Positions 1 through 64,000 of a stretch of DNA of 64,000 nt are shown piece after piece. The notes under the pieces were generated by a model. That model had not been told where the DNA came from and made no database searches. It was given only the letters and a program-made list of their open reading frames with translations. The stretch lies in contig CAYFKW010000016.1 of the NCBI GenBank assembly GCA_964343845.1, forward strand, positions 19,718-83,717, given 5' to 3'. The translations under genes and the position numbers were made by a program. The stretch is from an uncultured Desulfobacula sp. GTDB taxonomy: Bacteria > Desulfobacterota > Desulfobacteria > Desulfobacterales > Desulfobacteraceae. Numbering within the stretch: position 1 is the first letter of the stretch; each line of letters begins with the position of its first letter.

Positions 1-378
1 TTTATACTGATACCCGACAACGTCGTACCATCTGTTATTCAATGATAAATACTGCTGTGTTCTGAATTCTTTTCCGTTTTGTGCAACATCAGCATATTTT
101 TCAATCCAGTCAAAAGGATCGTTTTCAATTCCTGGAAAAGCTTCAGTTACCCGTTTGCCAACAGGGTTTACACCGGTTAGTTTTTGGAAGTTTTTGTTTG
201 CATCCAAAAAAAGATAGTCAATTGGTTTTCCTGAGTCATCATACACCATTTTATGATAGGCAACACCTATGGGCCCTTTTTCAAAAAGGGCTTTAAAGTT
301 TTGTTCACTCTCCTGCAGTTGAATCTCTAGTGTTTCAATTCTTTTTTCTAATTCTTCGTAACTGGGTTTTGTCAGCAT
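1..378 (-). CDS. PAS-domain sensor protein, N-terminal part (runs off the left edge)
   Basis: Not in the ORF track; translated by hand. ATG at 378 after GAGGG, open to position 1: MLTKPSYEELEKRIETLE...FKALFEKGPIGVAYHKMVYDDSGKPIDYLFLDANKNFQKLTG...WYDVVGYQYK. Coiled-coil leader plus PAS-like fold. Confidence 0.8.
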   Translation of the reverse strand, partial: MLTKPSYEELEKRIETLEIQLQESEQNFKALFEKGPIGVAYHKMVYDDSGKPIDYLFLDANKNFQKLTGVNPVGKRVTEAFPGIENDPFDWIEKYADVAQNGKEFRTQQYLSLNNRWYDVVGYQYK

Positions 379-745
379 AAGCCCTCAATATCTGTTGTAT
401 TCTTTAAGTTCAATATGTCAGTTAATTTTTATGGGACAGTTATAATTAAAATAATTTTGTGAAATTTCACGTTGCCTTAAGATTAATGGAAAAGTAAATT
501 TTTGCTGCGCTAGGTCTTAATATAATAAGCCAAAACTGGGAAATTATCAAAAGCTTTTTAAAAAGGTGCCGAAAATTCTGATTAAAATATCTGCGGGGTT
601 TTGAGCGGTTTTTTTGTTGAAAGGCAGTTTTAAGGCCGGGTTAAATCTTTTCTTCAACATTGGGGTTTACTCCTTGACAAAAATCTAATACGGTTGATTC
701 CTAAAAGGTATTTTTAAATGAAAGATTTTCACTGATATACGTTGG

Positions 746-3046
746 TTGACAGGTATGATCACTCATTTGATAAAGAAAACCTACAATAAGTTTAAATCCT
801 TTGAAATTCGATATAAATTCATCATCATTTTTTCTATTATTTTTTTCATGGCAATGCTGTTGTGCAGCCTGTTTATCTATATTTTTGTTAAAAATAATAT
901 TGAAGAAAATATTGAAAACGAACTTAACAATACAACCCATATGATCCTCAATATGGTTAAAACATCTGCAACGGTTTCTATTAAAAACCATTTGCGGGCA
1001 ATTGCAGAAAAGAATAAAGAAATTGTTCGAAGTCTTTTTCAATTGACACTGGAAGGAAAAATGACTGTTGCAGAGGCGAAAAAGCAAAGTGCAACCATTA
1101 TTTTAAGCCAGACCATTGGAATATCGGGATATGTGTATTGTCTGGACAGTGCAGGAACGGTGGTTGTCCATCCCCAATCAGGTCTTATCAATTCAAATAT
1201 TGAGCATTACAGGTTTGTCTCCCGGCAAATAGAGTCCAAAGAGGGTTATATTGAATACGAATGGAAAGACCCTGTAGAATCCAAAGAAGGGTACCTTGAA
1301 TATGAATGGAAAAATCCAGGAGAAGAAAAGCGTCTTCCCAAAGCCCTTTACATGACTTATTTTGAACCCTGGGACTGGATTATCTCTGCCAGCAGTTATC
1401 GGAATGAATTTGACAAGCTCATCAATGTGGAAGATTTTCGTAAAAGCATTCTATCGCTGAAATTTGGAGAAACAGGGTATTCTTATGTCATCGACAGCGC
1501 AGGCAACGCAGTCATCCACCCAAAACTTCAAGGTGTTAATATTCTGGATGATAAAGAACTGCCCAATCAATTTCTCAAAGATATGCTTGAAAGAAAAAAG
1601 GGAAAAATTACATACTTCTGGAAAAACCCGGATGAATCCAACCCCAGGAAAAAATTAGTCATGTTTAATTTTATCCCTGAATATCAATGGATCGTTGCAT
1701 CTTCCTGTTATTTTGATGAGATTTACAGCCCGCTTAAGACGGTTCGTAATTTTATCATAGGTGTGTCGGTTGCATTTCTTATTTTAATGCTGTCTCTTAC
1801 GGTAAAAATAAGTTCATCAATTACCAATCCGCTCCATGAGATGATGCGTCGGTTTGAGAGTGCTTCTCTTGGTGATTTTACGACCAGAATGAAAAGTGAA
1901 TCCCATGATCATGATGAAGTAGGGCAGCTGGCGCTTTATTTCAATCGGTTCATGGATCAACTTGAAACTTACAACAAAAAACTGCAGACCCAGATACAGG
2001 AACGCGTTGATGCACAGGAAGCACAGAGAGAAAGCCAGGAAAGATATTTTCTGTTAATGGAATCTGCACCAGATCCGATTGTTACCTATGATATTGAAGG
2101 AAACGTTGTCTACGTAAACCCTGCGTTTACCAAAGTATTCGGATGGACATCAGAAGAGTGTATCACCCACAGGCTGGACCACTTTGTACCTGAAGAAAAC
2201 TGGATTGAAACAAAAGCCGGGCTGTATAAACTTCTTTCAGGTGAAGCAGTGAACAATATCGAGACACAAAGATTTTCAAAACAGGGCGATATTGTCTATG
2301 TCAGTATCAGCGGCGCCCCGACAAGAGACAGAAACGGGCATCTGTCCGGAACGATTATCGTGCTCAGAGATATTACCAAATCCAAATTACTTGAAAAGCA
2401 ATTGATGAAAGTCGGCGATAAAGAGCGTCAGGAAATCGGACAGAATTTACATGATGATTTATGCCCGCATTTAATAGGAATTGCCGGATTGGTAACCGTG
2501 TTAAAGGATGCACTGGATAATGAAAACCAGGAGAGCATAGATCTTGCAGATAAAATAGTTCATTTGATTGACGATGCCATCGGTAAAACACGAATTCTGG
2601 CAAGGGGTTTATGCCCGGTTCATTTTGTGTCTCATGGGCTCAGTGCTGCATTGGAAGAATTGGTGCATTATTTTGATTATATCCGCGAACTTGAGTTTCA
2701 CGTTAGTGTAGATGGATCCATAGAGTTTCATGATAATACCATTGCAACCCATTTATATTATATTGCACGGGAGGCTGTATACAATGCTGTAAAACATTCT
2801 GGTGCAGGCATGATAAGGCTTTTCCTTCAAAAAGAGGCAGACGGCTTTATTCACTTAAGCATTCAAGACAATGGAAAAGGTATGGATACAGCTATGAGAT
2901 CAAGAGGGATAGGGTTGCAGATTATGGCATATCGTGCAAAGATTATTGACAGCCGGTTTGAAATTAATACGGATAAAAGTGGGTCAAGTATTGATATATT
3001 TTTAAGAAATCCATTTTCAATTGATAAGAAAGTGTCTTTAGTTTAA
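746..3046 (+). CDS. Cache-HAMP-PAS sensor histidine kinase (HisKA_3/NarX-UhpB type)
   Basis: Two TM segments flank Cache-like repeats (GYVYCLD, GYSYVID, YFWKNP). HAMP and PAS follow, then H-box ERQEIGQNLHDDLCPHL and ATPase motifs EAVYNAVKHS and DNGKG. Start may be ATG 755. Confidence 0.9.
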   Translation: MTGMITHLIKKTYNKFKSFEIRYKFIIIFSIIFFMAMLLCSLFIYIFVKNNIEENIENELNNTTHMILNMVKTSATVSIKNHLRAIAEKNKEIVRSLFQLTLEGKMTVAEAKKQSATIILSQTIGISGYVYCLDSAGTVVVHPQSGLINSNIEHYRFVSRQIESKEGYIEYEWKDPVESKEGYLEYEWKNPGEEKRLPKALYMTYFEPWDWIISASSYRNEFDKLINVEDFRKSILSLKFGETGYSYVIDSAGNAVIHPKLQGVNILDDKELPNQFLKDMLERKKGKITYFWKNPDESNPRKKLVMFNFIPEYQWIVASSCYFDEIYSPLKTVRNFIIGVSVAFLILMLSLTVKISSSITNPLHEMMRRFESASLGDFTTRMKSESHDHDEVGQLALYFNRFMDQLETYNKKLQTQIQERVDAQEAQRESQERYFLLMESAPDPIVTYDIEGNVVYVNPAFTKVFGWTSEECITHRLDHFVPEENWIETKAGLYKLLSGEAVNNIETQRFSKQGDIVYVSISGAPTRDRNGHLSGTIIVLRDITKSKLLEKQLMKVGDKERQEIGQNLHDDLCPHLIGIAGLVTVLKDALDNENQESIDLADKIVHLIDDAIGKTRILARGLCPVHFVSHGLSAALEELVHYFDYIRELEFHVSVDGSIEFHDNTIATHLYYIAREAVYNAVKHSGAGMIRLFLQKEADGFIHLSIQDNGKGMDTAMRSRGIGLQIMAYRAKIIDSRFEINTDKSGSSIDIFLRNPFSIDKKVSLV
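1232..1321 (+). repeat. In-frame 45-bp tandem duplication inside the Cache domain
   Basis: 1232-1276 encodes ESKEGYIEYEWKDPV and 1277-1321 encodes ESKEGYLEYEWKNPG. Confidence 0.9.
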
Positions 3047-3714
3047 TGAATAAACCTTTAAATAAACTCCATAAAATTTTAATTGTTGATGATCACCCTA
3101 TTTTTTGTCTTGGCATGGCAGAGTTAATTAACAAGGAACCTGACCTTATTGTCTGCGGCAGTGAAAGTACGGCAGCAGATGCCTGGGCAGCAATAAAAAA
3201 ACACAATCCAGATCTTGTCATTGTCGATATATCCTTAAAAGAGAGCAACGGGATAGATCTTGTGGAAGAAATTAAACAAGAGGACCCTGATTTACCGGTA
3301 TTGGTATTGTCTATGTATGATGAATCGTTATATGCTGAAAGAGCCCTGATGTCAGGAGCACGTGGCTATATCATGAAGGAAAAGGCAATCGGTCAGGTTG
3401 TCCAGGCTTTACGGAAAGTGTTATCCGGCGGTGTCTATGCAAGTCAGAAGATTAAGGACAAAGTATTTAACCGGCTGGTATCTTCGGGCAAACCACATGA
3501 TTCGTCTTCACTGGACAAACTGACAAACAGAGAATTAGAAGTATTCCGGCTTATTGGGGATGGCCTGGAATCCAAAGAAATTGCAAAACGACTTAATTTA
3601 AGTATTAAAACAGTGGGAACACATCGAGAGAATATTAAAGAAAAATTTAATTTAAAACACTATACTGAGCTTGTAAAATTTGCAGTTCACTGGTCTCAGA
3701 AAATTAGAAAATGA
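3046..3714 (+). CDS. NarL/FixJ-family response regulator (REC + LuxR HTH)
   Basis: IVDDHP, phospho-acceptor VIVDISL, C-terminal LTNRELEVFRLIGDG...LSIKTVGTHRENIKEK. Start overlaps the kinase stop (TAATG). Confidence 0.95.
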   Translation: MNKPLNKLHKILIVDDHPIFCLGMAELINKEPDLIVCGSESTAADAWAAIKKHNPDLVIVDISLKESNGIDLVEEIKQEDPDLPVLVLSMYDESLYAERALMSGARGYIMKEKAIGQVVQALRKVLSGGVYASQKIKDKVFNRLVSSGKPHDSSSLDKLTNRELEVFRLIGDGLESKEIAKRLNLSIKTVGTHRENIKEKFNLKHYTELVKFAVHWSQKIRK

Positions 3715-3742
3715 AACATTAAAAATTCGGCCCAAAGTAGTT

Positions 3743-3761
3743 TCTAGGTTCAGAACCTAGA
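3743..3761. promoter_or_regulatory. Perfect 19-bp palindrome TCTAGGTTC-A-GAACCTAGA, candidate transcription-factor site
   Basis: Read directly from sequence. Lies between the response regulator and the next gene; no U-tract follows. Confidence 0.45.
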
Positions 3762-3899
3762 TCCCCTCAGATCATCACCCTTATGAATACCCGGTATCAG
3801 CCGATTGTATCAGCGTCGCCTCATTGCTACAACATAATAAATGTACAGGTAGGCAAAAGGGTTAGTTGTTCTGTTTTAATTTTAAAAGGGGGGGCAGCC

Positions 3900-4424
3900 A
3901 TGAAACAAACAATCAATAATATCCTATACGATACAGACATCTCAACTCTAATGGTAAGCACAAATGCGGCCACGCTGAATGGTACGGTTTCTATTAATCT
4001 TTTTCGTACAACAAATGGTAACTGGTTCCAGACGGTCGGTCCGTCAACGGGTGCCACAGGGCAGTTACTGGAAACATCTGAGAATCGACTATTAAAGATC
4101 GCAAAAAAATGGCTGGAAAACAATAGAGAGGATTGTGTGAACCTGAGTGCTGAAAAGGCGAGACTCTGGTTAGAGAAACACGGTTTCTCAGAACAAATCA
4201 ATTACTACTTTAAAATGAATAATATCGAGTATCAGTTTAATGAGAAACATCTGGCGGCAGAATGGGAAGACCCTTGTTTCCCATCTGTTCTTGGCGGAAA
4301 ATATATAGAGCGCCTCTATTATGATCCTGATAACGGTTGGATTCTTTATAAAACAAAAGAGTCTGCACTCATACCGATAGACAATGAACAAATCGAAAAT
4401 ATAGAAGAGGTTCCGGTTTCATAA
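3900..4424 (+). CDS. Hypothetical protein with two tandem small domains
   Basis: ATG 3900 follows AAAGGGGGGG and is preferred over the track start 3783. The halves MKQTINNILYDT...LFRTTNGNWF...LSAEKARLWLE and MNNIEY...AEWE...ERLYYDPDNGWILY...LIPID resemble each other. Confidence 0.6.
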   Translation: MKQTINNILYDTDISTLMVSTNAATLNGTVSINLFRTTNGNWFQTVGPSTGATGQLLETSENRLLKIAKKWLENNREDCVNLSAEKARLWLEKHGFSEQINYYFKMNNIEYQFNEKHLAAEWEDPCFPSVLGGKYIERLYYDPDNGWILYKTKESALIPIDNEQIENIEEVPVS

Positions 4425-4427
4425 TTT

Positions 4428-4558
4428 ATAGTGATTGCCGGTAAGGTTTTCGTTTTGTAAAGATGATATATGTTAGATGACTGGCAGGGGCACGGCTGGA
4501 ATTTAATGACATGTATATCCCTGTCAATCATCGGCTGTACAGCAAGATCTTTCTGGCA
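4428..4558 (+). repeat. Dispersed ~130-nt inverted-repeat element, copy A (MITE/REPIN-like)
   Basis: Begins ATAGTGATTGCCGGTAAGGTTTTCGT and ends CAATCATCGGCTGTACAGCAAGATCTTTCTGGCA. Aligns by eye with copies near 24791, 33480 and 50110 (reverse). Confidence 0.75.
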
Positions 4559-4570
4559 GGTGTATCGTAT

Positions 4571-5239
4571 CTATTCAGCCCCGTACTGTTCAAGATAAGC
4601 ATCAATTTTAGCCAGCATTTGATTATCTATGAGCACTTTTCCATTTATTTTCCTGTTGTGAAGGTACTGTTTTATATCTGATATGGTAACAATAGAGTGA
4701 ATGGGAATACCAAGGGTTTGTTCGACTTCTTTTAACGCATTTTTATCTGTTTTGCCTTTCTCCTGACGATTTACACTGATAACAATACCAATGACCATTG
4801 GATTGCTGCAGGATTTAAGGACCTCAAGAGATTCTCTGATTGCCTTGCCCGATGTGATCACATCGTCCACCAGGATCAGTCGGGTGTCAGGTGTAAGGGG
4901 CATTCCCACGACCACACTTTTGTCAGCATAAGTTTTGGCTTCTTTCCGATTAAAGACATACCCTTTATCCATGCCGATATCAGATAAGGCTTGAGCAGCA
5001 GAAATACACAATGGAATGCCTTTGTATGCCGGCCCGTAGATGCCGTCAAACGTATCGGAGAAATGGTCTTGTAATGCTTTGGCGTAAAACATTCCCAGCT
5101 TTTTTATTTTTAGACCTGTATCAAACATGCCGGTGTTAATAAAATAGGGAGCGATTCTACCGCTTTTTAATTCAAATTCACCAAACCGTAATGCATCGCA
5201 TTCAATTAGAAATTCAATAAATTCATCTTTGTAAGTCAT
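4571..5239 (-). CDS. pyrE: Orotate phosphoribosyltransferase
   Basis: FELKSGRIAPYFIN, GPAYKGIP, FNRKEAK and PRPP-binding ILVDDVITSG; clustered with pyrD/pyrK. Confidence 0.95.
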   Translation of the reverse strand: MTYKDEFIEFLIECDALRFGEFELKSGRIAPYFINTGMFDTGLKIKKLGMFYAKALQDHFSDTFDGIYGPAYKGIPLCISAAQALSDIGMDKGYVFNRKEAKTYADKSVVVGMPLTPDTRLILVDDVITSGKAIRESLEVLKSCSNPMVIGIVISVNRQEKGKTDKNALKEVEQTLGIPIHSIVTISDIKQYLHNRKINGKVLIDNQMLAKIDAYLEQYGAE

Positions 5240-5281
5240 ACAGCGTTATTCCTTTGAGCTTTTTTATGTTGTTTTAATCCC

Positions 5282-6097
5282 TTATTTACACCGCCATGAG
5301 AAATACTGCAGCAAATCCACATGTCTGCCTGATTTTAACAAGGCTTTCTTATTAAAATCTTTCATTTCACGAAGCATACCAGAATCAAATACAGGTCCGT
5401 CTGTACAAACCACCTGATCCCCGCAGACACATGCACCGCATATCCCGAATCCGCACCTCATATATCTTTCCAGGGAGACCTGGCAGGGGATTTCGTATTC
5501 CTCACATATATTGAAGACATTGTACATCATGATTTCCGGTCCGCATGCGTAGACCATATCAAATTTTTTGCCGGATTTAATTTGTTTTTCAAGGATGTCG
5601 GTTACAAATCCTTTGTGGCCAAAACTTCCATCATCCGTACAAAACTGCCTTTCAATATCGAATCGGTCTGGATATAAAATAAAGTCTTTGGTCCTTGCTC
5701 CATGAATAAAGGTTGTGCCTTTACCCAACCTTTCCACGAGCGTACCTAAAGGGGCCATTCCACATCCGCCAGCCACAACGCACACAGCCTGATCGGGTCG
5801 AATATTAAAACCGTTTCCAAAAGGGCCCCTGATACCGACAACATCACCTTTTTCCAATGTAACGGCTTTTTTAGAAAAAATGCCTTTGGCTTCAATGGTG
5901 ACTGCAAACCTGTTTTTTGAATGATAGGAAATGGTATAGGGTTTTTCATCAATACCTGGAATCCATACCATGATGAACTGGCCTGGTTTAAACGGCATTT
6001 CATATTCAAAGAACAGGGTAGCAAATTCAGGGCTTTCAACCTGTTTTTTATGAACCCTTAATATCACCGGCTGCCGGTCAGTCGTCTTTTCTGTCAT
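5282..6097 (-). CDS. pyrK: Dihydroorotate dehydrogenase electron-transfer subunit
   Basis: FNR-like motifs KPGQFIMVW, RGPFGNGF, VAGGCGMAP, YACGPEIM and [2Fe-2S] motif RCGFGICGAC...CTDGPVF. Confidence 0.93.
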   Translation of the reverse strand: MTEKTTDRQPVILRVHKKQVESPEFATLFFEYEMPFKPGQFIMVWIPGIDEKPYTISYHSKNRFAVTIEAKGIFSKKAVTLEKGDVVGIRGPFGNGFNIRPDQAVCVVAGGCGMAPLGTLVERLGKGTTFIHGARTKDFILYPDRFDIERQFCTDDGSFGHKGFVTDILEKQIKSGKKFDMVYACGPEIMMYNVFNICEEYEIPCQVSLERYMRCGFGICGACVCGDQVVCTDGPVFDSGMLREMKDFNKKALLKSGRHVDLLQYFSWRCK

Positions 6098-7002
6098 TGT
6101 CCTTCCTTATGGGCGGCACCTTTTATATCTTCCATTCTCAGGTTATGATTTGAAAGCCAGGTATCCATTTCATCAGCCACTTTTTGAAAAACATCAATTC
6201 CTCTATATCGAACCGCACTCCCGATCCCGATGAGACTTGCTCCTGCCATCATCAGTTCGATGGCATCGCTGCCGGTTGTGACACCGCCAAGTCCAATAAT
6301 GGGGATATCAACCGCTTCATAAATGTCATAGACACAGCGGACGGCAACCGGTTTAATCATGGGGCCGGACAGTCCACCTTTTTTAAATGCCAGTACAGGG
6401 CGTTGAGACTCAATGTCAATCACCATTCCAGGTCCGGCCGTATTGATGGCACAGATTGCATCAGCACCAGCATCTTCGCATGTTTTAGCAATTTGTCCAA
6501 TATCCAGGGCCTGGGGAGTTAATTTTGCTATAAGAGGAACATGAATCACCTTTTTGACGGCAGACACAACATCATAGGAGGATTGAGGATTGACGCCGAA
6601 TATCATGCCATGTTTTTCAGAGTTGGGGCAGGAAATATTGATTTCTATATAATCCGGGTGTTTTGAGGACACAAATTCAGCCACCATTTGAAATTCATTA
6701 ATCGAACTTCCATAAATACTTGCAATTAATGGAAATTTTCTTTTTCCAAGCTCATCCCATTCATTTTCCATGTTTAAATACCCAGGGGACGGCAACCCAA
6801 CGGCATTAATCATCCCGTGCCCCAGGTCTATGACAGTGGGGTTTTTGTGACCATCCCTCGGCTCTGGACCAATAGATTTCATTGTAACAAGACCGCAGCC
6901 CTGCGCATATACTCTTTCAAGGATATCCTTGCTGTTCCCTAAAATGCCGGAAGCAAGAACAATTGGATTCTTCAATGTCTTTCCAAGGAACTGAACCGTC
7001 AT
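6094..7002 (-). CDS. pyrD: Dihydroorotate dehydrogenase (family 1B) catalytic subunit
   Basis: LASG, MINAVGL, EINISCPN, AKLTP, AINT, GGLSGPMIKP, IGLGG; overlaps pyrK by 4 nt. Confidence 0.95.
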   Translation of the reverse strand: MTVQFLGKTLKNPIVLASGILGNSKDILERVYAQGCGLVTMKSIGPEPRDGHKNPTVIDLGHGMINAVGLPSPGYLNMENEWDELGKRKFPLIASIYGSSINEFQMVAEFVSSKHPDYIEINISCPNSEKHGMIFGVNPQSSYDVVSAVKKVIHVPLIAKLTPQALDIGQIAKTCEDAGADAICAINTAGPGMVIDIESQRPVLAFKKGGLSGPMIKPVAVRCVYDIYEAVDIPIIGLGGVTTGSDAIELMMAGASLIGIGSAVRYRGIDVFQKVADEMDTWLSNHNLRMEDIKGAAHKEGQ

Positions 7003-7451
7003 GATGCCTATCCGCTTTATTGTAATTTTTTAAAACTCACAATTAGTACCATACTATGACAATTTGAGACAATGAAGTTTTTTTAATTTATTCACAAGGA
7101 ACCGGCCAGACCGTTAGAGACCCTTTTGGCCGTATGGTATTGAATTTATCCTTGTATGGAATGACAACTTTTCCAGAAAATGTATGGTCTGAATCCATCT
7201 GGGAGAACGGGGATGTAAAAATAATAAGCGGGTCAAAATAGATGGCTTTATCTGGATAAAGTATACTTTTAATCCAGCAGGAACAAGGCTGAATTTACCA
7301 TTCTTTGAATCATCTTCAGAATTTGCAGGCATACCGTCGTCAACATTTTATATGTCAAGCGCTTGTTTATTTACAGCAATGCGTTATTATATTTTTAAAG
7401 CCTGGAGCGTTCTAATGAAATGAAAAGCTGTTTAAAAGGATGTTATTAAGC

Positions 7452-7781
7452 ATGAAAAAAGATGGTGGATTGATTAGAAACTGGCAGCTTCATCACCTGA
7501 CCCTGCCGGATATAGAGGGCTTTAAAGAGCAGTTTTTAGCCACCTTCCCTGGCGTTCTGCTTGACCCGGGCCCAATGAAATTCAGTGGAACTGTCATTGA
7601 AGACTCAGCAGGAAGATTTAAACCTGGCTGGCATATAATTTCATCCTATATATGCTCAATTGATCGTGAAAGAGGCGTTATTGAAACTTTGAATACCATT
7701 TACAAGGTTATAGATGAAGGTAACGACAAGCTGCCCGATATGGGCAATCGAATTTTAAATGTAAGATACAAAGGATATTAA
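7452..7781 (+). CDS. Small hypothetical protein
   Basis: AAGGA upstream; start could be 7440. Motif DSAGRFKPGWHIISS...IETLNTIYKV recalls DUF6957-like proteins (from memory, unverified). Confidence 0.6.
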   Translation: MKKDGGLIRNWQLHHLTLPDIEGFKEQFLATFPGVLLDPGPMKFSGTVIEDSAGRFKPGWHIISSYICSIDRERGVIETLNTIYKVIDEGNDKLPDMGNRILNVRYKGY

Positions 7782-7854
7782 TCATCGCCATATCTTCACT
7801 CATCTTTGGAAAATTACTTTCTGACCCTTATCCATAGAGGAGCAATCTTTAGTA

Positions 7855-8703
7855 TTGGAAGAATTTCATGACACATTTCCTAATGGTATAGCGGTTCGAG
7901 GGAAAATTACTACTGATTCCAAGACTATTATTTTGATCCTTCCTGCTTTGGGGTCTCCAGCTAAACTTTATACACATTTTTTTAACGGCATATCAAAAAG
8001 AGGAATAAGTGTTGCTGTCATGAACTTAAGAGGGGATGGACTTTTAGAAAAAGACCAGCTTGTTTCCGAAGGGAACTTTGGTTATGTTGAACTTCTAGAA
8101 GACATAGATACTGTTATCCATTCTTTAATCAGAAGATATCCCGGTAGAAAAATCGTCACAATGGGGCATAGTTTAGGAGGACAGTTAGGATGTCTTTATC
8201 AGTGTCATGATAATTCAAAAACAAGTGCTTCCATTGTCATAGCAGGGGGCAGTGTTGGATATCAATCTTGGAAAGGTGTTGATAAACTGAAAACATATAC
8301 CGCCACTCAATTGTTTGGACTGATCGCAAAGCTGCTTGGGTGGTTTCCCGGAAAGAGAATTGGATTTGGGGGGAACCAGCCTAAAAATGTCATGATTGAC
8401 TGGTCAAGGAATGCACGTACAGGGATGTATCAATTGATAAATGAAAAAATTAAGTATGAAGCAAAAAGCAGAATCGTGACATCACTTTTTTTAGGAATAG
8501 TGATTGAGAATGATTATTTTGCCCCCTATGCCGCTGCAAAAAGCTTGTTTGAAAAATTTCCTTTGAGTGATTCTCAAATTTTTATTATCAATAAAAACAG
8601 GTTTAATAAAATTGTTCCAAACCATTTTCGATGGTTGAAAGAGCCTGACCCTGTGATTGATGTAATGGTTTTATGGCTGGAGAAAAAAGGGTTGAACCGG
8701 TAA
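7855..8703 (+). CDS. Alpha/beta-fold hydrolase
   Basis: Nucleophile elbow GHSLGGQ, LPALG, C-terminal ENDYFAP and NHFRW; TTG start after GAGGAG. Confidence 0.85.
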   Translation: MEEFHDTFPNGIAVRGKITTDSKTIILILPALGSPAKLYTHFFNGISKRGISVAVMNLRGDGLLEKDQLVSEGNFGYVELLEDIDTVIHSLIRRYPGRKIVTMGHSLGGQLGCLYQCHDNSKTSASIVIAGGSVGYQSWKGVDKLKTYTATQLFGLIAKLLGWFPGKRIGFGGNQPKNVMIDWSRNARTGMYQLINEKIKYEAKSRIVTSLFLGIVIENDYFAPYAAAKSLFEKFPLSDSQIFIINKNRFNKIVPNHFRWLKEPDPVIDVMVLWLEKKGLNR

Positions 8704-8715
8704 TAGTTCCTTATC

Positions 8716-9927
8716 TTAAAATTTATCAAAGAAAATCATATCGTCTTCAACGCCAAGGTCATAGAGCGCCTCGATAATGGCATTGATCATTGGGGGCGGT
8801 CCGCAGAGATAGTATTCTATTTCAGTCGGATCTTCACATTTACAGAGGTAGGAATCGCAGAGATGGGTGTGAATAAACCCTGTGAGACCTGTCCAGTTAT
8901 CATCTTCTTCAGGATTTGACAGCGCAATAAAATAACTGAAATTGTCATGCTTTTTATCAAGCGCTTTGAATTCATCATCGTAAAACATCTCTTTTCTGGA
9001 TCGTGCACCATACCAGAAAGAGATTCTGCGTTTTGAATGCACCCCTTCCAGTTGATGAAGAATGTGGCTTCTCAAGGGTGCCATTCCAGCACCGCCTCCG
9101 ATAAACACCATCTCATTGTCTGTATCCCTGGCCATAAAATCACCATATGGTCCGCTGACAGTGACGGTATCCCCGGGTTTCAATCCAAAGACATATGAAG
9201 AGCCAAATCCAGGGGGTATCCCCTCTGTCCCAGGGGGCGGTGTTGCAATTCTCACGTTCATTATCATGGTATCATTGTCATGCGGGGGATTGGCGAGTGA
9301 ATAGGCACGAAATCCTGGTTTGATTCCTTTTGATGTGAGTTCCAGTAAATTGTATTTTTTCCACTCGCTGACAAATTTACTTTCAATATGAAAGTCTTTA
9401 AATGTCAGAATATACTCAGGCACGTCAATCTGGATATAAGCTCCTGCTTTAAATTCCATAGGCGTTTCAGGCTTAATCACTAGCTCTTTAATAAAGGTGG
9501 CCACATTATGGTTGGAGATAACAGTTGCTTTTACTTTTTTAATACCAAAAATGGATTCAGGAATTTCAATTTCAAGGTCATTTTTTACCTTTAACTGGCA
9601 GGCCAATCGTTTGTTTGCCAGTTTGTCCTTACGGCTCAGGTGAGCAAGTTCTGTGGGCAGGATACTTCCACCGCCTTCCACTACCTGGCATTTACACATA
9701 CCGCAGGATCCGGACCCGCCACAAGCGGACGGCAGAAAAATATCTTTTTGTGATAAAGCTGATAAAAGCGAAGGGTTCCCTGAGATTTTCAGTTTTTCAT
9801 CTGTTTTATGATTGATGGTGATTTCAAAGTCACCTTTTGTGGTGACCATAGATTCGACAAAAAGCAGCACAGTAACAAGGATCAGAATCACACCGGAAAA
9901 AATCAATATGCTCAAAATATACAGCAA
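8716..9927 (-). CDS. nqrF: Na+-translocating NADH:quinone oxidoreductase subunit F
   Basis: N-terminal TM, [2Fe-2S] motif SACGGSGSCGMCKC...RLACQ, RAYSLAN, GGGAGMAP, YYLCGPPPM, FDKF; GGAGG upstream of TTG. Confidence 0.95.
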   Translation of the reverse strand: MLYILSILIFSGVILILVTVLLFVESMVTTKGDFEITINHKTDEKLKISGNPSLLSALSQKDIFLPSACGGSGSCGMCKCQVVEGGGSILPTELAHLSRKDKLANKRLACQLKVKNDLEIEIPESIFGIKKVKATVISNHNVATFIKELVIKPETPMEFKAGAYIQIDVPEYILTFKDFHIESKFVSEWKKYNLLELTSKGIKPGFRAYSLANPPHDNDTMIMNVRIATPPPGTEGIPPGFGSSYVFGLKPGDTVTVSGPYGDFMARDTDNEMVFIGGGAGMAPLRSHILHQLEGVHSKRRISFWYGARSRKEMFYDDEFKALDKKHDNFSYFIALSNPEEDDNWTGLTGFIHTHLCDSYLCKCEDPTEIEYYLCGPPPMINAIIEALYDLGVEDDMIFFDKF

Positions 9928-9942
9928 GTCGTGATCCTCCTT

Positions 9943-10551
9943 TTAAAGTGTGATACCTGAAAACATCATAAAGGTCATTGCCATCAGTCCTGCAATAATC
10001 ATGGTTATCCCAAATCCCTGGAGCCCTTCAGGAACATCTGAATATTTTACTTTCTTTCTTATGGCTGCCATGGAAACAATGGCCAGCATCCAGCCAGTTC
10101 CGGAGCCTGCACCAAATACAATGGATTCTATAAAGGTGTAATTTCTTTCCACCATGAATAAAGAAGTACCAAGGATGGCACAATTGACAGCAATTAAAGG
10201 CAGGAACACACCCAACGTTGTGTAAAGCAGGGGAGAATATTTGTCAATGATCATTTCAACAGCCTGGACAAAGGCGGCAATAACAGCAATAAAGGTTATG
10301 AATTTTAAAAAACTTAGATCAAGCTGAGGGTATCCGGCCCAGGATAATGCGCCCGGTGCCAGGAGTCCATGATAAATCATCCAGTTTATCGGGCTCGTCA
10401 GCGTTAAAACGAAAATGACAGCAAAGCCTAGCCCGGTAGCGGTTTCAACATTTTTTGAAACCGCAATAAATGAACACATTCCCAGAAAGTAGGCAAGCAG
10501 AATATTTCCAATAAAAACGGAATTTATGAATAAGCTTAACAGATCGCCCAT
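9943..10551 (-). CDS. nqrE: Nqr subunit E
   Basis: [23 protein letters not shown]; six TM segments; position in operon. Confidence 0.93.
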
Positions 10552-10560
10552 GACGATGTC

Positions 10561-11193
10561 CTACCTTTCTTCCTTTGATATGCCCGGCAGGCTGTTTTTC
10601 AACCACACCAGCAACCCGATAATAAAGAAAGCACCCGGTGCCAGAACCATCAGTCCCATGTTCTGGTACCCAGCGTCAACAAGGAACTGGGGGATGATGT
10701 TAACCCCCAGAATTTTGCCTGATCCCAGCAATTCTCTTAAAAAGGCAACAGATATCAATATCAGGCTGTATCCAAGACCGTTTCCAATTCCGTCAAAGAA
10801 TGAATCCAATGGTTTATTGGCCAATGCAAATGCTTCGGCCCGGCCCAGAACAATACAATTGGTAATGATTAAGCCGACAAAAATAGACAATTGTTTAGAG
10901 ATATCATAGAAAAACGCTTTTAAAATTTGATCTGTGACAATAACAAGAGATGCAATGACCGCAAGCTCTGCAATAATTCTGATATTAGATGGAATCTGTT
11001 TTCTGAGGCTTGATATGATCAGGCTTGAAAATGCAGTAACTGTTGTCAGGGCAATCCCCATGACAATAGCAGTTGACATTTTTACCGTCACAGCAAGGGC
11101 AGAACAAATCCCCAAAACCTGGTAGGCAACAGGATTTTCCTTCCAGATACCCTTGGTTAGGATTTTCAAATAATTTGCTTTTTCATCTGACAT
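10561..11193 (-). CDS. nqrD: Nqr subunit D
   Basis: [41 protein letters not shown]. Confidence 0.93.
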
Positions 11194-11215
11194 TTATATA
11201 ATCCTTTTATGCCGG

Positions 11216-11929
11216 CTATTTAGTCGTATTTATCTGTTTCTGCCTGAAACTAATGGATACTGAATCATACATTATCAGGGTCTCTTTTATGCCTTGGGAA
11301 AGGTATTGGCCTGTCAGGGTCGCCCCTGAGATACCATCGACATAATGATCTTGCAGATCCTTAGGTAAGTTTTTGACCTTGCCTTTTGCTATCCCGACAG
11401 AGACAAATTCATTATTAGAATTTAGAATTTTCTTCCCTTTAAAGTTTTTTTGAAACCAGGCACTTTCAATTTCACCACCAAGACCAGGGGTTTCTGAATG
11501 ATTGAAAACTGAAAAACCTGAAACTGTCTGCCCGTCAGTCTCAAACGCCAGGTAACCGTGTATTTTCCCCCATAACCCCCTGGTATTGAAAGGGAGGATG
11601 TACCCTTTTATGGTACCGTCTTCCTGATAGAAGTATAAATTCAAAGCATCCGGAGTCCAGGTGTCTATAATTTTTCCGGAGCTGTCTACGGTCACTTCTT
11701 TAATGTGTGTATTATACAAGGCATCAATGTTCTGCCTGGAGGGTTTTTTCCCCTGGATTAAATCAGCTGCTTTAAGGATATTGATTTTTTTATCAAGTTC
11801 CATGTTGGCAGTCTGAAACCCCTTTAGTCCAACCGCGGCAGCAGTAATTAACAGGCTGCAGATAACAGACAGTATTATGGCAAAAAGAATAACTTTCAGT
11901 TTGCTGTATATCGTGTTGTTATCAGACAT
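11216..11929 (-). CDS. nqrC: Nqr subunit C
   Basis: N-terminal TM, GLWGKI, HSETPGLGGEI and flavinylation motif DGISGATLT. Confidence 0.92.
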   Translation of the reverse strand: MSDNNTIYSKLKVILFAIILSVICSLLITAAAVGLKGFQTANMELDKKINILKAADLIQGKKPSRQNIDALYNTHIKEVTVDSSGKIIDTWTPDALNLYFYQEDGTIKGYILPFNTRGLWGKIHGYLAFETDGQTVSGFSVFNHSETPGLGGEIESAWFQKNFKGKKILNSNNEFVSVGIAKGKVKNLPKDLQDHYVDGISGATLTGQYLSQGIKETLIMYDSVSISFRQKQINTTK

Positions 11930-13085
11930 TGGGAATCCTTTTTGATAGTGTAACCTTTAATACTATATGATCCAGTAAAGGGGCAAAAACATTCATGAAG
12001 AGGATGGCAAGCATTGCACCTTCAACAAATGCGGGATTGGCCACCCTGATGGTAATTGTTAAAAATCCAATCAAGAAACCAAATATCCATCTGCCAATGT
12101 TTGTTCCCGGCGAACTGACCGGATCTGTGGCCATAAATGATATGCCAAATAGAAACCCGCCCGAACATAAATGATATAAAGGGCCGGCATTTGACCAGGA
12201 GTTGCTGCCCCCTGGAATCATGTAAAACAGGATAGATGTAAAAATGAGTCCAAAAATACCGCCTGCAATAACTCTAAAATTTGCGATTCTTGTGATGATA
12301 AGAAATACAGCGCCAATGATGCAGCATAATGCAGATGTCTCCCCTATACTGCCCGGTACAAACCCAAAAAAAAGTTTGGAAAGGGTAAATCCTGAGTTTG
12401 AAAGAGCGGTTGTTATTTTTTCACCCTCCGGTGCCATGATAGACAGCGCAGTTGCACCGCTGACACCATCAACAGCGTTGTTTCCAGCAACCCAGACATC
12501 ACCTGACATGGATACAGGGTATGAAAAGAACAAAAAAGCTCTTCCTGTCAGTGCGGGATTTAAAATATTTCTGCCTGTCCCGCCAAATACTTCTTTCCCT
12601 ATGACGATTCCGAATGAAAATCCTAACGCCACCTGCCATAAAGAAATAGTAGCCGGGAGGGTCAGGGGAAACAAAAGACCTGAAACCAGAAGCCCTTCAC
12701 TGATGTTGTGTTTCCTTACCGATGCAAAAAGCGTCTCCCAAAAAAAACCCACAGTATAGGTTACCAGTATCATTGGCAGGACAACGCCTGCACCTGCAGT
12801 GAAAGATTGAATAAGTGTATATGTCCGGCCCGCTGCCAGTCCAGCCTGAAACCCGGTATTGTACATACCAAAAAACAAGACAGGTAAAAGTGAGATGATG
12901 ACAAAGCTCATATAGCGTTTAACATCCAGATTGTCCCTGACAAATGGCGTTTGGGTGTTCCTTGGTGATGGGACGAAAAAAACTGTTTTTATGGCATCAT
13001 AAAGCGGCTCGATGGATTTAAACTTTCCTGACCCTGTAAAATGTTTATCACCTATGTCAAATATTTTCTTTATAGGATTCATCAT
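11922..13085 (-). CDS. nqrB: Nqr subunit B
   Basis: GKEVFGGTGRNILNPAL, flavinylation motif DGVSGAT, GSIGETS, FMATDPVS, EGAMLAILFMNVFAPLLD. Confidence 0.93.
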   Translation of the reverse strand: MMNPIKKIFDIGDKHFTGSGKFKSIEPLYDAIKTVFFVPSPRNTQTPFVRDNLDVKRYMSFVIISLLPVLFFGMYNTGFQAGLAAGRTYTLIQSFTAGAGVVLPMILVTYTVGFFWETLFASVRKHNISEGLLVSGLLFPLTLPATISLWQVALGFSFGIVIGKEVFGGTGRNILNPALTGRAFLFFSYPVSMSGDVWVAGNNAVDGVSGATALSIMAPEGEKITTALSNSGFTLSKLFFGFVPGSIGETSALCCIIGAVFLIITRIANFRVIAGGIFGLIFTSILFYMIPGGSNSWSNAGPLYHLCSGGFLFGISFMATDPVSSPGTNIGRWIFGFLIGFLTITIRVANPAFVEGAMLAILFMNVFAPLLDHIVLKVTLSKRIPNV

Positions 13086-14414
13086 CTATTCTTTGTCCTT
13101 GTAATACAAATCCATTCCATCACTTAATAGTTTTGTCAGTTCAATTTTTGAGGGGCATGTATAAGAGCAGAGACCGCATCTGATACAATCCAGGAGACCA
13201 TAATCTAAAGCGTCCTCAATGTCATCACTATGTAACGCTTTCATAATAAAATTGGGGGTAAGGTCAACCGGGCAGATCTTAATGCAATAGCCGCAATTGA
13301 TGCAGGCTCTTTCTTCTCCATGAAGATTGCAGTCAAGATCTTTTGGGGTGCGGGTCAGGCAGGAAAAGAAAGATTTTGACACGGTTGTTTTTTTAAATCC
13401 AGGCTGGAGAAAGGCACACATTTCCTTATCTTGATTATCTCTGATAATATTCAATGTGGTTTCGAAAAATCCAATGTGCGATTGAGGCTCAACCGCCCTG
13501 CCATTGAAGTACCCTGTAGTAATAAGATGCCGGCCGTTTATGTTTCCGACAAGATCTTTGATAGAAACCCCCTGCCTGGAAATAATATGCGGCTTTTTAT
13601 CGGATGATTTTATAACAGTAAAAATCCTGCTCACCGGGTATTTGCCAGAGAGTAAAAATTTTGCCACCAAAATCAGATGCTCTGCTGATATGGTCCAGGA
13701 TCGATTTTCTTTCTGGCTGGTTTTTAAATGGTACAAAACAGCACCAGGATCCCAGGCCGGGTAGAAATCAGGCACGGTATGGGTGATATGACGCCTGAGA
13801 CCATTGAGTCTTTCAATACTGCTTTTTCTTGAAGTCACAACGATACGGTTTGAAAATTTTTTTAACACCTTTAATCCGAATTCAAAATTCTGGATGTTAT
13901 CTTTAAGAACAATCTGCGGATGTGGTGAATAAAGATCATTTCCGTTTAAGGAGACAATGATAAGCGGGGGGGCAAGCGATTCATCTGCTGTGTCTTTTGA
14001 GGGAAATTGTCTGAAACACTGCCACAGACCACCTTCCTGAAGTAATTTGATGAGGGTTGATTTGGGTGTTGATTCAAGGGCGTTGCGTGGTATCGCCTCA
14101 AACTGAATAAACTCATCAGGTGTCTGCAAACGGATAATCACTTCTTTCAGCCGTCTTCTCTCTCCAAAAACAATTTGTTGAACTGTGCCAGTTCCAGGAG
14201 AAACGTAATGAATACTTTTGTTTCGTTTATCACAAAAAAGAGGTGTCCCCGTTTTAACCAAATCGTTTTCTTTAACCAGAAGTTTTGGTCGGATATAGGG
14301 GATGTCCATGGCAGATACGGCAATCGTTCTGGGTGTCAATAGTTGAATTACACTCATATCCGGCATTCCGGAAAGTGGTGTCTTAAATCCTTTTTGGAGT
14401 GCGATGTGTTCCAT
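13086..14414 (-). CDS. nqrA: Nqr subunit A with intact C-terminal 2x[4Fe-4S] domain
   Basis: NqrA-like N-terminus (PKLLVKENDLVKTGTPLFCDK, SPGTG, RRLKEV). C-terminus has CINCGYCIKICP and CIRCGLCSYTCP. Confidence 0.88.
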   Translation of the reverse strand: MEHIALQKGFKTPLSGMPDMSVIQLLTPRTIAVSAMDIPYIRPKLLVKENDLVKTGTPLFCDKRNKSIHYVSPGTGTVQQIVFGERRRLKEVIIRLQTPDEFIQFEAIPRNALESTPKSTLIKLLQEGGLWQCFRQFPSKDTADESLAPPLIIVSLNGNDLYSPHPQIVLKDNIQNFEFGLKVLKKFSNRIVVTSRKSSIERLNGLRRHITHTVPDFYPAWDPGAVLYHLKTSQKENRSWTISAEHLILVAKFLLSGKYPVSRIFTVIKSSDKKPHIISRQGVSIKDLVGNINGRHLITTGYFNGRAVEPQSHIGFFETTLNIIRDNQDKEMCAFLQPGFKKTTVSKSFFSCLTRTPKDLDCNLHGEERACINCGYCIKICPVDLTPNFIMKALHSDDIEDALDYGLLDCIRCGLCSYTCPSKIELTKLLSDGMDLYYKDKE

Positions 14415-14684
14415 AAAATAGAAGTTTAAAACCAGTACATTTAAATCAAGTAAACCGTTTTATCATTGTTATATTTTTTGTAATGCCAGGATCTAAAATA
14501 TCATAAAAGGCTTTGGGGTTCAATGAATTGGTCTTATTAAGATAGACATTGGAAAAATCTATGTTTTCCCGCATTCGTATTAAGTAAATCAATTTGATTC
14601 TATCCTGTTTTTTTACTAGTATGATGCAAAAAGAAAAGGGGATATAGTTGTTTTTTTTATAGGGATACAAAAAGATATGGTTTT

Positions 14685-15161
14685 ATGAAATTTTTGTTTT
14701 CATCAAAAAAAATATACACGATTGCAAGGGTCATCCTTGGGCTTATTTTTGCCGGATCCGGCCTTATAAAGATAAGTGACCTTATGTATTTTTCAAAAGT
14801 GATTGAAGCCTTTGCGATTTTACCTGAAGCGTATTCTTATCCACTAGCAGTAATGATCTCAGCAGCAGAACTTTTTTTCGGGATCGGGATAATTGTCGAT
14901 ATCAGAGGAAGCCTTGGTGCGGTAAGCCTTATGCTCTTGATGTTTCTGGCAGTCCTGTGCTGGGCCATTTATATGGGATATGATATTGATTGCGGCTGCT
15001 TTGGGCCGGAAGATCCCGAATCAGATGTCTTTCCTGGTTTAAAAGGATCTCTGTTCAGGGATATTTGTTTCATATTACAGGCATTGTATCTCTATCTCTG
15101 GCGTTATCATAATGATTATCGTCCGATATCACTAACGTTTACTAGAACAAAAAGGGGTTAA
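14685..15161 (+). CDS. MauE/DoxX-family membrane protein
   Basis: ARVILGLIF-like start, four TM segments, conserved DIDCGCFG. Confidence 0.85.
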   Translation: MKFLFSSKKIYTIARVILGLIFAGSGLIKISDLMYFSKVIEAFAILPEAYSYPLAVMISAAELFFGIGIIVDIRGSLGAVSLMLLMFLAVLCWAIYMGYDIDCGCFGPEDPESDVFPGLKGSLFRDICFILQALYLYLWRYHNDYRPISLTFTRTKRG

Positions 15162-15166
15162 CAGAA

Positions 15167-15703
15167 ATGAAGTTGGCAAAGAAATGGATCATAAGCTGTG
15201 TTGCTGTTTTAAGTGTGTTAATGTTTACTTTTCCTGTGAATGCAGGCTTTGGATCAGGCAAGTTTAAAAATGAAGTCGAAAAAGAACAGGGTGCTGTAAA
15301 GCTTGTCCGGGAGGTTTTACAAGGTGGTTATGATGTTATTACGGCAGCAGAATTAAAACAATGGCTCGACATGAAAAAAGAGATGGTTATTGTTGATACT
15401 ATGCCATATGAGGCCAGCTATAAAAAAGGTCATGTTCCAGGTGCGCTTCAGTTTTTATTCCCAATTCCGGAAATGCTGAACTGGAATTTAAAAGAAACCG
15501 ATCAAAAAACACAACAGGACTTTGAGAAATTGCTGGGCCCTGACAAGAATAAACCTGTCATTATTTATTGTGGATTTGTAAAATGCACCAGAAGCCATAA
15601 TGGCGCATTGTGGGCTAAAAAACTGGGATACAAAAATGTATATCGATTTTCAGGCGGCATATATGCCTGGAAAGGCTCTGATTATAAAATCGAGACCGAA
15701 TAA
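15167..15703 (+). CDS. Exported rhodanese-like domain protein
   Basis: Signal peptide, VIVDTMP, GHVPGA, active-site loop YCGFVKCTRS, GGIYAW. Confidence 0.88.
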   Translation: MKLAKKWIISCVAVLSVLMFTFPVNAGFGSGKFKNEVEKEQGAVKLVREVLQGGYDVITAAELKQWLDMKKEMVIVDTMPYEASYKKGHVPGALQFLFPIPEMLNWNLKETDQKTQQDFEKLLGPDKNKPVIIYCGFVKCTRSHNGALWAKKLGYKNVYRFSGGIYAWKGSDYKIETE

Positions 15704-15747
15704 CCGCATTTAAAAATCGCATTTGGTTCACTGAATCATCTTACACA

Positions 15748-15799
15748 GGGGCTGCAGCCGCAGAAATTCTTTTTGCCGGCTGCAGCCCCTTCCTTTTGA
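15748..15799 (+). terminator. Probable intrinsic terminator
   Basis: GGGGCTGCAGCCG (15748-15760) pairs with CGGCTGCAGCCCC (15777-15789), followed by TTCCTTTTG; downstream of the rhodanese gene. Confidence 0.65.
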
Positions 15800-16052
15800 T
15801 TTATATTTTTTTTCTTTGTATTGGATTTTTTTTAATACCAGCTTTATACTGTACCACTAGACTGGCATGTGTTTTTTTTATTTTGCTGAACCGAATCTGA
15901 TTGCAACGGGATAGGGTACAGCCAGACTCAGGGATTAAATAGTAGTAACACATTGAAATAATAAGGTAATAACAAACAGGCGGCTGCGATATTTTTTATA
16001 GTTAAATCGTAAGAATATGTCAGAATATCAAGACATTTTTTAAGGAGGCCTT

Positions 16053-18881
16053 TTGAAAATATCTATTCGTGGTGTTATCCTTATCGGATGTATGGTCCTT
16101 ATTTGGGGCACCCTTCTCATCACCACGCCGTTTTCCTATTTTTCAACAAAAAAGGTAATGCTCCTTCACACCATGGATATCATGGAAAATATCAGTGATC
16201 TGACAGTAAAAGAAACGCAGAATTTTTTTTCCATTGCAAGAGGTGCAGCCCATCTTACCAAACGACTCATTTCGTCGAAAGTTATCAATATTAAAAATGA
16301 ACATATTGGACAGTTAGAAAAGTATTTTTTGGACCAGCTTGAAATTTATACCCAGTTTGCCGGAATATATTTTGCCAATCCTAAAGGGGAATTCTACTAT
16401 GTAAGCCGGAATGAAACCCACACACCAGGGGGTTACCGAACAAAATTCATAGCAATATCTCCCCAGGGCCGTCAGGTGAAGCTGGGCTGGAGAGATAAGG
16501 ATTTAAACTTGGTTCATGAAAATTTAGATCCCAGTGATACATATGATCCCAGGAAAAGGCCCTGGTATAAAAAAGCGATAAAAGGCAGGCAGGTTATCTG
16601 GACAAATCCATATATTTTTTTTACATCCAAGAAACCAGGCATCACAACAGCTGGCCCAATATATGATGCCAATGATGAATTCCTCGGTGTTGTGGGTGTT
16701 GATATTGAATTGGATGTTTTGTCAAAGTTCATCGGCAGTTTAAGAGTGGGAAAAACCGGCACTGCATTCATGATTGATCAGGATAACAATGTGATTGCTT
16801 ATCCGGATCCTGAACAGCTAAAATATTCAGATCAGAAAAAAAATAAAAAGATCCGTCTTCCAAAACTTTGGGAACTGTCTAATCCTGTATGCAAATTGGC
16901 GTATGATTCTATAGAAGAAGCAAAAAGGTCAGGTAATGCACAGACGTTTAAAAACGATTCTGTCTTTGCCGCTTTTAAAGCAGATGAAAAAAAGTTTTAT
17001 ACCATGTTCACTCCGGTACAGGAGTCAAAAATATCATGGATGATCGGGGTATATATTCCAGAAAATGATTATTTTGGTAAAATTATCACGAACCGAAGAA
17101 TTAATCTGCTGCTAACTTTTTTCTTGTGTGGTGTTGCGACTGTTGTTGGACTTGTTGTCGCAAGAAACCTCATTAAACCTATTTTTGAACTCGATAAAGA
17201 AGCACAGGATATTACAAATCATATTTATGACCCCCTGCCAAAAATTAAAACAGCGTTCAAGGAAATCCAGCGTACGGCAGATACATTTTATGAAATGAAG
17301 ACAGCAGTTGTTACCTATAAAAAAGAGCTGAGAAAGAAAGAACAGATTCATCGGACAATTACGGATACGGCCAATGAAGCTATCCTGATGATTAATGCGA
17401 AAGATGAGATTTCTTACTGGAATTTTGCTGCAGAAACGATATTTGGTTATAAGAGTTCAGACGTCATAGGAAACAATATTTATGACCTTGTCCCGTTTCA
17501 GGAGAACAATCAAACAGATGAACTGTCATTATATACAGTTTTTAAAACGGCCTCGAACGATCAATTCCAGAAAAATATCGCATTGAATATTGTAAGCAGA
17601 GATGGCAGTAAATTTTATGTTGAAGTATCAATTGTAAATATTAAAATTGATCAACAGCAGCATACCATCTCCATCATTCATGACATTTCACAAAGGAAAA
17701 AACTGGAAAATGATAAAATAGCGGCCTTGAAACAGCTTCAGCAGGCCCAGAAGATGGAGGCCCTTGGCCTGATGGCAGGCGGTGTCGCCCACGATCTGAA
17801 TAATGTTCTGTCAGGAATTGTCAGTTATCCAGAGCTGCTGTTGATGGATCTGCCCAAAGACAGTCCTTTCCGACGGGCCATCCTCATGATACATGATTCC
17901 GGAAAAAAAGCAGCCTCTATTGTAGAGGATCTGCTGACCCTGGCCAGGAGAGGCGTGCCCAATGTTGACATCATCAACTTTAATGACATCATCAATAACT
18001 ATTTAAAATCGCCTGAATACAGGGCCTTGATTCATTATCACCGGAATATTTCTGTACACATCAGTCTGGCAGATGATTTGTTCAATATAACAGGGACATC
18101 GGTGCATTTAAACAAGACAGTCATGAACTTGATGTCCAATGCAGCAGAGGCAATGGCCAATGGCGGGAAAATTATGATTTCAACAAGAAATCAGTATATT
18201 GATACACCCATAAAAGGGTATAAAGAAATCAGGGAAGGTGATTTTGTTTTACTGACCATTCAAGACACCGGAACAGGCATCAGCCCTGAAGATCTTAAAA
18301 GAATTTTTGAGCCGTTTTATACAAGTAAAATTATGGGACGGAGTGGAACAGGGCTTGGTATGTCAGTTGTCTGGGGAACAGTTCAGGATCATAACGGCTA
18401 TATTGACATTGAAAGCTCTAAAGACAAAGGAACGAAATTCCTGCTCTATTTCCCTGCAACAAAAAAACAGGTTGAAGTCAAAAAAGAATCGATATCTGTT
18501 CAAGATTATACCGGCAATGGTGAATCCATATTAATTATAGATGATGTGCCGGAACAAAGAGAAATTGCAAAAGATTTGCTGACCCGATTAAATTACTCAG
18601 TCGATTCCGTATCAAGCGGTGAAGAAGCAATTGAGTATGTGAGCCATCATCAGCCAGACCTATTGCTGCTGGATATGATCATGGACCCGGGAATAGACGG
18701 CCTTAAGACCTATGTTGAGATTATAAAGATTCATCCCAGGCAAAAAGCAATTATCACCAGTGGGTTTTCAGACAACGACAGAGTAAAACAAGCCCAGAGA
18801 CTTGGGGCTGGGGAATATATTAAAAAGCCGTATTCATTCGAGAAAATAGGAATGGCTGTAAAAAAGGAGCTGATGCGATAA
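16053..18881 (+). CDS. dCache-HAMP-PAS hybrid histidine kinase/response regulator
   Basis: YDPRKRPWY and WTNPY (dCache_1), H-box AGGVAHDLNNVL, NLMSNAAEAM, DTGTG, GTGLGM and C-terminal REC; TTG after AAGGAGG. Confidence 0.93.
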   Translation: MKISIRGVILIGCMVLIWGTLLITTPFSYFSTKKVMLLHTMDIMENISDLTVKETQNFFSIARGAAHLTKRLISSKVINIKNEHIGQLEKYFLDQLEIYTQFAGIYFANPKGEFYYVSRNETHTPGGYRTKFIAISPQGRQVKLGWRDKDLNLVHENLDPSDTYDPRKRPWYKKAIKGRQVIWTNPYIFFTSKKPGITTAGPIYDANDEFLGVVGVDIELDVLSKFIGSLRVGKTGTAFMIDQDNNVIAYPDPEQLKYSDQKKNKKIRLPKLWELSNPVCKLAYDSIEEAKRSGNAQTFKNDSVFAAFKADEKKFYTMFTPVQESKISWMIGVYIPENDYFGKIITNRRINLLLTFFLCGVATVVGLVVARNLIKPIFELDKEAQDITNHIYDPLPKIKTAFKEIQRTADTFYEMKTAVVTYKKELRKKEQIHRTITDTANEAILMINAKDEISYWNFAAETIFGYKSSDVIGNNIYDLVPFQENNQTDELSLYTVFKTASNDQFQKNIALNIVSRDGSKFYVEVSIVNIKIDQQQHTISIIHDISQRKKLENDKIAALKQLQQAQKMEALGLMAGGVAHDLNNVLSGIVSYPELLLMDLPKDSPFRRAILMIHDSGKKAASIVEDLLTLARRGVPNVDIINFNDIINNYLKSPEYRALIHYHRNISVHISLADDLFNITGTSVHLNKTVMNLMSNAAEAMANGGKIMISTRNQYIDTPIKGYKEIREGDFVLLTIQDTGTGISPEDLKRIFEPFYTSKIMGRSGTGLGMSVVWGTVQDHNGYIDIESSKDKGTKFLLYFPATKKQVEVKKESISVQDYTGNGESILIIDDVPEQREIAKDLLTRLNYSVDSVSSGEEAIEYVSHHQPDLLLLDMIMDPGIDGLKTYVEIIKIHPRQKAIITSGFSDNDRVKQAQRLGAGEYIKKPYSFEKIGMAVKKELMR

Positions 18882-18902
18882 TTTGTTTTTCCTGATTGGA
18901 CA

Positions 18903-18932
18903 GATCGGCTGTACGGGAAACTCTTTCTTGCA
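18903..18932 (+). repeat. 3' fragment of the dispersed element (copy B)
   Basis: GATCGGCTGTACGGGAAACTCTTTCTTGCA resembles the 3' end of copy A. Confidence 0.5.
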
Positions 18933-19078
18933 AAGGCTAAAATTCTGCATGAAATTTTCTGTCTTTTCTTTGGAGCCTCTTGAAATATCAGGTATTTGAT
19001 CTTGATTTTCCTTTTAAGGTTTATTAAATAGAAATTTTAACCCTTGATAAAGTTTAGGTAAAAGGAAAAAGAATTATC

Positions 19079-19462
19079 ATGGATCAAGCTGTTGTAGACC
19101 AGATATCGACCCAAGAGTATTTAGACACACTTCTGCCAGTGGAAACCAGCGATCAGTTTTTTGATGCACTATATGGAGATTCAAAAGAGGGTGCATATGA
19201 TATCAGGCTTGAATTTATATCAGCAAATGATAATCGGATTGTATTGGCATTCAACCTCATCCAGAGACCGGGCAAATGCCTGGTGTGCAATTTGACCTAT
19301 GGCCTTCCCAATGTTTTTTCCCGTCACCCATTGATAAATATCAAGGGAATGATAAAGAAAATAGAAGAAACAGGCCTGAAGGTAAAGCGTTGGAGATTGG
19401 GTGACACAGAAGAACAGAGTTCTGAGTTCCATACCATCCCATTTTTTCTGGATTTAGAATAA
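19079..19462 (+). CDS. Conserved hypothetical protein with CxxC
   Basis: AAGGAAAA upstream; FFDALYGD, GAYDIRLEF, QRPGKCLVCNLTYGLP. No function assignable. Confidence 0.8.
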   Translation: MDQAVVDQISTQEYLDTLLPVETSDQFFDALYGDSKEGAYDIRLEFISANDNRIVLAFNLIQRPGKCLVCNLTYGLPNVFSRHPLINIKGMIKKIEETGLKVKRWRLGDTEEQSSEFHTIPFFLDLE

Positions 19463-19479
19463 AACATCCACTATACAAA

Positions 19480-19516
19480 CAAACGGCCGGACTTATCACA
19501 TTTGTCCAGCCGTTTG
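19480..19516. terminator. Hairpin between convergent genes, likely terminator
   Basis: CAAACGGCCGGAC ... GTCCAGCCGTTTG, one mismatch. Confidence 0.55.
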
Positions 19517-19546
19517 ATATTCAATAATCAAGTATGTTTAAAAATT

Positions 19547-20077
19547 TCAGGCTTTTGGTAAATGAGAAAACTGCTTGTTAATTATTTTGTTCCAGCCGTC
19601 CAGATCTGATTTTATTTTTTTGAAAAGAGACCCTGAATTGCCTTTAATGGTAATTTTTTCAATTGTATCGCCCTGGGCAATGCTGTCGACAACTTTTTGA
19701 TCTTCATCGCTTTCAACCGTACCAAAAACAGTATGCACGCCATCTAAATGCGGGGTGGGGCCGTGGGTGATAAAAAATTGACTCCCATTGGTTCCAGGTC
19801 CTGCATTGGCCATGGATAAAATTCCAGGTCTGTCATGTTTTAAATCTTTATTGAATTCATCTTTAAATTGATATCCCGGGCCACCCATACCGTTGCCGTA
19901 AGGGCATCCGCCCTGGATCATAAAATCTGCTATAACTCTGTGAAATGTCAGGCCATTATAGTATTCCCTTTTCGCAAGATTCGCAAAATTCCCACAGGTA
20001 ACTGGGGTTTGATCAGCGAATAATTTTATATTAATGGTTCCTTTGCTTGTCTCCATAACTGCTGTTAAGTCAGGCAT
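19547..20077 (-). CDS. Cyclophilin-type peptidyl-prolyl cis-trans isomerase
   Basis: [49 protein letters not shown] 20077 follows AAGGAG and is preferred over the track start 20143. Confidence 0.95.
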
Positions 20078-20186
20078 ATCGTTCTCCTTTAAAATTAAAA
20101 ACAAAATATGGTCAAAAACTAAGTGTTTGTTTGTATTTGTCAAATAAAAAAGAATTTCTCATAATTCACTGCAGATCTTGAGTATC

Positions 20187-20241
20187 AAATGACAATTACA
20201 CCCATTCCAATTATCGGCTGTATCTGAAAACCTTTCTGGCC
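20187..20241 (+). repeat. 3' half of the dispersed element (copy C)
   Basis: AAATGACAATTACACCCATTCCAATTATCGGCTGTATCTGAAAACCTTTCTGGC aligns with the 3' half of copies A and F. Confidence 0.65.
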
Positions 20242-20418
20242 ACCGCTATAATTAACAGGGTAGAAAATTTATTAAAAATTGATGTATGTCAAAGACTTGA
20301 ACGTTTTTTTATCTTAATTTTCATGCCATAATCTGAAAAGTAACAATGGATTTGCGACCAGCATGATTTTTAGCGGTTTTTTCAAAGATGATAATAAACA
20401 GTTAACTCAAGGAGATTC

Positions 20419-21012
20419 GTGGTGCCAAAACGCATGAACAAATGTATTCAGACCGTGACAGATGAAGATGTCTTAGAAGCAATGAAACGGATTCCAGGAT
20501 ACCTGGATATCACGCCATCTGATTTTCTGGAGGTTTATCGGGTTGCGTTTGATCATGCTTTATCCAGGATCAGAACGGCAGTACCGGCTGAGCATATTAT
20601 GACACGAAAAGTCATTTTTATCCATGAAGATACGCCATTGATTGAAGCTGTAATTAAAATGGCAGAACGTGAAATTTCCGGGCTTCCTGTCCTGAACAAC
20701 CAAAATAAGGTGGTGGGTGTAATATCTGAAAAAGATTTTCTTGTTCGAATGAATGAAAAGCATGCCCCCTCAATCATGCAGGTTCTTCTCCAATGCATGA
20801 ATACCAGCAGCTGTCTTGCCGTACCATTTAAACGGTTAAAAGCACGGGATATTATGTCATCGCCACCGGTCACTGTTAACAAAAATACACCCCTGATTGA
20901 TGTGGCAGATAAATTGGACCGTTTCAATATAAACCGGATTCCTGTGATCGATGATCACGAAAAACTGGTGGGGATCATTGCCAGATCAGACCTTCTTCAG
21001 GCTATGTGCTGA
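20419..21012 (+). CDS. CBS-domain protein
   Basis: IPGYLDITPSDF N-terminus, then two CBS motifs (ISGLPVL...VGVISEKD; INRIPVID...VGIIARSD); GTG after AAGGAG. Confidence 0.9.
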   Translation: MVPKRMNKCIQTVTDEDVLEAMKRIPGYLDITPSDFLEVYRVAFDHALSRIRTAVPAEHIMTRKVIFIHEDTPLIEAVIKMAEREISGLPVLNNQNKVVGVISEKDFLVRMNEKHAPSIMQVLLQCMNTSSCLAVPFKRLKARDIMSSPPVTVNKNTPLIDVADKLDRFNINRIPVIDDHEKLVGIIARSDLLQAMC

Positions 21013-21031
21013 TATGAAAAGGAGATTTGCA

Positions 21032-21571
21032 ATGACATCTTTACTGGAAAAAATGAGAGGTGGCGGCCAACGTCCTCCAAAAGTGGATACAGTAGAAATA
21101 TTTTGGTCATGGCTTGGTGCATTTTTAGGCATCGCACCTGTTGCCCTGATGAATTACAATTTATTATCAGGAACTGATTTCGTTTACATCATTGGCTCAT
21201 TTGGTGCTTCAGCTGTACTGATTTACGGTGCTGTCCGCAGCCCCCTGGCCCAGCCCCGGAATTTAATCGGCGGCCACATACTGTCAGCTTTTATAGGCGT
21301 ACTCGCTTTTCAACTGTTTCATCCGTTCCCCTGGTTTGCTGCTGCTTTTTCGGTTGCAACAGCCATTGCTGTTATGCACGCCACACAAACCCTTCATCCG
21401 CCAGGGGGAGCAACAGCTTTAATTGCGGTAATCGGCAGTGAAAGAATACACGGCCTGGGGTTTTGGTATCTTTTGTTTCCGGTAGGCTGCGGCGTGATGG
21501 TAATGCTGGTTGTGGCACTGGTAATCAATAATATAGCAAAAAACAGAAAATATCCTGAGTTCTGGTTTTAA
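21032..21571 (+). CDS. HPP-family membrane protein
   Basis: SFGASAVL, SPLAQPRNLIGGH, LHPPGGATAL; ATG 21032 after AAGGAG. Confidence 0.92.
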   Translation: MTSLLEKMRGGGQRPPKVDTVEIFWSWLGAFLGIAPVALMNYNLLSGTDFVYIIGSFGASAVLIYGAVRSPLAQPRNLIGGHILSAFIGVLAFQLFHPFPWFAAAFSVATAIAVMHATQTLHPPGGATALIAVIGSERIHGLGFWYLLFPVGCGVMVMLVVALVINNIAKNRKYPEFWF

Positions 21572-24057
21572 AGATCAGTTGAATCCAGGGTCTGATGAAT
21601 TTTAGCCAAAACAATGGTAATGTTGTCTTTGCCGCCTAAATCCAAAGCAGCCTGCCTTAATTCTTTTGCCTTGGACTCAATGGCGGACGCACTGTTTAAT
21701 ATTGCAAAAATTTGTTTTTGAGGGACCATTTTATGCAGCCCGTCTGTTGCCAGGATCAATAAATCATTCTTTTTGATTTTAAACGTCCCGGTCTGTGGCG
21801 CACAATCCCCATAACCAATACACTGGTCTAGAATGTCATATGAATAATGTTCTTTTGCCTTTTCTGGAGCCAGCTCTCCTTCTTCTACCAGAAATTTCGC
21901 AAGGGTTTGATCTTCACTGAGCTGGATTAATGTTTTGTCCCTTAATAGATACAAACGCGAATCTCCAACATTGATCCAGTGGAAATGGTCTTTTTTTAAT
22001 ATGGCACAAACCAGTGTTGTTGCCATTCCCTCAAGTTCACGCTGGGTCTGTGCTTTATCGCTTAAAATGGTATCAAGCTCATGAACCAGTTGTTTTAACT
22101 GAGTAATTTCATTTCCTGGATTTAACTTTTGAAGTCCCACGAGAGTTCCTTTTACGATTTCAGCAGCAAAATCACTGGAAACATCTCCTCCCAAACCGTC
22201 TGCTACAGCCAGAAGTAAAGACTTGTCCCCCATTTGACGAACCAGGTACCGATCTTCATTTGTCTTTTTTTTAAGCCCGGTATGTGTTAATCCGAAAATA
22301 TCAATATTATCAATTTTTAAATTGGTTTGACCTGATCCCTGGTTCACGTGTTTATAGAAACTGCATTCCATGCAGGAATCAATTTTTTCAGCAAATTTAC
22401 CCGAAATCGAGTTGCTGCAAAAAGTTCCTGCAACCAGCCAGCAAGCCCTGCCTGCGTTTTCACCTTCGTTGAGACCATCAAGTGAAGAGGTCTGGGTCGC
22501 AGGACATGTTTCGCATGCATCAGTGTCTGACCCATCCGGACCTCGGCCGCACTGCATAAATTCCCAACAGTTTTTTTTGCGGTCCTTTTTTATAAACAGC
22601 TCGGTTTCAGCTTTTTTTAAATCTTTGACAGCGTCTTCCATGTGTTTATATCTTTCTTCCGGGTTTATGCGGCAGGCTTTTATAATAAATCGGTTTAAAG
22701 AATCAGGAAGACCGGGTATCATATCACCAGGATCCGGGATCTGCTTTTGGCATCGCAATTTCAAGAATTTCGCAGGATCCGATTCAGGGTAGGGCCTTTT
22801 TCCTGACAGCATTTCAAAAGCTGCTGTCCCAAGGGAGTATATTTCACTTTGAATGCTGGCCGGCTCGCCGTTACAGATTTCTGGCGCAAGGTATGAAAAG
22901 GTACCGTCAAGCATATCATCTTCGTCATGGATAAAACTTGCCAGACCAAAATCCACGAGTTTCACAAGATGATTTTTTGTAACTACAAGGTTCTCAGGGT
23001 TGATATCCTTGTGCAAAACACCCATGTTATAAGCATACTGGATGGCCTTGCAGGCCTGATGCAGATAATTCAGGGCCGTTTCAGGGTCAATCTTTTTCTT
23101 CTTTTTTAACTTGGCAGCGATGGACTCGCCTTCCAGATATTCCATAATAATAAACGCAGTGCGAAATCTTTCTTTTACATCAAATACATTGATGATGTTC
23201 TCGTGGTTCAGGCTGGAAACAATTTTTGCCTCATTCCTGAATTTTTCCAGCAGATCAGAATCCGTAACCATATTGTGCCGCATCATTTTTATGGCCACTT
23301 CCCTCTCGTCCTTTGAATCCACCCCTTTGTATACGATGGAATATCCGCCCCGGCCAATAATATCCGTTGCAATATAACGCCCAATGGTCCGCTCTGAGAT
23401 AGGCCTTTTTGAATCGAATCTATCTGCTACAATTTCTGTAAGAAAATTAAACAGATCTGGATCATCCTCCGGTATTTTTTCAAACAGGTTTTTTTTCAGC
23501 ACCCAGAGCTCCATATCAGTTTCAGATTCAATATGAGAGTTTACCGGTTCTCCTGTAAACAGGGCAGACATATTTAATATATCGCCTTCACCACGGTGGT
23601 CAATTGGATGTAGAAGCCCTTTTTTTTCTACCAGAAGGAGACAGGAGCCTCTTCGGATGATATAGGCTTCAACAGGTGCCTGGCCCTGAACAATAAAACG
23701 GGTCGATTTATTAACCTTTTTCAATTCAAGGCCGTTTAAGATGGCATGTTTGGTGTGCGGTGGCAGAAAACGTAAAAATTTGGTTCTAAGGTTCAAAGTG
23801 CCTTCCTGTGCATTGACAATTTTAAAAAAATCACACTCCTGGCAGGTCGTCTGTTTATCAGCATATGACCCCTGGCTTTTCCCTTCACAGAAAGTCCCTG
23901 CCACGGCCCAGCAGAAACGGCCGGCACATATGCCAGAATTTATCCCGTCAAATGTTTTGTCCGCAGCAGCAGGGCAGACACCAAATTCTTTTGTGTTTTT
24001 CCCGCCCGGCTCACGCCCGCAATCATTGTATTCCCAGCAATTTAGCCGTTTTTGCAT
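21568..24057 (-). CDS. Multidomain signalling protein: Cys-rich (two-CW) - cNMP-like - Ser/Thr kinase - Cys-rich (two-CW) - PP2C phosphatase
   Basis: CWEYNDCGRE...GRFCWAVAGTFC...CQEC and CWEFMQCGRG...GRACWLVAGTFC...CMEC; cNMP-like segment FIVQG...YIIRRG; kinase GRGGYSIVY, VAIK, HKDINPEN, DFG, APE; PP2C NEDR, VADGLGG, NVGDSR, TDGL, GGKDNIT. Confidence 0.88.
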   Translation of the reverse strand: MQKRLNCWEYNDCGREPGGKNTKEFGVCPAAADKTFDGINSGICAGRFCWAVAGTFCEGKSQGSYADKQTTCQECDFFKIVNAQEGTLNLRTKFLRFLPPHTKHAILNGLELKKVNKSTRFIVQGQAPVEAYIIRRGSCLLLVEKKGLLHPIDHRGEGDILNMSALFTGEPVNSHIESETDMELWVLKKNLFEKIPEDDPDLFNFLTEIVADRFDSKRPISERTIGRYIATDIIGRGGYSIVYKGVDSKDEREVAIKMMRHNMVTDSDLLEKFRNEAKIVSSLNHENIINVFDVKERFRTAFIIMEYLEGESIAAKLKKKKKIDPETALNYLHQACKAIQYAYNMGVLHKDINPENLVVTKNHLVKLVDFGLASFIHDEDDMLDGTFSYLAPEICNGEPASIQSEIYSLGTAAFEMLSGKRPYPESDPAKFLKLRCQKQIPDPGDMIPGLPDSLNRFIIKACRINPEERYKHMEDAVKDLKKAETELFIKKDRKKNCWEFMQCGRGPDGSDTDACETCPATQTSSLDGLNEGENAGRACWLVAGTFCSNSISGKFAEKIDSCMECSFYKHVNQGSGQTNLKIDNIDIFGLTHTGLKKKTNEDRYLVRQMGDKSLLLAVADGLGGDVSSDFAAEIVKGTLVGLQKLNPGNEITQLKQLVHELDTILSDKAQTQRELEGMATTLVCAILKKDHFHWINVGDSRLYLLRDKTLIQLSEDQTLAKFLVEEGELAPEKAKEHYSYDILDQCIGYGDCAPQTGTFKIKKNDLLILATDGLHKMVPQKQIFAILNSASAIESKAKELRQAALDLGGKDNITIVLAKIHQTLDSTDL

Positions 24058-24083
24058 TATCAACCAACGCCTCTGCCATTTTT

Positions 24084-24647
24084 TTATTTTGTGCCTGTAT
24101 CTATTAAGGTCTGCATTTCATGGATTAATTCAAGGTTGTTTTTAATGGGGTTCTTTTTTTCTATTGTTTGTTTTTCAAGTTCAAATTGCGCCATCAGCAT
24201 TTTTTTTTCGTTATCAGACAATTCTTTTTCCACCATGGGAAAAAACAGATGGTCTTCCATAAATATGTGTCGGCATAAAACAGAAACAAACGAAGCCAGA
24301 TTTGTCAACAGGCTGGTTATGGCAATTTCATTTCCCATCTCATACCCTTTAATGGATTTTTCAATTTTTGTTAGAAATTGACGACCAATCTCATGCTGAT
24401 GGCGGAGAGACCCTATTTCAAGATCGAGAAGGCCCTTTTTTTTCGTAGCTAGGAAACCGAACATCAGAAATTCTTCTTTATAGTGATGGTAGTTATCTGC
24501 ATAATTTCTAAAAAAAGGTACTGCAGCCTGAAAAAATTCTTTTGGCGGGTGTAAATTTTTTTCAATATTGTTCCTTGCATCCTTTAAAAAATCCAACCCC
24601 TGTAGGATGAAGACATGCTCATCAATTAACGCCTGCGTGATTTTCAT
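24084..24647 (-). CDS. Hemerythrin (HHE) domain protein
   Basis: EHVFI, HHYKEEFLMF, HQHEIGR, HIFMEDHLFFP di-iron ligand pattern. Confidence 0.9.
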   Translation of the reverse strand: MKITQALIDEHVFILQGLDFLKDARNNIEKNLHPPKEFFQAAVPFFRNYADNYHHYKEEFLMFGFLATKKKGLLDLEIGSLRHQHEIGRQFLTKIEKSIKGYEMGNEIAITSLLTNLASFVSVLCRHIFMEDHLFFPMVEKELSDNEKKMLMAQFELEKQTIEKKNPIKNNLELIHEMQTLIDTGTK

Positions 24648-24790
24648 AGCGTCTTTTCCTTAAAAGATAATATTTTTGACAGGTTTCCAGCCGCATAATT
24701 ATAATTATATGTATTATACCGGTAATATGAAAGTTATTTCATTGATTCAGGTCAAGAATAAAAAAAGGAAAAAGAAGTCTGTGCTTTAAT

Positions 24791-24882
24791 ATAGTGACTG
24801 CCGGTAAACTTTTCGTATTGTACAGATGATTGACAGGCATACCCCTGCCAATCATCGGCTGTATAGCAAAACCTTTCTGGCA
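24791..24882 (+). repeat. Short, internally deleted copy of the dispersed element (copy D); near-continuous hairpin
   Basis: ATAGTGACTGCCGGTAAACTTTTCGTATTGTACAGATGATTGACAGG-CATACC-CCTGCCAATCATCGGCTGTATAGCAAAACCTTTCTGGCA. Confidence 0.75.
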
Positions 24883-25105
24883 AATGTTATAAATTCCCAT
24901 TGTGAATACCGTTAAAAAATGATATTAATTTCATAGTGATCTAATAGGAAATCGAATAAACAGAATCTATTCATTCTGAGCAGTTCCTGCATCCGTTATC
25001 AAGGTGCCCGTTGAAATTGAAAAGATACAATCAAGCCAAGTTCTATCTGGTTGGTAAACTGGTTTTGTGGTTTATGACTAATCTTTTTTAAAAGGAGGGT
25101 ATCAT

Positions 25106-25450
25106 ATGATTGCAAAAGTGATTATCAAAAGAGAAATTAAACAAGGGAAGGAGGGCGATTTTTTTTCACATTTGAGGAATCTCCGCTTCAAAGCAATGGG
25201 TCAGGAAGGTTATATTTCAGGAGAAACCCTGATTTGTGCTGAAAAACCCAGCAAGGTGCTGATCATCAGCAAATGGGAATCATTGGAACACTGGAGAGCA
25301 TGGGAATCAAATGAAACAAGAAAGGAGGCTGACATCCTCATTAATCAATTACAGGAAGTTCCGACAGAATATGAAGCCTATGTCTTTAGCAAGTATAAAG
25401 CTGCTGCCTCACAGGGGTTCCCACCCCCGCTGCAAAGAATAGACAGTTAG
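25106..25450 (+). CDS. Antibiotic biosynthesis monooxygenase (ABM)-family protein
   Basis: GYISGETL, VLIISKWESLEHWRAW; AAGGAGG RBS. Confidence 0.85.
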   Translation: MIAKVIIKREIKQGKEGDFFSHLRNLRFKAMGQEGYISGETLICAEKPSKVLIISKWESLEHWRAWESNETRKEADILINQLQEVPTEYEAYVFSKYKAAASQGFPPPLQRIDS

Positions 25451-25459
25451 AAAAAAAGG

Positions 25460-25498
25460 ATAAGGCCGGCTTCTTTGTTGTAGAAAATCCGGCCTTAT
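25460..25498. terminator. Hairpin between convergent genes, likely bidirectional terminator
   Basis: ATAAGGCCGG ... CCGGCCTTAT with an A-run on the left flank. Confidence 0.6.
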
Positions 25499-25525
25499 AT
25501 CAATTCTAACCTCTCATGTGAAACA

Positions 25526-28120
25526 TTATATTGGCATCACCTTTCGATAGACTTTATCAAACGGTAATGCAGTACCATCAATGGTTAAAAGATCATCTTC
25601 AACGGAAATGCCGAACAGTGCTTCATTCTCTTTTAAATATGGAAGAATGAGGTTCCAGTCTGCATCTGTGAGCTCAGCAAACTTGCCGCCATTCAGATGC
25701 TCATCAACTACCTTACATTCCGGGTCTCTTAAAAAGATGGCACCGCCTGATGCAAGTGAAAACAGGTTTGACCCCGGATACGGCATGTCAAGATCAATCA
25801 CATTTCCGTTATCATCAAATTTAATACCATTGACAATAACAAAGCCGCCGCCATTCAGGGGATCACCTGCCATAAACGATTCAGCAAGGTAATCTAGACA
25901 CGTACCATTAATCACAACCCTTGGGCCGCCTGTTGCATTTATCAGGGGACGACCCGCAGCATTGCCCAATATATAAACATCCCCGCCTTTAGCGCCATAC
26001 ATAAAGGTTTGACCGACATCTCCGTGGACGACGAATTTTCCGCGTTTCATGATCTGTCCCAATTGATCCTGGGCATTCCCGTGAACATGGATCTGCATAC
26101 CATCAATCCCGGATGCCATGTAATCGCCTGAACTGTCGTACACATCAAATCGTACATCATCTGTACCAGGTCCAAACCCGCAGCCTGTAAATCTCTGGCC
26201 TTTGTATCCATAGCAGATATATTGCTTCCAGCCCAATCGATAGGCGTTGTTAATCATCCTGGAATCGCAATCTTTGCCTTCGGGCTCGAATTCTCGGGCA
26301 TTTACAATGAGAATTTTTTCCTTACCTTCTGGTGCGCGTAAATCTTTTCTTGTTGCACGATCAATATATGCATACCGCTGGTTTTTACTGTCTCCAATTT
26401 TAGGTGAGGATTTAAATATGGATGTCAGGCTTTCTCTGATAATTTGGAGAACCGAACTCCTTTTCTTATTGCCTGTTGGAAACAATCTGTCGTTTAAATG
26501 GGAGAGAAGATCAATGCCCATTCTCTTTTTATCATCATTATCCTTGGCAAATCCTTCAATCAACCCGCAAAGCTGTTTTAATTCTTCAAAACTTAAACCG
26601 GCAATCTCAGAGATACAGGCTTGTTTTAACCCCTGCAGATCCTGTGCGTCAAAAAGTTCGGTTATCTTATCTGTCAACGCTTTGTTCTCTTTTGTCCGCC
26701 CTAAATCCAACGTTACATCAAAATGGATTTGACCTTCTGGTGTCTGCACAACCTCACCGAATTTATTCTGTGTAATGAGTTTTTTAGATCCATCCCCTTT
26801 TTCGGAATCTTTTACAGTAAATGTAAATGCACCGCCGTCAGTGGCACTTCCTCCTCTGGCATTCCAGTATTTATCTGCAATTGGACAAAATCTGCTGTCT
26901 TCTTCAGCAATACTCTGCAATGTGGCATCTATGGCCTGTTTTTCAGAACAGACAAGCCCGATTTGAACGTCATCTCTTTCCTGGAGTGCGAAGACCTGGG
27001 GTCTTAACATCGCTGTGTCTGTGATGCCGATCAGCTGAAGGAGGTCCTTGTAAGGATCATTCCTTGCAATAATAAAGAACCAGGGCCCGTCAGGTGAGCC
27101 TGTCATATGCTGGGATTGAATGTATTTATACACATCCTGTTTATGGGAGGGCAGGCAGTCAAAATCATACTCAGTCGTCGGTGCCAGGGCTTCAATAATA
27201 TATTCCAATGGATAGTTAAAGACGCGGTTATACAGATCCAGTAAAAGAATAGAGGTTTCCGTGTCTGTCAGAAACTGGGGATAGATATTATATTGATTCA
27301 GGTATTCACATACAGCATGATAATTTGCAAAATCACCATTATGCACCAACGCTTCGTGCATACCTGAGAAAGGATGTGCACCGCCTGGATGCCACAGCCT
27401 GCCCCTGGTGGGATACCGCTGATGGGCGATCCAGCCGTGGGCCCTGAAATCATCCAGACAATAATACTGTGTTGCCTGCTCAGCATAGCCAACCACTTTT
27501 AATATCATCACATTTCTTGCATGGGACATAACAAACGCCTGCTTATCACCAAGAGAGGCATAATACGTCTGATTTAACCGTGTTGAATTCTGAAAAACAA
27601 ATTCATCTTCTGCTTTTCGCGGGTCCATGCCATAGAAATCATTATATCGGATAAATTTCTCTAAAACATCTGGTTTGACACGTACAAAATACCGCCACAC
27701 ATCCGGTGGTTTTACATCAAGCCCGATAGAGGTGTAATCATCTATAGTGGGTGTTTTTTCTGATTTGTATATATCAAACATGGGGGTAATATTGGTGGAT
27801 TCAACCTGAGGGATGGCGTCATTATCCAGGTAGGCAACCTGCAGTAGATAATGGTCTTCCAGGACGTCCTGCGGTACGCCTAAATCACTGGCACTCAGTC
27901 CAACGGCAGCAATACCGCCGCCTTTACCATTCCCCCTGTTATGCATTTGGACAGAAGGTTCATAAATATGTTTGCCCGCAACAGGGATGTTGGCCATAAA
28001 ACCTGTTACACCGCATCCGCCTTCTTCATCACATTTGTTAACAGGTGTTTTGGTGTGGGGCAGCCGGCCCCTTGAAGCCAATATGTTGTTTATGATGTTA
28101 TCTGTATTTGTCTTCATCAT
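25526..28120 (-). CDS. Glutamate synthase-like protein: class II glutamine amidotransferase fused to GXGXG domain
   Basis: EEGGCGVTGF (Ntn Cys), HNRGNGKGGG, AHQRYPT, HPF, HNGDFAN, TDTE; C-terminal GXGXG repeats (GQRFTGCG, GNAQDQ, GDVGQTFMYGAKGG, GNAAGRP, ESFMAG). Confidence 0.88.
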   Translation of the reverse strand: MMKTNTDNIINNILASRGRLPHTKTPVNKCDEEGGCGVTGFMANIPVAGKHIYEPSVQMHNRGNGKGGGIAAVGLSASDLGVPQDVLEDHYLLQVAYLDNDAIPQVESTNITPMFDIYKSEKTPTIDDYTSIGLDVKPPDVWRYFVRVKPDVLEKFIRYNDFYGMDPRKAEDEFVFQNSTRLNQTYYASLGDKQAFVMSHARNVMILKVVGYAEQATQYYCLDDFRAHGWIAHQRYPTRGRLWHPGGAHPFSGMHEALVHNGDFANYHAVCEYLNQYNIYPQFLTDTETSILLLDLYNRVFNYPLEYIIEALAPTTEYDFDCLPSHKQDVYKYIQSQHMTGSPDGPWFFIIARNDPYKDLLQLIGITDTAMLRPQVFALQERDDVQIGLVCSEKQAIDATLQSIAEEDSRFCPIADKYWNARGGSATDGGAFTFTVKDSEKGDGSKKLITQNKFGEVVQTPEGQIHFDVTLDLGRTKENKALTDKITELFDAQDLQGLKQACISEIAGLSFEELKQLCGLIEGFAKDNDDKKRMGIDLLSHLNDRLFPTGNKKRSSVLQIIRESLTSIFKSSPKIGDSKNQRYAYIDRATRKDLRAPEGKEKILIVNAREFEPEGKDCDSRMINNAYRLGWKQYICYGYKGQRFTGCGFGPGTDDVRFDVYDSSGDYMASGIDGMQIHVHGNAQDQLGQIMKRGKFVVHGDVGQTFMYGAKGGDVYILGNAAGRPLINATGGPRVVINGTCLDYLAESFMAGDPLNGGGFVIVNGIKFDDNGNVIDLDMPYPGSNLFSLASGGAIFLRDPECKVVDEHLNGGKFAELTDADWNLILPYLKENEALFGISVEDDLLTIDGTALPFDKVYRKVMPI

Positions 28121-28135
28121 TTATTCAAGTCCTTA

Positions 28136-29680
28136 TTATAAAACCATTTTGTACTCAGGTGCCGGTTGGTATTTCTTTTTTTCTTCCTCATCCAGATAGT
28201 CAAGGTGAACCAGAAGATCTGAACGGCCGCGAAGCTCTTTAATACTTTTTAAACCATAGGTTCTTAAAATATCGCACCACTGTTTCCGCCAGGCCATATA
28301 CATATTGACCAGGCGCTGCTCAACATATTCTTCATCGGTCATATATCCGAGTTCCGGGTCTGTGGATGCGATACCACGTGCACAGCCGCGCCCGCTTTCA
28401 CAATTCCCGCATCTGACACATTCAACTGCAACAAGATCAGCAGTTCCGATGACACATCCATCAGCACCAAGCGCAATGGCTTTTGCAACATCGAGTCCGT
28501 TTCGGATTCCTCCGCTGGCAATCAAGGTAACCTTGTCTCTGGCGCCTTCTTCAACGAGAAATCTGTGGACTTTTGGAATAGCATATTCAATTGGCATTGC
28601 AATATTCTTTTTGGCGATATCAGGCGCAGCCCCTGTTCCGCCGTAACTGCCGTCTATATGAATAATATGGGCACCCGCGTAATAGGCACCAACTGCTACC
28701 ATGTCCACATCTGTCGGCGTAGACACTTTTATGGAGCATAATACATTGTTATTGATCTCTTTCATCCAGTCTACATGTTTTTTATGATCTTCAACTGAGT
28801 AAACAGAGTGGAATGGAAAGGGAGAAAAAAGAGAGGCGCCTACAACTGTTTCTCTCATTTTGGCAACGGCTTCAGTTACTTTTTCTCCTAAGAGATGTCC
28901 GCCCAATCCTGGCTTTGCCCCCTGGGCATATTTAAATTCCATGATGGGGCAGTGTTGTATTGTTTCCTCCCTGACGCCAAACAGTCCTGTTGCCACCTGT
29001 GTAATCACATGCTCTTTGTAGGGTAGGAATTCAGGCGGGTACCCACCTTCTCCTGTACAGGTGAGAGAATTAAGTCTTTTGGCTGCTCTTGCTCTGCCGA
29101 CAATGATAGATAACGCTGTAGACCCGTAAGACATACCGCCCCCATAACAGGGAATGGAAATGGTTTTTTCAGGTCTGCCGTCTCCTGTCTTGTTCAGTTC
29201 AATGCTGGTATCAATGTCTTCATCACTAATATCTATGGCAGTGCTGGGATCCGGTTCAATAAATCGCATTTTATCAAACCCGCCGCCAGAGTTGCCTAAA
29301 TTATACTCAAGATCTACATGGGGCAGCTCTCCGGTCTCTGCCATGGCAAAATGACCCAACAGCATATCTGGTGTCCACCGGTAATCTCCCATGGTGTCCA
29401 ATAAAGGGTTTTCTTTTAACACCATGGCATCTTCAGGGCAGTGTTCAATACAATAGTGATCGGTTTTTTTACAGTCAGGCCCCACGCAGTTGTGTTCAAC
29501 CGGTCGAAAGGGCGATTTATGATTGTCCGGCATGATGTGAACACCATGAGGGCAGAGCTCTGCACACTTACCGCAAGAAACGCATTTAGCATTTCTTTTG
29601 ACAATATATTTGCCGATGGTGTTTCGAAACCGTGAAGGTGTTTTTTTGATTTCAGGCAGTTTTATTTCTGAATTACTCAT
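28136..29680 (-). CDS. Glutamate synthase FMN-binding subunit (GltB2 type) with N-terminal ferredoxin
   Basis: CVSCGKCAELCP...CIEHCP; GGGMSYGS, TGEGG, QVATGLFGV, EFKYAQGAKPGLGGHL, SGGIR, ALGADG, CVRCGNC...C. Confidence 0.92.
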   Translation of the reverse strand: MSNSEIKLPEIKKTPSRFRNTIGKYIVKRNAKCVSCGKCAELCPHGVHIMPDNHKSPFRPVEHNCVGPDCKKTDHYCIEHCPEDAMVLKENPLLDTMGDYRWTPDMLLGHFAMAETGELPHVDLEYNLGNSGGGFDKMRFIEPDPSTAIDISDEDIDTSIELNKTGDGRPEKTISIPCYGGGMSYGSTALSIIVGRARAAKRLNSLTCTGEGGYPPEFLPYKEHVITQVATGLFGVREETIQHCPIMEFKYAQGAKPGLGGHLLGEKVTEAVAKMRETVVGASLFSPFPFHSVYSVEDHKKHVDWMKEINNNVLCSIKVSTPTDVDMVAVGAYYAGAHIIHIDGSYGGTGAAPDIAKKNIAMPIEYAIPKVHRFLVEEGARDKVTLIASGGIRNGLDVAKAIALGADGCVIGTADLVAVECVRCGNCESGRGCARGIASTDPELGYMTDEEYVEQRLVNMYMAWRKQWCDILRTYGLKSIKELRGRSDLLVHLDYLDEEEKKKYQPAPEYKMVL

Positions 29681-29683
29681 AAT

Positions 29684-31102
29684 TTATCCTACATCTATAG
29701 ATACTTTGCGTTCACCGAAAATTGGTGCAAAACTTTCTTTTTCAAGGTCTTCAAACCACATGGATCGTCCAACTTCTCCCCTTAACCGTCTGGCTTCCCT
29801 CAACCCCATGGCACCAAGCATTTCAAGCATTTGATTCCGCCAGGCACCCATAAGGTTTATGATCCGATTGCTGCCATATTCAGAATCAATAGATTCCATT
29901 TCAACGGGACAGGAAAGATCCATTTCACATCGGCCGCACAACCGGCATTCCATGGCAATAAGAAGCGGCAGGTCAATTGAAACGCCGTCAGCACCACAGA
30001 TAATGGATTTGTTGACATGTTCCGCCAAACAGATACCGCCTGAGGCAAGGATATTAATCTGCTGTCGGGTTGCTGCATCGATTAGTGCCAGGTGGATATC
30101 CCGCAGCATATCCTTGATAAACCTCGGGTTGTCAGATTCAAGTTCTCTTCCCTGGCTGTCCGCGTAAACGTGGAGGGTATCAATCTCTTCTTTTGAAAGG
30201 TCGACACAAATTTGTGCATAATCAAGATCTGCTTTTAACTCAAGTCCAACACTGATCACCAGGTTTTCATTCATAGCCTTAAGCTGTTTGAAACAGGTTT
30301 CAATGCCGGGCTCATATTCAATCTCAACCATGTCAACGATGGACAGAAGTTTTGGATAATTTCCAAAGTTCTCTTTTTTTACCATTGGAACGATAGATTT
30401 TGAAAAAGACATCATGTCTTCATAAACATCTGCTGCCTTTACAAACATCTTTGTCCCAATAGCCTGGGCAGCAGTTAACATCGAAGCAAGAACGGATTTG
30501 CTGAAAACACCAAAATTGGGTTGTTGAAACAGAATTGGAAGCGGGATTTCAAGTATGGGTTTAACATCTACAGCAAGTGAACCGTCTGAATTAAACGATA
30601 ATCTTTCAGGCCTTCTTGAAAGCTCTATGCAGGTATTGATGTATTCCCGGCCATGGATACCGTCCCGTGTGGGGCGAACAATTTCTGACATGTCTGTCCA
30701 CATGGAATCAAATCCCTTTCCCACAAAACGGCCTCGATACCCTGCGCCGGAAACAGGGATGCTTCCTGTATGCGCCTGGTACCAGGTTCGGTTGAGGACA
30801 TCAGGTGTCCAATAGTCATCTCCAATTTCTCTGTACTCCGGGTTGACCACTCTTGAAAAAATTCCTTTGGTACATTCCTGGATACATCTAAAGCACGAAT
30901 TACACGTATACAAATATTCGGGCTCCTCCATTTTGCTCATGTGAAGATAGTTGTCTTTGAAGATGTCATATACACATTTTTTCTTTACACACTCTTTACA
31001 GCTGCCGGCACAGTTTTCCCTGAATTCTATGGTTGAGTATTTCCCAACAGGGTAAAACCGTGGTGGTGCTGCCTTTGTGTGAATATGATATTTTTGAGGC
31101 AT
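29684..31102 (-). CDS. Degenerate glutamate synthase FMN-domain paralog with N-terminal Fe-S motifs
   Basis: CAGSCKECVKKKC and CNSCFRCIQEC; GFDSMWTD, SGGICLAEHVNKSIICGADG, CRLCGRC, REARRLRG. The GGMS, TGEGG and QGAKPG motifs are absent. Confidence 0.82.
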   Translation of the reverse strand: MPQKYHIHTKAAPPRFYPVGKYSTIEFRENCAGSCKECVKKKCVYDIFKDNYLHMSKMEEPEYLYTCNSCFRCIQECTKGIFSRVVNPEYREIGDDYWTPDVLNRTWYQAHTGSIPVSGAGYRGRFVGKGFDSMWTDMSEIVRPTRDGIHGREYINTCIELSRRPERLSFNSDGSLAVDVKPILEIPLPILFQQPNFGVFSKSVLASMLTAAQAIGTKMFVKAADVYEDMMSFSKSIVPMVKKENFGNYPKLLSIVDMVEIEYEPGIETCFKQLKAMNENLVISVGLELKADLDYAQICVDLSKEEIDTLHVYADSQGRELESDNPRFIKDMLRDIHLALIDAATRQQINILASGGICLAEHVNKSIICGADGVSIDLPLLIAMECRLCGRCEMDLSCPVEMESIDSEYGSNRIINLMGAWRNQMLEMLGAMGLREARRLRGEVGRSMWFEDLEKESFAPIFGERKVSIDVG

Positions 31103-31122
31103 ACGTACTTATCCTTAAATCT

Positions 31123-32031
31123 TTATTTTAGTCCAGCCTGTTCAACGATGCCGGCTACGGCGTCTTCCCACTCGATGGCCATAATATGAACCCCATGAAC
31201 CCCTTTAAGTTCTTTAAGTTCCTGTATGGTTTCAAGACAGATTTTAATGCCTTCACCTGCCTGATCCTTTTTATCAACACCGTCCATCCTTTGAATAATC
31301 TCTTCAGGCACATCCATGCCAGCCACTTTGCTGTTCATGTATTTTGCCATGCCGGCAGACCGAAGTGGTGTAACGCCACCTAAAATAAATACTTTTTCAG
31401 TTAACCCTTCTTCATTGGCCTGTCTGATCCACTCTTTAAACCTTGCCATGTTGTAAATACACTGGGTCTGGATGAAATCAACGCCGGCATCAATTTTTTT
31501 AGCAAGTCTGATAACTCTATATTCAAAAGGATCCGCAAAAGGGTTGGCTGCTGCACCAATAAACATCTGCGGGGCAACATCGAGATCAAATCCACTCATG
31601 TCTTTGCCTGTATCCCGCATATCACGAACCGTTCTAATCAGGTTTACAGAATCAATATCAAAAACATTCATGGCATCCGGCTGGCTGCCAAAATTTTGAT
31701 GATCCCCGGACAGGCATAGTATATTACGGATACCTAAAGAATAAGCACCCATAATATCGGATTGGATGGCAATGCGGTTCCTGTCCCTTACGACCATCTG
31801 CATCACAGGTTCTAAACCAGCCGAAACCAGATGGGCAGACGCAGCAATACTTGACATTCTTACGATAGCTGTCTGGTTATCGGTGACATTGACAGCATCA
31901 ACATGCCCATTTAATAATTTAATTTTTTTTTCAATGACCTCTTTATTTGCGCCCCTTGGAGGGCCGCATTCACCTGTTACTGCAAATTCGTTGTTAAGTA
32001 ATTTTTCGTGGAGTTTACTGATGGCATTCAT
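31123..32031 (-). CDS. metF: Methylenetetrahydrofolate reductase, FMN/FAD subunit
   Basis: ECGPPRG, VNVTDNQTA, CLSGDH, AKKIDAGVDFIQTQ, GVHIMA. Confidence 0.93.
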   Translation of the reverse strand: MNAISKLHEKLLNNEFAVTGECGPPRGANKEVIEKKIKLLNGHVDAVNVTDNQTAIVRMSSIAASAHLVSAGLEPVMQMVVRDRNRIAIQSDIMGAYSLGIRNILCLSGDHQNFGSQPDAMNVFDIDSVNLIRTVRDMRDTGKDMSGFDLDVAPQMFIGAAANPFADPFEYRVIRLAKKIDAGVDFIQTQCIYNMARFKEWIRQANEEGLTEKVFILGGVTPLRSAGMAKYMNSKVAGMDVPEEIIQRMDGVDKKDQAGEGIKICLETIQELKELKGVHGVHIMAIEWEDAVAGIVEQAGLK

Positions 32032-32696
32032 ATGATGTGGTCCTCCCTGATCAATTTTCTAGGTCCACCGGAAAGACTGGTATTCCAGTTTTTTGGAGGG
32101 ATATAGGTTTTTAAATTATCCATCTGGCCTAACGTACGAAGACGTTCAATTATCATGTGCCATGCACACTCTGTATTCGGGTCAATTTCGCAAAGCCCTT
32201 CCTGGGAACCGCCGCAGGGACCGTTTAAGAGTTTTTTGGAGCATCGGGTCACAGGGCAGACACCGCCAAAAGTTGCCAACTCACAGTTTCCGCACCCGGA
32301 ACATTCTTCAGTAAAAATACCGTGGCTCTCCTGTATGCCGATAAATGTGGTGTTTACACCAGGCAATACCACTTCTTTTTCAAATCGCTTGGCCATTGCC
32401 TGTACACCTGCACCGCAGGCAAGAGACAAAATAGCATCATTTCTTGCAATCGATTCCGCTGCTTCCTGAATAAATTCATTTTCGCATTGACGTTCGATGG
32501 TAAATTCTTCAATTTCAATGGGTCTTGCCATTTTGTTAAAACTCAGTCTCAGGGCAGATGCTAAAACAGCAACTTCGTCTTCACCGCCGGCAAAGCATGT
32601 TTTTACACAAGTGCCGCAGCCAAGAATCAAGACCTTTTTATAAGGTTCAACAAGTTCAATAATTTCGTTAATGGGTTTTTGACTACCGGTTATCAT
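32028..32696 (-). CDS. metV: MetV (MTHFR-associated Zn/Fe-S subunit)
   Basis: GCGTCVKTC, RQCE, ACGAGVQ, CSGCGNC...CPVTRCSKKLLNGPCGG...C...C; overlaps metF by 4 nt. Confidence 0.88.
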   Translation of the reverse strand: MITGSQKPINEIIELVEPYKKVLILGCGTCVKTCFAGGEDEVAVLASALRLSFNKMARPIEIEEFTIERQCENEFIQEAAESIARNDAILSLACGAGVQAMAKRFEKEVVLPGVNTTFIGIQESHGIFTEECSGCGNCELATFGGVCPVTRCSKKLLNGPCGGSQEGLCEIDPNTECAWHMIIERLRTLGQMDNLKTYIPPKNWNTSLSGGPRKLIREDHII

Positions 32697-32764
32697 TCTT
32701 TAACTCCGTTTTTTGGAAATATTTAAGAAAAGACCAGATTAAAGTAAGGTACGTTGCCATTATC

Positions 32765-32808
32765 TTTGATTTCATTGATTAGGGGAGTGATCAAACAATG
32801 AAATCAAA
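32765..32808. other. 13-bp perfect inverted repeat between mvhD and metV
   Basis: TTTGATTTCATTG (32765-32777) / CAATGAAATCAAA (32796-32808). Confidence 0.6.
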
Positions 32809-32866
32809 AATTAAACAATACCTCACTTTAAACCTGGCTTTTATAATAACATCAATAGGGATGGTA

Positions 32867-33271
32867 TTAATTAAAATGATTTAAAGCAGGATTCGGACCG
32901 ATCGTTTCAAGCGATGCTATTGTGTCCTGAATAATATCTTTAATCGACCCGCTGTCTTTCGCAGTTGTATTGAAAATGTTCAACCGCCCGCTGTCCATTC
33001 CAATGTCATCAAGGATAGTTTTTACATAATCAACCCGTTTCTTTGCCCGGATACTGCCTTCAGCATATCTGCAGCCCTTATTGGGACAAACAAGAACGAT
33101 GACAGCATCTGCACCCGCTTCAAAAGCTCTGAGCAGATGGACATCTTTTGTCATGGAGGAACAAGCCATTTTAACAGTTTTTGCTTCACAACCGTCAAAC
33201 ATCGAGGCTGTCTCTTCAAACGAGTTTAAACAATGAAACAGCGTAAGTTTTGGTGTTTTGTTAATGTTCAT
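32867..33271 (-). CDS. mvhD: MvhD-like [2Fe-2S] protein (methyl-viologen hydrogenase delta subunit family)
   Basis: Four Cys in MvhD spacing (FHC, MACSS, LVC, GCRY) and the motif AFEAGADAV...RAKKRV...IGMDSGRL; ATG 33271 preferred over TTG 33283. Confidence 0.85.
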   Translation of the reverse strand: MNINKTPKLTLFHCLNSFEETASMFDGCEAKTVKMACSSMTKDVHLLRAFEAGADAVIVLVCPNKGCRYAEGSIRAKKRVDYVKTILDDIGMDSGRLNIFNTTAKDSGSIKDIIQDTIASLETIGPNPALNHFN

Positions 33272-33291
33272 TTTTTTCCCCAAAATTAAAT

Positions 33292-33334
33292 AAAAAAAGG
33301 CATTCGCCCAGGTTAATATTGGGAAAACGCCTTT
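33292..33334 (-). terminator. Leader intrinsic terminator (attenuator) upstream of mvhD
   Basis: Minus strand reads AAAGGCGTTTTCCCA-ATATTAACC-TGGGCGAATGCCTTT-TTTT; its 5' arm is the loop and 3' arm of ANTAR hairpin P2. Confidence 0.85.
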
Positions 33335-33368
33335 GTTTTCTTTAATTTTGCTAATACGCCGTTGTATT
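33323..33368 (-). promoter_or_regulatory. ANTAR-binding dual-hexaloop RNA motif
   Basis: Minus strand: P1 AATAC-AACGGC-GTATT (33368-33353), 12-nt linker, P2 GAAAAC-AAAGGC-GTTTTC (33340-33323). Both loops have A at position 1 and G at position 4. Confidence 0.85.
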
Positions 33369-33381
33369 TAGCTGGATTCTC

Positions 33382-33410
33382 AGCTTAGTGGCAACGGTTA
33401 AAAATGTCAA
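33382..33410 (-). promoter_or_regulatory. sigma70-type promoter of the mvhD-metV-metF-glt operon
   Basis: TTGACA (33410-33405), 17-nt spacer, TAAGCT (33387-33382); P1 starts about 14 nt downstream. Confidence 0.75.
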
Positions 33411-33477
33411 GGGTTTTTTTGAATTGATGCGTCTTCTTCTGTTTTTCAAATGCTGGCGGATATAATCATGGCCATTG

Positions 33478-33586
33478 AATTTTTCGTGTTGTGAAGATTA
33501 TATGTCATGGAGGGCTGAAGGGGGGGTGAGTGAAGTTTAGTACCATGTACACCCCTTTCAGTTACCGGCTGTAACAGGAAATCTTT
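33478..33586 (+). repeat. Diverged copy of the dispersed element (copy E)
   Basis: TTTTCGTGTTGTGAAGATTATATGT...GAAGTTTAGTACCATGTACACCCCTTTCAGTTACCGGCTGTAACAGGAAATCTTT aligns co-linearly with copy A. Confidence 0.6.
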
Positions 33587-33746
33587 AAAGAATTTATATT
33601 CAGTTGAAGCCTTTAGTGTTGATTTCTGCTAAGATACGAATTATTTAAGCAACGGAACCCTGTGATATGAAATTGTCATTAAACGCTGTTTTAATCCTGT
33701 AATGGATACAATTGACTTTGATGCTGACAATTGACGTTTGAGAAAT

Positions 33747-34457
33747 ATGGACAAACAACCTGATACTCAAAAAAAAATCACCAATCGAGACCTGATTTTA
33801 CCATATGGACTTCCCTATTTTGCCTATGTGGGGATTGCCTCCCTGGGACAGGACAGGCTCCCTGTTGGAATAAATTACAGTTTAAAATTGATTATCGTTC
33901 CTCTATTATTATGGTGGGCGTGGAAATGGTATGTTCCCATAAAAGGGCCCAGGAAACCAATGGGCTCGGTTATTTTAGGTATTCTTTTCGGTCTTACAGG
34001 ACTTGTGCTCTGGTGTTTGTTGCTGGCACCATTTATAGATATCAGAGGAGAACCATGGGAATTATCCGGCTTTCTGCTGAGAATGGCTGCAGCGTCTTTA
34101 ATTGTGCCAGTGTTCGAAGAATTTTTTATCAGGGGCTATATTTTCAGGGCTGCCTATCAATGGGACAATAACCGGAAGAACAATGGTTTATCCGCGTTGA
34201 ATGAGACATTAGACAGGAACTGCATAAACAGTGTCAAACCCGGTGCCTGGAGCATCATGGCAATCGTGGTCTCAACCATTGCATTTACTGCAGGTCACCT
34301 GCCTGTTGAGTATCTGGCTGCCGCTGCCTACAGTATTTTGATATCGGTTTTGTGGATTATCCGCAAGGACCTTCTGTCATGCATGGTTGCCCATGGTGTG
34401 ACAAACCTGACACTGGGAATCTATGTATACTATTCCGGCCATTGGGGTTTCTGGTAG
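33747..34457 (+). CDS. CAAX prenyl protease-related (CPBP/Abi) intramembrane protease
   Basis: VPVFEEFFIRGY, FTAGH, AHGVTNL. Confidence 0.88.
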   Translation: MDKQPDTQKKITNRDLILPYGLPYFAYVGIASLGQDRLPVGINYSLKLIIVPLLLWWAWKWYVPIKGPRKPMGSVILGILFGLTGLVLWCLLLAPFIDIRGEPWELSGFLLRMAAASLIVPVFEEFFIRGYIFRAAYQWDNNRKNNGLSALNETLDRNCINSVKPGAWSIMAIVVSTIAFTAGHLPVEYLAAAAYSILISVLWIIRKDLLSCMVAHGVTNLTLGIYVYYSGHWGFW

Positions 34458-34492
34458 GAACAGACCGTTTAAAAAGGTATGGTTTTAATAAC

Positions 34493-35512
34493 TTAAGATT
34501 TTAAAGCAATACATCGTTTTAATAAGTCAACTGCCTCTTCGCTGTCTTTTTCTTCTGTTAAGTCGAAAACCGATATTTTTGTATCGTCGATCAACACATT
34601 AGGGTTGCTTAATATTAAGTCGATCTGATTTTTAGAAAAGTATTTAGATAATTGTCTGCCGAATGTGAAATCTAAGGGTGCTTTTATTTTTGAAGGCTGT
34701 GAAAAATCTGAGTTATATCTTATGAGTTCCACCAACCCTTCTACAGGACCGGCTGACAGGTGGACACCATTCATTCCCTGTGAAACTTCTGCCAACCCAA
34801 GATCATCCATATTGTCTAGGAACAATTTTCTTAAACTGCCTTCTTCTGCAGTCACCGGATTTGTGGAACCGATAAAATTATTTCGAGCGTTTGACCAGTT
34901 CATGTCACCTGTCAAATTGAATACGATAATGGACCTTCCCGGATTTGTAAAATGCACTAACTGCCTTGGATGAAATCCGTTCACCAGATATACCAGTTTA
35001 TCATCCAGTTTTATTTTTTCGCAGTATGCGCCGCCTGCCAGTTTAATGTTTTTTGAATTCTGCCATAAAAAATCAAGTGATTCTGCATTGAAACATTTAT
35101 ACGTTTCTAAAAATTCAAAACCGCCCAATATCCGGCTTTCTGAAAATTTAACCCCAAACCGGGCTTCAAATTCAGTTTGGGCTGCGTCTGAAATGTTTTC
35201 AGAAGCGCTGCAGGCATTTTTATTTATTACACCGTAATGATTTGCAATGATATCATATTCTTTCAGGTATTCAGCAGAAAGGACTCTCACTGATTGTATT
35301 TTCAGTTCATATTTATCGATTTGTTTAAAAATAAGATCTACAATCTCCTGTATGTTTATTGCGTCATTTGCCAGGGTGATTTCCGGTTTAACAAAAAACA
35401 AAAATTCATTTTTACAGGCTGAAGTAGTTTCAGCCTCATAGATATGAGAATTCGTGATCTTTGAGTTCTGCGCTTTTTTTACTGTATCAAGGATTTGAGA
35501 TTTTAGTTCCAT
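34493..35512 (-). CDS. Atypical long nucleoside-diphosphate-kinase-fold protein
   Basis: FFVKPE, IGSTNPVTAEEGSLR and NGVHLS parallel the NDK motifs IKP, GATNP...PGTIR and NxxHGS, in a 339-aa protein. Confidence 0.65.
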   Translation of the reverse strand: MELKSQILDTVKKAQNSKITNSHIYEAETTSACKNEFLFFVKPEITLANDAINIQEIVDLIFKQIDKYELKIQSVRVLSAEYLKEYDIIANHYGVINKNACSASENISDAAQTEFEARFGVKFSESRILGGFEFLETYKCFNAESLDFLWQNSKNIKLAGGAYCEKIKLDDKLVYLVNGFHPRQLVHFTNPGRSIIVFNLTGDMNWSNARNNFIGSTNPVTAEEGSLRKLFLDNMDDLGLAEVSQGMNGVHLSAGPVEGLVELIRYNSDFSQPSKIKAPLDFTFGRQLSKYFSKNQIDLILSNPNVLIDDTKISVFDLTEEKDSEEAVDLLKRCIALKS

Positions 35513-35668
35513 TCTTTAAGCCCTCTGTTAAAAAATACATAACACCACTTTCCAGCTCCCTGCCAAGATCCTATAACATAAAAAAAAAGTAATATTAAAT
35601 TAATTTTTATTTAATATGACATCATAAATAAAAAACATTCAATCTGTATGGAGTGTGAATGCTTTTTT

Positions 35669-38191
35669 TTAATTGGTCTTGTCCTTTGAATTCGACAAAA
35701 CTTTCCTGACAGCAGCGGCTAATTGTTTACGATTGAGCGGCTTTTCGACATATTTCCGTATTCCCATTTCATGTGAGGCACCACTGTCAATTTTATGGCT
35801 GAAGCCTGTACACAAAATAACAGGCATATCAGGATTAATTTCTAGTATCTTTTTTGTTAATTGATCTCCTGTCAAACCCGGCATGGTCATATCCGTAATA
35901 ACAAGGTCAAATTTATCGGGTTCATTTTTTATCAGATCCAGTGCATGAATAGAACTGGTATGGTAAACGACATCATACCCCATACGTTTAAGCATTTCTG
36001 CTCCCATTTTTGCCAAAGCTTCTTCATCGTCTATAAATAGTATTTTTTCACTGCCTGCAAGATTAATATCAGGTGATTTTTCTTCTTTAAAGGACGCTTC
36101 ATCAGCTGAAGGAAATAGTATCTTGAAGGTGGTACCCTTCAATGGCTCACTGTAAACATTAATTGAGCCATTATAACTTTTAACGATACCGTGGACTACA
36201 GCAAGTCCCATTCCGGATCCTTTACCCACTTCTTTTGTGGTGAAATACGGGTCAAAGATTTTATCAATAATTGAATCTTCAATGCCGGTACCCGTATCTG
36301 TGATCGTTAACTGAACATATTTTCCCGGTCCAATATCCTGGAATTCAAGCGGTGTCGGGTCGTCCAGTTCGATTTCAGATAAATGTATTGTCAGCGTGCC
36401 GCCGTCTTCATCCATGGCGTGTGCCGCATTTGTACACAAATTGATTAGAATCTGGTGTATCTGCGTTGGATCTGCATTGATGATTCCCTGTATATCCCCG
36501 GCATTCATTTTAATGTCGATGGTTGCTGGAATGGATGACCGGACGAGCTTTATAGATTCTTTAATGATGGGAAGTATACGGATATTTTTTTTGGTTTGTT
36601 CTGATTTTCTGCTAAAGCTTAACAGCTGGTTGACGATATCTTTAGCCCGCATACCAGCGGTCTTAATTTCCTGAAGATTATTGTATGCAGGGCTCCACTG
36701 TGGGATATCGTCAATTGCCAATTCAGTGTTCCCAATGATAATCCCGAGGATATTGTTGAAGTCATGTGCGATACCGCCGGAAATTGTACCAATAGATTCC
36801 ATTTTATGCGCCTGACGAAGTTCTTCTTCCATGCGTTTTAATTCGGTAATATCAGATGCAATTTGAAGCTTTACGATCCGGCCGTCAGTCCACTCAATCG
36901 CCCGGTCATAATTGATATACCATTTTTTTGTTTTTGGATTTTGAGTCTGCCAGACATGAACACCTTTTGGATTGCCATCTTTATCAACAAGCTTGGCATT
37001 TGGACAATGGGCGCATTGACTGGATTGTCCTCTATATGCATCCCAGCAGATTTCACCTGTCATGTCCCTGCCAAAGCTGTCGATCATATATTGATTCATG
37101 AAAAGAATTTTATGGGTCTGCATATCAACCACGTAGACAGTTGCATCAATACTGTTTAAAACAGTAAAAAATCTTTTATGGGAATCCTGTAACGCTTTTT
37201 CCGAATGTTTAAGTTCTGTGATATCGGTTACAATGCCTTCAATCGCAACCAGCCTGCCCTTGTCATCCCAGACACCGACGTTCCGCTGGTGAATCCACCT
37301 TGTTTCATTTCCTTTATAAAGGATCTGGTATTCGTAGCTGGGATCGAGTTCTCCTTTTAACAGCAGCGCCCATTTTTCTTTGAAATAACCATGATAATTG
37401 GGATGGATGATTTCCTGGATCAGGATCGGATTTTGATACCAGGTTTCAGGCGGAAAACCAAATATGGTGTCTGATGCCGGGCTCACATATTCATATTTCC
37501 CGTCTGGCAGCGACATCCGGTAGATCATATCCTTTGCATTTTCCGTGAACCTGCGGTACTTTTCTTCATTGTTTTTCAGTTCATTTCGCGTCTTTTGAAA
37601 ATAGATCATCAACATGCCCAGGGCCACAGTAAATTCAAGCATTGCCCCTAAAAGATATCCCCATGGCGCCAACCATTCAACAGGTCTTAAAAATGGATAG
37701 TCTGCTTTGTGGAGACCCCAGAGAATAAAAGCGCTGCCGACAATGGTGCGCTCTTTTTTTTCATGTCTGCCTGATTTGAGGAATAATATACCGGTCGAAA
37801 TGTAGATAAGGGCTAAAAATGAAAAAGTGGGCAGAGAGATATAAAGGAATGGAAAATTGTGCAGGATACTGATAACAATCCACCCAATGTTGATACCACA
37901 AAGATACAGCCACACTTTTGGAAATTTTTTATCAATATAACAATAGGTTCCCCATAGAAGTATGATGCCGCTTACAAGGGTGGCAACCTGATTCCCGATC
38001 AGAAAAACATGGCTTTTATATCCTTTAATTAAAAACAGCATAAAGATGAATCTGGAGATGTAGACAGTCCAGCTTATCGTCCAGATTCCGAGATACTTTT
38101 TACGATCCAGCAGGTATAGATAAAAATATGTGGACGATAAAAGGATCGTCCCGATCATTGTCGCTATAACTGATGGAAACAGCCAAGACAT
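35669..38191 (-). CDS. Membrane-bound PAS-PAS hybrid histidine kinase/response regulator
   Basis: About seven N-terminal TM segments, two PAS domains, SGGIAHDFNNIL, NLCTNAAHAM, DTGTG, GSGMGL and REC (FIDDE, VITDMTMP, KP). Confidence 0.93.
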   Translation of the reverse strand: MSWLFPSVIATMIGTILLSSTYFYLYLLDRKKYLGIWTISWTVYISRFIFMLFLIKGYKSHVFLIGNQVATLVSGIILLWGTYCYIDKKFPKVWLYLCGINIGWIVISILHNFPFLYISLPTFSFLALIYISTGILFLKSGRHEKKERTIVGSAFILWGLHKADYPFLRPVEWLAPWGYLLGAMLEFTVALGMLMIYFQKTRNELKNNEEKYRRFTENAKDMIYRMSLPDGKYEYVSPASDTIFGFPPETWYQNPILIQEIIHPNYHGYFKEKWALLLKGELDPSYEYQILYKGNETRWIHQRNVGVWDDKGRLVAIEGIVTDITELKHSEKALQDSHKRFFTVLNSIDATVYVVDMQTHKILFMNQYMIDSFGRDMTGEICWDAYRGQSSQCAHCPNAKLVDKDGNPKGVHVWQTQNPKTKKWYINYDRAIEWTDGRIVKLQIASDITELKRMEEELRQAHKMESIGTISGGIAHDFNNILGIIIGNTELAIDDIPQWSPAYNNLQEIKTAGMRAKDIVNQLLSFSRKSEQTKKNIRILPIIKESIKLVRSSIPATIDIKMNAGDIQGIINADPTQIHQILINLCTNAAHAMDEDGGTLTIHLSEIELDDPTPLEFQDIGPGKYVQLTITDTGTGIEDSIIDKIFDPYFTTKEVGKGSGMGLAVVHGIVKSYNGSINVYSEPLKGTTFKILFPSADEASFKEEKSPDINLAGSEKILFIDDEEALAKMGAEMLKRMGYDVVYHTSSIHALDLIKNEPDKFDLVITDMTMPGLTGDQLTKKILEINPDMPVILCTGFSHKIDSGASHEMGIRKYVEKPLNRKQLAAAVRKVLSNSKDKTN

Positions 38192-38400
38192 AAGGCGCCT
38201 TTATTTAAATTTTCAGCAGGAATTCATGAATTATTACAGGCGTATGATACTATAAAAATCAACCTGTTACAATAAATATTGTCAGAATTATATAGTTCCA
38301 GATTTATTAAACAGAAGAATTTGAAGCCTTTTTTACCAGTTGAGCTGATATCTTAAATTCCCCTTTGGGAAGGTGTCGTGTTTGTAATCCCTGTTACGGG

Positions 38401-39126
38401 TTAAGGAGAATTTTTGGTAAAAATTTCATCAGACAGAATGACAGCCTCTGCAACTTCACGAATTGATTTTCTCGAATCCATGCTTTTTTTACGAATCCAG
38501 CCATAGGCATCATCACCTGTCATTTTATGCTGGTCCATTAAAATTTCTTTTGCCTGTTCTATCTTTTTCCGCGCCTCTAATTCTTCCTGGATCACCCTTG
38601 TTTTCACCATGAGCTCTGTGTTTACAATCGCCACAGCGCTTTGATTGGCAACCGCTCTGAGAAGATTGACTTCAGTTGGAGAAAAATCATGAGGGGAAGC
38701 TGTAAAACAGTTTAAGACACCAATGACTTTCTCTTCTTTGGTGATCAAAGGAATGCCCACCATGGAGACAAGTCCCAGCTTTTTTGCCATTTCTTTTTCT
38801 TTAAATCGATCTGATTCCAGGACATCGTCTAATATCAGGGGCTTTTTGTGGGTTACAACATAACCGACAACCCCTTCATCCAGATTAAGTGCCCGGTCTT
38901 TTATATAGTCCGGAGAAATGGACTGGGTCGCTTTAAGCCGGATCTTTGGTGGTTTCTCATCTTCATTAACAATCCATAAAGAGCAGATCTCCACCCCTGT
39001 AACCTTAGCGGTTACCATGACAATCAGTTTCAACAGGTCTTCAATAAACAGATCTGATGTGATTGCCTGGCTGATATCAGTTAATGCTTTAATATACCCG
39101 TCATATGTCTGTTCTGATTTTTTCAT
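38401..39126 (-). CDS. GAF-ANTAR one-component RNA antiterminator
   Basis: GAF domain (EGVVGYV, SMVGIPL, IGVLNCFT, QSAVAI) followed by ANTAR (LEARKKIEQAKEILM...DAYGWIRKKSMDSRKSIREVAEAV). Confidence 0.92.
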   Translation of the reverse strand: MKKSEQTYDGYIKALTDISQAITSDLFIEDLLKLIVMVTAKVTGVEICSLWIVNEDEKPPKIRLKATQSISPDYIKDRALNLDEGVVGYVVTHKKPLILDDVLESDRFKEKEMAKKLGLVSMVGIPLITKEEKVIGVLNCFTASPHDFSPTEVNLLRAVANQSAVAIVNTELMVKTRVIQEELEARKKIEQAKEILMDQHKMTGDDAYGWIRKKSMDSRKSIREVAEAVILSDEIFTKNSP

Positions 39127-39200
39127 AGTACTTATATACTAATCAGAAATGATAATTCATCGTCAATAGGAAAAGTTATTTCACTTAAAATTTTTAAACG

Positions 39201-41531
39201 CTAAAATGCGTTGTTTGGTATTAAATCCCAGATTCCACAAGGGCAGGCACCTTTGCAGAAACCACACCCAATGCACAGGTCCGCGTCTACTTTATATTCA
39301 AAAGCATTTTTTTTGATACTGATTCTTTCAATGGCACCTTCCGGGCAGATGGCAACACAGATGCCACAATCCCTGCATTTCCCACAGGAAGCACAGTTCG
39401 CACCACAGTCAGCCAGGTTGTCTGCCGTCATTTTAGGATCATAATACTCAAGACTGATCCGTTGTTTATCCACCTGAACCGGATGGTCAATTTTGTCCAG
39501 ATTTTTGCCTTCAATGATTTTATCAATACTTTGTGCGGCTCTTCTACCCGCACCAATGGCATCTGTAATCAAACCCGGGCCCACAACATCCCCGATTGCA
39601 AAAATATTTCGATCTGAGGTCCGGTTGAACTCATCTACTTTGACAAACCCATTTTCAATTTGAATCGTGTCGTCCAGAAAATCAAGATCAGGAACATCGC
39701 CAATCGAGAGCACGATGGTGTCTGCCTTTAACAATTGACCATCCTGGAGTAAAACGCCTTTTTTAGTGATTTCTTTTGTGAAACAGGGCCATTTGAATTT
39801 TGCACCAACTGCTTCGGCGTCTTCTTTTTCTTTTCCAAAAGCCAGCGGTTTTTGAATATCAATCATGGTGATATCCCTGGCGCCCAGACGGTGCGCTTCG
39901 GTTGCCACATCACAACCGACATTGCCCGCGCCGATGATTACCATTGCCTTGCCTGGTTTTACTTTTCCCTTTTTTGATTTTTCCAGAAAATCATTTGCAA
40001 AAGTTGCCTGTTCAATGCCTGGAATCGGCAGGGATCTTGGTTTTTTTGCGCCAGCGGCAATGATGGTAAAATCGTAATCAAGTATGATTTTTGAGAATTT
40101 TTTTTGAGTGATTTTCTGTTTTACTTTGATGTTCGGAATGAACGCCTTAACACGATTGAGTTCAGTTTCAAGTGTCTCTTTTGGTATCCGTGAACCCGGT
40201 ATGACAGACGCAATTTTCCCGCCAATCTGCGAGCCTGTTTCAAATAAAGTAGCATCATGCCCCATAAGAGTTAAATGCCAGGCAGAAGAGATACCACCAG
40301 GCCCTGAACCGATAACTGCAATTTTCTTTTTACTTTTTTTACCAGGTTTTGGCAGTTTTACTTTTTCACCTGCTTTGCCTAAAAGCCTGACATCAATGGG
40401 CGACATATAATTTAAATTCCGGGTACAGGATGCCATACATGGACTTGGGCAGAGATATCCACAAACAGTTGCAGGAAACGGTGAATATTCAAGCCCCATA
40501 GAAATGGCTTCATCAATATTGTCCAGGCGGACCATATTCCATCTTTCCTGAACAGGAATGCCTGTGGGACAAGCCGCCTGGCAGGGCGCAATATATCTTC
40601 CCTGTTCCCAAACAGGGATGTATCGTCTCAGGTCTCCTCTGGTGATCACTGGAATGGTGCCCCTCTGTGTTTCCTGAAGGTCACCTATCAGACCGCCTGG
40701 CCCAAGCTCCCTGTCCCACACATCCGCTCTGAATTTTGCCATACTCATTCTTTCGGGCGCTTCTGTTTTCTCCTGGGGAGATTTTGCTTCAAGCAGCTGC
40801 CATTGAGTACGGTTTGAAAATGATGTCAGCAACTTGTCTTTTTTAATTTTGGCCAGAAAAATTTTAAGGCCTTTTTGAAGCCAGTTCCATTCCTCGTCTG
40901 TGAGTAAACTGAGTTTGGCATCCTTTTGGGAGAATTCATCAACACTGCCGTGAACAAAAATTTTACCACCCACCATCCCAATAAGGGGCCGATACCCGAG
41001 GATTTCGTCCCTGGGATCAATATTGTGACCGCAGATAACAGCGATGCCGCCCGCCATAAACTCACCAAAGTAATCTCCAGCAGATCCCAGCACCCAGAGT
41101 TCCGGCGGATCAAATCTTGGGTTCCTTTTTGTCATGGTCATGCCCCTGGCACCGATGGAACCTGCAATATACACTTTGCCCTGGGCCGCGCCATTCATTA
41201 CACCGTTGGAGGCGTTGCCATGAACGATAATCTCAGCACCTGCATTCAGCCATCCAACGTCATCTGATGCTGGTCCCATGATTTCGATCAAGGTATTTGC
41301 ACTCCCGAGAGATCCTGTTCTCTGCCCGGACTGGCCCGTGATTCTTATATGGGTGTTTTCTGAACCAGCATCCCAAAGACGTCCCCCGATACCGTGTTGG
41401 CCAAAGCCTTGTATTTCAATGTTTCTACGACCGTTTTTAATATGATGATGAATCATTTCTTCCAGGACGCGGGAAGGTATTCTTTTCCCATCCTTTTTTC
41501 CGGGCAGTTTTATAAATGCATCTTTTTTCAT
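39201..41531 (-). CDS. Glutamate synthase GXGXG domain fused to GltD-like NAD(P)H/FAD oxidoreductase and ferredoxin
   Basis: GQHGIGGR, GSAGDYFGEFMAGG; CQAACP, CGYLCPSPC; GSGPGG, GAGNVGCD, AIGDV; CASCGKCRDCGIC and CIGCGFCKGACP. Confidence 0.9.
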   Translation of the reverse strand: MKKDAFIKLPGKKDGKRIPSRVLEEMIHHHIKNGRRNIEIQGFGQHGIGGRLWDAGSENTHIRITGQSGQRTGSLGSANTLIEIMGPASDDVGWLNAGAEIIVHGNASNGVMNGAAQGKVYIAGSIGARGMTMTKRNPRFDPPELWVLGSAGDYFGEFMAGGIAVICGHNIDPRDEILGYRPLIGMVGGKIFVHGSVDEFSQKDAKLSLLTDEEWNWLQKGLKIFLAKIKKDKLLTSFSNRTQWQLLEAKSPQEKTEAPERMSMAKFRADVWDRELGPGGLIGDLQETQRGTIPVITRGDLRRYIPVWEQGRYIAPCQAACPTGIPVQERWNMVRLDNIDEAISMGLEYSPFPATVCGYLCPSPCMASCTRNLNYMSPIDVRLLGKAGEKVKLPKPGKKSKKKIAVIGSGPGGISSAWHLTLMGHDATLFETGSQIGGKIASVIPGSRIPKETLETELNRVKAFIPNIKVKQKITQKKFSKIILDYDFTIIAAGAKKPRSLPIPGIEQATFANDFLEKSKKGKVKPGKAMVIIGAGNVGCDVATEAHRLGARDITMIDIQKPLAFGKEKEDAEAVGAKFKWPCFTKEITKKGVLLQDGQLLKADTIVLSIGDVPDLDFLDDTIQIENGFVKVDEFNRTSDRNIFAIGDVVGPGLITDAIGAGRRAAQSIDKIIEGKNLDKIDHPVQVDKQRISLEYYDPKMTADNLADCGANCASCGKCRDCGICVAICPEGAIERISIKKNAFEYKVDADLCIGCGFCKGACPCGIWDLIPNNAF

Positions 41532-41544
41532 TCTTATACCTCAT

Positions 41545-43179
41545 TTAAACCACATATTTTATGCTGAGTCGTTCAGCGGCAGCAGGATCATCGATTCCAA
41601 GCGCGTCAGACATCCCAATTGGAAGGGATGTTGAACGGCCGAGCGGGGCGACTATTTTTTTAAGTTCAGTATCAAAGGAAAGATAAAGATCAACAATTCT
41701 CTGGGCAACATCTTCAGGGTCCAGTCGCCTGTACAGTCTTGGGTCCTGAGAGGTAATCCCTTTTGGACAGATGCCGACATTGCAGACATTGCAGCGGTCT
41801 TCTTCTGTTCCAACACAACCTGCAGCAGCCTGCATTGCATATTTTCCAATCTGGATCCCACTTGCACCCAGCATGATCAAAGCGGCTGCATTGGCAGCAA
41901 GATTGCCATTTTTACCAATACCCCCGCCGGCAAAAATCGGAATTTCATTTTGTTTGCCTATTTTTATCAGGTTTAAATAATTATCCCTGATGCAGGAGGC
42001 AATCGGGTGACCCATGTGGTCCATGGAAACAGTATAGGCAGCGCCCGTTCCGCCATCTTCCCCGTCAATGGCAAGGGCAGATGCGTAATCATTCCGGGTT
42101 AAATTATTCAACACAGCCAGTGAAGTAGAAGATGCGGATATTTTTGGATACACCGGTACCCTGAACCCCCATGCCATGGACATGGACAAAATCATTTTTG
42201 CCACTGACTCTTCGATTGAGTATTGGGTCTGGTGCGTTGGGGGACTGGGCAGACTGATGCCTTGAGGAACCCCACGGATGGCAGCGATAAGTTTATTGAC
42301 TTTGTGCCACATCAAAAGGCCGCCGTCTCCTGGTTTCGCCCCCTGACCATATTTGATTTCAATGGCGCAGGGATCTTCTTTCATGTGTGGAATCGCATGA
42401 ATAATCTCATCCCAGCCAAAATATCCGGATGCGATTTGCAGGATAACATATTTTAAAAACCTGGATTTCAGCAGCCGGGGCGGGCAGCCGCCTTCTCCTG
42501 TTGACATCCTGACCGGCATTCCCAACGTTTCATTTAAATAGGCAACCCCCATTTGAAGCCCTTCCCACATACTGGGAGACAAAGCACCAAAGGACATACC
42601 CCCTATGATTAAAGGATAGATTTCTCTAACAGGCGGAATCCACCCTTTTTCTTTCAATTGCTTCATGTTTTCTTTTGGAGAAAGAACTCTGCCCAGTAAT
42701 GTTCTCATTTCAAACTCATGGCGGCCGGCATCAAGTGCTGGATCTGTCAGCATGGAAATCCGGGTAAACTTGATTCTATCTAAAATTGAGCCGGAGACAT
42801 TTCTTCTGCCGCCGCGCCGCCTTGGGATACCCTGTTGATTGATATGAAATTTGAGACGATCCAAACCTGGATTTTTCACCGGTGTTATGGCATCATTGGG
42901 GCACACCATAGTGCACATGGCACAGCCGATACAGGCGTTTTCAACTTGCGTTTTCTGTTGTATCCCATAAAAAGTTCCATATTGGTTGGAATGGTCTGTC
43001 TCTTTATTTACAGAGGTTTTAATCTTCCTCTTTTGAAAAACAGACAGATCAATGGCCTTAACCGGGCACACAGCAGTGCACTGGCCGCACAATGTGCACC
43101 GGTCATTGCTGTAACGAATCTGCCAGGGCAGATCATTTAAGCTTAAAGCGGAAGGTTCAAGGCTTCTGTTTGACGACAT
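41545..43179 (-). CDS. Glutamate synthase FMN-binding subunit with N-terminal 2x[4Fe-4S]
   Basis: CTLCGQCTAVCP, CIGCAMCTMVCP, GGMSFGALS, STGEGG, QIASG, EIKYGQGAKPGDGG, C...CNVCNVGICP. Confidence 0.92.
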   Translation of the reverse strand: MSSNRSLEPSALSLNDLPWQIRYSNDRCTLCGQCTAVCPVKAIDLSVFQKRKIKTSVNKETDHSNQYGTFYGIQQKTQVENACIGCAMCTMVCPNDAITPVKNPGLDRLKFHINQQGIPRRRGGRRNVSGSILDRIKFTRISMLTDPALDAGRHEFEMRTLLGRVLSPKENMKQLKEKGWIPPVREIYPLIIGGMSFGALSPSMWEGLQMGVAYLNETLGMPVRMSTGEGGCPPRLLKSRFLKYVILQIASGYFGWDEIIHAIPHMKEDPCAIEIKYGQGAKPGDGGLLMWHKVNKLIAAIRGVPQGISLPSPPTHQTQYSIEESVAKMILSMSMAWGFRVPVYPKISASSTSLAVLNNLTRNDYASALAIDGEDGGTGAAYTVSMDHMGHPIASCIRDNYLNLIKIGKQNEIPIFAGGGIGKNGNLAANAAALIMLGASGIQIGKYAMQAAAGCVGTEEDRCNVCNVGICPKGITSQDPRLYRRLDPEDVAQRIVDLYLSFDTELKKIVAPLGRSTSLPIGMSDALGIDDPAAAERLSIKYVV

Positions 43180-44273
43180 ATTTTTACCTCCTGGCGGTCA
43201 GAGCCGACGATTGCTGTATCAATGTGCATGGGTTGAATATCTTTTGTCTTATCTCGATCCGGAATAATCGCATCAAGACCACACACTTCAGATGAAAATC
43301 CAAAAAATCCCGGTTTCCCGCCCACAATCCCCGGCCGAAGTTTTTTTCTATCCTGTACCATGAATAGAGAACGATCCGGCAGCGTACCGATAATACAATT
43401 GGGGCCATCAATAATCAGGGGCCTGCAGGTCTGCTTGAGATGTGATAAAAATTCTGCATTCGGGTGTTTTTGGAGATCGTCTTTCTGCAATGGTGTGATG
43501 ACATGTTTATAGGCATCGATTCCCAATTCAAGGCCCACCATTGAATAATGGAGAATATGTGCAAAGACTTCAGAGTCAGATTGATATCCCATATACCCGG
43601 GAAAATCTCTTGATAATAAAAAGTCTTTGATAGGGGTGAAGGCTGTATTTTCCCCATTGGTCATGGTGCAGTATCCCCTGATAAAGAATGGGTGGCAGGC
43701 ATACAGGTTAATAGCGTAATTTGTATTTTGGCGGCCTTGGGCCATAATAATTCTGGCATTCAGTTCTTTTCGGTCCAGTCCAAGGTATTCAGCCAGCTGC
43801 ATCGGATCGCCAATCTCTTTGATCATAATGGTATCCGGCCAGAAAGAGAACACGATCATATCATTTTTTTCTTCACCCATTTCTCTTATCTTTAATCGAA
43901 TATGCATCAGCCGTTTAGAAATTTCGTCCTGCGCCAGCGTATCCCAATCCTCTGGCAGCTCGTAGGCTCTTATCAAGTAAAGATCACGTTTTGGAATACC
44001 CTCAACAGGTTTTTTGGGTATTTTTAATGAAATTTTATACTTGGTGAGAAATCCCTGATCCATCATAAAAAGATCGAGGCGTCGTATCCCTTCCTCACTG
44101 AAGATTCCTGAAAGAATCGGTGCATCTTTCATCTCTTCAAACGGGCCGCCCAGGTCCTGGAGCAGAAGCCCCACGCCTGAACCGTCATGCCCTTCTTTCA
44201 TGACGTCAAGGGCTTTTATGGCCAGCATTGGAGATACAGGATCTTCACTGGTAAGCGCAAACAGACGACACAT
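43143..44273 (-). CDS. Glutamate synthase amidotransferase subunit (class II GATase)
   Basis: N-terminal MCRLF (catalytic Cys2), GHDGSG, GRQNT, CHPF, NGEN, SDSE, DGP, LRPG; AAGGAG RBS. Confidence 0.92.
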   Translation of the reverse strand: MCRLFALTSEDPVSPMLAIKALDVMKEGHDGSGVGLLLQDLGGPFEEMKDAPILSGIFSEEGIRRLDLFMMDQGFLTKYKISLKIPKKPVEGIPKRDLYLIRAYELPEDWDTLAQDEISKRLMHIRLKIREMGEEKNDMIVFSFWPDTIMIKEIGDPMQLAEYLGLDRKELNARIIMAQGRQNTNYAINLYACHPFFIRGYCTMTNGENTAFTPIKDFLLSRDFPGYMGYQSDSEVFAHILHYSMVGLELGIDAYKHVITPLQKDDLQKHPNAEFLSHLKQTCRPLIIDGPNCIIGTLPDRSLFMVQDRKKLRPGIVGGKPGFFGFSSEVCGLDAIIPDRDKTKDIQPMHIDTAIVGSDRQEVKICRQTEALNLPL

Positions 44274-44399
44274 TATAAGTTCTCCTTGTTTTAAAAATAT
44301 TACAGCATTCTGCTTGATTGTTTTTTTAGGAAAAGCGTTTCAAAGATAAACTTTCCAAATTTTAGCCTAAGTAAGATAATGATGGTTGTCAATCATTTT

Positions 44400-44957
44400 T
44401 TATTGCACAAGGTTTCCCAAAGGTATTGAAAATCCAGCGCTTTTATATAATTCTTTAATTTTTACCAAATCCTTTTCAAGTGTTTCACCAGGATGAATTT
44501 TTCCGATCCAGCGGGTTCTTTTCTGCTGATTATCAAGATACCAGCAGATAATCGGTACATTGGCACCCTTGGCGATATACCAGAATCCTGTTTTAACTGC
44601 TGGTACATTTTTTCTCGTTCCCTCAGGAACAAGGGCGATGACAAGATCTTGTCTTTTATCAAACTCTGCAACAGCGTTTCTCACAAATCCATGGGTTTTA
44701 TCTCTTTTAACAGGCAGCCCGCCAAGACGTTTCAGCAGTATTGACATGGGGAAAAAAAACCAATCAGATTTGATCAGCAACCGGGCATTCACGTTCGCAA
44801 TTTTAATGTAAGTAAGGGCCCTGACCGTATCCATGTTACCTGTGTGAGGGAAACCAATAACCACGCACCTGCTGGTCCAATAATCAGGTAATGTGTCATA
44901 CGTCCATCCCATGAGCAGATAGATCAGACGGCCAATAAAGCTGAAAATGAATCCCAT
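44400..44957 (-). CDS. 1-acyl-sn-glycerol-3-phosphate acyltransferase family protein
   Basis: PHTGNMD (HxxxxD), GGLPVKR, PEGTR, GFWYIA. Confidence 0.88.
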   Translation of the reverse strand: MGFIFSFIGRLIYLLMGWTYDTLPDYWTSRCVVIGFPHTGNMDTVRALTYIKIANVNARLLIKSDWFFFPMSILLKRLGGLPVKRDKTHGFVRNAVAEFDKRQDLVIALVPEGTRKNVPAVKTGFWYIAKGANVPIICWYLDNQQKRTRWIGKIHPGETLEKDLVKIKELYKSAGFSIPLGNLVQ

Positions 44958-44960
44958 TTG

Positions 44961-45350
44961 TTAGTGATGCCCGCAACCACCTTCTTTTTTGTTCTTTTTG
45001 GCCTGGCAGTAATCAAAAATGTGGAAGAGTTTAAGCTTATCTTTTTCGAATAGATCTAAATTTTCTAAAATAGTATCCTTCTGTGCTTGAAATACTTTGA
45101 TATTGGCGGATGAAAGGGTTTTGTTGGCACCGTCTCCCATACACTTCGTGACCACAGCATCAACCTGGTCTTTTGTTTTAAAAATTCCGGTTTTACATGT
45201 AGAGCTTTCTGCTGCCAGTTTCTGGTTTTCTTTTATTTCAACATCCCGGGTTTCCATGTCGACAACTAAAAAGGTTTTTGCAACACCAAAATGATCATCA
45301 ATAACACTCTCCAATCCTTTATTTTCTTTAACAGGAAAGGCTATTTTCAT
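44961..45350 (-). CDS. NifB/NifX-family (FeMo-cofactor-domain-like) small protein
   Basis: MKIAFP, HFGVAKTFLVVD, VTKCMGDGA, C-terminal GGCGHH; ATG 45350 after GGAG. Confidence 0.82.
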   Translation of the reverse strand: MKIAFPVKENKGLESVIDDHFGVAKTFLVVDMETRDVEIKENQKLAAESSTCKTGIFKTKDQVDAVVTKCMGDGANKTLSSANIKVFQAQKDTILENLDLFEKDKLKLFHIFDYCQAKKNKKEGGCGHH

Positions 45351-45661
45351 AATTACACTCCAAAATATATAAAAGTTTGTATCATCATACATAAAATTGA
45401 CAGAAAAGATAAGGGATTATTTCCTATTGGCAAGCCCTGCACAAAAAAAATGAAATAAAAAAAGATATACAATATCTCTAGTCATAGGAACCTGTAGTGG
45501 ATCCTCTTCAGAGGGCTCTCGGGTAGCAAGAAGGATCTAAATAAAACTTGAAAAGTCAATAAACTAAGGTAAAGATTTTTAAGAGTTTGATGAGTTGGGG
45601 GACGAATCAGCTTAAAAAGAGTTTGATTTAGATGCCAGTTCGATGGTCCTTTGTTGAACTG

Positions 45662-45701
45662 AAATGGCAGGATTGGAGATAAATCCTGCCATTTTTGTTT
45701 T
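45662..45701 (+). terminator. Strong intrinsic terminator in the long intergenic region upstream of trkH
   Basis: AAATGGCAGGATT-GGAGATA-AATCCTGCCATTT (13-bp perfect stem) followed by TTGTTTT. Confidence 0.75.
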
Positions 45702-45997
45702 CAATTTGATCCTGAATTGAAAAGGGACGTATTCCTGAGGTGTTTAACCGTCATTCTGGAAACAGAAATTCTCCATGTTGACACATCCGTCCTGATAAAT
45801 GATACAGGCAATACTCAAAATACTGTATTTGCATATCAAGGGAATCCCTTTTTTTAATTCAATAGTTGATCCTGCAGAAATTGTGTTGATCTACCGCCTT
45901 GTTTTAAGGTAAAGAATATGAACGATGCAATACCATGATTTAAATAAAAACAAAGCTTAATTTACAAGGACTGTCACTGGCTTGGATTTGGACGCTT

Positions 45998-47452
45998 ATG
46001 AATTATAAAACCATAGCAAATGTTCTTGGTAAATTACTGATTGTTACAGGAACTTCCATACTTTTTCCTATTATCTGTTCTTTGTATTATAAAGAAGATG
46101 ATTTATACGCACTTGCAGTTACGGCTTTAATTTCAATTGCAATGGGTATCCCACTATGGAGAGCGTTTCGCAGATCAGAAGACCTGAATTTAAAAGATGG
46201 TTTTTTTATCGCCGTATTCGGCTGGATATTAATCTCAGGGGTTTCTGCACTCCCCTTTATGATCCATGGCGCCATTCCATCGTTCACAGATGCTTTTTTT
46301 GAAATGATGTCAGGCTACACCACAAGCGGCGCAACAATTTTAACTGATATTGAAGTTGTCCCCAGGGGATTGTTGTTCTGGCGGAGCCAAACCCATTTAC
46401 TGGGGGGAATGGGCTTTTTAACATTAACCATTATCTTTCTGCCGCATGGCATGGGTGGTGTGAGAATTTTCAGGGCAGAATCCAGCCCGGGCCAGGTCAT
46501 TACCAAAGAAAAATTTATCCCTCGCAATCGAGACACAATGGTATGGTTGTGGGGTATTTATCTTACCCTGAATCTGCTGGAAACGATTTTATTATGTTTG
46601 GGGGATATGTCTGTGTTTGATGCATTGTGCCACTCTTTTGGAACTGTTTCAACATCAGGTTATTCACCGTACAATGCAAGTATCGGGCATTATAACAGTG
46701 CGTATTTCGACTGGATTGTCATCTTGTTTATGTTTCTGGGCGGCATGACGTTTATGCTGTTTTACCACATGGCAATGGGAAATTGGCATATCGTAAAAAT
46801 AAATACAGAGTTCAGATGGTACTTAGGCTTTATGTTTTTTTTCTGCGGCATCGTATCCTGGATCTTATGGAAGGAAAACACATATGGCCTGATGGACTCC
46901 ATTCGATATGCAACCTTTCAGGTGACCTCTATCCTGACAACCACAGGATTTACCACAGCAGACTATGAGCTCTGGCCTCAATCCAGCCAGATGTTTCTGT
47001 ATGCCGTCTGTTTTATCGGTGCCTGTGCCGGCTCAACAACCAGCGGCATCAAAGTCGTCCATTATGTGCTGATATGTAAATTTGGGGTTGCAGCGATTAA
47101 AAAAATTTTTTTCAGCCCCATGTCAGTGATGTCTGTCCGGTTGAATCAGCGGCCGGTTGACCGCCAGATCATTGATCTTGCCATCTGCTATTTTATTGTA
47201 AATATTTTTCTTATACTTTCAGGCGGATGTTTTATGACGCTCATTGACGATATGGATTTTACCACTGCCATGAGTTCAGTTATTGCGACTTTGATGAATA
47301 TTGGCCCTGGATTTGGAGATGTCGGTCCAACAGAAAATTATGCCTTTATTTCAGATACAGGTAAGTGGTTTTTGTCGTGGAATATGCTGGTCGGCAGGCT
47401 GGAAATGTTTTCTGCACTGGTGATATTTTACCCCTCTTTCTGGAAAAAATAA
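45998..47452 (+). CDS. trkH: Trk potassium uptake membrane protein
   Basis: Four pore-loop motifs (SGYTTSG, VSTSG, LTTTG, MNIGPG), GGMG, GSTTSGIK, GRLE. Confidence 0.95.
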   Translation: MNYKTIANVLGKLLIVTGTSILFPIICSLYYKEDDLYALAVTALISIAMGIPLWRAFRRSEDLNLKDGFFIAVFGWILISGVSALPFMIHGAIPSFTDAFFEMMSGYTTSGATILTDIEVVPRGLLFWRSQTHLLGGMGFLTLTIIFLPHGMGGVRIFRAESSPGQVITKEKFIPRNRDTMVWLWGIYLTLNLLETILLCLGDMSVFDALCHSFGTVSTSGYSPYNASIGHYNSAYFDWIVILFMFLGGMTFMLFYHMAMGNWHIVKINTEFRWYLGFMFFFCGIVSWILWKENTYGLMDSIRYATFQVTSILTTTGFTTADYELWPQSSQMFLYAVCFIGACAGSTTSGIKVVHYVLICKFGVAAIKKIFFSPMSVMSVRLNQRPVDRQIIDLAICYFIVNIFLILSGGCFMTLIDDMDFTTAMSSVIATLMNIGPGFGDVGPTENYAFISDTGKWFLSWNMLVGRLEMFSALVIFYPSFWKK

Positions 47453-47622
47453 TAAAACGTTTTCATATTTAAGAACCATAGAAAAGTGGAACAATAAAGA
47501 CAGCTTATTCTACCATGCTGGCAGTTTCGGTGACGATATTTCTTACTTCAGCGTCATTTTCAAGGGAAAGCCGGGAGCCTCATTTGTCAACAAAGCCGCT
47601 GATTTTTATTGTGTAATCGAGG

Positions 47623-49029
47623 TTAAGCCAGAAATAATTTTTGAACATCCTTTAAATGGTCTGACATACACACCACGATCACCCGTTCATCTTTCTGAAT
47701 ATGAGTATCACCCACAGCAACCTGCCAGATGCCATCTCGATGAATCCCGCCGATCATGATCTTCCCATTGTAAAAAGGATCCAGTTTAGACAGCGGCTTC
47801 CGGGTAATCGGTGAATTAGCAGCAGCAATGATTTCAACCATTTCCGCATCAAATCCATGCAGGTGGGCAACAGAGAGCAGCTCGCCCCGGCGGATAAATT
47901 TAAGGATTTTATTACTGGCTAAAATCTTTTTATTCAGGGCAATATCAGACCCCATTGAAGAGGCAAGAACGACGTAATCTTCTTTGTTCACAAGGGCAAT
48001 GCATTTGCTTTGCTTCCCATTTTTATTTTTCTTGTTAGATGACATCAGATGCTTGGCAAGGACACAACTCATGATGTTGGTTTCATTTTCTCCCGTGGTT
48101 GTGACAAAAGTATCCATGTCTAACAGGCCGGCAGCGACAAGCGAATCAGAGTCAGACCCGTCCCCGTTTAATATTTCAGTATTTTTTAATGCATGTGAAA
48201 GCTCCTGGGCAGAGTGTTTGTTTTTTTCAAGCAGCCTTACTTCTACAGATTTGTCCAGTAATTCTGCCAGTCGGGAGCCTACATTTCCTCCACCAATTAT
48301 CATAACGCGATGGCGCTTCTGCTGTTCAACACCTGTTAAGCCCATCAACTGGCTTAAGTTTTCCCTGCTGGCCATAAAAAAGGCCTGGTCATGTGGTAAT
48401 AACTGGTCATCCCCGCTGGGAATCATTGTGGTAATCCCCCTGGCAATCGCAACAATTCTGAAAGGAAAATCCCGGTATTCTTGGGAGATATCTTTTAATG
48501 TCCTGTTTACCAGCGGCGATGTCTCATGAATCCGCGTGGCCATGGCCTGAATCTGCCCCTTGGCCACATCGATAATATCATTTCCAGCCCTTAATTTGAT
48601 TAATCTGAAAATTTCCTGAGCAGCCAGTTCTTCAGGATGGATAATCAGATCAATTTTTAAATCATCAGAGTTTAAAAGAGAATCCTCACCGCCAAAGTCC
48701 ATGGATCTTACCCTGGCAATTTTCCGGTGAATTCCAAATCGGTCGCCAATTAGACAGCTCATCATATTGACGGCATCATTATTGGTAACCGCAATTAAAT
48801 AATCCATTTTTCCAGCATCAACTTCACGCCAGCATTCTATACTCATGGCATTGCCCTGGATCAAACGGGCATCTATATTTCCATCTGCATAACTGACCAA
48901 ATTCCTGTCCGCTTCAATGGCAGTAATTGCATACCCTTCATGAACAAGTCGCTTGGCAAGATAATATCCAACACCACCCAATCCAAGGATTAAAATATTC
49001 GTTGATTTTGCCGGCTTGTTTCCAATCAT
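47623..49029 (-). CDS. trkA: Trk potassium uptake NAD-binding regulatory subunit
   Basis: Two RCK_N (GLGGVG, GGGNVG) plus RCK_C domains, IARVR, IIHPE; ATG 49029 after AAGGA (track start 49056). Confidence 0.93.
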   Translation of the reverse strand: MIGNKPAKSTNILILGLGGVGYYLAKRLVHEGYAITAIEADRNLVSYADGNIDARLIQGNAMSIECWREVDAGKMDYLIAVTNNDAVNMMSCLIGDRFGIHRKIARVRSMDFGGEDSLLNSDDLKIDLIIHPEELAAQEIFRLIKLRAGNDIIDVAKGQIQAMATRIHETSPLVNRTLKDISQEYRDFPFRIVAIARGITTMIPSGDDQLLPHDQAFFMASRENLSQLMGLTGVEQQKRHRVMIIGGGNVGSRLAELLDKSVEVRLLEKNKHSAQELSHALKNTEILNGDGSDSDSLVAAGLLDMDTFVTTTGENETNIMSCVLAKHLMSSNKKNKNGKQSKCIALVNKEDYVVLASSMGSDIALNKKILASNKILKFIRRGELLSVAHLHGFDAEMVEIIAAANSPITRKPLSKLDPFYNGKIMIGGIHRDGIWQVAVGDTHIQKDERVIVVCMSDHLKDVQKLFLA

Positions 49030-49342
49030 ATGGTATATACGTCCTTTTTCTTTCAATTGCCGGGTGACACCATGCCGTTATAAAAGGCATGACCCCTGCT
49101 GGAAACAAATACTAAATCCATTGTTTATTGTCAACGCTGTCGGCGCAGCAGCCAGCAAAAAAAAAACATTTTCCAGTAGAATTGATAAACTGGAAATGCG
49201 GGTGGGTGGTGTTTGTAAAAACTGTTTGAAAAAGAGTTGAATTAAGCTCAAAATTGGTTAGGATACAAAACATGTGTATGTCGGTATCAATTAAGGATGA
49301 GATGGATTTGAAAACCATGATAATTTCTGAAAGAGGGCGAAA

Positions 49343-50077
49343 ATGAGACTGGCAGTTATTTCTGATATTCATGGGAACCTGGAAGCCTTTACAAGTGTCT
49401 GGGAAGATATTAAATGTCAGAAGATTGATGAGATTATGTCCCTGGGAGATAATATCGGGTATGGTGCTGACTCTGAAAAAATTATGCAGCGCATCATGGC
49501 CCATGACATTCCAAGTGTCTGTGGTAATCATGAAATGGCAGCCCTAAATCAAAAGGTCCTTAAATGGTTTACCGGGGATGTAAGAAAAGCAGTTGAGCTG
49601 TCTATTTCAAGTTTGTCAAACGCATCGTTACAATATCTGCAGACAATGAAAATCAGTGTGTCCGACTCAGGCTGCCTTTTTGTCCACGGATTTCCCCCGG
49701 ACTCCTATCGCCTTTACCTGAACCAGGTGGGCATACCACAAATAATTGATGCCTTTAATGAAATGGAAGAACCTGTCTGTTTCGTGGGCCATACCCATAA
49801 GCTTCATCTGGTCTATCCAGAAAAGGATGAGGTTGCCTTCCAGAAAATGGATAAAGACATTGTATCTCTTGATAGGAATAAACAATATATTATCAATGCC
49901 GGCAGCGTTGGCCAGACAAGAGACGGGACAGTAGATGCAACATATGTTATCTGGGATTCTTCAGCCGGTCAAATTGAAATAAGGCGCATCAAATATGACA
50001 ATATCACGGCAGCAGAAAAGATAATCGCTGCCGGCATTCCTGAAAGGTTTGCACGATTTTTAGATCAACGCCTGTAA
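49343..50077 (+). CDS. Calcineurin-like metallophosphoesterase
   Basis: SDIHGN, LGDNIGYG, GNHE, VHG, GHTH, NAGSVGQ. Confidence 0.92.
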   Translation: MRLAVISDIHGNLEAFTSVWEDIKCQKIDEIMSLGDNIGYGADSEKIMQRIMAHDIPSVCGNHEMAALNQKVLKWFTGDVRKAVELSISSLSNASLQYLQTMKISVSDSGCLFVHGFPPDSYRLYLNQVGIPQIIDAFNEMEEPVCFVGHTHKLHLVYPEKDEVAFQKMDKDIVSLDRNKQYIINAGSVGQTRDGTVDATYVIWDSSAGQIEIRRIKYDNITAAEKIIAAGIPERFARFLDQRL

Positions 50078-50109
50078 TCAGAATCACCCCATTTGATTTA
50101 TAAGATTTA

Positions 50110-50242
50110 CCAGAAAGCGTTTCCGGTCCAGCCGATAATTGAAAGAAATGCATTTGTCATTGATGCCGTTCCGGCCACGCTTCCTTTAATCATCTGTGAT
50201 ATAGCATCCCTGTAAAGCGAAAACCTTACCGACATTGAGCTA
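50110..50242 (-). repeat. Full-length copy of the dispersed element, reverse orientation (copy F)
   Basis: Reverse complement TGTCGGTAAGGTTTTCGCTTTACAGGGATGCTATATCACAGATGATT...AATGACAAATGCATTTCTTTCAATTATCGGCTGGACCGGAAACGCTTTCTGG aligns with copy A end to end. Confidence 0.75.
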
Positions 50243-51592
50243 AATGGTGCAAACCCCTTTTACAAAATAAGTATCTACAATATCACTGGATGTCACAAAT
50301 CCCATTTCCATATCTACGACCCATGCGGCCCTCCGGGAACGGGTATCACCGGTCCAGATCCATTTCTGGACAGCGGAGAACGGGGAATCAAAGCAGAAAT
50401 CTTCTCCCGGTGGAGGGGGGGTCAATACAGATAAGATTTCATTAACGGTGGGAAGCCGCCAATGGGAATACCCCCCCGGCTTCAGCATATTGAGCTGTTC
50501 GATAAATGTATGAGCATCGTTAAAATTAACCGGCAGAGAAGATCCAGACTGCTGCCATGCCAAATGAGTGGATTCATCTATGATGATTTTGCTGCTCTTT
50601 TTCTCAAACCTGTTTTCGAAGTATACACGTGGACGGTTAAATGCATCAATCTCAAAAACAGATCTGGCATGTTTTACAAGGATTCGTCCAGGTTTTGATC
50701 TCAAAATGGCAGGCGGCAGGCTTTTTTCCTTCCCATTTGTCAATAAATCCTTTTCCAAAATACGACAGTCCATTTCTTTTTTCTGCTGCGTTTTTTGATA
50801 AAGGGTTTCCAATTCATCAATCATTGATGCAGCCGTCTGAAACCGGTGTTCGGGTTTCGGGTCAATAAATTTTAAAATGCAGCTGTCCCAATTGTCGTCT
50901 AAATCAGGATTAAAATGACTTGGAAGCTGTCTTTTTTCTTGAGGCAGGACACCGGTCAGCATTCTATAAAGCATTACACCAACTGAATATAGATCAGATC
51001 GATGATCTGCTTTTTCAGGATTTTTAATTTGTTCGGGTGACGTATAAAATGGGGTTCCAATTGTAATATCCTTTGGGTGATTTGATGCTTCCCCTCTCCG
51101 TTTTGATAAACCAAAATCTGCGATTTTAATCGATCCAGTATCTGTCAGCATCATGTTAAAAGGTTTGATATCCCGATGGATAATACCTTCTTTGTGCAGC
51201 GCTGACAGTCCTTTCAACGATTCAATACAATACGCCACTGCTTTTTTAAGTGTCACTATCCTTGAAGGCCTGTCTGCCCAGTATGTTTCGCCGATTAACG
51301 TACCAAGATTGCGGCAGAAGTATTCCATTAAATAAAAGGGTGTCTGATGTTCTTTTTCAAGCGCCAGGACGGTTACAATGTTGGGATGGTGTATGTTGGC
51401 AATAATGGTTGCTTCATGAATAAATTGATCCAGAAGCCATCTGGCACCCATTTTATTGATCAGGGTTTGACTGGGCTTTAACAGCTTAAGTGCAGCTAAA
51501 GTCCCTGAATCCGGTATGATCACCTTATATACCTGGCCCATAGACCCTCTGCCGAGGATAGATCTGATTTGGTATTTCCCAATTGATTTTAT
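50240..51592 (-). CDS. Ser/Thr protein kinase with C-terminal DUF1566 (Lcl) domain; probable non-canonical ATA start
   Basis: ALK, HRDIKPFN, DFG, SPEQ, SDLYSVG, then LAWQQS...WRLPTVNE...WIWTG. The frame extends 5' of ATG 51541 as ATA-K-S-I-G-K-Y-Q-I-R-S-I-L-G-R-G-S-M, with AGGAAGGG upstream. Confidence 0.85.
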   Translation of the reverse strand: MKSIGKYQIRSILGRGSMGQVYKVIIPDSGTLAALKLLKPSQTLINKMGARWLLDQFIHEATIIANIHHPNIVTVLALEKEHQTPFYLMEYFCRNLGTLIGETYWADRPSRIVTLKKAVAYCIESLKGLSALHKEGIIHRDIKPFNMMLTDTGSIKIADFGLSKRRGEASNHPKDITIGTPFYTSPEQIKNPEKADHRSDLYSVGVMLYRMLTGVLPQEKRQLPSHFNPDLDDNWDSCILKFIDPKPEHRFQTAASMIDELETLYQKTQQKKEMDCRILEKDLLTNGKEKSLPPAILRSKPGRILVKHARSVFEIDAFNRPRVYFENRFEKKSSKIIIDESTHLAWQQSGSSLPVNFNDAHTFIEQLNMLKPGGYSHWRLPTVNEILSVLTPPPPGEDFCFDSPFSAVQKWIWTGDTRSRRAAWVVDMEMGFVTSSDIVDTYFVKGVCTI

Positions 51593-51847
51593 GATATATT
51601 CCCTTCCTGTGCCAATGACTGGTTAATCAAATTTATTTCAATTATCTTTTTTGGTTTTGTTTATTTTAGCGGATGGGGTTTTTTTATTCAAGCTTGTAAA
51701 GCGTTATATGGCCGAACAGCGGGTAGTATGAGGTTTGATCAGGGTGTTTTATCAAACACTAAATTTGACTTTACTGAACAATGGATTATTTTTTTGAATA
51801 AGATTCTTACTTTTTTCCAATCGACACATCAACCATAAGGAGGAATC

Positions 51848-52078
51848 ATGACAACATATACGTGTAAAACATGCGGGAAAATATCAGATGAAGGCGGTCA
51901 CCTGTGCGATCCGACTGAAGCCGGTGATCTATATACATGTGAAAGCTGCGGCCAGCAGGCAAAAAAGAAAAAACATCTCTGCAAACCTCAGGTAGCCAAG
52001 TTTGAGTTTTACTGCGGCGGATGCGGCAGAGGGTCTGTTGATAAAGACAAATTATGTGATCCAAAACAGATGAAATAG
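51848..52078 (+). CDS. Small Cys-rich protein with three CxxCG-x7-LCxP repeats
   Basis: CKTCGKISDEGGHLCDP, CESCGQQAKKKKHLCKP, CGGCGRGSVDKDKLCDP; AAGGAGGA RBS. Confidence 0.88.
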   Translation: MTTYTCKTCGKISDEGGHLCDPTEAGDLYTCESCGQQAKKKKHLCKPQVAKFEFYCGGCGRGSVDKDKLCDPKQMK

Positions 52079-52147
52079 CAGGAGATGTTTAAAGGCTTTA
52101 GACGTAAATATTAATTCAGACAGGCCTGTTTTCAATCAGATTGTGAT

Positions 52148-53221
52148 ATGACAGAAAACCTTTGGTACCTTTGCGGCAGAAAAGCCTTTAACCATATTAA
52201 AGAAAAAGGACTGTCACAGGAAGATGTAAGTATTTGCATTGGTGCGTCCGGTGCTGCCAAGTGGCTGGTGTTATGCGGACTTGATAAGGCTGTTTATTCA
52301 GAGTGGTTTAAAAATCGCACATCACCCCTATATCTGTATGGTACATCAATTGGTGCGTGGAAATTGGCAGCAGCAGCCCAGAAAAACTGTGCAGACGCCT
52401 TTGACAGGCTTGCGTATGCCTATGCCCATCAGGTATATAAAGGAAAAATCACCCCTCAGAAAATATCATTAGAATCAGGCAGGATTATCAACCGTTTCCT
52501 TTCCCGGAAAAATATTCAGGAGATTTTGTCTCACCCTTTCATGAGATTGAGTTTCAGTGCTGTAAGATGCAAAAGTCTGATGGCCAGCGAAAATCCCTTT
52601 TTACTGTCTGCAGGGATGCTTGCGGCATTTTTAATAAATTTGAAAAACAGGCGCCTGCAAAAAATTTTTTTTGAACGAACGCTTTTCCGGGACGCCAGAA
52701 GTCAGATTGATCTGTTGAACATGAAAGATTTTGTTCTGAACTCCGTTGTTCTGTGCCAGGAGAATTTTAAACAGGCACTGCTTGCAAGCGGGTCTATCCC
52801 ATTAATCATGGATGGTATAAAACAGATACCTGATGCTCCCAAAGGAATATACAGGGATGGCGGTGTGCTGGATTATCATCCTGTTTTTCCTTTTTCTGAA
52901 AAATCAGAAAACAAGATTATGCTGTATCCTCATTTTTATCCCTCTCTAATACCGGGCTGGTTTGATAAAAAACTGGTTAAACGGCGGGCGCAGGGAGATC
53001 TTTTAGACAATGTCCTGATCCTTACCCCATCACCTGAATTTATCTCACAACTTCCCTATGGCAGGATTCCTGACCGCAAGGATTTTCACCGAATGGAAGG
53101 TAAAGATAAAGAACGGATACGGTTTTGGATGAAAGTTGTCCACATGAGCCATTGCCTGGGGGAAGACTTTCTCAACGCGGTCGAAACAGGAAAAATAAAA
53201 TCAAAAATTAAAAAAATATGA
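52148..53221 (+). CDS. Patatin-like phospholipase family protein
   Basis: GASGAAK, GTSIG (GxSxG), ASGSIP, RDGG. Confidence 0.85.
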   Translation: MTENLWYLCGRKAFNHIKEKGLSQEDVSICIGASGAAKWLVLCGLDKAVYSEWFKNRTSPLYLYGTSIGAWKLAAAAQKNCADAFDRLAYAYAHQVYKGKITPQKISLESGRIINRFLSRKNIQEILSHPFMRLSFSAVRCKSLMASENPFLLSAGMLAAFLINLKNRRLQKIFFERTLFRDARSQIDLLNMKDFVLNSVVLCQENFKQALLASGSIPLIMDGIKQIPDAPKGIYRDGGVLDYHPVFPFSEKSENKIMLYPHFYPSLIPGWFDKKLVKRRAQGDLLDNVLILTPSPEFISQLPYGRIPDRKDFHRMEGKDKERIRFWMKVVHMSHCLGEDFLNAVETGKIKSKIKKI

Positions 53222-53266
53222 ACAAATGTTCGTTTTGTTGATTCTGGAGTTTATACATGGTATGGT
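53218..53266 (+). promoter_or_regulatory. Promoter and putative operator of the tetR gene
   Basis: ATGAACAAATGTTCGT (53218-53233), then TTGATT (53238-53243), 17 nt, TATGGT (53261-53266). Confidence 0.6.
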
Positions 53267-53326
53267 CCTTTTAAATCTACGGGATCGTAAGGTCCAATTA
53301 TCAGCATAAAAGAGAAATAAAAGCGA

Positions 53327-54016
53327 ATGGACTATAAGGAATTTAAGAAAAAATACGGTGCGTCACGCCGGGAAATAGCCAGAGCAGTATTTTTGGAAAA
53401 CCAAAATGCCATGCAGATCAAAAAGGAAAAGACAGCTATACAGAATTTGGAAAAAATTTTTAATGCTGTTTTCAGCATTACATATAAAAAAGGCTTTCAG
53501 GCAATGAGCATGAGGGACCTAAGCCAGAAAACAGGCATGAGTCTTGGCGCACTTTATGCGTACTTCCCAAGCAAGGAAAAACTGCTGGGGATCATCCAGA
53601 AACAAGGGTGGGCTTTGATAAAAAGCAAATTAAATCCTGCTGCTTTAAGCCATAACGATTGTCTGGAAAAATTAAAGGCAGTGATTAAAGCACATGTCTA
53701 TCTTTCTGAAATGTTCAGGCCCTGGTTTTATTTTACCTTCATGGAAGCAAGGCAGCTTAAACCGGCAGAGTTTGAATCTGTCAAATCTATGGAGAGATAC
53801 ACTCAGAAAACGCTGAAAGATATTCTGGTGCTTGGCGAAAATCAAAAGGTTTTCAGCTCCGGAAACCACGACTTAACAGCAAGCTTAATCAAATCCATGC
53901 AGCAGGACTGGTACTTGAAACGCTGGAAATACCGGAAAATGAAAGTGACCCCAGATCAATTCGCAGACCATTTGATTTCCATGGTCACACCTTTGGTTCT
54001 CAGGCCAGGCGCTTAA
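53327..54016 (+). CDS. TetR/AcrR-family transcriptional regulator
   Basis: HTH KGFQAMSMRDLSQKTGMSLGALYAYFPSKEKLL. Confidence 0.93.
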   Translation: MDYKEFKKKYGASRREIARAVFLENQNAMQIKKEKTAIQNLEKIFNAVFSITYKKGFQAMSMRDLSQKTGMSLGALYAYFPSKEKLLGIIQKQGWALIKSKLNPAALSHNDCLEKLKAVIKAHVYLSEMFRPWFYFTFMEARQLKPAEFESVKSMERYTQKTLKDILVLGENQKVFSSGNHDLTASLIKSMQQDWYLKRWKYRKMKVTPDQFADHLISMVTPLVLRPGA

Positions 54017-54030
54017 TTGTTTAAAAAATA

Positions 54031-54082
54031 ATGAACGTTCGTTCATGTTTTCCTTGACATGGCTTTTCTCACTGCATAAGAT
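54031..54082 (+). promoter_or_regulatory. Palindromic operator and sigma70 promoter of the acyl-CoA dehydrogenase operon
   Basis: ATGAACG-TT-CGTTCAT (54031-54046), TTGACA (54054-54059), 17 nt, TAAGAT (54077-54082). Confidence 0.75.
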
Positions 54083-54123
54083 ATTTCTATTCTTATTTGG
54101 GAAACGCAACAGAGGAGAAACCA

Positions 54124-55323
54124 TTGGATTTTACAATTTCAGATAACATTAAGACCATCGTGGGCAGGATCGATGAATTTGTAGACAAAGAACTGATCCC
54201 CCTGGAACCGGAATTCTTGACAAAAGATTTTAAAGACCTGTTACCTGTTCTCAGGGAAAAACAGGATATGGTAAGAAAAATGGGGCTTTGGGCTCCAAAC
54301 TTCCCTTCTGAATGCGGGGGGATGGGCCTGTCTCTTCTTGAACATGGTTTTGTGTCCGAAGCCCTGGGCCGGTCTCCTCTCGGGCATTACGTGTTCTGGA
54401 GTCAGGCACCGGATGCGGGTAATGTTGAAATTCTGTACAGCCACGGGACCAGAGAACAGAAAGAAAAATTTCTTAATCCATTGGTTAAAGGAAATATCCG
54501 CTCCTGTTTTGCGATGACAGAGGTTGATATGCCAGGTTCCAATCCTGTAATGATGGAAACAACAGCCGTAAAAGATGGTGACGATTACATCATTAATGGC
54601 CATAAGTGGTATACCACAGGAGCAGATGGATCAGATTTTGCCATAACCATGGCCATCACCAATCCGGATGCACCCGCTTATTCGCAGGCCAGTATGATTA
54701 TTGTCCCAACACAGACCCCGGGGTTCAGGCTGATCCGAAATATCCCTTTTATGGGACATTCAGGCAGTGACTGGGAAAGTCATGGTGAAGTCATTTTTGA
54801 ATCCTGTCGAGTTCCGCAAAAGAACCTTCTAGGGACAGAGGGCAACGGATTTATCATTGCCCAGGACCGGCTGGGACCCGGTCGGATCCACCATTGCATG
54901 CGATGGATTGGTATCTGCAAAAGGGCTTTTGAGCTGATGTGCAGACGGGCGAATCAAAGGGTCATCACTCCGGAAGGTAAAACATTGGGTTCCCGTCAGA
55001 CAATACAAAACTGGATAGCCGAATCTTCGGCAGAGTTGGAATCTGCGAGGCTTTTAACCTTAAATGCCGCCTGGCAGATCGATCGTTCCGGTGCTGCAGC
55101 AGCGCGAAATGCCATTTCAATGATCAAGTTTATGGTTGCCAATACAATGGGGAAAATTATTGATCGATCCTTGCAGGTCCATGGCGGACTTGGTATGACA
55201 GATGATACTATTTTAGCGTTTTTATATCGTTTCGAGCGGGCAGCCAGAATTTACGACGGAGCTGATGAGGTCCACAAAACAGCTTTGGCAAAGCGAATAT
55301 TGAAAACCTATCAGCAGGGTTAG
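54124..55323 (+). CDS. Acyl-CoA dehydrogenase (ACAD11/LvaC-like group)
   Basis: APDAGNVEIL, FAMTE, GHKWYTTG, GPGRIHHCMR, RIYDGADEVH; TTG 54124 after GAGGAG (track start 54097). Confidence 0.92.
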   Translation: MDFTISDNIKTIVGRIDEFVDKELIPLEPEFLTKDFKDLLPVLREKQDMVRKMGLWAPNFPSECGGMGLSLLEHGFVSEALGRSPLGHYVFWSQAPDAGNVEILYSHGTREQKEKFLNPLVKGNIRSCFAMTEVDMPGSNPVMMETTAVKDGDDYIINGHKWYTTGADGSDFAITMAITNPDAPAYSQASMIIVPTQTPGFRLIRNIPFMGHSGSDWESHGEVIFESCRVPQKNLLGTEGNGFIIAQDRLGPGRIHHCMRWIGICKRAFELMCRRANQRVITPEGKTLGSRQTIQNWIAESSAELESARLLTLNAAWQIDRSGAAAARNAISMIKFMVANTMGKIIDRSLQVHGGLGMTDDTILAFLYRFERAARIYDGADEVHKTALAKRILKTYQQG

Positions 55324-55369
55324 AATTTACGATGAAGGCATAAGATATTCAACTATAAAGGAAATCATT

Positions 55370-56434
55370 ATGCACCAGACAGATACTGCTGTACCTGTCC
55401 GGCAGGGAGAAGAAATAGATCCGCTGGCAGTCAAAGATTTTCTGCAGAAAAAAATCGGCCTTGATGGTGATATTGCCATCTCCCAGTTCCCATACGGGTA
55501 TTCTAATTTAACCTATCAGATTGCTCTGGGGAACAAAATGCTGGTTTTGAGAAGGCCTCCCATCGGTGTGAATGTTGAAAAAGGCCATGATATGGACCGG
55601 GAATATAACGTGCTGAAGGCACTTCATCCTGTATTCCCCTACTGCCCGGAACCGCTTGTATTTACGAACGATACATCGATTATCGGTGCCCCTTTTTTTA
55701 TCATGGAGAAACAATCCGGCATTATCCTCAGAAAAGATCTGCCCAGAGGATTAAATTTTTCAGCCAGACAGGCACATGAGTTATGCGGCTGCCTGACAGA
55801 TGTTTTTGCGGATATCCATGGTATTGATGTTAAAAAGCTGGGGCTGGATTTTTTAGGAAAGCCCGAAGGGTATGCAGAACGCCAGGTGAAAGGGTGGATA
55901 CACCGGTATCAAAAATCTGTCACAAAAGATGCGCCCGACTTTGAAACAGTGATGGAGTGGCTGATCGATAAACTGCCGGAGGACACAAAAAATCCGACCA
56001 TTGTTCATAATGATTACAAATTTGACAATGTTGTCCTTGACCCTGTGCATCCTGAAAAGATCATTGGTGTGCTCGACTGGGAAATGGCAACCTATGGAGA
56101 TCCGCTGATGGATCTTGGCAATTCTCTAGCGTACTGGGTGGAAAAAGATGATCCGGATGATATGCAGGCGATCCGGTCGATGCCTACCAACATGACGGGT
56201 GCGATGACCAGGAAACAAATCTTGGATCACTATGAAAAAAAGACAGGCAGAAGTACGCGCCAGTTTGATTTTTATTATATCTTTGGCTTGTTTCGGCTGG
56301 CAGTAATTGCGCAGCAGATCTATTATCGGTATTTTCATAAAATTACCAGAAACAAACGGTTTGCCATGTTGATTTTTGCAGTCATCATTCTTGAAAAAAC
56401 AGCTGTGAAGGCAATGGCGTCGTCAGATCTATAA
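55370..56434 (+). CDS. APH-family phosphotransferase (ACAD10/11- and LvaA-like)
   Basis: QFPYGYSNLTY, VLRRPP, HDMDREY, HNDYKFDN, VLDWEMAT, GDPLMDLG. Confidence 0.92.
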   Translation: MHQTDTAVPVRQGEEIDPLAVKDFLQKKIGLDGDIAISQFPYGYSNLTYQIALGNKMLVLRRPPIGVNVEKGHDMDREYNVLKALHPVFPYCPEPLVFTNDTSIIGAPFFIMEKQSGIILRKDLPRGLNFSARQAHELCGCLTDVFADIHGIDVKKLGLDFLGKPEGYAERQVKGWIHRYQKSVTKDAPDFETVMEWLIDKLPEDTKNPTIVHNDYKFDNVVLDPVHPEKIIGVLDWEMATYGDPLMDLGNSLAYWVEKDDPDDMQAIRSMPTNMTGAMTRKQILDHYEKKTGRSTRQFDFYYIFGLFRLAVIAQQIYYRYFHKITRNKRFAMLIFAVIILEKTAVKAMASSDL

Positions 56435-56455
56435 TTACGGGGGAGGAAAATAAAA

Positions 56456-57208
56456 ATGCAGGACTTTAACCTTGACGGAAGGGTCGCAGTTATTACAGGG
56501 GCCAGCAGGGGAATCGGGTTTGCAGCAGCAAGGAAACTGGCCCAATATGGCGCCCGGTGTGTCCTGGTAAGCAGAAAGCTGCAGGATCTTGAAACAGCAG
56601 CACAACAGATTAATGATACAGGCGGACAGGCGCAGGCCATGGCCTGCCACACAGGATATCAGGATCAGATTGAGGCTATGTACAACAGGGTTGCTGAGTC
56701 ATATGGCAGGCTGGATATACTTGTCAACAATGCTGCCACAAATCCTCATTTTGGCGAGATGCTTTCTGCAGATGAAGGGATCTGGGACAAAACACTGGAT
56801 GTAAACCTGAAAGGCCCTTTCTTTATGATCAAACATGCGGTTCCGATAATGAAAGATAAAGGTGCGGTTGTAAATGTTTCTTCTGTTAATGCGGTAAGCC
56901 CCGGCATTTTTCAGGGGATCTATTCTGCAACAAAAGCAGCATTAGTGAATATGACACAAACACTGGCCAGGGAACTGGCACCAAAAGGTATTCGTGTAAA
57001 TGCCCTGTTACCAGGCCTTACAGATACAAAATTTTCCAGTGCTATCATATCGTCTGAAGAGATCTGTCAGTTTGCCGTGTCCCAGATTCCCATGGGGCGG
57101 TACGCAAGCCCGGAAGAGATGGCAGGCGCCGTATTATACCTTGTATCCGATGCATCATCGTTTACCACTGGGGCCAGTCTGGTTTGTGACGGCGGCATGC
57201 TGGTTTAG
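56456..57208 (+). CDS. Short-chain dehydrogenase/reductase
   Basis: TGASRGIG, NNAATNP, S...YSATK, IRVN...PG. Confidence 0.93.
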   Translation: MQDFNLDGRVAVITGASRGIGFAAARKLAQYGARCVLVSRKLQDLETAAQQINDTGGQAQAMACHTGYQDQIEAMYNRVAESYGRLDILVNNAATNPHFGEMLSADEGIWDKTLDVNLKGPFFMIKHAVPIMKDKGAVVNVSSVNAVSPGIFQGIYSATKAALVNMTQTLARELAPKGIRVNALLPGLTDTKFSSAIISSEEICQFAVSQIPMGRYASPEEMAGAVLYLVSDASSFTTGASLVCDGGMLV

Positions 57209-57238
57209 ATATAAATCACTATATTTAGAGGAAGCAAA

Positions 57239-59050
57239 ATGGCTCAACTCATTGCTGATAGAAAAGAAATAGACTTTATCCTGTACGACCTTTTAGATGC
57301 AGAGACATTAACAACCTGTAAAAAATTTAAAGATTTTTCAAAAAAAATGTTTGATATGGTCATCTCCGAGGCCCGAAAACTTTCCATAAAAGAGATTTTA
57401 CCGACATTGGCGGAAAGCGATAAAAATGGTGTCCGGTACGAAAACGGACAAGTGAAACCACCCAGATCTTTTTACAGGGCAAAGCAATTGATAAGAGAAT
57501 CTGAATTTGTTTCTACCATGGAGGATCCTGAATGGGGCGGGCAGGGGCTCCCATATGTTGTTTCTACTGCAATAATGGAATATGTCGTGGGTGCCAATTA
57601 TGCTTTGAGCGGATACGTTCACATGGGGCACGGAACCGGGAAGATGATAGAACTTTACGGGACTGATCAGCAAAAACAACTATTTCTCAAAAATTTATAT
57701 ACGGCAAAATGGTCAGGCACCATGGTGCTCACAGAACCGGAAGCAGGGTCTGATGTCGGCGCCTTGACAACGTCTGCCAGAAAAAATGATGACGGGACAT
57801 ACTCGATCACAGGTAACAAAATTTTTATTACGGCCGGTGATCATGATCTTTCAGAAAACATCATTCACCCGGTTCTGGCCAGAGTAGAAGGTGCACCAAA
57901 GGGCAGCAAGGGGATCTCTATTTTTATTGTCCCTAAAATATGGGTCAACGAAGATAAGACACTGGGGGAACCCAATGATGTACAATGCACAGGAATTGAA
58001 GATAAAATGGGAATGCACGGCTCAGCCACGTGTTCGTTGTCTTTTGGCGCGAACGGGACGTGCAGAGGTTTTTTGCTCGGTAAAGAAAACCAGGGCCTTG
58101 AGATCATGTTTCACATGATGAATGAGGCCCGTTTGAATGTAGGGTTTCAGGGCAGTACAGCCGCTTCCCTGGCGTATCTTTATGCGCTTGAATATGCGAA
58201 GACTAGAGTCCAGGGCAAGGAGATTGCCTGTATAAAAGACCCGGATGCAGCATCAATTCCCATTATCCGGCATCCGGATGTCCGGCGGATGCTGACCTGG
58301 ATGAAGGCCCATGTGGATGGAATGCGAAGCCTGATTTTTTATGTAAGTGACTGTTTTGACAAAAAAGAGGTCGCAGAAAATGAAGAAAGCCGTATTTTTT
58401 CAGAAGATATGCTGGGGCTTTTAACACCTGTTGTGAAGGCCTATTGTGCCGAAAGAGGATTTCAAGTGTGTGTTGAAGCCATCCAGGTGTTTGGCGGATA
58501 TGGATTTACGCGTGAATTCCCGGTAGAACAACTGGCACGTGATGTAAAAATTGCATCCATATATGAAGGAACCGACGGGATTCAGGCAATGGACCTCCTG
58601 GGGCGTAAACTGGGATTGAAAAAAGGGATGGTCTACACTAATTTTTTAGGTGAAATCAATAAAATTATTGCTCTGGCCAAAGAAAAAGACACCCTGATAC
58701 CCCTTGCAGAAGCACTTGAAAAAAACGTACAGGCCTTAGGGTTGACAGCCATGACAATTGGCGGTGCTGCCATGTCGGAAAATTATAATACGGCTTTTGT
58801 GAACGCGCATCCTTTTTTAGAGGTGACCGGAGATATTGCCTTAGGCTGGATGCATTTATGGCGGGCGCTCAAGGCAACCTGTGCACTTGAAAAAAATCCG
58901 AAACAGAAGGATCGCGTGTTCTATAACGGTATTATTATCATTGCCAGGTTTTATATAGAGACAGTTTTACCGGTTACATTTGGAAAGATGAAATCAGTCC
59001 AGGCACTCAGCAGTGCAGCCCTGGAAGTTGAAGAAGCTGCATTTGGTTAG
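57239..59050 (+). CDS. Acyl-CoA dehydrogenase (long, ~600 aa class)
   Basis: GTMVLTEPEAGSDVG, GNKIFIT, KMGMHG, MFHMMNEARL, QVFGGYG, IYEGTDGIQA. Confidence 0.95.
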   Translation: MAQLIADRKEIDFILYDLLDAETLTTCKKFKDFSKKMFDMVISEARKLSIKEILPTLAESDKNGVRYENGQVKPPRSFYRAKQLIRESEFVSTMEDPEWGGQGLPYVVSTAIMEYVVGANYALSGYVHMGHGTGKMIELYGTDQQKQLFLKNLYTAKWSGTMVLTEPEAGSDVGALTTSARKNDDGTYSITGNKIFITAGDHDLSENIIHPVLARVEGAPKGSKGISIFIVPKIWVNEDKTLGEPNDVQCTGIEDKMGMHGSATCSLSFGANGTCRGFLLGKENQGLEIMFHMMNEARLNVGFQGSTAASLAYLYALEYAKTRVQGKEIACIKDPDAASIPIIRHPDVRRMLTWMKAHVDGMRSLIFYVSDCFDKKEVAENEESRIFSEDMLGLLTPVVKAYCAERGFQVCVEAIQVFGGYGFTREFPVEQLARDVKIASIYEGTDGIQAMDLLGRKLGLKKGMVYTNFLGEINKIIALAKEKDTLIPLAEALEKNVQALGLTAMTIGGAAMSENYNTAFVNAHPFLEVTGDIALGWMHLWRALKATCALEKNPKQKDRVFYNGIIIIARFYIETVLPVTFGKMKSVQALSSAALEVEEAAFG

Positions 59051-59251
59051 CTTAAGAGACCTTCAAGGCCAGGCAGAATAATAGGACACAAATATAAAAT
59101 GAGCATGCCGCAGTGTTGAAACTATATGCAGGAAAATAAAATTCAGACGTAAAAACAGGCAACGGCGTAAATCAATATCCAGACCCGCCTATGTAAAACC
59201 TGAATTTATGGAAGGCATTCATTAAACTGAAAATACAGTAAAGGAAATATC

Positions 59252-61051
59252 ATGGCCAATCGATTCATGAGCATGAAAAATCTCAAGTTTACCTTGCAAA
59301 CAAAAATGGAAGGTTTGGGAAATGAAAAATCAACCGTTCTCAAGGGGCATGATACAAAATCAATTGGAATGGTATTGGATGCAGCATATGATTTCGCCAA
59401 AAAAGAACTGCACCCTATTTTTGAAGACATGGACCGGAACCCTCCCACATTATCAAATGGCAGTATAAACGTTCATCCAAATGTAAAAAAGATATTGAGC
59501 ACCCTAGGAAGTGATGGGTGGATATCCTCAGTTTTTCCTGAAAAATGGGGCGGAGAAAACATGCCCGTGTCAATCCTTCACTGTATTAATTTTATTTTTG
59601 CAGCAGCCAATTATTCGGCTTCAGTTTATTCAGGACTCACCACAGGTGCGGCCAAATTGATTTTAAGTTTTGGATCTGAATCGCTTCAACAAAGTTATCT
59701 CCCCTCCATGCTGTCGGGCAAATGGCAGGGCACGATGGCGTTGACAGAACCTGAAGCGGGAAGTTCATTGGGTGATCTTACAACAAAAGCATATCCTGTA
59801 TCAGAAGGGTGTTATAAAATAAGTGGTGAAAAGATATTTATTTCAGCTGGTGATCATGACGGGGTGGAAAATATCGTTCACTTGATGCTGGCGAGGATAG
59901 ACGGGGCTCCCAGGGGAATTAAAGGAATTTCATTGTTTGTGGTTCCAAAATTCAGACCGGATGCTGAAGGAAACCTCGTGGAAAACGATGTCACGGTTAC
60001 CCAGATATTTCATAAACTGGGGTATAGAGGCGCCCCCATTGCAGGGATACGGTTAGGGGAAAAAGACAATTGTTTCGGATACCTGGTGGGCAGGGAAAAC
60101 AAAGGCCTTTTTTACATGTTCCAGATGATGAATGGTGCCCGTCTGGAAGTGGGAATGGGGGCAACAGCAATAGCGACAGCAGCATACCATGCAGCGCTTG
60201 ACCATTGCAGAACCCGAAGGCAGGGTCGTAGAATTACAGATCATAAAAATGCACCGCCGGTGCCGATTATCGAACACACGGATGTGAAGCGAATGCTGCT
60301 GTTTCAACGGGCTGTGTCAGAAGGAGCGCTGTCGTTGATTCTGCAGTGCGGCGTCTGGGAAGATATCCTTGAAAAATACCCTGAGCAAAAGGATTTCCAT
60401 CTGCTGCTGGAGCTGTTAACCCCAGTTGCCAAAACGTTCCCATCAGAAGCCGGGATACACTCTACAAGCCAGAGTATTCAATGTTTTGGCGGATATGGAT
60501 ATTGTGAGGATTATCCTGTGGAACAGCATTTTCGAGATATGCGTATTCATCCCATCCATGAAGGGACAACAGGTATTCAGGGGCTGGATTTGCTGGGACG
60601 GAAGATCTCCATGGAAAACGGGAAAGCCATGGTGCTGCTAAAGCAGGAAATATTAACTGTAATAGAAGCTGCAAAACAGTATACCCGGACAGAAGAAATG
60701 GCATCTGACCTTTTATCCAGTATGGATCTGCTTGAGAAAACGACAATAGATCTTGGTGTACTGGCTTCCGAGAAAGGTGTACCCTCCTATCTGGCAGATG
60801 CCGCGCTTTACCTGGAAATGTTCGGTATAATTGTCATTGCCTGGCAGTGGCTTGGCATGGCCTTGTCAGCAGCCAGGGAATTGGAGAAAAATACTGTAAA
60901 AAAGAAAGATGTGCTGTTTTATAAAGGAAAGGTTCAAGTGGCCAGGTATTTCTTTAATTATGAACTGCCTAAAGCCAGAAGCCTTTCCATCACACTGGCA
61001 AACAGGGAAAAGATAACTTTGGCAATGCCCGGGGATTGTTTTACAAACTAA
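59252..61051 (+). CDS. Acyl-CoA dehydrogenase (long, ~600 aa class), paralog
   Basis: GTMALTEPEAGSSLG, GEKIFIS, MFQMMNGARL, QCFGGYG, IHEGTTGIQ. Confidence 0.95.
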   Translation: MANRFMSMKNLKFTLQTKMEGLGNEKSTVLKGHDTKSIGMVLDAAYDFAKKELHPIFEDMDRNPPTLSNGSINVHPNVKKILSTLGSDGWISSVFPEKWGGENMPVSILHCINFIFAAANYSASVYSGLTTGAAKLILSFGSESLQQSYLPSMLSGKWQGTMALTEPEAGSSLGDLTTKAYPVSEGCYKISGEKIFISAGDHDGVENIVHLMLARIDGAPRGIKGISLFVVPKFRPDAEGNLVENDVTVTQIFHKLGYRGAPIAGIRLGEKDNCFGYLVGRENKGLFYMFQMMNGARLEVGMGATAIATAAYHAALDHCRTRRQGRRITDHKNAPPVPIIEHTDVKRMLLFQRAVSEGALSLILQCGVWEDILEKYPEQKDFHLLLELLTPVAKTFPSEAGIHSTSQSIQCFGGYGYCEDYPVEQHFRDMRIHPIHEGTTGIQGLDLLGRKISMENGKAMVLLKQEILTVIEAAKQYTRTEEMASDLLSSMDLLEKTTIDLGVLASEKGVPSYLADAALYLEMFGIIVIAWQWLGMALSAARELEKNTVKKKDVLFYKGKVQVARYFFNYELPKARSLSITLANREKITLAMPGDCFTN

Positions 61052-61088
61052 AACAGGTCCATGTGATTTTCAAAAAGGATGAGGAACA

Positions 61089-61859
61089 ATGAATCGGAAA
61101 AAAGAGGCCCCACCGTTTAAATTTAAAACAGAAAAAGAAATTGGATACTTAACCCTGAACAGGAAAGACACCTATAATGCATTTGATCTTTCCATGGTTG
61201 AAGCTTTTGAGAATTTTTTAAAGGAACGCCGCTATGACGAAAAAACACGGGTCATCATTCTTGATGGGGGTGATGCAAAAGGGTTTTGTGCCGGATTAGA
61301 TACCAAACAGTATGCCAGTGAAATTTTTAATATGGAGCCTTCAACCGCCTATAATCACCAGGCCCGGATGAGCCGCCTTTTCCTTGGTATGCGTCAACTG
61401 CCCCAGCCGATTATTGCCTGCATACATGGCGCAGCTGCCGGCATTGGCTTTTCGCTTGCCATGGCATCTGACATCCGGATACTGACCGAAGATGCGAGGT
61501 TTTCTGCTGCATATATTAACATAGGCCTGGGGGGTGCTGATATGGCATCCTCCTATTTTTTACCCCGTCTTATTGGTGCTGGAAGAGCCTATGAATACCT
61601 TCTGACAGGGAATTGGATGGACGCGGATACGGCTTTAACACTCGGGTTTGCTTCACAAATCGTACCCAGAAGCAGAATGATAGAAACAGCACGGCAGCTT
61701 GCACAGACCATGGTAGAGAAAAACCCAATGGGAATTCGCATGACAAAAGAAGCGATCAACAGCAACCTGGATTGTGCCGGACTTGAGGCTGCATTGAATA
61801 TGGAGGACAGGAATCAGATGATGATTGCCTATACATACAGGATGAAGCCTGGACAGTAG
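61089..61859 (+). CDS. Enoyl-CoA hydratase/isomerase family protein
   Basis: FCAGLD, PQPIIACIHGAAAGIGFSLAMASDIR, GLGGADMA. Confidence 0.92.
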   Translation: MNRKKEAPPFKFKTEKEIGYLTLNRKDTYNAFDLSMVEAFENFLKERRYDEKTRVIILDGGDAKGFCAGLDTKQYASEIFNMEPSTAYNHQARMSRLFLGMRQLPQPIIACIHGAAAGIGFSLAMASDIRILTEDARFSAAYINIGLGGADMASSYFLPRLIGAGRAYEYLLTGNWMDADTALTLGFASQIVPRSRMIETARQLAQTMVEKNPMGIRMTKEAINSNLDCAGLEAALNMEDRNQMMIAYTYRMKPGQ

Positions 61860-62042
61860 GATCGGCATGAAAGTATGACACAGCATTCTGTCCTGCTGAT
61901 GATTGAAACACAGACAGCTTTTTCCAGGACCGTACAGACAATTCCATTTCCGATTGTCTGCAGGCATATCCGCACAAGGGATACGGTGCTTGAAACAGAT
62001 GGCGTTATCATACAGATGAACATTTAAATAAGGAGGGTATGC

Positions 62043-63794
62043 ATGATGGATCAAAGCAACCGGTCAGACCGGAACTGGAACACCCCATTCTGGCCTGATG
62101 GCGTTTCCCGTACAATAGATGATTATGCCTTCCCGTTATTTAAATTATTGGATGATTCTGCACAAAAATACCCCCATAGTGTATTTACCATTTTTAACGG
62201 TGCTGTAAAGACATATGCCCAGGTCAAGGATACAGCAGATCGAATTGCAAATTTTTTAGATAACAAGGGGATTAAAAAAGGGGATAAAGTTGCTATCTTC
62301 CTGCCAAATCTGCCTCAGTTTCCTGAAATTCTTTTTGGTATTACAAAAACAGGCGCTGTAGCAGTCAATTGCAATCCGGTTTACACAGCAAATGAGCTCA
62401 AACACCAGTTAAAGGATTCACAGTCAAAAATGGTATTCTGCATGGACCATCAGCAGTTTTATACCAATACGGTAAATGCTGCCAAAGGCACTGATGTTGA
62501 AACGATAATCGTCTGTAACATCAAATCATATCTGCCAAAATTCAAAGCATTTTTAGGCGGGCTGCTGGGAAAACTCCCTAAAGCCGATGCCATAGAACCC
62601 GGGCATTTAATGTTTGATGATATTGTCTCTCAATCATCACCGAATCCGCCGGCCGTGGATATCGATCCTGAAAACGATACGGCTGTGATGCTGTATACAG
62701 GCGGAACTACAGGGCTTCCAAAAGGGGCTGAACTCACCCACATTAATTTTACTTATGATACAATGGCATTGCACGAGTGGTGCCGTGTTGTACATCATGA
62801 GGGAAAACCGCCTGAAAAACTGGTCACAGGAGATTATCACTGTGTTCTGGGGGTTCTCCCCTGGTATCATAGTTTTGGTTTGACAGGGGCACTTTTGATT
62901 ACCTGCCTTTTAGGCGCAAAAATAGTTTGCATCCCGGACCCAAGAGCAGGCAGACCGCCATTTACAGAAGTGCTCAAGTCCGTTGAAAAATATCGCCCGA
63001 CCACCATGTCAGCAGTTCCAACGATCTTTGTCGCTTTTGCCAACCATCCGGATATAACAAAGTATGACATCTCTTCTTTTATCGGATGTTTTTCAGGCGG
63101 TGCTCCACTGCCGCCGCAGGTCTGCCGGCAGTTTGAAAGAAAAACAGGGTCTATTATTTTTGAAGCATATGGGTTAACTGAAACAGCACCGGCATTGTGT
63201 ATCAATCCCACATTTAAAGAAACCAGAAAGATAGGGTCTATTGGATTTCCTCTGCCGGAAACAGATATTAAAATATTAAATATAGAAGATTCATCAAAAG
63301 AGATGCCAAAGGGTGAAGATGGAGAACTGGCTGCCTGCGGTCCCCAGGTTATGAAGGGGTACTGGAATCGGCCCGACGCAAGTGATGCCGCATTTGTTCA
63401 TATAGATGGGAAGCGGTATTTTCTTACAGGTGATATCGGCCATATTGATGAAAATGGATATGTGACCATCACAGATCGTAAAAAAGATATGATTATTGTG
63501 GGAGGGTTTAATGTGTATCCAAGGGATGTGGAAGATGTTATCTACACCCACCCGAAAGTTGAACTGGCAGCAGTGATTGGAATTCCAGATGAAAAAAGCG
63601 GGGAAAAGGTAAAGGCATTTATCAAGCTTAAAGACGGACAGAGTGCTGCGGTAGAAGAAATGCATGCTTTCTGTAAAGAAAATATGGCTGGATATAAACG
63701 CCCGAAAGATATTGAATTCAGAGATGAAATACCGGTTTCAAATGTTGGGAAAGTTCTTCGAAGGGTATTAAGGGATGAAGAGCTTGCTGAATAA
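62043..63794 (+). CDS. fadD: Long-chain fatty acid-CoA ligase
   Basis: YTGGTTGLPKG, EAYGLTET, MKGYWN, TGDIG, DRKKDMI, YKRP...GKVLRR. Confidence 0.93.
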   Translation: MMDQSNRSDRNWNTPFWPDGVSRTIDDYAFPLFKLLDDSAQKYPHSVFTIFNGAVKTYAQVKDTADRIANFLDNKGIKKGDKVAIFLPNLPQFPEILFGITKTGAVAVNCNPVYTANELKHQLKDSQSKMVFCMDHQQFYTNTVNAAKGTDVETIIVCNIKSYLPKFKAFLGGLLGKLPKADAIEPGHLMFDDIVSQSSPNPPAVDIDPENDTAVMLYTGGTTGLPKGAELTHINFTYDTMALHEWCRVVHHEGKPPEKLVTGDYHCVLGVLPWYHSFGLTGALLITCLLGAKIVCIPDPRAGRPPFTEVLKSVEKYRPTTMSAVPTIFVAFANHPDITKYDISSFIGCFSGGAPLPPQVCRQFERKTGSIIFEAYGLTETAPALCINPTFKETRKIGSIGFPLPETDIKILNIEDSSKEMPKGEDGELAACGPQVMKGYWNRPDASDAAFVHIDGKRYFLTGDIGHIDENGYVTITDRKKDMIIVGGFNVYPRDVEDVIYTHPKVELAAVIGIPDEKSGEKVKAFIKLKDGQSAAVEEMHAFCKENMAGYKRPKDIEFRDEIPVSNVGKVLRRVLRDEELAE

Positions 63795-63856
63795 AATTGT
63801 TGAAAGTTAAATGATCATTATTTCAGGAACATTAATGTGAGAAGTGTTATAACTGG

Positions 63857-64000
63857 TTAATTTTTTAATTCTTCCTTAACAGCAATACCCAGTTTTTCAA
63901 GCGTATACGGCTTTTTAATATACTTGCCAGCGCCTAATTTTTGCGCATTTTTAACCAGGGAGGTCTCGGAAAATCCACTGGCAATGATGGCTTTCTGCTT
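63857..64000 (-). CDS. C-terminal REC domain of a hybrid kinase/response regulator (starts beyond the right edge)
   Basis: Not in the track; translated by hand: [47 protein letters not shown]. Closely resembles the C-terminus of 16053-18881. Confidence 0.85.

Follow-up and report, generated by a model that had tools for sequence, protein, structure and literature searches.

In the window, a stretch of 64,000 nucleotides from an uncultured Desulfobacula sp., we found that a hemerythrin-like gene precedes a long open reading frame that carries both a Hanks-type kinase domain and a PP2C phosphatase domain (Table 1). The first-pass annotation had placed the hemerythrin gene 26 nt before an ORF of about 830 aa, and this agrees with the gap from the hemerythrin TAA (24084-24086) to the kinase ATG at 24057 and with a product of 829 aa on the minus strand. 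An alternative TTG start of the fused ORF lies at 24063; ATG 24057 is the start in the database copy (P0003). Pfam and NCBIfam profiles returned the same domain order that had been read from the letters: two-CW, cNMP-like, Hanks kinase, second two-CW, and PP2C. The HPP and kinase genes are convergent, with a 4-nt overlap between their ends.

Table 1. Genes, domains, and promoter boxes at the hemerythrin-kinase/phosphatase locus, in window coordinates.
Feature	Position	Strand	Details
Kinase/PP2C fused gene	21568..24057	-	829 aa from ATG at 24057
Hemerythrin-like HHE gene	24084..24647	-	187 aa; Pfam PF01814
First two-CW domain	23809..24045	-	residues 7-85; NF045718
cNMP-binding-like domain, degenerate phosphate-binding cassette	23398..23790	-	cNMP_binding profile, residues 116-197
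Hanks-type kinase domain, non-RD (HKD)	22594..23388	-	Pkinase, residues 233-474
Second two-CW domain	22339..22572	-	residues about 498-575; NF045718
PP2C/PPM phosphatase domain	21598..22287	-	PP2C_2/PP2C, residues 599-822
HPP-family membrane protein gene	20951..21571	+	Pfam PF04982, E 9e-62
CBS-pair protein gene	20419..21012	+	Pfam CBS, E 9.5e-35
FNR/HcpR-type palindrome TTGACCTGAATCAA before the hemerythrin-kinase operon	24742..24755	-	TTGAY-N4-RTCAA box
Second FNR/HcpR-type box TTGATGTATGTCAA	20279..20292	+	lies about 127 nt before the CBS-HPP operon

The kinase-PP2C fusion is real. Full-length homologs with 60-77% identity are found in many independent assemblies, which is more than chance would give; fused ORFs of 825-838 aa are present in at least 9 independent Desulfobacula/Desulfobacteraceae loci, including both paralogs on a 5.3-Mb chromosome (single record), and kinase-PP2C fusions occur in at least 4 tree clades. 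In close relatives, the two halves are adjacent, translationally coupled genes. Two of these split forms, L019 and L020, branch within the fused clade; their kinase stop codon either abuts the start of the next gene or lies 15 nt before it. In the more distant split forms (L034, L036, and L043), the genes overlap by 4 nt.

The kinase domain matches Pkinase (PF00069, residues 233-474) with an E-value of 2e-51. When we scored residue conservation over 78 family sequences, down to about 40% identity, we found that all 78 retain the G-loop Gly and Ser, the VAIK Lys, the alpha-C Glu, the catalytic Asp, the Mg-binding Asn, and the DFG and APE motifs. The two motifs that had been flagged as atypical, HKDINPEN and SEIYSLG, are both present in the window protein; the Desulfobacula clade alone has HKD and SE where the family consensus is HRD and SD, and the HRD Arg is kept in 55/78 relatives and is Lys in the Desulfobacula clade, including the window protein. 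Unlike HKD and SE, the swap of the catalytic-loop Lys to Asn is family-wide (73/78 relatives), and the catalytic loop of a canonical paralog from this genome reads HQDIKPAN. Judged from its catalytic residues, the kinase is probably active, although its activity could be weak or redirected because the catalytic-loop Lys is absent.

The phosphatase domain scores 62 bits against PP2C_2 (Pfam cut-off 24). Across the tested motifs (ED, DGxGG, GDSR, xDG, and DN), D604, D622-G623, D701, D774-G775, and D813-N814 are invariant or nearly so in alignment A1, so the metal-binding Asp residues are intact, as the first-pass annotation had noted. By its motifs, the one protein joins an intact kinase to an intact PP2C, and the idea of opposing activities in one chain gains support from a fusion that is both real and recurrent. 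The cNMP_binding match (PF00027, residues 116-197) scores 34.2 bits against a cut-off of 27.5, and its cassette does lack the Glu and Arg reported missing: the Glu is absent from 78/78 members, and the Arg position is Val in the window protein and Arg in 23/78 members. A paralog on another contig of the same genome (C14) retains both residues. In the cNMP-fold domain, H156 and H177 are invariant or near-invariant.

The Cys-rich domain already has a name, NCBIfam NF045718 (two_CW_domain), and the window protein, with two copies of it, scores 191 bits (cut-off 35). The first copy has two CW motifs, its conserved Cys are C9, C15, C30, C51, C59, C74, and C77, and the conserved pattern reads C-W, C, C, C-W, C, CxxC. 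The AF2 model of this copy has a pLDDT of 80, and neither a fold match for the model nor a sequence match for the domain was found in the PDB. The family comprises about 1,300 clusters at 50% identity, in which two-CW is an N-terminal module on many output domains (histidine kinases, receiver, MCP, GGDEF, cyclase, PilZ, STAS, and PP2C outputs) and also a stand-alone protein of about 100 aa; it is found in Desulfobacterota, Nitrospirota, Omnitrophota, Deferribacteres, and Sedimentisphaerales MAGs, which are largely anaerobic groups. By these sequence comparisons, two-CW is a widespread, uncharacterised input domain, and its fusion to many signalling outputs supports the earlier proposal that the Cys-rich domains are likely sensors. 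The further proposal that each activity has its own sensor holds for one clade only; most relatives have no second two-CW, and in split relatives the second copy is the N-terminus of a separate two-CW-PP2C gene. Given the Cys conservation and the anaerobic lineages, the domain most likely binds a metal or Fe-S centre. The eukaryotic CW-type zinc finger (PF07496) was considered, and the Pfam scan returned no zf-CW match at E <= 0.1; the "CW" common to the two names is a coincidence.

The upstream gene product matches PF01814 (E 2.6e-14, 54.2 bits against a cut-off of 25.3), and its putative di-iron ligands, H11, H54, E58, H85, H127, and E131, form an H...HxxxE...H...HxxxE set. Among 45 orthologs, H85 is present in at least 90% and the other five are invariant. 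The AF2 model (pLDDT 93.6) is a helical bundle with best PDB matches to 3cax and 2p0n, and the nearest solved relative by profile search is YtfE/RIC, a weak match (E 0.007-0.008). Membership in the YtfE/RIC family was rejected: TIGR03652 scores 22.5 bits against a cut-off of 204.7, and the match covers model positions 124-216 of 216, the C-terminal half, with the N-terminal part not found. The hemerythrin gene is directly upstream of the kinase in about 50/68 loci whose outer flanks differ, it is fused to the kinase C-terminus in two loci (L084 and L088), and about 17/68 loci are without an adjacent hemerythrin. The adjacency and the fusions support the suggestion that this protein is a functionally linked di-iron partner.

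Other genes recur around the module. An HPP gene is linked to it in 29/72 loci and a CBS gene in 24/72, in the usual order CBS-HPP-hemerythrin-kinase, and the CBS-pair protein is probably a cytoplasmic regulatory partner of HPP. A qNOR gene (best PDB match 6qq5, E 1e-201) is near the module in 10 loci and a NapH-like polyferredoxin gene in 17; in the window genome, qNOR and hcp are not adjacent to it. A Ni-SOD gene adjoins one paralog (L003). The neighbour-gene survey found no conserved phospho-acceptor partner (STAS, FHA) near the module, and no oxidase, catalase, or rubrerythrin gene is recurrent in the neighbourhood across loci. A partner-switching module of the RsbU/SpoIIE type was rejected, with no STAS or GHKL among the six largest annotated neighbour clusters; in such modules the anti-sigma kinase is GHKL, whereas the kinase here is Hanks-type. 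The HPP family includes a nitrite transporter, according to PMC7438415, which cites Maeda 2014.

The centre of the box at 24742..24755 is about 42 nt upstream of the start predicted from TATAAT at 24713-24718, and relative to that predicted start this is a class II activator position. Outside long open frames, perfect TTGAY-N4-RTCAA boxes number only 14 in the 4.76-Mb genome, and among them are sites before two hcp genes, qNOR, a NapH-like gene, hemerythrin-kinase, and CBS-HPP; one hcp box lies in an hcpR-like divergon, where hcp is divergent from a CRP/FNR regulator gene. In related loci, box density upstream of the module is 1.33/kb as compared to 0.051/kb elsewhere (about 26-fold enriched), and a perfect box by strict definition is present in only 24/68 loci. 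Rodionov 2005 (PMC1274295) gives wyTTGACnnnnGTCAArw as the HcpR motif of non-Desulfovibrio deltaproteobacteria and notes that hemerythrin-like genes are frequent in predicted HcpR regulons; it also describes TTGAC-N4-GTCAA-type boxes before hcp and the hcpR-hcp divergon, as seen here, but in the passages covered a Ser/Thr kinase/phosphatase and CBS-HPP were not found among the HcpR targets. Genes that are induced by NO in D. desulfuricans include an HPP gene of the hcpR1 operon and one for a YtfE-like hemerythrin (PMC5701242). By its motif, the module would belong to the predicted HcpR (NO/nitrite stress) regulon, and the box could instead belong to an O2-responsive FNR or another CRP/FNR paralog.

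That the module and NO detoxification genes have a promoter motif in common suggests an undescribed NO/nitrite-stress signalling route, and we think it reasonably likely that the locus acts, within the nitrosative-stress (HcpR-type) regulon of Desulfobacterales, as a Ser/Thr phospho-signalling module. The signal, first proposed as O2 or NO, can be narrowed towards NO/nitrite on the evidence of a predicted regulon shared with hcp and qNOR and of the link to HPP. We propose that, when NO or nitrite is present, the hemerythrin-kinase/phosphatase operon would be switched on by a CRP/FNR-family activator bound to its box near -42, and that the same activator would switch on the CBS-HPP operon, hcp, and qNOR. 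The two-CW domains, with seven conserved Cys each, would hold a metal or Fe-S centre and, together with the degenerate cNMP-fold domain as input, set the balance of phosphorylation and dephosphorylation on a common target. The di-iron partner may report NO/O2 to the kinase, or RIC-like re-metallation may reset the sensor; the likeliest target would be the CBS protein, as regulatory subunit of the HPP (nitrite-channel family) protein, or else the enzyme itself. The most specific version is speculative, and we hold it to be unlikely as a whole: two-CW would be a new class of NO-reactive Fe-S/metal input, kinase and phosphatase would be gated reciprocally, the RIC-like hemerythrin would reset the sensor by re-metallation, and the output would be control of an HPP nitrite channel, exerted via its CBS subunit.

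Several other explanations bear on parts of this proposal. An assembly or frameshift artefact could have merged two genes, and L019 and L020 (68-69% identity) do have separate genes for the halves; yet the junction frame is open through a 12-residue in-frame linker, and independent assemblies and samples give the fused ORF at no fewer than 9 loci, which leaves an artefact exceedingly improbable. The first-pass annotation had also raised the idea of a pseudokinase. On a scaffold reading of this kind, the kinase domain would be dead and serve only for partner docking, with PP2C as the sole enzyme. HKDINPEN in place of HRDxKPxN makes the domain non-RD and removes the catalytic-loop Lys, and the replacement by Asn in 73/78 relatives, set beside HQDIKPAN in the canonical paralog, fits such a scaffold. 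However, the other catalytic residues do not vary across the 78 sequences, which extend down to about 40% identity, as is typical of an ATP-using enzyme, and haspin, Bud32, Rio, and APH are active kinase-fold enzymes without the catalytic-loop Lys. We therefore regard a pseudokinase as very unlikely.

The inputs allow for other readings as well. The two-CW domains may be structural zinc modules for dimerisation or docking, so that signal enters only via the hemerythrin or the cNMP-fold domain (e.g., through haem, as in DNR/HcpR). Seven conserved Cys are equally compatible with Zn sites, H156 and H177 are kept in the cNMP-fold domain where the cNMP ligands are lost, and haem is used by CRP-fold NO sensors; in contrast, N-terminal placement on diverse outputs together with the stand-alone form of about 100 aa is typical of input domains, and occurrence in largely anaerobic groups fits an O2-labile cofactor, and we consider a structural role rather unlikely. 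It is also unlikely, in our judgement, that the module is a sensor of O2 or oxidative stress, with a hemerythrin that binds O2 like the DcrH domain, a box that is a true FNR site, and a kinase/phosphatase that runs oxygen defence. O2 binding is the classical function of hemerythrin domains, for example that of DcrH in Desulfovibrio, the box fits the FNR consensus TTGAT-N4-ATCAA, Ni-SOD lies beside the L003 paralog, and Fe-S and di-iron centres frequently react with both O2 and NO. Nevertheless, the same box stands before two hcp genes, the hcpR-like divergon, qNOR, and the NapH-like gene of this genome, physical linkage of the module to qNOR and HPP is seen in other genomes, the nearest solved relatives of the HHE partner by sequence are YtfE/RIC and not O2-carrier hemerythrins, and genes for oxidase, catalase, or rubrerythrin do not recur nearby.

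Inhibition of sulfate reducers by nitrite and NO matters for souring control, sediments, and the gut, and the known NO/nitrite responses of these bacteria are transcriptional (HcpR, NsrR-like regulators). Our literature search found no report of a Ser/Thr-phosphorylation route for NO/nitrite sensing in bacteria, and if our proposal is true, the module adds a post-translational signalling layer to this response. It would also give a first functional context for the two-CW domain, bacterial kinase-PP2C fusions, and prokaryotic CBS-HPP pairs. The claim that no such system had been described stands in part: the system is uncharacterised, but two-CW (NF045718) and Pkinase-PP2C fusions are already catalogued, the latter in a bacterial PP2C census that also lists cNMP_binding among co-occurring domains (PMC12088040). 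The census fusions likewise place kinase and PP2C in a single polypeptide; the census is silent on their function, partner, sensor domain, and regulon, and it describes neither the two-CW domain nor a hemerythrin link.

Like PknB-PstP, PrkC-PrpC, and Stk1-Stp1, the module encodes a kinase and a PP2C together, presumably with common substrates, and its best NCBIfam similarities are to Stk1 for the kinase (249.8 bits, under the equivalog cut-off of 450) and to Stp1/IreP for the phosphatase (183.4 bits, under the cut-off of 230). In contrast to those pairs, kinase and phosphatase are here one chain, cytoplasmic and without PASTA or transmembrane segments, the input side consists of two-CW and degenerate cNMP-fold domains, the catalytic-loop Lys is Asn, and there is a dedicated hemerythrin partner and a predicted HcpR-type regulon. 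The DcrH chemoreceptor of Desulfovibrio and Bhr-DGC of Vibrio cholerae are signalling proteins with a hemerythrin domain, and they resemble the module in coupling a di-iron helical bundle to a signalling output; however, the output here is predicted to be Ser/Thr phosphorylation and dephosphorylation instead of chemotaxis or c-di-GMP, in most cases the hemerythrin is a protein of its own, and it is of the HHE type, nearer YtfE and PF0695 than O2-carrier hemerythrins. With YtfE/RIC it has in common the HHE di-iron ligand pattern and the nitrosative-stress context, but it is without the N-terminal part of the model and far below the TIGR03652 cut-off. Split, fused, and hemerythrin-fused variants all occur naturally and could be used as they stand as constructs for work on how opposing activities are coupled.

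We found that the hemerythrin gene and the fused kinase/phosphatase gene are separated by 26 nt, from the hemerythrin TAA to the ATG of the fused ORF, and that an in-frame TTG at 24063 is a possible alternative start that would give a protein of 831 aa. The first-pass annotation had described this layout of genes and domains accurately, as judged by Pfam and NCBIfam; however, the Cys-rich domain that it reported was already named, as NF045718 (the two-CW domain).

Features of the hemerythrin-kinase/phosphatase operon, related sequences and recurrent neighbours (C, contigs of the source genome; L, numbered related loci from other genomes or elsewhere in the source genome)
Feature	Location or loci	Strand	Details
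Hemerythrin ORF	24084-24647	minus	187 aa; HHE domain, E 2.6e-14 (Pfam)
Fused kinase/phosphatase ORF	21568-24057 (ATG)	minus	829 aa
Two-CW, two copies	residues 7-85, ~498-575	minus	NF045718, 191 bits vs cut-off 35
cNMP_binding-like domain	residues 116-197	minus	34 bits vs 27.5 (Pfam)
Pkinase	residues 233-474	minus	E 2e-51 (Pfam)
PP2C	residues ~593-822	minus	Pfam/NCBIfam
Stand-alone two-CW, 89 aa	C4:5459-5698 (L008:1471-1740)		adjoins PAS sensor histidine kinase
Divergent shorter two-CW in 156-aa ORF	C1:297099-297278 (L011:1486-1956)		52 bits; apparent XRE-like HTH by eye
Box	C11:110173		ahead of radical SAM/SPASM 'metalloenzyme maturase' (TIGR04311)
Box	C57:6224		ahead of 152-aa cupredoxin resembling NosZ C-terminus or CoxB
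Box	C17:62728		ahead of NapH-like polyferredoxin
Quinol-dependent NO reductase (qNOR), ~750 aa	10 loci		PDB 6qq5, E 1e-201
NapH/MauN/NosR-like polyferredoxin	17 loci		
~341-aa conserved protein	L049:10581-11606 and 9 other loci; L004:2395-3420		no known family
CCG-domain protein	9 loci		
O-acetylhomoserine-sulfhydrylase-type enzyme	10 loci		

Full-length homologs of the fused protein (825-838 aa, 60-77% identity) are present in many independent Desulfobacula/Desulfobacteraceae assemblies, and two fused paralogs lie on a single 5.3-Mb chromosome. Using HMMs made for this analysis, we annotated 80 related loci in GTDB species genomes and found a fused kinase-two-CW-PP2C in 9 and a fused kinase-PP2C lacking the second two-CW in 11; the kinase is split from a two-CW-PP2C gene in 12 loci and from a plain PP2C gene in 26, and in 2 loci the hemerythrin is joined to the kinase C-terminus and the PP2C is separate. 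In the split forms, the kinase stops at the position of the 12-residue linker of the window's protein, and the next gene abuts it, starts 10-15 nt downstream or overlaps the kinase gene by 4 nt. Kinase-PP2C fusions fall into at least four clades of a FastTree phylogeny of the two-CW-to-kinase region, where two split loci (L019 and L020) are nested inside the window's fused clade. The recurrence of the same fusion in independent assemblies, including the loci with the second two-CW, bears out the single kinase-PP2C ORF of the first-pass annotation. On these comparisons we judge the fusion to be real and derived, and an assembly or frameshift artefact is very unlikely. A Ni-superoxide dismutase gene (L003:7709-8155) lies directly 3' of one fused paralog in the 5.3-Mb Desulfobacteraceae genome.

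The Gly-rich loop, VAIK Lys, alpha-C Glu, catalytic Asp, Mg-binding Asn, DFG and APE do not vary among the 78 family members compared, and 73 of these have Asn in place of the catalytic-loop Lys. The HKD and SE variants (versus HRD and SD) are restricted to the window's clade; HQDIKPAN is the catalytic loop of a canonical kinase paralog in the same genome. Because the catalytic residues are invariant and the Lys-to-Asn change is family-wide, an active, atypical, non-RD kinase fits better than the decayed pseudokinase that had been suggested at first. The metal-binding Asp residues of the PP2C, initially read as intact, belong to motifs that are invariant in an alignment of relatives, and both kinase and PP2C are intact, whether in a single chain or in coupled genes. 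The loss of Glu and Arg from the cNMP-fold cassette also held up, with Glu gone in 78/78 members and Arg in most.

We rejected a cAMP-regulated kinase because these cassette residues are lost, unlike in the paralog on contig C14. There, a 596-aa cNMP-kinase (C14:83660-86200, L012:2161-4705) with an intact phosphate-binding cassette (Glu and Arg) and HQDIKPAN is paired with a separate 238-aa PP2C (L012:4949-6235), with a nitroreductase gene and a divergent gene for a GAF-adenylate cyclase as neighbours; the pair looks like a canonical cAMP-controlled form of the same kinase/phosphatase core. A third paralog, on contig C8 (L013:3896-5647, 583 aa), carries a PilZ domain followed by cNMP and kinase domains, and this PilZ domain suggests that the kinase core is also wired to c-di-GMP. 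The window itself holds a second Hanks-type kinase domain (50834-51592, minus), in a 460-aa open frame, with 31% identity to the fused kinase.

Linkage to hemerythrin in other genomes, a check set by the first-pass annotation, was found: about 50 of the 68 loci with space for one have a hemerythrin gene immediately upstream, in the same orientation (45 scripted, four outside the gap and ORF-extension criteria and one fused to the kinase), and the outer flanks of the module loci are otherwise unrelated. All six putative ligands are kept in 45 hemerythrin orthologs, five of them invariant and H85 nearly so. AF2 predicts a helical bundle with confidence (pLDDT 93.6), and its closest solved relatives, all weak, are PF0695 and NMB1532 (3cax, 2p0n) and, by sequence, YtfE/RIC. 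Because Foldseek and the profile search gave only weak HHE-type relatives, they point to no precise hemerythrin subfamily; membership in YtfE/RIC was rejected, with a score far under the cut-off. In two Syntrophobacteraceae MAGs (L084:7004-9070 and L088:489-2555), a natural 688-aa fusion protein consists of two-CW-cNMP-kinase and a C-terminal hemerythrin, and a separate PP2C gene comes after it; the fusion is Rosetta-stone evidence for a hemerythrin-kinase interaction. In the hemerythrin the module has a dedicated di-iron partner, and in two-CW an input domain that is Cys-rich and modular.

Exhaustive searching with HMMER gave 1,276 two-CW clusters (50% identity) at E ≤ 0.001, most of them stand-alone proteins of ~95-140 aa; the stand-alone form is present in Desulfobacterota, Nitrospirota, Deferribacteres, Omnitrophota, Sedimentisphaerales and one archaeal MAG. 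The domain has seven conserved Cys and two conserved CW motifs. The partners in 52 longer members are HisKA/HATPase_c, cNMP-binding, PAS, REC, Pkinase, PilZ, MCP, GGDEF, cyclase, STAS, rhodanese, GAF and PP2C, and because it is joined to so many different signalling domains, two-CW bears the signature of an input module. We infer that it binds a metal or Fe-S cluster. PDB sequences gave nothing at E ≤ 10 against the two-CW profile, and the AF2 model (pLDDT 80, pTM 0.70) had only a single chance-level match to the PDB by Foldseek (E 6); with no fold relative in the PDB, the fold yields no functional lead. Kinship to eukaryotic zf-CW was ruled out, as there was no Pfam match. The window's genome has four copies, two of them in the fused protein, and the 156-aa HTH-two-CW ORF adjoins an apparent serine acetyltransferase (cysE) and cysteine synthase (cysK), judged by translations only.

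Of 72 loci, 29 have an HPP-family membrane gene and 24 a CBS gene, most commonly in the order CBS-HPP-hemerythrin-kinase(-PP2C); the window's own CBS-HPP pair (20419-21571, plus) is adjacent yet convergent. De novo clustering of flanking ORFs identified further recurrent neighbours, including qNOR and a ~341-aa protein that usually comes after the NapH-like polyferredoxin, adjoining the hemerythrin-kinase module. Neither this protein nor window ORF 19079-19462 has a Pfam/NCBIfam match. A partner-switching system was rejected, as the six largest clusters of neighbouring genes, when annotated, included no STAS or GHKL gene.

Upstream of the hemerythrin gene is a perfect palindrome, TTGACCTGAATCAA (24742-24755); the TATAAT at 24713-24718 predicts a start site ~42 nt from the palindrome's centre, which is class II activator geometry. 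A second box (20279-20292) lies ahead of CBS-HPP. The 4.76-Mb genome has 60 perfect TTGAY-N4-RTCAA sites, only 14 of them outside long open frames, and these include boxes ahead of qNOR, the hemerythrin-kinase operon, the CBS-HPP operon and two hcp genes. One of the hcp genes diverges from a gene for a CRP/FNR-family regulator, the classical hcpR-hcp arrangement, and the maturase, cupredoxin and NapH-like genes, each with a perfect non-coding box ahead of it, are candidate further members of the regulon. Of the related loci, 24/68 have a box at ≤300 nt before the module's first gene, and box density is 1.33 per kb upstream of the module versus 0.051 per kb elsewhere; in other loci, the box stands before a qNOR or NapH-like gene that comes first. 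According to Rodionov et al. (2005, PMC1274295), the HcpR motif in deltaproteobacteria other than Desulfovibrio is wyTTGACnnnnGTCAArw, and hemerythrin-like genes are frequent in predicted HcpR regulons. In D. desulfuricans, NO induces O-acetylhomoserine sulfhydrylase, a YtfE-like hemerythrin and, within the hcpR1 operon, an HPP gene (Cadby et al., 2017, PMC5701242); HPP proteins of cyanobacteria and chloroplasts are nitrite transporters (Maeda 2014, as cited in PMC7438415).

The module is linked to CBS-HPP and qNOR and shares a promoter motif with hcp and qNOR, and it is a well-supported lead to uncharacterised nitrosative-stress signalling. In the mechanism that we propose, NO or nitrite would induce the operon via an HcpR-type activator; kinase and phosphatase would act on one shared target, perhaps the CBS subunit of HPP, with the balance between them set by the two-CW domain(s) and cNMP-fold domain; and the hemerythrin would relay NO/O2 binding or, RIC-like, restore the sensor's metal centre. 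The palindrome is of the FNR as well as the HcpR type, and an O2/FNR reading of the module, set beside its hcp and qNOR associations, is unlikely. That the two-CW domains, with their conserved Cys and diverse signalling partners, are purely structural zinc modules is doubtful, if slightly less so; a pseudokinase scaffold, for which the atypical kinase motifs might speak, is improbable beside the invariant catalytic residues. Parts of the system were known beforehand, namely the NF045718 domain and Pkinase-PP2C fusions, the latter catalogued in a 2025 census (PMC12088040). Our literature search found no description of the two-CW domain or of a hemerythrin-kinase-PP2C operon, no tie of such an operon to the HcpR regulon, and nothing on hemerythrin with a Hanks-type kinase or with a partner-switching phosphatase.

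Another perfect box, TTGATAAATATCAA (window 19331-19344), lies in or beside the 127-aa ORF 19079-19462, just upstream of a cyclophilin gene. The HPP gene (plus) and the kinase/phosphatase gene (minus) converge with a 4-nt overlap of their ends at 21568-21571, which leaves no space for a terminator, so that transcripts from the two boxed promoters would collide or overlap antisense.

What the first reader, a model, noticed from the sequence alone, without database searches (positions are those of the whole stretch)
25526..33410. Candidate new redox system: MvhD-MetV-MetF co-transcribed with a three-gene glutamate-synthase-like module
Seen: one minus-strand run of mvhD, metV, metF, degenerate GltB2, GltB2 and GATase-GXGXG, with gaps of -4, 20, 3 and 15 nt from metV onward and a single promoter/attenuator in front. 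No hdrA and no GltD-like NAD(P)H subunit lie in the cluster. Established: MetVF with MvhD normally partners HdrABC (Moorella-type methylene-THF reductase), and glutamate synthase needs NAD(P)H via GltD or ferredoxin. Inference: the flavin/Fe-S Glt modules occupy the place of Hdr, so electrons from methyl-THF oxidation in the oxidative Wood-Ljungdahl pathway could drive glutamate synthesis directly. An alternative is N-methylglutamate-synthase-like chemistry (MgsABC are homologous to the same three domains) linking methylamine nitrogen to the folate C1 pool.
Basis: partly seen in the sequence, partly recalled or inferred. Interest (0 to 1): 0.85.

Follow-up and report, generated by a model that had tools for sequence, protein, structure and literature searches.

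The report
Glutamate synthase wired to MetVF
Six co-directional genes in this sulfate reducer most likely build one nitrogen-regulated glutamate synthase (the enzyme that puts ammonia-derived nitrogen into amino acids); instead of the usual NADPH subunit it carries iron-sulfur adaptors and a methyl-folate enzyme, and I found no paper on this combination although it is widespread.

Summary
mvhD, metV, metF, a catalytically degenerate GltB2 paralogue (472 aa), an intact ferredoxin-fused GltB2 (514 aa) and a GATase+GXGXG fusion (864 aa) lie head to tail on the minus strand (25526-33271), with the stated gaps.

The six-gene order is kept in every one of about 45 related loci that hold enough upstream DNA. 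Across the phylum the invariant core is MvhD-472-514-864. What varies is the gene set in front of it: MetVF (this window), nothing further, Hdr+MetVF, or an FAD-oxidase/Fe-S dehydrogenase (separate in Chloroflexota, fused into a 2,530-aa protein elsewhere).

The neighbours are nitrogen-assimilation genes (glnA, gdhA, amtB-PII, carAB). The operon is fronted by a covarying ANTAR dual-hairpin antiterminator.

The genome also has a canonical HdrCBA-MvhD-MetVF cluster and a GltD-containing glutamate synthase. The MetF and MvhD here are therefore dedicated paralogues.

Best reading: a split glutamate synthase with a swapped electron-input module, probably fuelled by methyl-THF. The donor is inferred, not shown. 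The N-methylglutamate alternative is not supported.

This scan has already noted the same system on other DNA (at least 32 notes).

The parts
33382..33410 (-). Sigma-70-like promoter, TTGACA (33410-33405), 17-nt spacer, TAAGCT (33387-33382)
   Evidence: Read from the sequence. The TTGACA box is kept at the same distance in Desulfobacula-like relatives. It is not listed by the consensus scan because the -10 box matches only 3 of 6. No transcript data.
33292..33368 (-). ANTAR-type antiterminator leader: P1 hairpin 33368-33353 (loop AACGGC), 12-nt linker, P2 hairpin 33340-33323 (loop AAAGGC), and a terminator (about 33333-33292, U7 tail) whose 5' arm overlaps P2
   Evidence: The MFE fold shows the terminator (z = -4.3). 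The dual A..G.. hexaloop hairpins followed by a T-run recur upstream of mvhD in 31 of 44 related loci, about 23 of them clean. 91% of cells pair and 7 of 11 pairs carry compensatory changes, well above the shuffled and slid controls. The architecture matches the ANTAR target defined by Ramesh et al. 2012 (PMC3369931).
32867..33271 (-). mvhD: MvhD/FlpD-type iron-sulfur adaptor (134 aa), of the glutamate-synthase-linked type
   Evidence: Pfam FlpD 2.5e-21. It precedes the 472-like gene, directly or with metV(F) in between, in every phylum-wide locus examined. In the tree it lies outside the Hdr-MetVF MvhD clade (support 0.94).
32697..32866 (-). Structured mvhD-metV spacer: long extended hairpin with invariant apical CACUCCCC, then a U-rich run
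   Evidence: MFE -49.6 kcal/mol, z = -6.2. Conserved in 8 Desulfobacula-like loci, with 14 of 36 pairs compensatory. Function unknown.
32028..32696 (-). metV: Fe-S subunit of MetVF-type methylene-THF reductase (222 aa)
   Evidence: Pfam DUF5981/MTHFR_C 2e-36. Overlaps metF by 4 nt.
31123..32031 (-). metF: methylene-THF reductase catalytic subunit (302 aa), a dedicated paralogue
   Evidence: Pfam MTHFR 2.5e-40, full length. Aligns over its whole length with solved MTHFRs. 62% identical to the Hdr-linked MetF of the same genome. The glutamate-synthase-linked MetFs of this type form a clade with support 1.0.
29684..31102 (-). gltX (472 aa): catalytically degenerate GltB2 paralogue that keeps three Fe-S motifs; probable electron-wire/scaffold subunit
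   Evidence: Pfam Glu_synthase over residues 332-434 only. The family alignment keeps two ferredoxin-type Cys motifs, C-x2-C-x2-C-x5-C and GGI..GAD. It lacks GGMSxGS, CTGEGG, the roughly 45-aa EFKYAQGAKPGxGG loop and DGSYGGTGAAP. The AF2 core is a TIM barrel like GltS and glycolate oxidase. It is fused to GltB2 or to an FAD-oxidase/Fe-S module in other lineages.
28136..29680 (-). gltB2 (514 aa): 2x[4Fe-4S] ferredoxin domain plus the FMN/2-oxoglutarate (synthase) domain of glutamate synthase
   Evidence: Pfam Glu_synthase 2.2e-86 plus Fer4. Aligns with A. brasilense GltS residues 873-1170, keeping GEGG, E-x-K-x-AQGAKPG-x-GG and the cluster cysteines.
25526..28120 (-). gltB1-B3 fusion (864 aa): class-II (Ntn) glutaminase domain with a 35-residue leader before Cys36, a helical linker, and a GXGXG beta-helix
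   Evidence: Pfam GXGXG 1.4e-10 and GATase_6 5e-5. EEGGC36GV, HQR235YPT, HN261G and TD286TE are invariant in 19 sequences down to 55% identity. The best fold matches of the AF2 model are GltS alpha subunits, then PurF, GFAT and AsnB.
38401..39126 (-). GAF-ANTAR regulator: candidate antiterminator protein for the leader above (association inferred)
   Evidence: Pfam GAF_2 1e-20 plus ANTAR 7.5e-20. The GAF domain resembles the N-terminal GAF of NifA (NCBIfam TIGR01817, 7e-16).
39201..44273 (-). Second, conventional split glutamate synthase: 376-aa ORF (presumed GATase), 544-aa Fer4+Glu_synthase, 776-aa GXGXG+GltD-like+Fer4
   Evidence: Pfam. It shows that the organism has an NAD(P)H-type enzyme besides the MetVF-linked one. 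The 376-aa ORF has no Pfam or NCBIfam hit; it starts MC..., as Ntn glutaminases do.

Best explanation
The six genes form one nitrogen-regulated operon for a split glutamate synthase whose reductant-input module has been exchanged.

Shown by sequence and comparison:
- The 864-aa protein supplies the glutaminase and the GXGXG beta-helix.
- The 514-aa protein is the FMN/2-oxoglutarate site with its own Fe-S clusters.
- The 472-aa protein is a dead copy of it that keeps only Fe-S sites.
- MvhD is an obligatory companion of these three genes.

Inferred: MetF oxidises 5-methyl-THF (E0' about -200 mV). Electrons then pass through the MetV clusters, MvhD and the three clusters of the 472-aa protein to the FMN of GltB2. 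There, 2-iminoglutarate, made from 2-oxoglutarate and glutamine-derived ammonia, is reduced to glutamate. That step is exergonic (couple about -130 mV, pulled further by glutamine hydrolysis). MetVF+MvhD+472 would thus play the part of GltD, ferredoxin or F420H2 dehydrogenase in known glutamate synthases.

Expression is gated by an ANTAR antiterminator, probably the GAF-ANTAR protein encoded next to the conventional glutamate synthase operon.
For: Gene identities and tight junctions.

Catalytic competence:
- 514 aa keeps the GltS 2-oxoglutarate/FMN loop and cluster cysteines.
- 864 aa keeps the Ntn catalytic motifs, invariant in 19 relatives, and folds like the GltS alpha subunit.
- 472 aa is dead but Fe-S-rich.

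One functional unit:
- The six-gene order is kept in all informative loci among 80 relatives at 64-88% identity, and in 9 further families of the phylum.
- Fusions exist: 472+514 in one protein and all Glt parts in one 2,530-aa protein (L135, L136).

Swappable donor module directly upstream of the 472-like gene:
- MetVF.
- An FAD_binding_4/FAD-oxidase_C/Fer4 dehydrogenase, either separate (Dehalococcoidales L166, L167) or fused (P0144, P0158, L135, L136). FAD-linked oxidases act as donors.

Dedicated paralogues: the MetF clade has support 1.0 and is separate from the Hdr-linked MetFs of the same genomes. MvhD lies outside the Hdr-type clade.

Nitrogen context:
- Equivalog-level glnA lies next to the module in 20 of 100 loci.
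- Other neighbours are gdhA, nadE, carAB and amtB-PII-glnA.
- The ANTAR leader is covarying and of the kind tied to nitrogen genes, including glutamate synthase (PMC3369931).

Methyl-THF is available: the genome encodes AcsB and a separate Hdr-MetVF set.
Against: - No biochemical, transcript or interaction data.
- MetVF is not universal. Many lineages have mvhD-472-514-864 alone, and family f18 has metV without metF. MetF is therefore dispensable for the core enzyme.
- MvhD is classically an adaptor to HdrA. Some relatives carry hdrA/hdrC in the same cluster (L122, L123, L127, L130), which fits an Hdr-mediated scheme.
- MetVF enzymes of acetogens work physiologically in the reductive direction, so the direction of electron flow here is assumed.
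- The 170-nt structured spacer after mvhD, with its U-rich tail, could uncouple mvhD from the rest.
- The AF2 models are of moderate confidence (pLDDT 71) and no multimer model could be made.
Confidence: 0.5

Rival explanations
1. Hdr- or ferredoxin-coupled hub. MvhD docks the complex onto an HdrA-type flavoprotein (or free ferredoxin feeds the ferredoxin domains of the 472/514 proteins). Glutamate synthesis and methylene-THF reduction are then two high-potential acceptors on a shared Fe-S backbone. Alternatively, the glutamate synthase is the exergonic arm of a flavin-based bifurcation or confurcation that includes MetVF. In either case methyl-THF is not the donor for glutamate synthesis.
For: - MvhD is the invariant companion of the Glt genes even where metVF is absent.
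- Relatives have hdrA/hdrC-mvhD-metV-metF-mvhD-472-514-864 (L127, L130) or 864-hdrA-mvhD-metV-metF (L122, L123) in one cluster.
- This genome has several HdrA-like and MvhD genes.
- Both GltB2-type proteins carry N-terminal 2x[4Fe-4S] ferredoxin domains.
- Earlier notes of this scan describe ten-gene Hdr+MetFV+glutamate-synthase operons in other phyla (not tested here).
Against: - No Hdr gene lies in this operon or in the roughly 45 close relatives.
- The MvhD here is not of the Hdr-MetVF clade.
- In Dehalococcoidales and in the giant fusions the upstream module is a plain FAD-linked dehydrogenase with neither Hdr nor MvhD. That points to simple donor-to-acceptor wiring.
Confidence: 0.27
2. 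Two independent enzymes that are merely co-expressed: an ordinary (ferredoxin-type) split glutamate synthase and a spare MetVF, for example for methionine/SAM supply during nitrogen limitation. They share a promoter but no electrons.
For: - The Glt core occurs without metVF in many lineages.
- serine hydroxymethyltransferase, another folate enzyme, follows the cluster in L119, so folate and nitrogen genes may simply be co-regulated.
Against: - The invariant order metV-metF-472, with short junctions (15-40 nt in the closest relatives, up to roughly 450 nt in some more distant ones), is kept over large evolutionary distance.
- MetF and MvhD form dedicated, long-diverged paralogue clades.
- Neither enzyme has its own reductant-binding subunit in the operon.
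- A different dehydrogenase sits in the same position elsewhere, sometimes fused.
Confidence: 0.13
3. N-methylglutamate-synthase-like chemistry (MgsABC homologues) that links methylamine nitrogen to the folate C1 pool.
For: MgsA, MgsB and MgsC are homologous to the same three glutamate synthase domains (established knowledge). A folate enzyme is adjacent.
Against: - The recurrent neighbouring ligase scores above the equivalog cut-off for type I GlnA (560 against 429 bits). This leaves little room for a gamma-glutamylmethylamide synthetase, although no model of that enzyme was compared.
- No sarcosine-oxidase-like N-methylglutamate dehydrogenase genes appear in the annotated neighbourhoods, though many ORFs in the other loci were left unannotated.
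- The Mgs reaction is redox-neutral and needs no MvhD, MetV or extra Fe-S subunit.
- The context is amtB-PII-glnA-gdhA-carAB.
Confidence: 0.03

Closest known systems
Archaeal-type (split) glutamate synthase: separate GltB1 glutaminase, ferredoxin-fused GltB2 FMN subunit and GltB3 GXGXG protein
   Same: Same three catalytic and structural domains on separate polypeptides. GltB2 carries an N-terminal 2x[4Fe-4S] domain. The catalytic motifs are conserved.
   Different: - GltB1 and GltB3 are fused into one 864-aa protein.
- An obligatory dead GltB2 paralogue (472 aa) and an MvhD protein are added.
- A MetVF pair is encoded inside the operon.
Bacterial NADPH-glutamate synthase GltBD (A. brasilense, PDB 1EA0/2VDC/6S6S; B. 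subtilis 7MFM) and ferredoxin-GltS (Synechocystis 1OFD)
   Same: The best sequence and fold matches for the 514-aa and 864-aa proteins. Glutaminase, FMN/2-oxoglutarate site, Fe-S cluster next to FMN and beta-helix are shared. An N-terminal leader before the catalytic Cys is also known from bacterial GltB (my knowledge).
   Different: - No GltD (NADPH/FAD) subunit and no single alpha chain.
- No recognisable central domain; the 472-aa barrel may stand in for it (untested).
- The cluster motif next to FMN has four cysteines (C-x2-C-x2-C-x5-C) rather than the three of a [3Fe-4S] site.
MetFV-HdrABC-MvhD methylene-THF reductase of Moorella thermoacetica (Mock et al. 2014, from my knowledge; cited in PMC5736913)
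   Same: mvhD-metV-metF gene triplet. MetVF lacks its own NAD(P)H site and depends on partner Fe-S/flavoproteins. A genuine copy of that system exists in this genome (L005).
   Different: - Here HdrABC is absent from the operon, and a glutamate synthase follows metF.
- MetF and MvhD belong to clades separate from the Hdr-linked ones.
F420-dependent glutamate synthase of methanogens/ANME (FrhB-type module joined to GltS domains; mentioned in PMC9012536)
   Same: Precedent for swapping the electron-input module of glutamate synthase for a different dehydrogenase.
   Different: The donor module there is FrhB/F420H2. Here it is MvhD-MetVF, or FAD-oxidase/Fe-S in relatives, together with the dead GltB2 paralogue.
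N-methylglutamate synthase MgsABC
   Same: Homologous GATase-like, GXGXG and FMN-barrel proteins.
   Different: - Mgs is redox-neutral and has no Fe-S input chain.
- It sits with gmaS and mgd genes in methylamine users; none of these is present here.

Membership tests
Glutamate synthase (GOGAT) | FMN/2-oxoglutarate 'synthase' domain with the GEGG and E-x-K-x-AQGAKPG-x-GG loop and the Fe-S cluster cysteines next to FMN | tested here: met
   The 514-aa protein scores Pfam Glu_synthase 2.2e-86. The phmmer alignment to 1ea0/2vdc residues 873-1170 shows these motifs conserved. They are invariant across 13 orthologues.
Glutamate synthase (GOGAT) | Class-II (Ntn) glutaminase domain with catalytic Cys, Arg, Asn-Gly oxyanion hole and Asp | tested here: met
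   C36 (EEGGCGV), R235 (HQRYPT), N261-G262 (HNGDF) and D286 (TDTE) are invariant in 19 sequences. The fold search ranks GltS alpha subunits first, then PurF, GFAT and AsnB. Residues were mapped by motif, not by a structure-based alignment. Removal of the 35-residue leader is assumed.
Glutamate synthase (GOGAT) | C-terminal GXGXG beta-helix domain | tested here: met
   Pfam GXGXG 1.4e-10 over residues 654-804. Similar to the FwdC beta-helix.
Glutamate synthase (GOGAT) | A defined reductant input: GltD/NAD(P)H, ferredoxin or F420H2 | tested here: not met
   There is no GltD, FrhB or NAD(P)-binding domain in the six genes. MvhD, MetV, MetF and the 472-aa Fe-S protein take that place. Direct ferredoxin use cannot be excluded.
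Glutamate synthase (GOGAT) | Catalyses glutamine + 2-oxoglutarate + 2 e- -> 2 glutamate | not testable with these tools
   Needs an enzyme assay.
Moorella-type MetFV-HdrABC-MvhD methylene-THF reductase | MetF + MetV + MvhD encoded together | tested here: met
   Pfam MTHFR, DUF5981 and FlpD.
Moorella-type MetFV-HdrABC-MvhD methylene-THF reductase | HdrA (FAD, bifurcating), HdrB and HdrC in the same cluster or complex | tested here: not met
   They are absent from the operon and from about 45 close relatives. They are present in a separate cluster on contig C26 with its own mvhD-metV-metF.
ANTAR-regulated leader (Ramesh et al. 2012) | Two short hairpins with hexanucleotide loops carrying A at position 1 and G at position 4, a short linker, and P2 overlapping an intrinsic terminator | tested here: met
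   Loops AACGGC and AAAGGC, a 12-nt linker, and the terminator's 5' arm overlapping P2. Conserved with compensatory changes. Definition taken from PMC3369931. Protein binding was not tested.
N-methylglutamate synthase MgsABC | Genomic association with gmaS and N-methylglutamate dehydrogenase (mgdABCD); no redox input needed | tested here: not met
   The neighbouring ligase is an equivalog-level type I GlnA. No mgd-like genes appear in the annotated loci. An extensive Fe-S input chain is present.

The most novel reading that the evidence does not exclude
The MvhD-MetVF-glutamate synthase assembly is an energy-coupling device and not a simple donor-acceptor pair. The strongly exergonic, glutamine-driven reduction of 2-iminoglutarate would be used, by flavin-based bifurcation or confurcation at MetF, at GltB2 FMN or at a docked HdrA, to pull the otherwise unfavourable oxidation of methyl-THF. 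Part of the electrons would be pushed onto ferredoxin or NAD+. If so, the glutamate synthase would be a physiological partner of the kind long sought for Hdr/MvhD-linked MetVF reductases, and nitrogen assimilation would be linked to energy conservation in Wood-Ljungdahl organisms.
Probability: 0.12. Interest if true: 0.9.

Novelty: new variant of a known kind. Interest (0 to 1): 0.72.

Why it matters
Glutamate synthase is the main gate for nitrogen into biomass. Only NAD(P)H-, ferredoxin- and F420-dependent forms are described.

The form found here has three unusual features:
- an obligatory dead FMN-subunit twin;
- an MvhD adaptor;
- an exchangeable dehydrogenase module (MetVF in this window).

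It is present in about a third of the 401 sampled Desulfobacterota genomes and in Dehalococcoidales, organisms that dominate anoxic sediments.

If methyl-THF is the reductant, nitrogen assimilation in complete-oxidising sulfate reducers draws electrons straight from the Wood-Ljungdahl methyl branch, at a potential too positive to reduce NAD(P)+. That would also give MetVF-type reductases, whose physiological redox partners are still debated, a concrete and testable partner.

Cultured strains carry the cluster. Desulfobacula toluolica Tol2 has an 86%-identical 864-aa protein. The species Desulforapulum autotrophicum is represented here by a genome from a metagenome, L038. Experiments are therefore feasible.

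Tried and rejected
- Literature: five full-text searches combining MvhD, MetVF, methylene-THF reductase, glutamate synthase, Desulfobacula and Desulfobacterota found no paper on this linkage. A sixth search found only the ANTAR paper. Passages read in PMC9012536, PMC2702500, PMC5736913, PMC6085437, PMC7325909 and PMC6925170 were unrelated.
- Rfam scan of 24600-45500 found nothing relevant.
- A naive regex scan of the genome for dual A..G.. hairpins was unspecific: 216 hits, 26 under the stricter rule. I replaced it with a covariance model, which found one further good site.
- The promoter/terminator consensus scan of the operon gave counts at shuffle level and no convincing internal signal.
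- PDB sequence search of the 864-aa protein found only FwdC for the GXGXG part. The glutaminase needed a fold search.
- The fold search of the 472-aa model returns generic FMN TIM barrels and GltS.
- The first tree run failed on the script machine and was redone with FastTree.
- A wider per-family census of the upstream neighbour was cut short: the fetch from genomes and the genome search were closed.
- The N-methylglutamate synthase reading was considered and rejected (see rival explanations).

Full report
**1. What is in the sequence**

On the minus strand lie six ORFs (mvhD start read):
- mvhD 32867-33271
- metV 32028-32696
- metF 31123-32031
- a 472-aa ORF 29684-31102
- a 514-aa ORF 28136-29680
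- an 864-aa ORF 25526-28120

The mvhD-metV gap is 170 nt.

Pfam gives:
- FlpD/MvhD
- DUF5981 (MetV)
- MTHFR
- Glu_synthase over the last third only of the 472-aa protein
- Fer4 plus a full Glu_synthase domain (2.2e-86) for the 514-aa protein
- GXGXG plus a weak class-II GATase hit for the 864-aa protein

NCBIfam agrees.

**2. Setting in this genome**

The best relatives of the 864-aa protein are from Desulfobacula (86% to D. toluolica).

The window holds a second, conventional split glutamate synthase at 39201-44273. Its GXGXG protein is fused to a GltD-like NAD(P)H/FAD module. A GAF-ANTAR gene follows at 38401-39126.

The assembly has four MTHFR hits. One of them, on contig C26, belongs to a canonical hdrC-hdrB-hdrA(1031 aa)-Fe/S-mvhD-metV-metF cluster. 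Its MetF is 62% identical to the window's.

AcsB is present.

The organism therefore has a Wood-Ljungdahl methyl branch with its own Hdr-linked MetVF, and an NAD(P)H-type glutamate synthase. The six genes studied here come in addition to both.

**3. Conservation of the linkage**

Among the best 80 loci (64-88% identity), every locus with enough upstream DNA (about 45) has mvhD-metV-metF-472-514-864 in the same order and orientation. The one exception is L076, where only a remnant-sized gap lies between metV and the 472-like gene. Their record titles name Desulfobacula, Desulforapulum autotrophicum, Desulfosarcina, Desulfatitalea, Desulfobacterium sp. N47, Eth-SRB2 and a few bins labelled otherwise.

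In an even sample of 401 genomes of the phylum, 134 have a match to the 472-aa protein. About 115 of these are full-length at 41-64% identity.

**4. The invariant core and its variable front**

Neighbourhoods of 49 phylum-wide loci show that the constant unit is mvhD-472-514-864. What stands in front varies:

- (i) metV-metF between mvhD and the 472-like gene. This is the window type, seen in 9 anonymised families besides the close relatives.
- (ii) Nothing further (for example L119-L121, L124-L126).
- (iii) metV without metF (L131, L114).
- (iv) An Hdr set as well: hdrA-hdrC-mvhD-metV-metF-mvhD-472-514-864 in L127 and L130, and mvhD-472-514-864-hdrA-mvhD-metV-metF in L122 and L123.
- (v) A single ORF of 2,528-2,544 aa that reads FAD-oxidase + Fer4 + 472-like + GltB2 + GATase + GXGXG (L135, L136).

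The representative search adds fusions of 472+514 (about 1,000 aa) and of FAD_binding_4/FAD-oxidase_C/Fer4 with the 472-like protein.

In Dehalococcoidales the operon is FAD-oxidase/Fe-S (about 620 aa), then 472-like, GltB2 and GATase/GXGXG, with amtB, P-II and glnA downstream.

The fusions show that the three Glt-like proteins work as one enzyme. They also show that the gene just upstream of the 472-like subunit is an exchangeable dehydrogenase module.

**5. Is it a glutamate synthase?**

The 514-aa protein aligns with residues 873-1170 of the A. brasilense alpha subunit. It keeps GEGG, E-x-K-x-AQGAKPG-x-GG and the cluster cysteines, here as C-x2-C-x2-C-x5-C.

In the 864-aa protein, four motifs are invariant across 19 sequences down to 55% identity: EEGGC36GV, HQR235YPT, HN261G and TD286TE.
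- From my knowledge of Ntn amidotransferases, these are the nucleophile, the arginine, the oxyanion-hole Asn-Gly and the Asp that binds the alpha-amino group.
- A leader of about 35 residues before the Cys is also usual for bacterial GltB.

Its AF2 model (pLDDT 71.6) matches GltS alpha subunits best, then PurF, GFAT and AsnB.

The 472-aa family keeps two ferredoxin-type Cys motifs, the cluster motif next to the barrel and GGI..GAD. It has lost GGMSxGS, CTGEGG, a loop of about 45 residues with the 2-oxoglutarate/FMN residues, and DGSYGGTGAAP. Its modelled core is an FMN-type TIM barrel. It is best read as an electron-wire or scaffold subunit.

**6. Nitrogen context and regulation**

A gene scoring above the equivalog cut-off for type I glutamine synthetase lies beside the module in many lineages. 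GS type III does so in others. A glnA lies near the module in 20 of 100 loci, among them MetVF-type loci (L129, L134) and a giant-fusion locus (L135). Other neighbours are gdhA, nadE, carAB and serine hydroxymethyltransferase.

Upstream of mvhD the window has, in order:
- TTGACA-17-TAAGCT;
- hairpin P1, 33368-33353, loop AACGGC;
- a 12-nt linker;
- hairpin P2, 33340-33323, loop AAAGGC;
- a U7 terminator whose 5' arm overlaps P2.

The scan for two A..G.. hexaloop hairpins followed by a T-run scored in 31 of 44 related leaders; about 23 of these are clean cases. On 20 of them, 91% of cells pair and 7 of 11 pairs show compensatory changes, against 33-54% paired in slid controls.

This is the ANTAR target architecture of Ramesh et al. 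2012. Those authors found such sites mainly before nitrogen genes, including glutamate synthase genes (PMC3369931).

A covariance model built from these leaders finds one more good site in this genome, before a 552-aa ORF with a weak Glu_synthase domain.

The GAF domain of the window's GAF-ANTAR protein resembles the GAF of NifA. I know that domain as a 2-oxoglutarate sensor. That this protein is the regulator, and what it senses, are inference.

**7. Dedicated paralogues**

In a MetF tree, the 19 glutamate-synthase-linked MetFs of the window type form a clade with support 1.0. It is separate from the Hdr-linked or metV-only MetFs of the same genomes. The 472-514-fused type and the Hdr+glutamate-synthase type form two further clades.

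In an MvhD tree:
- The Hdr-MetVF MvhDs form one clade (support 0.94).
- All glutamate-synthase-linked MvhDs lie outside it.
- MvhDs that precede metV group with MvhDs that directly precede the 472-like gene (support 0.98-0.99).

MvhD is short, so I treat this as consistent with the model, not as proof.

**8. Mechanism**

Shown: a complete, apparently active glutamate synthase without any NAD(P)H module, always accompanied by MvhD and a dead, Fe-S-rich GltB2 twin, here with a private MetVF.

Inferred: methyl-THF -> MetF flavin -> MetV clusters -> MvhD/472 clusters -> GltB2 clusters and FMN -> 2-iminoglutarate.

Thermodynamically this is downhill. From textbook values as I recall them, the CH2-THF/CH3-THF couple is about -200 mV and the 2-oxoglutarate+NH4+/glutamate couple about -130 mV, with glutamine hydrolysis on top.

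The FAD-oxidase module in the same position in other lineages supports a donor role, because such enzymes oxidise 2-hydroxy acids at a similar potential.

The main rival is that MvhD connects the enzyme to an HdrA-type module or to ferredoxin, and that MetVF is a second acceptor or a bifurcation partner. The Hdr-containing variants keep this alive.

Independent co-expressed enzymes and Mgs-like chemistry are less likely, for the reasons given under the rival explanations.

**9. Comparison and novelty**

The system works like a glutamate synthase and meets its catalytic membership features. It fails the 'known reductant module' feature. It shares mvhD-metV-metF with the Moorella-type reductase but lacks Hdr.

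No paper on it was found in the searched library.

The scan itself has met the same system repeatedly on other DNA. Those notes reach similar readings. Here I re-derived independently:
- the conservation;
- the dead-twin anatomy;
- the FAD-oxidase variant;
- the Hdr variants.

I added:
- the coexisting canonical systems in one genome;
- the paralogue trees;
- the ANTAR leader with covariation;
- the metV-only variant.

I class it as a new variant of a known kind.

**10. Limits**

- There are no expression, interaction or activity data.
- The models are of moderate confidence.
- Family and genus labels of the genome sample are anonymised, and kin are not independent.

Noticed in passing
window 32697-32866 (-): The 170-nt mvhD-metV spacer folds into a long extended hairpin (z = -6.2) with an invariant apical loop C(A/U)CUCCCC. 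A U-rich run follows, then a small hairpin over the metV GGAG. The element is conserved with compensatory changes in 8 Desulfobacula-like loci. It could be an internal attenuator, a processing/stability element or an anti-Shine-Dalgarno device.
   Followed up: partly
own genome C2:94266-94315 (-), L143 6509-8167 (-): The only other good hit of the ANTAR dual-hairpin model in this genome (E 2e-5) precedes a 552-aa ORF with a weak Glu_synthase barrel and no NCBIfam name. A similar 543-aa ORF heads the gdhA-glnA-mvhD-472-514-864 cluster in L119 (1282-2913). This is an unnamed FMN-barrel family that seems to belong to the nitrogen regulon.
   Followed up: partly
L131 8143-15173; L114: In one family of the phylum (code f18) the cluster is mvhD-metV-472-514-864, with no metF between metV and the 472-like gene. 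MetV may therefore serve the glutamate synthase independently of MetF.
   Followed up: partly
L135 3966-11552 (-); L136 3092-10726 (-): Single ORFs of 2,528 and 2,544 aa fuse FAD-oxidase, Fer4, 472-like, GltB2, GATase and GXGXG parts: a complete 'one-chain' version of the enzyme. In L135 it sits next to glnA.
   Followed up: partly
window 38401-39126 (-): A GAF-ANTAR protein is encoded 74 nt after the conventional glutamate synthase operon. Its GAF domain resembles the N-terminal GAF of NifA (7e-16). It is a candidate sensor of nitrogen status that would act on the leader of the MetVF-linked operon 5 kb away.
   Followed up: partly
window 8716-14414 (-): An Rnf-type complex lies in the same window. 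Only the two largest genes were checked (RnfC/NqrA-like 13086-14414, RnfD 11922-13085); the neighbouring smaller ORFs were not. The cell can therefore interconvert ferredoxin and NADH, which is relevant to the ferredoxin-donor rival.
   Followed up: no
window 21568-24647 (-): A hemerythrin gene is followed by an 831-aa protein that combines cNMP-binding, Ser/Thr kinase and PP2C phosphatase domains. It lies just downstream of the operon (Pfam) and is unrelated to the finding.
   Followed up: no
L082, L086, L023, L028: Some loci 65-77% identical to the Desulfobacula-type operon come from bins labelled Dehalococcoidia or Actinomycetota. This suggests mis-binning or recent transfer. The genuine Dehalococcoidales version (L166, L167) has a different front module.
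   Followed up: no

What the first reader, a model, noticed from the sequence alone, without database searches (positions are those of the whole stretch)
29684..31102. Catalytically degenerate GltB2 paralog tandem to an intact one
Seen: compared with its neighbour 28136-29680 it lacks GGMSYG, TGEGG and EFKYAQGAKPG, but keeps the N-terminal Fe-S Cys motifs, GFDxM, SGGI...GADG and CxxCxxC. It lies directly after metF. Inference: a pseudo-enzyme acting as an electron-wire or scaffold between MetVF/MvhD and the active synthase subunit.
Basis: partly seen in the sequence, partly recalled or inferred. Interest (0 to 1): 0.55.

Follow-up and report, generated by a model that had tools for sequence, protein, structure and literature searches.

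The report
Inactive iron-sulfur twin of glutamate synthase
This gene encodes a copy of the flavin subunit of glutamate synthase that has lost its active site but kept its iron-sulfur clusters; it always sits beside the working copy and most likely brings electrons into an undescribed, widespread form of this nitrogen-assimilating enzyme.

Summary
The 472-aa product of 29684-31102 (P1) is a paralog of its neighbour, the intact ferredoxin-fused FMN subunit (P2, 28136-29680). P1 keeps a full barrel like the GltB FMN domain (Z 27) and 12 conserved Cys. It keeps only 4 of 110 P2-invariant positions in barrel strands 1-6, and a 44-residue deletion removes the 2-oxoglutarate/FMN loop.

It is not a decaying copy. 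The family occurs in at least 589 species genomes from many phyla, co-evolves with P2, and has 43 invariant positions of its own.

Its constant partners are P2 and the GATase-GXGXG protein P3. An MvhD-like protein is nearly always present. MetF is frequent but optional.

P1 is naturally fused to P2 in several lineages. In Chloroflexota it is fused to a GlcD-type FAD dehydrogenase directly upstream of P2-P3, with no MvhD or MetF.

Best reading (0.6): P1 is a non-catalytic iron-sulfur adaptor that pairs with P2 and feeds it electrons from interchangeable donor modules.

The scan has flagged this operon before on other genomes. I found no paper describing it.

The parts
29684..31102 (-). P1: FMN-site-less, Fe-S-bearing paralog of the glutamate synthase FMN subunit (472 aa, P0001)
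   Evidence: AF2 model pLDDT 84.5. Residues 91-470 match the GltB FMN-domain barrel (1ea0_A 782-1185, Z 27.4, rmsd 3.0, 319 aligned).
30872..31012 (-). N-terminal ferredoxin-like domain: C31/C35/C38/C43 and C67/C70/C73/C77, candidate ligands for two [4Fe-4S] clusters
   Evidence: All 8 Cys are at least 97% conserved in 84 sequences. The family profile matches PsaC-type 2x[4Fe-4S] proteins and Fer4 Pfam families.
30632..30766 (-). P1-specific invariant block, residues 113-157 (includes WTDMSEIVRPTRDGIHGRE); role unknown
   Evidence: The block is kept exactly in the Chloroflexota GlcD-Fer4-P1 fusions. No PDB sequence resembles it.
30299..30304 (-). Site of the 44-residue deletion (between I267 and E268) that removes the KxAQGAKPGxGG...FHSVYSVEDH loop of P2
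   Evidence: hhalign of the P1 family against the P2 family; 37 P2-invariant positions are deleted.
29909..30046 (-). Strand 7/8 loops ASGGI..AEH..K..CGADG followed by the barrel Fe-S motif C386-x2-C389-x2-C392-x5-C398
   Evidence: In P2, three Cys of the same Cx2Cx2Cx5C motif (first, third and fourth) align with the Cx5Cx4C motif of A. brasilense GltB, which by established knowledge holds the [3Fe-4S] ligands.
28136..29680 (-). P2: intact ferredoxin-fused FMN/synthase subunit (GltB2, 514 aa)
   Evidence: Pfam Glu_synthase 290.8 bits. It aligns to 2vdc_A 873-1170 at E 3e-50.
25526..28120 (-). P3: class-II glutaminase (Ntn Cys36 after a propeptide) fused to the GXGXG beta-helix domain (864 aa)
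   Evidence: Pfam GATase_6 and GXGXG. GGCGVTGF, HNGDFANY and other GATase motifs are at least 95% conserved in 52 sequences.
31123..32031 (-). MetF (MTHFR family), second copy in the genome
   Evidence: Pfam MTHFR 139 bits. A canonical hdrD-hdrL-mvhD-metV-metF cluster lies on contig C26.
32028..32696 (-). MetV
   Evidence: Pfam DUF5981 (MTHFR C-terminal) 124 bits.
32867..33283 (-). MvhD-like small Fe-S protein, first gene of the operon
   Evidence: Pfam FlpD 76 bits. C18, C41, C66 and C71 are at least 95% conserved in 69 sequences. An MvhD-like gene lies upstream of P1 in 57 of 58 loci.
33284..33420 (-). Leader with a hairpin and a terminator-like stem plus U-run in front of mvhD
   Evidence: RNA fold z -4.2. 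The ANTAR reading comes from the scan's earlier notes and was only partly checked here.

Best explanation
P1 is a non-catalytic paralog of the FMN/synthase subunit of a split (archaeal-type) glutamate synthase.

Origin: it arose by one old duplication of the P2-type subunit. It lost the FMN/2-oxoglutarate pocket and the loop that lines the ammonia path. It kept a complete barrel and the Cys ligands for three Fe-S clusters: two in the N-terminal ferredoxin domain and one after barrel strand 8.

Proposed role: P1 forms a pseudo-heterodimer with P2. It serves as the docking and electron-entry module of the enzyme P1+P2+P3. Electrons would pass from a variable donor module through P1's clusters into P2's clusters and FMN, where 2-iminoglutarate is reduced. 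The donor module here is MvhD-like plus MetVF. Elsewhere it is MvhD plus MetF plus HdrCB plus HdrA/GltD, or a fused GlcD-type FAD dehydrogenase.

Shown: the homology, the loss of the site, the conservation, the synteny and the fusions.

Inferred: cluster binding, the P1-P2 contact, and the direction and route of electrons.
For: - Fold and homology.
- Loss of the canonical site: only 4 of 110 P2-invariant positions survive in strands 1-6, and 44 residues are deleted.
- Purifying selection on the 12 Cys and on 43 P1-specific positions in 84 sequences.
- Breadth: at least 589 loci in species genomes of many phyla, and 240 clusters at 50% identity with E<=1e-30.
- Pairing: P2 is the next gene in 73 of 77 loci, P3 follows in 59 of 61, and an MvhD-like gene is upstream in 57 of 58.
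- Tree: the P1 and P2 trees are separate and congruent, and the other GltB2 type lies outside both.
- Natural P1-P2 fusions of about 973-1069 aa: L033, L034, L035, L106, L132, L134 and P0128, P0135, P0137, P0139, P0142.
- Chloroflexota L147: FAD_binding_4 + FAD-oxidase_C + 2x[4Fe-4S] + P1 in one 1196-aa protein, followed at once by P2 and P3, with no MvhD, MetF or Hdr.
- The second glutamate synthase of this genome (39201-44273) carries its own GltD-type NAD(P)H module and has no P1. P1 therefore goes with the version that lacks a GltD partner.
- Operons without metF sit beside GlnE or GAF-ANTAR genes, which fits nitrogen assimilation.
Against: - There is no biochemical or structural datum for any member.
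- P1 keeps the strand 7/8 loops (SGG, GADG) that bind the FMN phosphate in relatives, so a flavin or another phosphorylated ligand is not excluded.
- The invariant block at residues 113-157, plus E361 and H362, could be a ligand or catalytic site rather than an interface.
- AF2 models no cofactors, and the block has only pLDDT 52-80.
- No prediction of a P1-P2 or P1-MvhD complex could be run.
- The 80 loci analysed are the closest relatives returned by the scan, not a random sample.
Confidence: 0.6

Rival explanations
1. P1 is an enzyme or cofactor-binding subunit in its own right. The P1-specific invariant residues (D137, S139, R143, R146, D147, R152, E153, E361, H362, K365) together with the retained SGG/GADG loops would form a new pocket beside the barrel Fe-S cluster. 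That pocket could hold an electron-transfer or bifurcating flavin, or a small substrate.
For: There are 43 P1-specific invariant positions, many of them charged. The phosphate-binding-type loops of strands 7 and 8 are conserved. The block is invariant even when the donor module changes completely.
Against: The loops of strands 1-6, which build the flavin and substrate site in all related barrels, are essentially unconserved in P1. The loop carrying the conserved GAKPG Lys of P2 is deleted. The invariant block is modelled with low confidence, as expected for an interface segment.
Confidence: 0.17
2. P1 is mainly a structural scaffold, a functional counterpart of the central domain of bacterial GltB. 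It would pack on the FMN barrel and help position the glutaminase and the ammonia path, while its Fe-S clusters are structural only.
For: The GltB central domain is described as a truncated barrel possibly derived from duplication of the FMN barrel, and it lines the tunnel (PMC8097209). P1-P2 fusions have the same order as central then FMN. The P1 family aligns to the central domain over 232 columns at probability 92.4. 33 of 47 relatives hit Pfam Glu_syn_central at E<=1.
Against: The other split synthase in this genome works without any such partner. P1 is far closer to FMN domains (E 6e-18) than to central domains (E 5e-7), and P2 matches the central domain just as well. Twelve conserved Cys, and the fusion to a dehydrogenase plus ferredoxin module, point to electron transfer.
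Confidence: 0.13
3. P1, P2 and P3 with MetVF/MvhD form one supercomplex whose real task is folate redox chemistry. Examples are methyl-THF oxidation with 2-iminoglutarate as electron sink, or an electron-bifurcating MTHFR. In this reading P1 is a MetVF-specific connector.
For: mvhD-metV-metF-P1-P2-P3 is the commonest order (18 of 35 fully covered loci) and metF is linked in three different gene orders. In five metV-less (mvhD-metF-P1-P2-P3) genomes checked, the operon's MetF-like gene is a dedicated, weaker-scoring paralog beside another MetF. This genome also has a separate MetF beside hdrL.
Against: P1 occurs with P2 and P3 but without metF in 5 of the 35 fully covered loci (3 mvhD-P1-P2-P3, 2 with metV only) and in L033, L035 and L038. 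It occurs without MvhD or MetF in Chloroflexota. The metF-less operons have nitrogen-assimilation neighbours.
Confidence: 0.08
4. P1 is a decaying duplicate with no function.
For: It evolves faster than P2: mean identity to the window copy is 57% against 71% in 46 loci, and its branches are longer.
Against: The reading frame is intact in hundreds of genomes across phyla. The 12 Cys and 43 further positions are invariant, and the tree is congruent with that of P2.
Confidence: 0.01

Closest known systems
FMN/synthase subunit of split, archaeal-type glutamate synthase (ferredoxin-fused GltB2; here P2 at 28136-29680 and the second copy at 41545-43179)
   Same: Same domain order: an N-terminal 2x[4Fe-4S]-type domain, then a (beta/alpha)8 barrel, then a Cx2Cx2Cx5C motif after strand 8. 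Profile-profile probability is 100 and the barrel matches at Z 27. P1 and P2 are each other's nearest relatives.
   Different: There are no GGMSYG, GEGG, KxAQGAKPGxGG or GGTGA motifs. 44 residues are deleted and only 4 of 110 invariant positions of strands 1-6 are kept. P1 has its own invariant block at residues 113-157.
Central domain of bacterial GltB (Pfam PF04898; A. brasilense 1ea0 residues about 423-780)
   Same: Both are degenerate barrel copies without a flavin site, placed N-terminal to the catalytic FMN barrel; the P1-P2 fusions have the same order. The literature proposes that the central domain arose by duplication of the FMN barrel (PMC8097209). Weak but real profile similarity exists (probability 92.4).
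   Different: P1 is a complete barrel with three sets of Fe-S ligands, whereas the central domain is truncated and, by established knowledge, carries no cofactor. P1 is much closer to FMN domains than to central domains. This looks like a parallel case, not the same family.
GltD (beta subunit) of NADPH-glutamate synthase
   Same: The proposed job is the same: a partner that brings electrons through [4Fe-4S] clusters to the Fe-S cluster of the FMN barrel (PMC8097209).
   Different: The folds are unrelated. P1 has no FAD/NAD(P)H Rossmann domain, so it needs a separate donor module.
MetFV-HdrABC-MvhD methylene-THF reductase of Moorella thermoacetica (from established knowledge and the scan's earlier notes)
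   Same: The MvhD, MetF and MetV genes are shared. The longer form of the operon also has HdrC, HdrB and an HdrA/GltD-type protein (L122).
   Different: That complex contains no GltB-type subunits. Here P1-P2-P3 are inserted and the window's operon has no Hdr genes.

Membership tests
Glutamate synthase FMN/synthase domain (PF01645; GltB2 type) | (beta/alpha)8 barrel homologous to the GltB FMN domain | tested here: met
   VIA-align Z 27.4 to 1ea0_A 782-1185; hhalign probability 100 against the P2 family; Pfam 47.5 bits against a cut-off of 20.4, but only over profile positions 259-368.
Glutamate synthase FMN/synthase domain (PF01645; GltB2 type) | FMN and 2-oxoglutarate site motifs (GGMSYG, GEGG, KxAQGAKPGxGG loop, GGTGA) | tested here: not met
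   All four motifs are replaced or deleted. Only 4 of 110 invariant positions are kept.
Glutamate synthase FMN/synthase domain (PF01645; GltB2 type) | Cys ligands of the Fe-S cluster after strand 8 | tested here: met
   C386, C389, C392 and C398 are at least 97% conserved. P2 has the same Cx2Cx2Cx5C motif, which aligns with the Cx5Cx4C motif of A. brasilense GltB.
Glutamate synthase FMN/synthase domain (PF01645; GltB2 type) | N-terminal 2x[4Fe-4S] ferredoxin domain of the archaeal-type subunit | tested here: met
   8 conserved Cys; profile matches to PsaC and to Fer4 families. Cluster binding itself was not tested.
Glutamate synthase FMN/synthase domain (PF01645; GltB2 type) | Reductive synthesis of glutamate from 2-oxoglutarate and ammonia | not testable with these tools
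   This needs an enzyme assay. The sequence argues against it.
GltB central domain (PF04898) | Closer in sequence to central domains than to FMN domains | tested here: not met
   hhalign of P1 against the central domain gives E 5e-7, against E 6e-18 for the classical FMN domain. P2 matches the central domain equally well (E 8e-7). P0001 itself has no PF04898 hit at E<=1.
GltB central domain (PF04898) | Flavin-less barrel copy placed N-terminal to the FMN barrel | tested here: met
   Gene order is P1 then P2, and natural P1-P2 fusions exist. This is a resemblance in layout only.
Pseudo-enzyme partner of an active paralog | Catalytic site lost, yet under purifying selection and obligately linked to the active paralog | tested here: met
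   P2 is adjacent in 73 of 77 loci, the trees are congruent, and fusions occur.
GltD-type electron-input subunit | FAD/NAD(P)H-binding Rossmann domains | tested here: not met
   There are no Pyr_redox or Fer4_20 hits in P0001. Such domains are present in the 776-aa protein at 39201-41531.

The most novel reading that the evidence does not exclude
P1 is the universal plug of a new class of glutamate synthases. The plug is a cluster-bearing pseudo-subunit that lets one catalytic core (P2+P3) take electrons from interchangeable donor modules. The modules seen are MvhD/MetF(V) with or without HdrCB-HdrA/GltD, which may work by electron bifurcation, and in Chloroflexota a fused GlcD-type 2-hydroxy-acid dehydrogenase. 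Nitrogen assimilation in many anaerobes would then be driven by donors never shown for this enzyme. The P1-P2 pair would also be a living parallel of the duplication thought to have produced the central domain of classical GltB.
Probability: 0.35. Interest if true: 0.8.

Novelty: new variant of a known kind. Interest (0 to 1): 0.62.

Why it matters
Glutamate synthase is the main entry of ammonia into biomass. Its known forms draw electrons from NAD(P)H via GltD, from ferredoxin, or (in proposals for archaea) from F420.

This work points to a fourth, phylogenetically broad design. It occurs in Desulfobacterota, Chloroflexota, Planctomycetota, Nitrospirota, Verrucomicrobiota and others. In it, the electron-entry subunit is a disabled copy of the catalytic subunit itself.

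If the reading is right, it gives a defined, testable protein family for three questions:
- How anaerobes pay for nitrogen assimilation.
- What the MvhD/MetF/Hdr genes next to these operons do.
- How multi-domain GltB could have evolved by duplication and loss of function.

It would also correct the current annotations, which read 'glutamate synthase-related protein', 'ferredoxin' or 'hypothetical'.

Tried and rejected
- A single-sequence AF2 model was useless (pLDDT 31). It was redone with a 47-sequence alignment.
- phmmer of P0001 against PDB sequences found nothing. The invariant block alone gave only chance hits.
- NCBIfam has no model for P1.
- Idea that P1 is the ortholog of the GltB central domain: rejected. 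P1 is much closer to FMN domains, and P2 matches the central domain equally well.
- Idea that P1 is MetVF-specific: rejected on synteny and on the Chloroflexota fusion.
- Idea that the window's MetF is the only, catabolic MTHFR: rejected. A canonical hdrD-hdrL-mvhD-metV-metF cluster lies on contig C26.
- Literature: eight full-text searches and the reading of six papers found no description of this subunit or operon. The library lacks most subscription journals, so this is not proof of absence.
The context of the fusion protein was obtained instead through the genome search and the fetch from genomes.
- The careful tree search did not finish; the quick IQ-TREE result is reported.

Full report
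**What is there.** On the minus strand the window carries six close-packed genes:
- an MvhD-like protein (32867-33283)
- MetV (32028-32696)
- MetF (31123-32031)
- the target P1 (29684-31102, 472 aa)
- an intact ferredoxin-fused glutamate synthase FMN subunit, P2 (28136-29680, 514 aa)
- P3 (25526-28120, 864 aa), which joins a class-II glutaminase to the GXGXG domain

The closest protein relatives are from Desulfobacula and other Desulfobacteraceae.

**Check of the observation.** P1 and P2 are full-length paralogs. BLASTP gives 23% identity and E 2e-28. The family profiles align with probability 100.
GGMSYG becomes QQPNFG, TGEGG becomes VKAADV, and DGSYGGTGAAP becomes YADSQGRELESDNP.
- The KYAQGAKPGLGG...FHSVYSVEDH loop is removed by a 44-residue deletion.
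- Every motif listed as kept is present and conserved: two N-terminal Cys motifs, GFDxM, ASGG...GADG, and Cx2Cx2Cx5C after strand 8.
- In numbers, only 4 of 110 positions that are invariant in strands 1-6 of the P2 barrel survive in the P1 family, and 37 are deleted. By contrast, 12 of 18 survive in the ferredoxin domain and 20 of 46 from strand 7 to the C-terminus.

**Fold.** With a 47-sequence alignment AlphaFold gives a confident model: mean pLDDT 84.5, with the barrel above 90. Residues 91-470 superpose on the FMN domain of bacterial GltB (1ea0_A 782-1185, Z 27.4, rmsd 3.0 A, 319 residues, 17% identity). They do not superpose on its central domain. P1 is therefore a complete barrel whose old catalytic face is no longer constrained.

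**Not a decaying copy.**
- The family has 240 clusters at 50% identity with E<=1e-30.
- At least 589 loci were found in one-genome-per-species collections. They come from Desulfobacterota, Dehalococcoidia, Planctomycetota, Verrucomicrobiota, Nitrospiraceae, Geobacter, Armatimonadota, Spirochaetaceae, Omnitrophota and others.
- In the order of the window's genome it was found in 46 of 151 genomes searched.
- Twelve Cys are at least 97% conserved.
- 43 positions are invariant in P1 but different in P2. Twenty-six of these lie in residues 109-154, including WTDMSEIVRPTRDGIHGRE. The rest include E361, H362, C369, R387 and a C-terminal RE.RRLRGE.GR stretch.
- A quick maximum-likelihood tree separates P1 from P2 (support 99 and 97). 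The two subtrees are largely congruent. The genome's other GltB2 type falls far outside both. P1 branches are about twice as long.
- This pattern fits one old duplication of a P2-type gene, followed by co-inheritance of the pair.

**Partners.** Counts come from the 80 closest loci, using only those with enough flanking DNA:
- P2 is the next gene in 73 of 77.
- P3 follows in 59 of 61.
- An MvhD-like gene lies upstream in 57 of 58.

MetF is common but movable. Among 35 fully covered loci the orders are:
- mvhD-metV-metF-P1-P2-P3: 18
- mvhD-metF-P1-P2-P3: 8
- mvhD-P1-P2-P3-metV-metF: 4
- mvhD-P1-P2-P3: 3
- with metV only: 2

Further points on context:
- More distant members of the window's own order also lack metVF. 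They sit beside GlnE, or beside a GAF-ANTAR regulator plus a large HdrA/GltD-type protein.
- One metV-less locus was checked by Pfam. It continues with HdrC, HdrB and an HdrA/GltD-type protein (L122). This agrees with the ten-gene form that earlier notes of this scan describe.
- In five such genomes the operon's MetF-like gene is a weaker-scoring paralog beside a better MetF elsewhere.
- The window's genome likewise has a canonical hdrD-hdrL-mvhD(TGA)-metV-metF cluster on another contig.

**Fusions.**
- P1 is fused to P2, in that order, in L033, L034, L035, L106, L132 and L134, and in five cluster representatives of 971-1041 aa.
- In Chloroflexota the P1 domain is the C-terminal part of proteins of about 1,200 aa. 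These begin with a GlcD/D-lactate-dehydrogenase-type FAD domain and a 2x[4Fe-4S] domain.
- In locus L147 this fusion gene is followed at once by P2 and P3, with no MvhD, MetF or Hdr gene.
- The fused domain keeps the P1 block DMSEIVRPTRDGIHGRE letter for letter. Its barrel Cys motif differs from that of free-standing P1.
- These fusions tie P1 physically both to P2 and to an electron-donating dehydrogenase.

**Most likely mechanism (confidence 0.6).** P2 plus P3 hold everything needed for glutamine-dependent glutamate synthesis.
- P2 has all FMN-domain motifs and aligns with A. brasilense GltB at E 3e-50.
- P3 keeps the Ntn Cys and the glutaminase motifs.
- What the operon lacks is a GltD-type NAD(P)H subunit. 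The genome's second synthase (39201-44273) has one and has no P1.
- I infer that P1 pairs with P2 as a pseudo-heterodimer. Its three clusters would carry electrons from whatever donor module is present into P2's clusters and FMN.
- In bacterial GltS the beta subunit does this job through two [4Fe-4S] clusters that feed the [3Fe-4S] cluster of the barrel (PMC8097209). P1 would do it with a recycled copy of the catalytic subunit.

Shown here: homology, site loss, conservation, linkage and fusions. Inferred: cluster occupancy, the contacts and the route of electrons. The physiological donor in this Desulfobacula-type operon remains open. It could be reduced ferredoxin, methyl-THF via MetVF, or an Hdr module encoded elsewhere.

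**Rivals.**
- The invariant block and the retained SGG/GADG loops leave room for a ligand or flavin site of P1's own (0.17).
- A purely structural role like that of the GltB central domain is possible (0.13). However, the P1 family is far closer to FMN domains (E 6e-18) than to central domains (E 5e-7), and P2 matches central domains equally well. The central domain is therefore a parallel, not the same family.
- A MetVF-specific connector role (0.08) is contradicted by the metF-less and MvhD-less forms.
- Simple decay is refuted by the conservation data.

**Novelty.** Sources name the protein 'glutamate synthase-related protein', 'ferredoxin' or 'hypothetical'. NCBIfam has no model for it. 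Eight literature searches and six papers gave no description of the subunit or the operon.

The scan itself has noted the six-gene and ten-gene operons and the 'inactive copy' on other genomes. I re-derived those points here.
- the count of lost and retained invariant positions
- the tree
- the P1-specific motif
- the comparison with the central domain
- the Chloroflexota dehydrogenase-P1 fusion next to P2-P3

**Verdict.** This is a real, conserved and functionally specialised pseudo-subunit. It belongs to a new variant of a known enzyme.

Noticed in passing
L147 8089-16015 (G214:C249, Chloroflexota MAG): A three-gene unit. The first gene encodes one 1196-aa protein with a GlcD/D-LDH-type FAD domain, a 2x[4Fe-4S] domain and a P1 domain. 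P2 and P3 follow directly. This is a candidate 2-hydroxy-acid-driven glutamate synthase.
   Followed up: partly
window 39201-44273 and 38401-39126: A second, differently split glutamate synthase: a 376-aa protein with no Pfam hit, a 544-aa GltB2, and a 776-aa GXGXG+GltD+Fer4 fusion. It ends in a GAF-ANTAR regulator gene. In the relative L061 this cluster lies only about 1 kb from mvhD.
   Followed up: partly
window 33284-33420 (minus): The leader before mvhD folds into a hairpin plus a strong terminator-like stem with a U-run (z -4.2). Earlier notes of the scan read it as an ANTAR attenuator. GAF-ANTAR genes lie upstream of the operon in L038, L061, L065, L068, L071 and L098.
   Followed up: partly
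G000 contig C26 (L060 3510-11372): A canonical hdrD-like, HdrA/GltD-type (1031 aa), 405-aa Fe-S protein, mvhD, metV, metF cluster. The hdrD-like gene and mvhD each have an in-frame TGA, probably selenocysteine. Several other MvhD paralogs of the genome also carry in-frame TGA.
   Followed up: partly
window 25526-28120 (P3): The glutaminase has a propeptide of about 35 residues before the conserved GGCGVTGF. A poorly conserved insert of about 180 residues (roughly 440-620) lies between the glutaminase and the GXGXG domain.
   Followed up: no
L070, L072, L073, L084: Contigs labelled 'uncultured Actinomycetota' carry the Desulfobacterales-type six-gene operon at 70-73% P1 identity. This suggests mis-binning or recent transfer.
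   Followed up: no
L037 (G111:C48) 6638-12110: A variant order, mvhD-metV-mvhD-metF-P1-P2, with two MvhD-like genes.
   Followed up: no
P0156, P0184, P0197, P0225, P0226, P0230: P1 relatives of 512-578 aa in which the first 40-65 residues are replaced by a different N-terminal region of about 90-130 residues with no Pfam hit.
   Followed up: no

Follow-up and report, generated by a model that had tools for sequence, protein, structure and literature searches.

A short stretch of DNA before mvhD, at positions 33410 to 33292 of the window (the whole stretch of 64,000 nucleotides that was analyzed, from an uncultured Desulfobacula sp.), raises the question of whether expression of the genes behind it is decided by an RNA switch and, if so, which protein would read that switch and what metabolic role it would serve. 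The original prediction, that an ANTAR antitermination leader controls a folate-redox operon with a role in nitrogen assimilation, invokes a type of switch that is itself textbook. Ramesh et al. 2012 defined a dual-hexaloop motif in which the second hairpin, P2, overlaps terminators (PMC3369931), and the loop positions A1/G4 and closing C:G pairs were defined by SELEX and genetics for EutV and NasR (PMC3369931, PMC7496416), with Goodson et al. 2020 adding the terminal C:G pair and a SELEX consensus (PMC7496416). We consider it highly likely that 33410-33292 is the promoter and ANTAR-antiterminator leader of a six-gene operon, and that it is read by a neighboring GAF-ANTAR protein.

The predicted elements (promoter, P1, linker, P2 and terminator) all lie on the minus strand where they had been placed, and re-reading the sequence confirmed them to the base:

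33414 to 33420, minus strand: A-rich, UP-element-like tract, directly upstream of the -35 hexamer
33382 to 33410, minus strand: sigma-70-type promoter, with TTGACA at 33410-33405, a 17-nt spacer and TAAGCT at 33387-33382
33353 to 33368, minus strand: P1 hairpin, AATAC-AACGGC-GTATT, hexaloop with A1/G4 and closing C:G
33341 to 33352, minus strand: P1-P2 linker, A-rich, 12 nt, read from the sequence
33323 to 33340, minus strand: P2 hairpin, GAAAAC-AAAGGC-GTTTTC, hexaloop with A1/G4 and closing C:G
33292 to 33334, minus strand: intrinsic terminator, with 5' arm 33334-33320, loop 33319-33311, 3' arm 33310-33296 and U7 at 33298-33292

The P1 stem can be extended to GCU.AAUAC/GUAUUAGC (33372-33349). 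The 5' arm of the terminator consists of the P2 loop, the 3' arm of P2 and CCA, and through this overlap P2 and the terminator are mutually exclusive; 14 of the 15 terminator positions are paired, leaving one mismatch, around the 9-nt loop. Transcription probably starts near 33375, and the terminated RNA is predicted to be roughly 85 nt long. From the U-tract to the ATG of mvhD (33271) we measured 20 nt, in agreement with the predicted distance; this interval includes a GGGG Shine-Dalgarno sequence (33281-33278), which, like the start codon, lies outside the terminator and every predicted helix. The promoter recurs in related leaders: nearly all 23 of them have a run of A before CTTGACA, the -35 hexamer is TTGACA in all but one of the 23 relatives (the single exception having TTGACT), and the Desulfobacula leaders inspected by hand have a TAnnnT -10 hexamer after a spacer of 17 nt. 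Simple consensus scanners flagged neither the promoter nor the terminator of the leader, the former because its -10 matches only three of six consensus positions, and the latter because of its 9-nt loop and one mismatch. A search of 32800-33800 against Rfam 15 at E <= 10 gave no relevant match, and Rfam may hold no model of an ANTAR substrate; the matches to MicC, PCGEM1 and others over the leader were well under gathering scores and were dismissed as noise. Every defining feature of an ANTAR antiterminator leader that a sequence can reveal was found, and binding is predicted; this putative family membership draws on features set out in the literature and on a model built from these same leaders.

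The energetics of the leader suggest how such a switch would work. Its minimum-energy fold combines P1 with the terminator (-28.1 kcal/mol, z = -4.6), and none of 200 shuffled sequences was as stable. The terminator is predicted at -16.8 kcal/mol, compared to -3.4 for P2 alone and -6.5 for P1 and P2 together; because it is so much the stabler structure, the RNA left to itself should terminate, and the modeled thermodynamics thus agree with the proposal that the operon is off by default. A nascent transcript lacking the 3' arm of the terminator is predicted to fold into P1 and P2. The candidate reader of these two hairpins is encoded 5 kb upstream of the leader:

38401 to 39126, minus strand: GAF-ANTAR one-component regulator, 241 aa (Pfam GAF_2, E = 1e-20; ANTAR, E = 7.5e-20)

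Both of its domains score over the Pfam cut-offs (GAF_2 at residues 28-167, 74.8 bits; ANTAR at residues 179-230, 70.9 bits), and it is the sole match to PF03861 (ANTAR) in the 4.76-Mb assembly, at 73.7 bits. Its orthologs in relatives are 241-277 aa long. We infer that this protein binds the leader and that it does so in response to a signal. In the mechanism that we propose, the constitutive-looking sigma-70 promoter would initiate transcription, and by default the strong terminator with its U7 tract would halt RNA polymerase 20 nt before mvhD. The GAF-ANTAR protein, which presumably reads P1 and P2, would when active bind the AANGGC hexaloops of both hairpins, presumably as a dimer; the weak P2 would then be held closed, sequestering 12 of the 15 nt of the terminator 5' arm, and the polymerase would read through.

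A second glutamate synthase cluster, which has a GltD-like module, ends 74 nt before the gene for the regulator. The sequences most similar to the GAF domain of the regulator are the corresponding domains of PtsP (enzyme I-Ntr; 3ci6 and 3trc), and there is a match to NifA as well. In PtsP and NifA these domains have been reported to sense glutamine and/or 2-oxoglutarate. This resemblance gives a lead to the ligand, which may be a metabolite of nitrogen or carbon status, e.g., 2-oxoglutarate or glutamine. As a separate observation, the ANTAR gene is only 0.5-1 kb from the mvhD leader in several Desulfobacula relatives, and the block at 34493-38191 may therefore be an insertion here.

As to what is controlled, the original prediction named mvhD-metV-metF. 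These genes do follow the leader, but the unit is longer, with three glutamate-synthase-like genes behind them:

32867 to 33271, minus strand: mvhD, first gene, 134 aa, FlpD/MvhD family (Pfam PF02662, E = 2.4e-21)
32028 to 32696, minus strand: metV, 222 aa, MTHFR C-terminal/DUF5981 family (Pfam PF12225, E = 2e-36)
31123 to 32031, minus strand: metF, 302 aa, methylenetetrahydrofolate reductase family (Pfam PF02219, E = 2.5e-40)
29684 to 31102, minus strand: 472-aa divergent protein resembling the glutamate synthase FMN domain (PF01645 weak, E = 1.8e-12)
28136 to 29680, minus strand: 514-aa ferredoxin-fused glutamate synthase FMN subunit, archaeal type (PF01645, E = 2.2e-86, 290.8 bits; 4Fe-4S domains)
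25526 to 28120, minus strand: last gene, 864-aa class-II amidotransferase-like and GXGXG protein (PF01493, PF13522)

No convincing terminator was found inside this six-gene run from mvhD to the 864-aa gene, and the switch would govern an MvhD-MetVF-glutamate-synthase-like operon rather than a folate operon alone. The metV gene overlaps metF, and MetF aligns to solved MTHFRs with its SGD and TQ motifs kept. A search with MetV in 61 related genomes gave 27 orthologous loci (70-92% identity), all of which keep the order metV-metF-472-aa gene; mvhD lies upstream of metV at 26, the exception (L026) beginning at a contig end. The 472-aa protein is the best conserved of the operon (90-96% identical within the genus). 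The features of an archaeal-type split glutamate synthase are present to different degrees, in that the FMN-ferredoxin subunit is clear, GXGXG is present, the amidotransferase signal is weak, and the 472-aa paralog is degenerate; none of the six genes encodes a GltD-type, NAD(P)H-binding subunit. In the 864-aa protein the similarity to class-II amidotransferases begins only near residue 180, so that the usual N-terminal nucleophile Cys would be internal, and the glutaminase may lack activity, undergo processing, or have an additional domain in front of it. The spacer between mvhD and metV (32697-32866, minus strand, 170 nt) contains a long stable hairpin, the whole spacer folding at -52 kcal/mol. 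The Desulfobacula loci share this conserved hairpin: of its 32 predicted pairs, 17 show compensatory changes, and its C-rich apical loop, C(A/U)CUCCCC, does not vary and is complementary to Shine-Dalgarno sequences rich in G. Rfam gave no match to the hairpin, no second copy occurs in the genome, and other families have a spacer of only 31-84 nt; the hairpin may act in processing or stability, or as an anti-SD element.

How much weight the leader can bear depends on comparison, because the bare pattern occurs at close to the rate expected by chance. A strict form of it, requiring closing C:G pairs, A1/G4 in both hexaloops, four or more pairs per stem, 5-25 nt between the hairpins and a T5 run no more than 55 nt away, was found 3 times in the 4.76-Mb genome, against about once in Markov-random genomes. 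Relaxed regular-expression scans returned 59-363 dual-hairpin matches, nearly all of them in ORFs, and were discarded as useless as evidence. At 23 of the 27 orthologous loci, we recovered 24 leader copies with two hexaloops and a U-tailed hairpin before mvhD, and in every copy this hairpin starts inside the P2 loop. A covariance model added two further loci, and at least P2 can be seen at a third. The design stands ahead of the orthologous operon in about 25 genomes of Desulfobacterales; the 24 copies span Desulfobacula and at least five other families, with linkers of about 10 to 25 nt in the relatives. Aligned to each other, they have 92% of stem cells paired, compared to 82% in shuffles, and 31 cells changed on both sides, a number that none of 500 shuffles reached; the columns of A1 and G4 in the loops do not vary. 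A tandem duplication was seen in one genome (G044, L024:2787-2974), where two complete units of hairpin pair and terminator stand before mvhD.

From the leaders themselves we built a covariance model of P1, linker and P2, termed R1, which gave 81 matches in the loci searched, 62 of them distinct. In the alignment of these 62, which was fitted to R1 and hence leans towards the structure, 90% of stem cells are paired and 160 carry compensatory changes, again reached by none of 500 shuffles, and sliding the structures by 1-3 columns left only 32-56% paired. Covariation was found at five of the seven pairs of P1, and compensatory changes at four of the six pairs of P2. The closing C:G pair is present in 61 of the 62 leaders at P1, and at P2 in all 61 that have letters at that pair. 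The A-U and C:G pairs beneath each loop are essentially invariant while the lower stems covary, which is the signature of a protein that reads loops. An overlapping terminator of -8 kcal/mol or stronger accompanies at least 50 of the 62 distinct matches, and several of the remainder were missed only because the T-run detector stopped early. Conservation with compensatory changes extends across at least 12 families.

A genome-wide scan for the motif, which the original prediction had proposed as a check, gave two R1 sites at E <= 0.01 in the whole 4.76-Mb genome, both promoter-proximal and both with overlapping terminators. The leader in the window scored 72 bits, and the other site 36 bits (E = 6e-5):

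contig C2 of genome G000, 94266 to 94317 (L038:14267-14318), minus strand: second ANTAR leader, with its own TTGACA promoter
L038:12509-14167, downstream of the second leader: monocistronic gene for a 552-aa glutamate-synthase-FMN-like flavoprotein

The P1 of this second leader reads TTTTTAC-AAAGGC-GTAAAAA, its P2 has a short stem and the loop AAAGGC, and the overlapping terminator ends in U8; the same GAF-ANTAR protein would control it as well. The 552-aa protein shows a weak Glu_synthase match and a Cys-rich N-terminus; sequence comparison revealed neither a close paralogy to the 472-aa or 514-aa proteins of the operon nor a solved relative. Weak R1 matches at C1:262857, C1:156199, C33:12142 and C4:47571, and at L062 and L066 in relatives, were rejected as false positives that lie in coding sequence or are missing one of the hairpins or a terminator. 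The genome has four metV paralogs, and the whole-genome search gave no R1 match at E <= 0.01 near the other metV copies listed. With filters off, R1 found no second site in the whole 64-kb window, including 39-45 kb; there is accordingly nothing at the second glutamate synthase cluster or the ANTAR gene that suggests autoregulation. Both ANTAR-controlled loci also have as a neighbor a same-strand pair of genes (34493-38191 in the window and L038:7361-10930), encoding a 339-aa protein, which is NMT1/THI5-like at the C2 locus and has no Pfam match in the window copy, and a hybrid histidine kinase-receiver protein of about 840 aa.

In relatives the motif precedes a broader set of genes. Orthologs of the 552-aa gene carry the same leader in about 20 of the 61 genomes, and R1 leaders stand before gdhA at six sites in five relatives, some of them with weak terminators. 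One relative has an R1 leader before the isocitrate dehydrogenase gene (icd), and one before an operon of class IV aminotransferase, alanine racemase and PGA_cap genes. In the relative with the icd leader, genome G047 (L046), a duplication has produced the order leader-icd-leader-mvhD, with the first icd codons copied from mvhD. Judging from gene content, the common theme of the genes preceded by R1 appears to be making glutamate. The suggestion of a role in nitrogen assimilation is strengthened by these findings, since the motif is found also before a GltB-like flavoprotein gene and, in relatives, before gdhA, icd and the aminotransferase operon. The regulon mixes consumers of 2-oxoglutarate (GOGAT-like proteins, GDH) with a producer (Icd), so that no simple signal can be read from it, and we therefore describe its output as 'glutamate supply', without commitment to induction under nitrogen limitation as opposed to some other need for glutamate.

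The RNA motif and the proposed regulator tend to be found together. Among the 61 relatives, R1 matches at E <= 0.01 occur in 33 genomes and an ANTAR gene in 42, and 31 of the 33 genomes with the motif have the gene; one exception is a weak match inside an ORF, and the other is a genome that is 56% complete. In 21 genomes the ANTAR gene and the motif are 0.1-12 kb apart on one contig, often with the gene directly upstream of the motif. In G014, a Desulfobacula genome complete in a single contig, the leader follows the GAF-ANTAR gene at a distance of 0.5 kb. Seven other families show the GAF-ANTAR gene first, then the motif, and behind it either the 552-aa gene or gdhA. In eleven relatives an ANTAR gene was found without an R1 match at E <= 0.01; when five of these were searched again at a looser threshold, weak matches were found beside the ANTAR gene in two. 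The motif thus seems all but confined to ANTAR-gene genomes among the 61 searched, a pattern rather than a statistical test, since related genomes are not independent and the counts overstate the support.

Several other explanations for the leader can be weighed against these data. One is that AT-rich hairpins and a terminator happen to resemble the ANTAR pattern. A relaxed search of the genome does give dual A..G.. hexaloop pairs by the dozen, and the strict pattern with its T-run is expected about once per random genome; however, chance would hardly produce compensatory changes across so many families, a conserved promoter, a second site built alike, and linkage to the regulator gene, and we give this explanation next to no credence, as the comparative data effectively refute it. 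Another is that the leader is a protein-independent attenuator, or responds to some other factor, so that its hairpins serve folding or stability and the ANTAR gene is a neighbor by coincidence. The predicted nature of the binding and the eleven relatives that have the gene without a clear motif match would be compatible with this, but the invariance of A1/G4 and of the closing C:G above covarying stems is expected for a loop reader and not for folding alone. In addition, the loop consensus is identical to that of experimentally defined ANTAR/GnfR sites (PMC7496416, PMC2995071), and the motif is nearly restricted to genomes with an ANTAR gene, often adjoining it. We regard an attenuator of this kind as quite unlikely.

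It is also conceivable that the hairpins are ANTAR sites through which control is exerted mainly on translation or mRNA stability, and not on termination. Control of this type has been proposed for some actinobacterial ANTAR targets, descriptions from other phyla include targets that overlap ribosome-binding sites, and the weak terminators in some gdhA leaders of relatives would fit as well. In the leader studied here, however, the Shine-Dalgarno sequence and start codon are free of every predicted helix, and in all 24 orthologous leaders the U7 terminator overlaps P2 rather than the ribosome-binding site, making control at these levels very unlikely to be the main mode. Antitermination by the GAF-ANTAR protein is the reading that we prefer.

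The proposed switch resembles several known systems and differs from each of them. The eut leaders of Enterococcus faecalis, read by EutV/EutW, likewise have tandem A1/G4 hexaloops, a P2 that overlaps the terminator 5' arm, and a default off state (PMC3369931). However, EutV is a phosphorylated REC-ANTAR protein whereas the regulator here is a one-component GAF-ANTAR protein, the targets here are glutamate-forming and folate-redox genes rather than genes of ethanolamine utilization, and the host belongs to the Desulfobacterota and not the Firmicutes. The nasF leader of Klebsiella oxytoca is closer with respect to the regulator, since NasR is also a one-component ANTAR protein that prevents termination at a P1P2 leader with A1/G4 and terminal C:G (PMC7496416), but its sensor is a NIT domain for nitrate/nitrite and its target is nitrate assimilation, in contrast to the GAF sensor here. 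Antitermination of nitrogen-fixation genes by an ANTAR protein was demonstrated by Ueki and Lovley 2010 for GnfK/GnfR of Geobacter sulfurreducens (PMC2995071). The GnfR site, CAGGCAANGGCGCC, shares its C-AANGGC-G hexaloop with P1 and P2 and overlaps the terminators of nitrogen-gene leaders (PMC2995071), and Geobacter is a deltaproteobacterial-type anaerobe, as is the host here. GnfR differs in being a response regulator fed by a kinase, under sigma-54/GnfM control, whereas we find a GAF sensor and a sigma-70-like promoter; Geobacter gdhA is under GnfM and not ANTAR, in contrast to the relatives here in which gdhA has an ANTAR leader.

The nearest precedent for the metabolic theme is a set of predictions made in 2012, in which Desulfotomaculum reducens was assigned ANTAR leaders upstream of genes for glutamate synthase, and Carboxydothermus hydrogenoformans upstream of 'glutamate synthase-like' genes (PMC3369931). 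These share both motif and theme with the leaders described here, and several leaders per genome likewise make up a small glutamate/nitrogen regulon; both organisms are Firmicutes. The supplement of that study has no occurrence of 'methylenetetrahydrofolate', no Desulfobacter- entries and no operon headed by mvhD-metV-metF (PMC3369931), and our literature search found no publication linking ANTAR to MetVF/MvhD. No GAF-ANTAR protein had been characterized at that time (PMC3369931), Goodson et al. 2020 named the PAL photoreceptor and NasR as the only characterized one-component ANTAR proteins (PMC7496416), and a full-text search of the literature found no characterized GAF-ANTAR protein.

The presence of one RNA motif and regulator common to the operon, gdhA, icd and a GltB-like flavoprotein gene assigns the MvhD-MetVF-glutamate-synthase-like operon to glutamate and nitrogen assimilation rather than to bulk C1 energy metabolism. 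This is regulatory evidence, independent of gene order, for the role of an operon that is widespread and uncharacterized. It also extends ANTAR-type control of glutamate synthesis into the Desulfobacterales, including marine sulfate reducers of the genus Desulfobacula. With two leaders and one regulator, the regulon in this bacterium is very small, and offers a tractable system in which the GAF ligand could be sought. A bolder reading, which we put forward as speculation and hold to be more doubtful than probable, is that the operon encodes an undescribed glutamate synthase fed with electrons via MetVF/MvhD, and that the GAF-ANTAR protein directly senses 2-oxoglutarate or glutamine. If so, the electrons could come, for example, from the oxidation of methyl-tetrahydrofolate in the reverse Wood-Ljungdahl pathway, and the GAF-ANTAR protein would be a one-component sensor that couples one-carbon redox flow to nitrogen assimilation.
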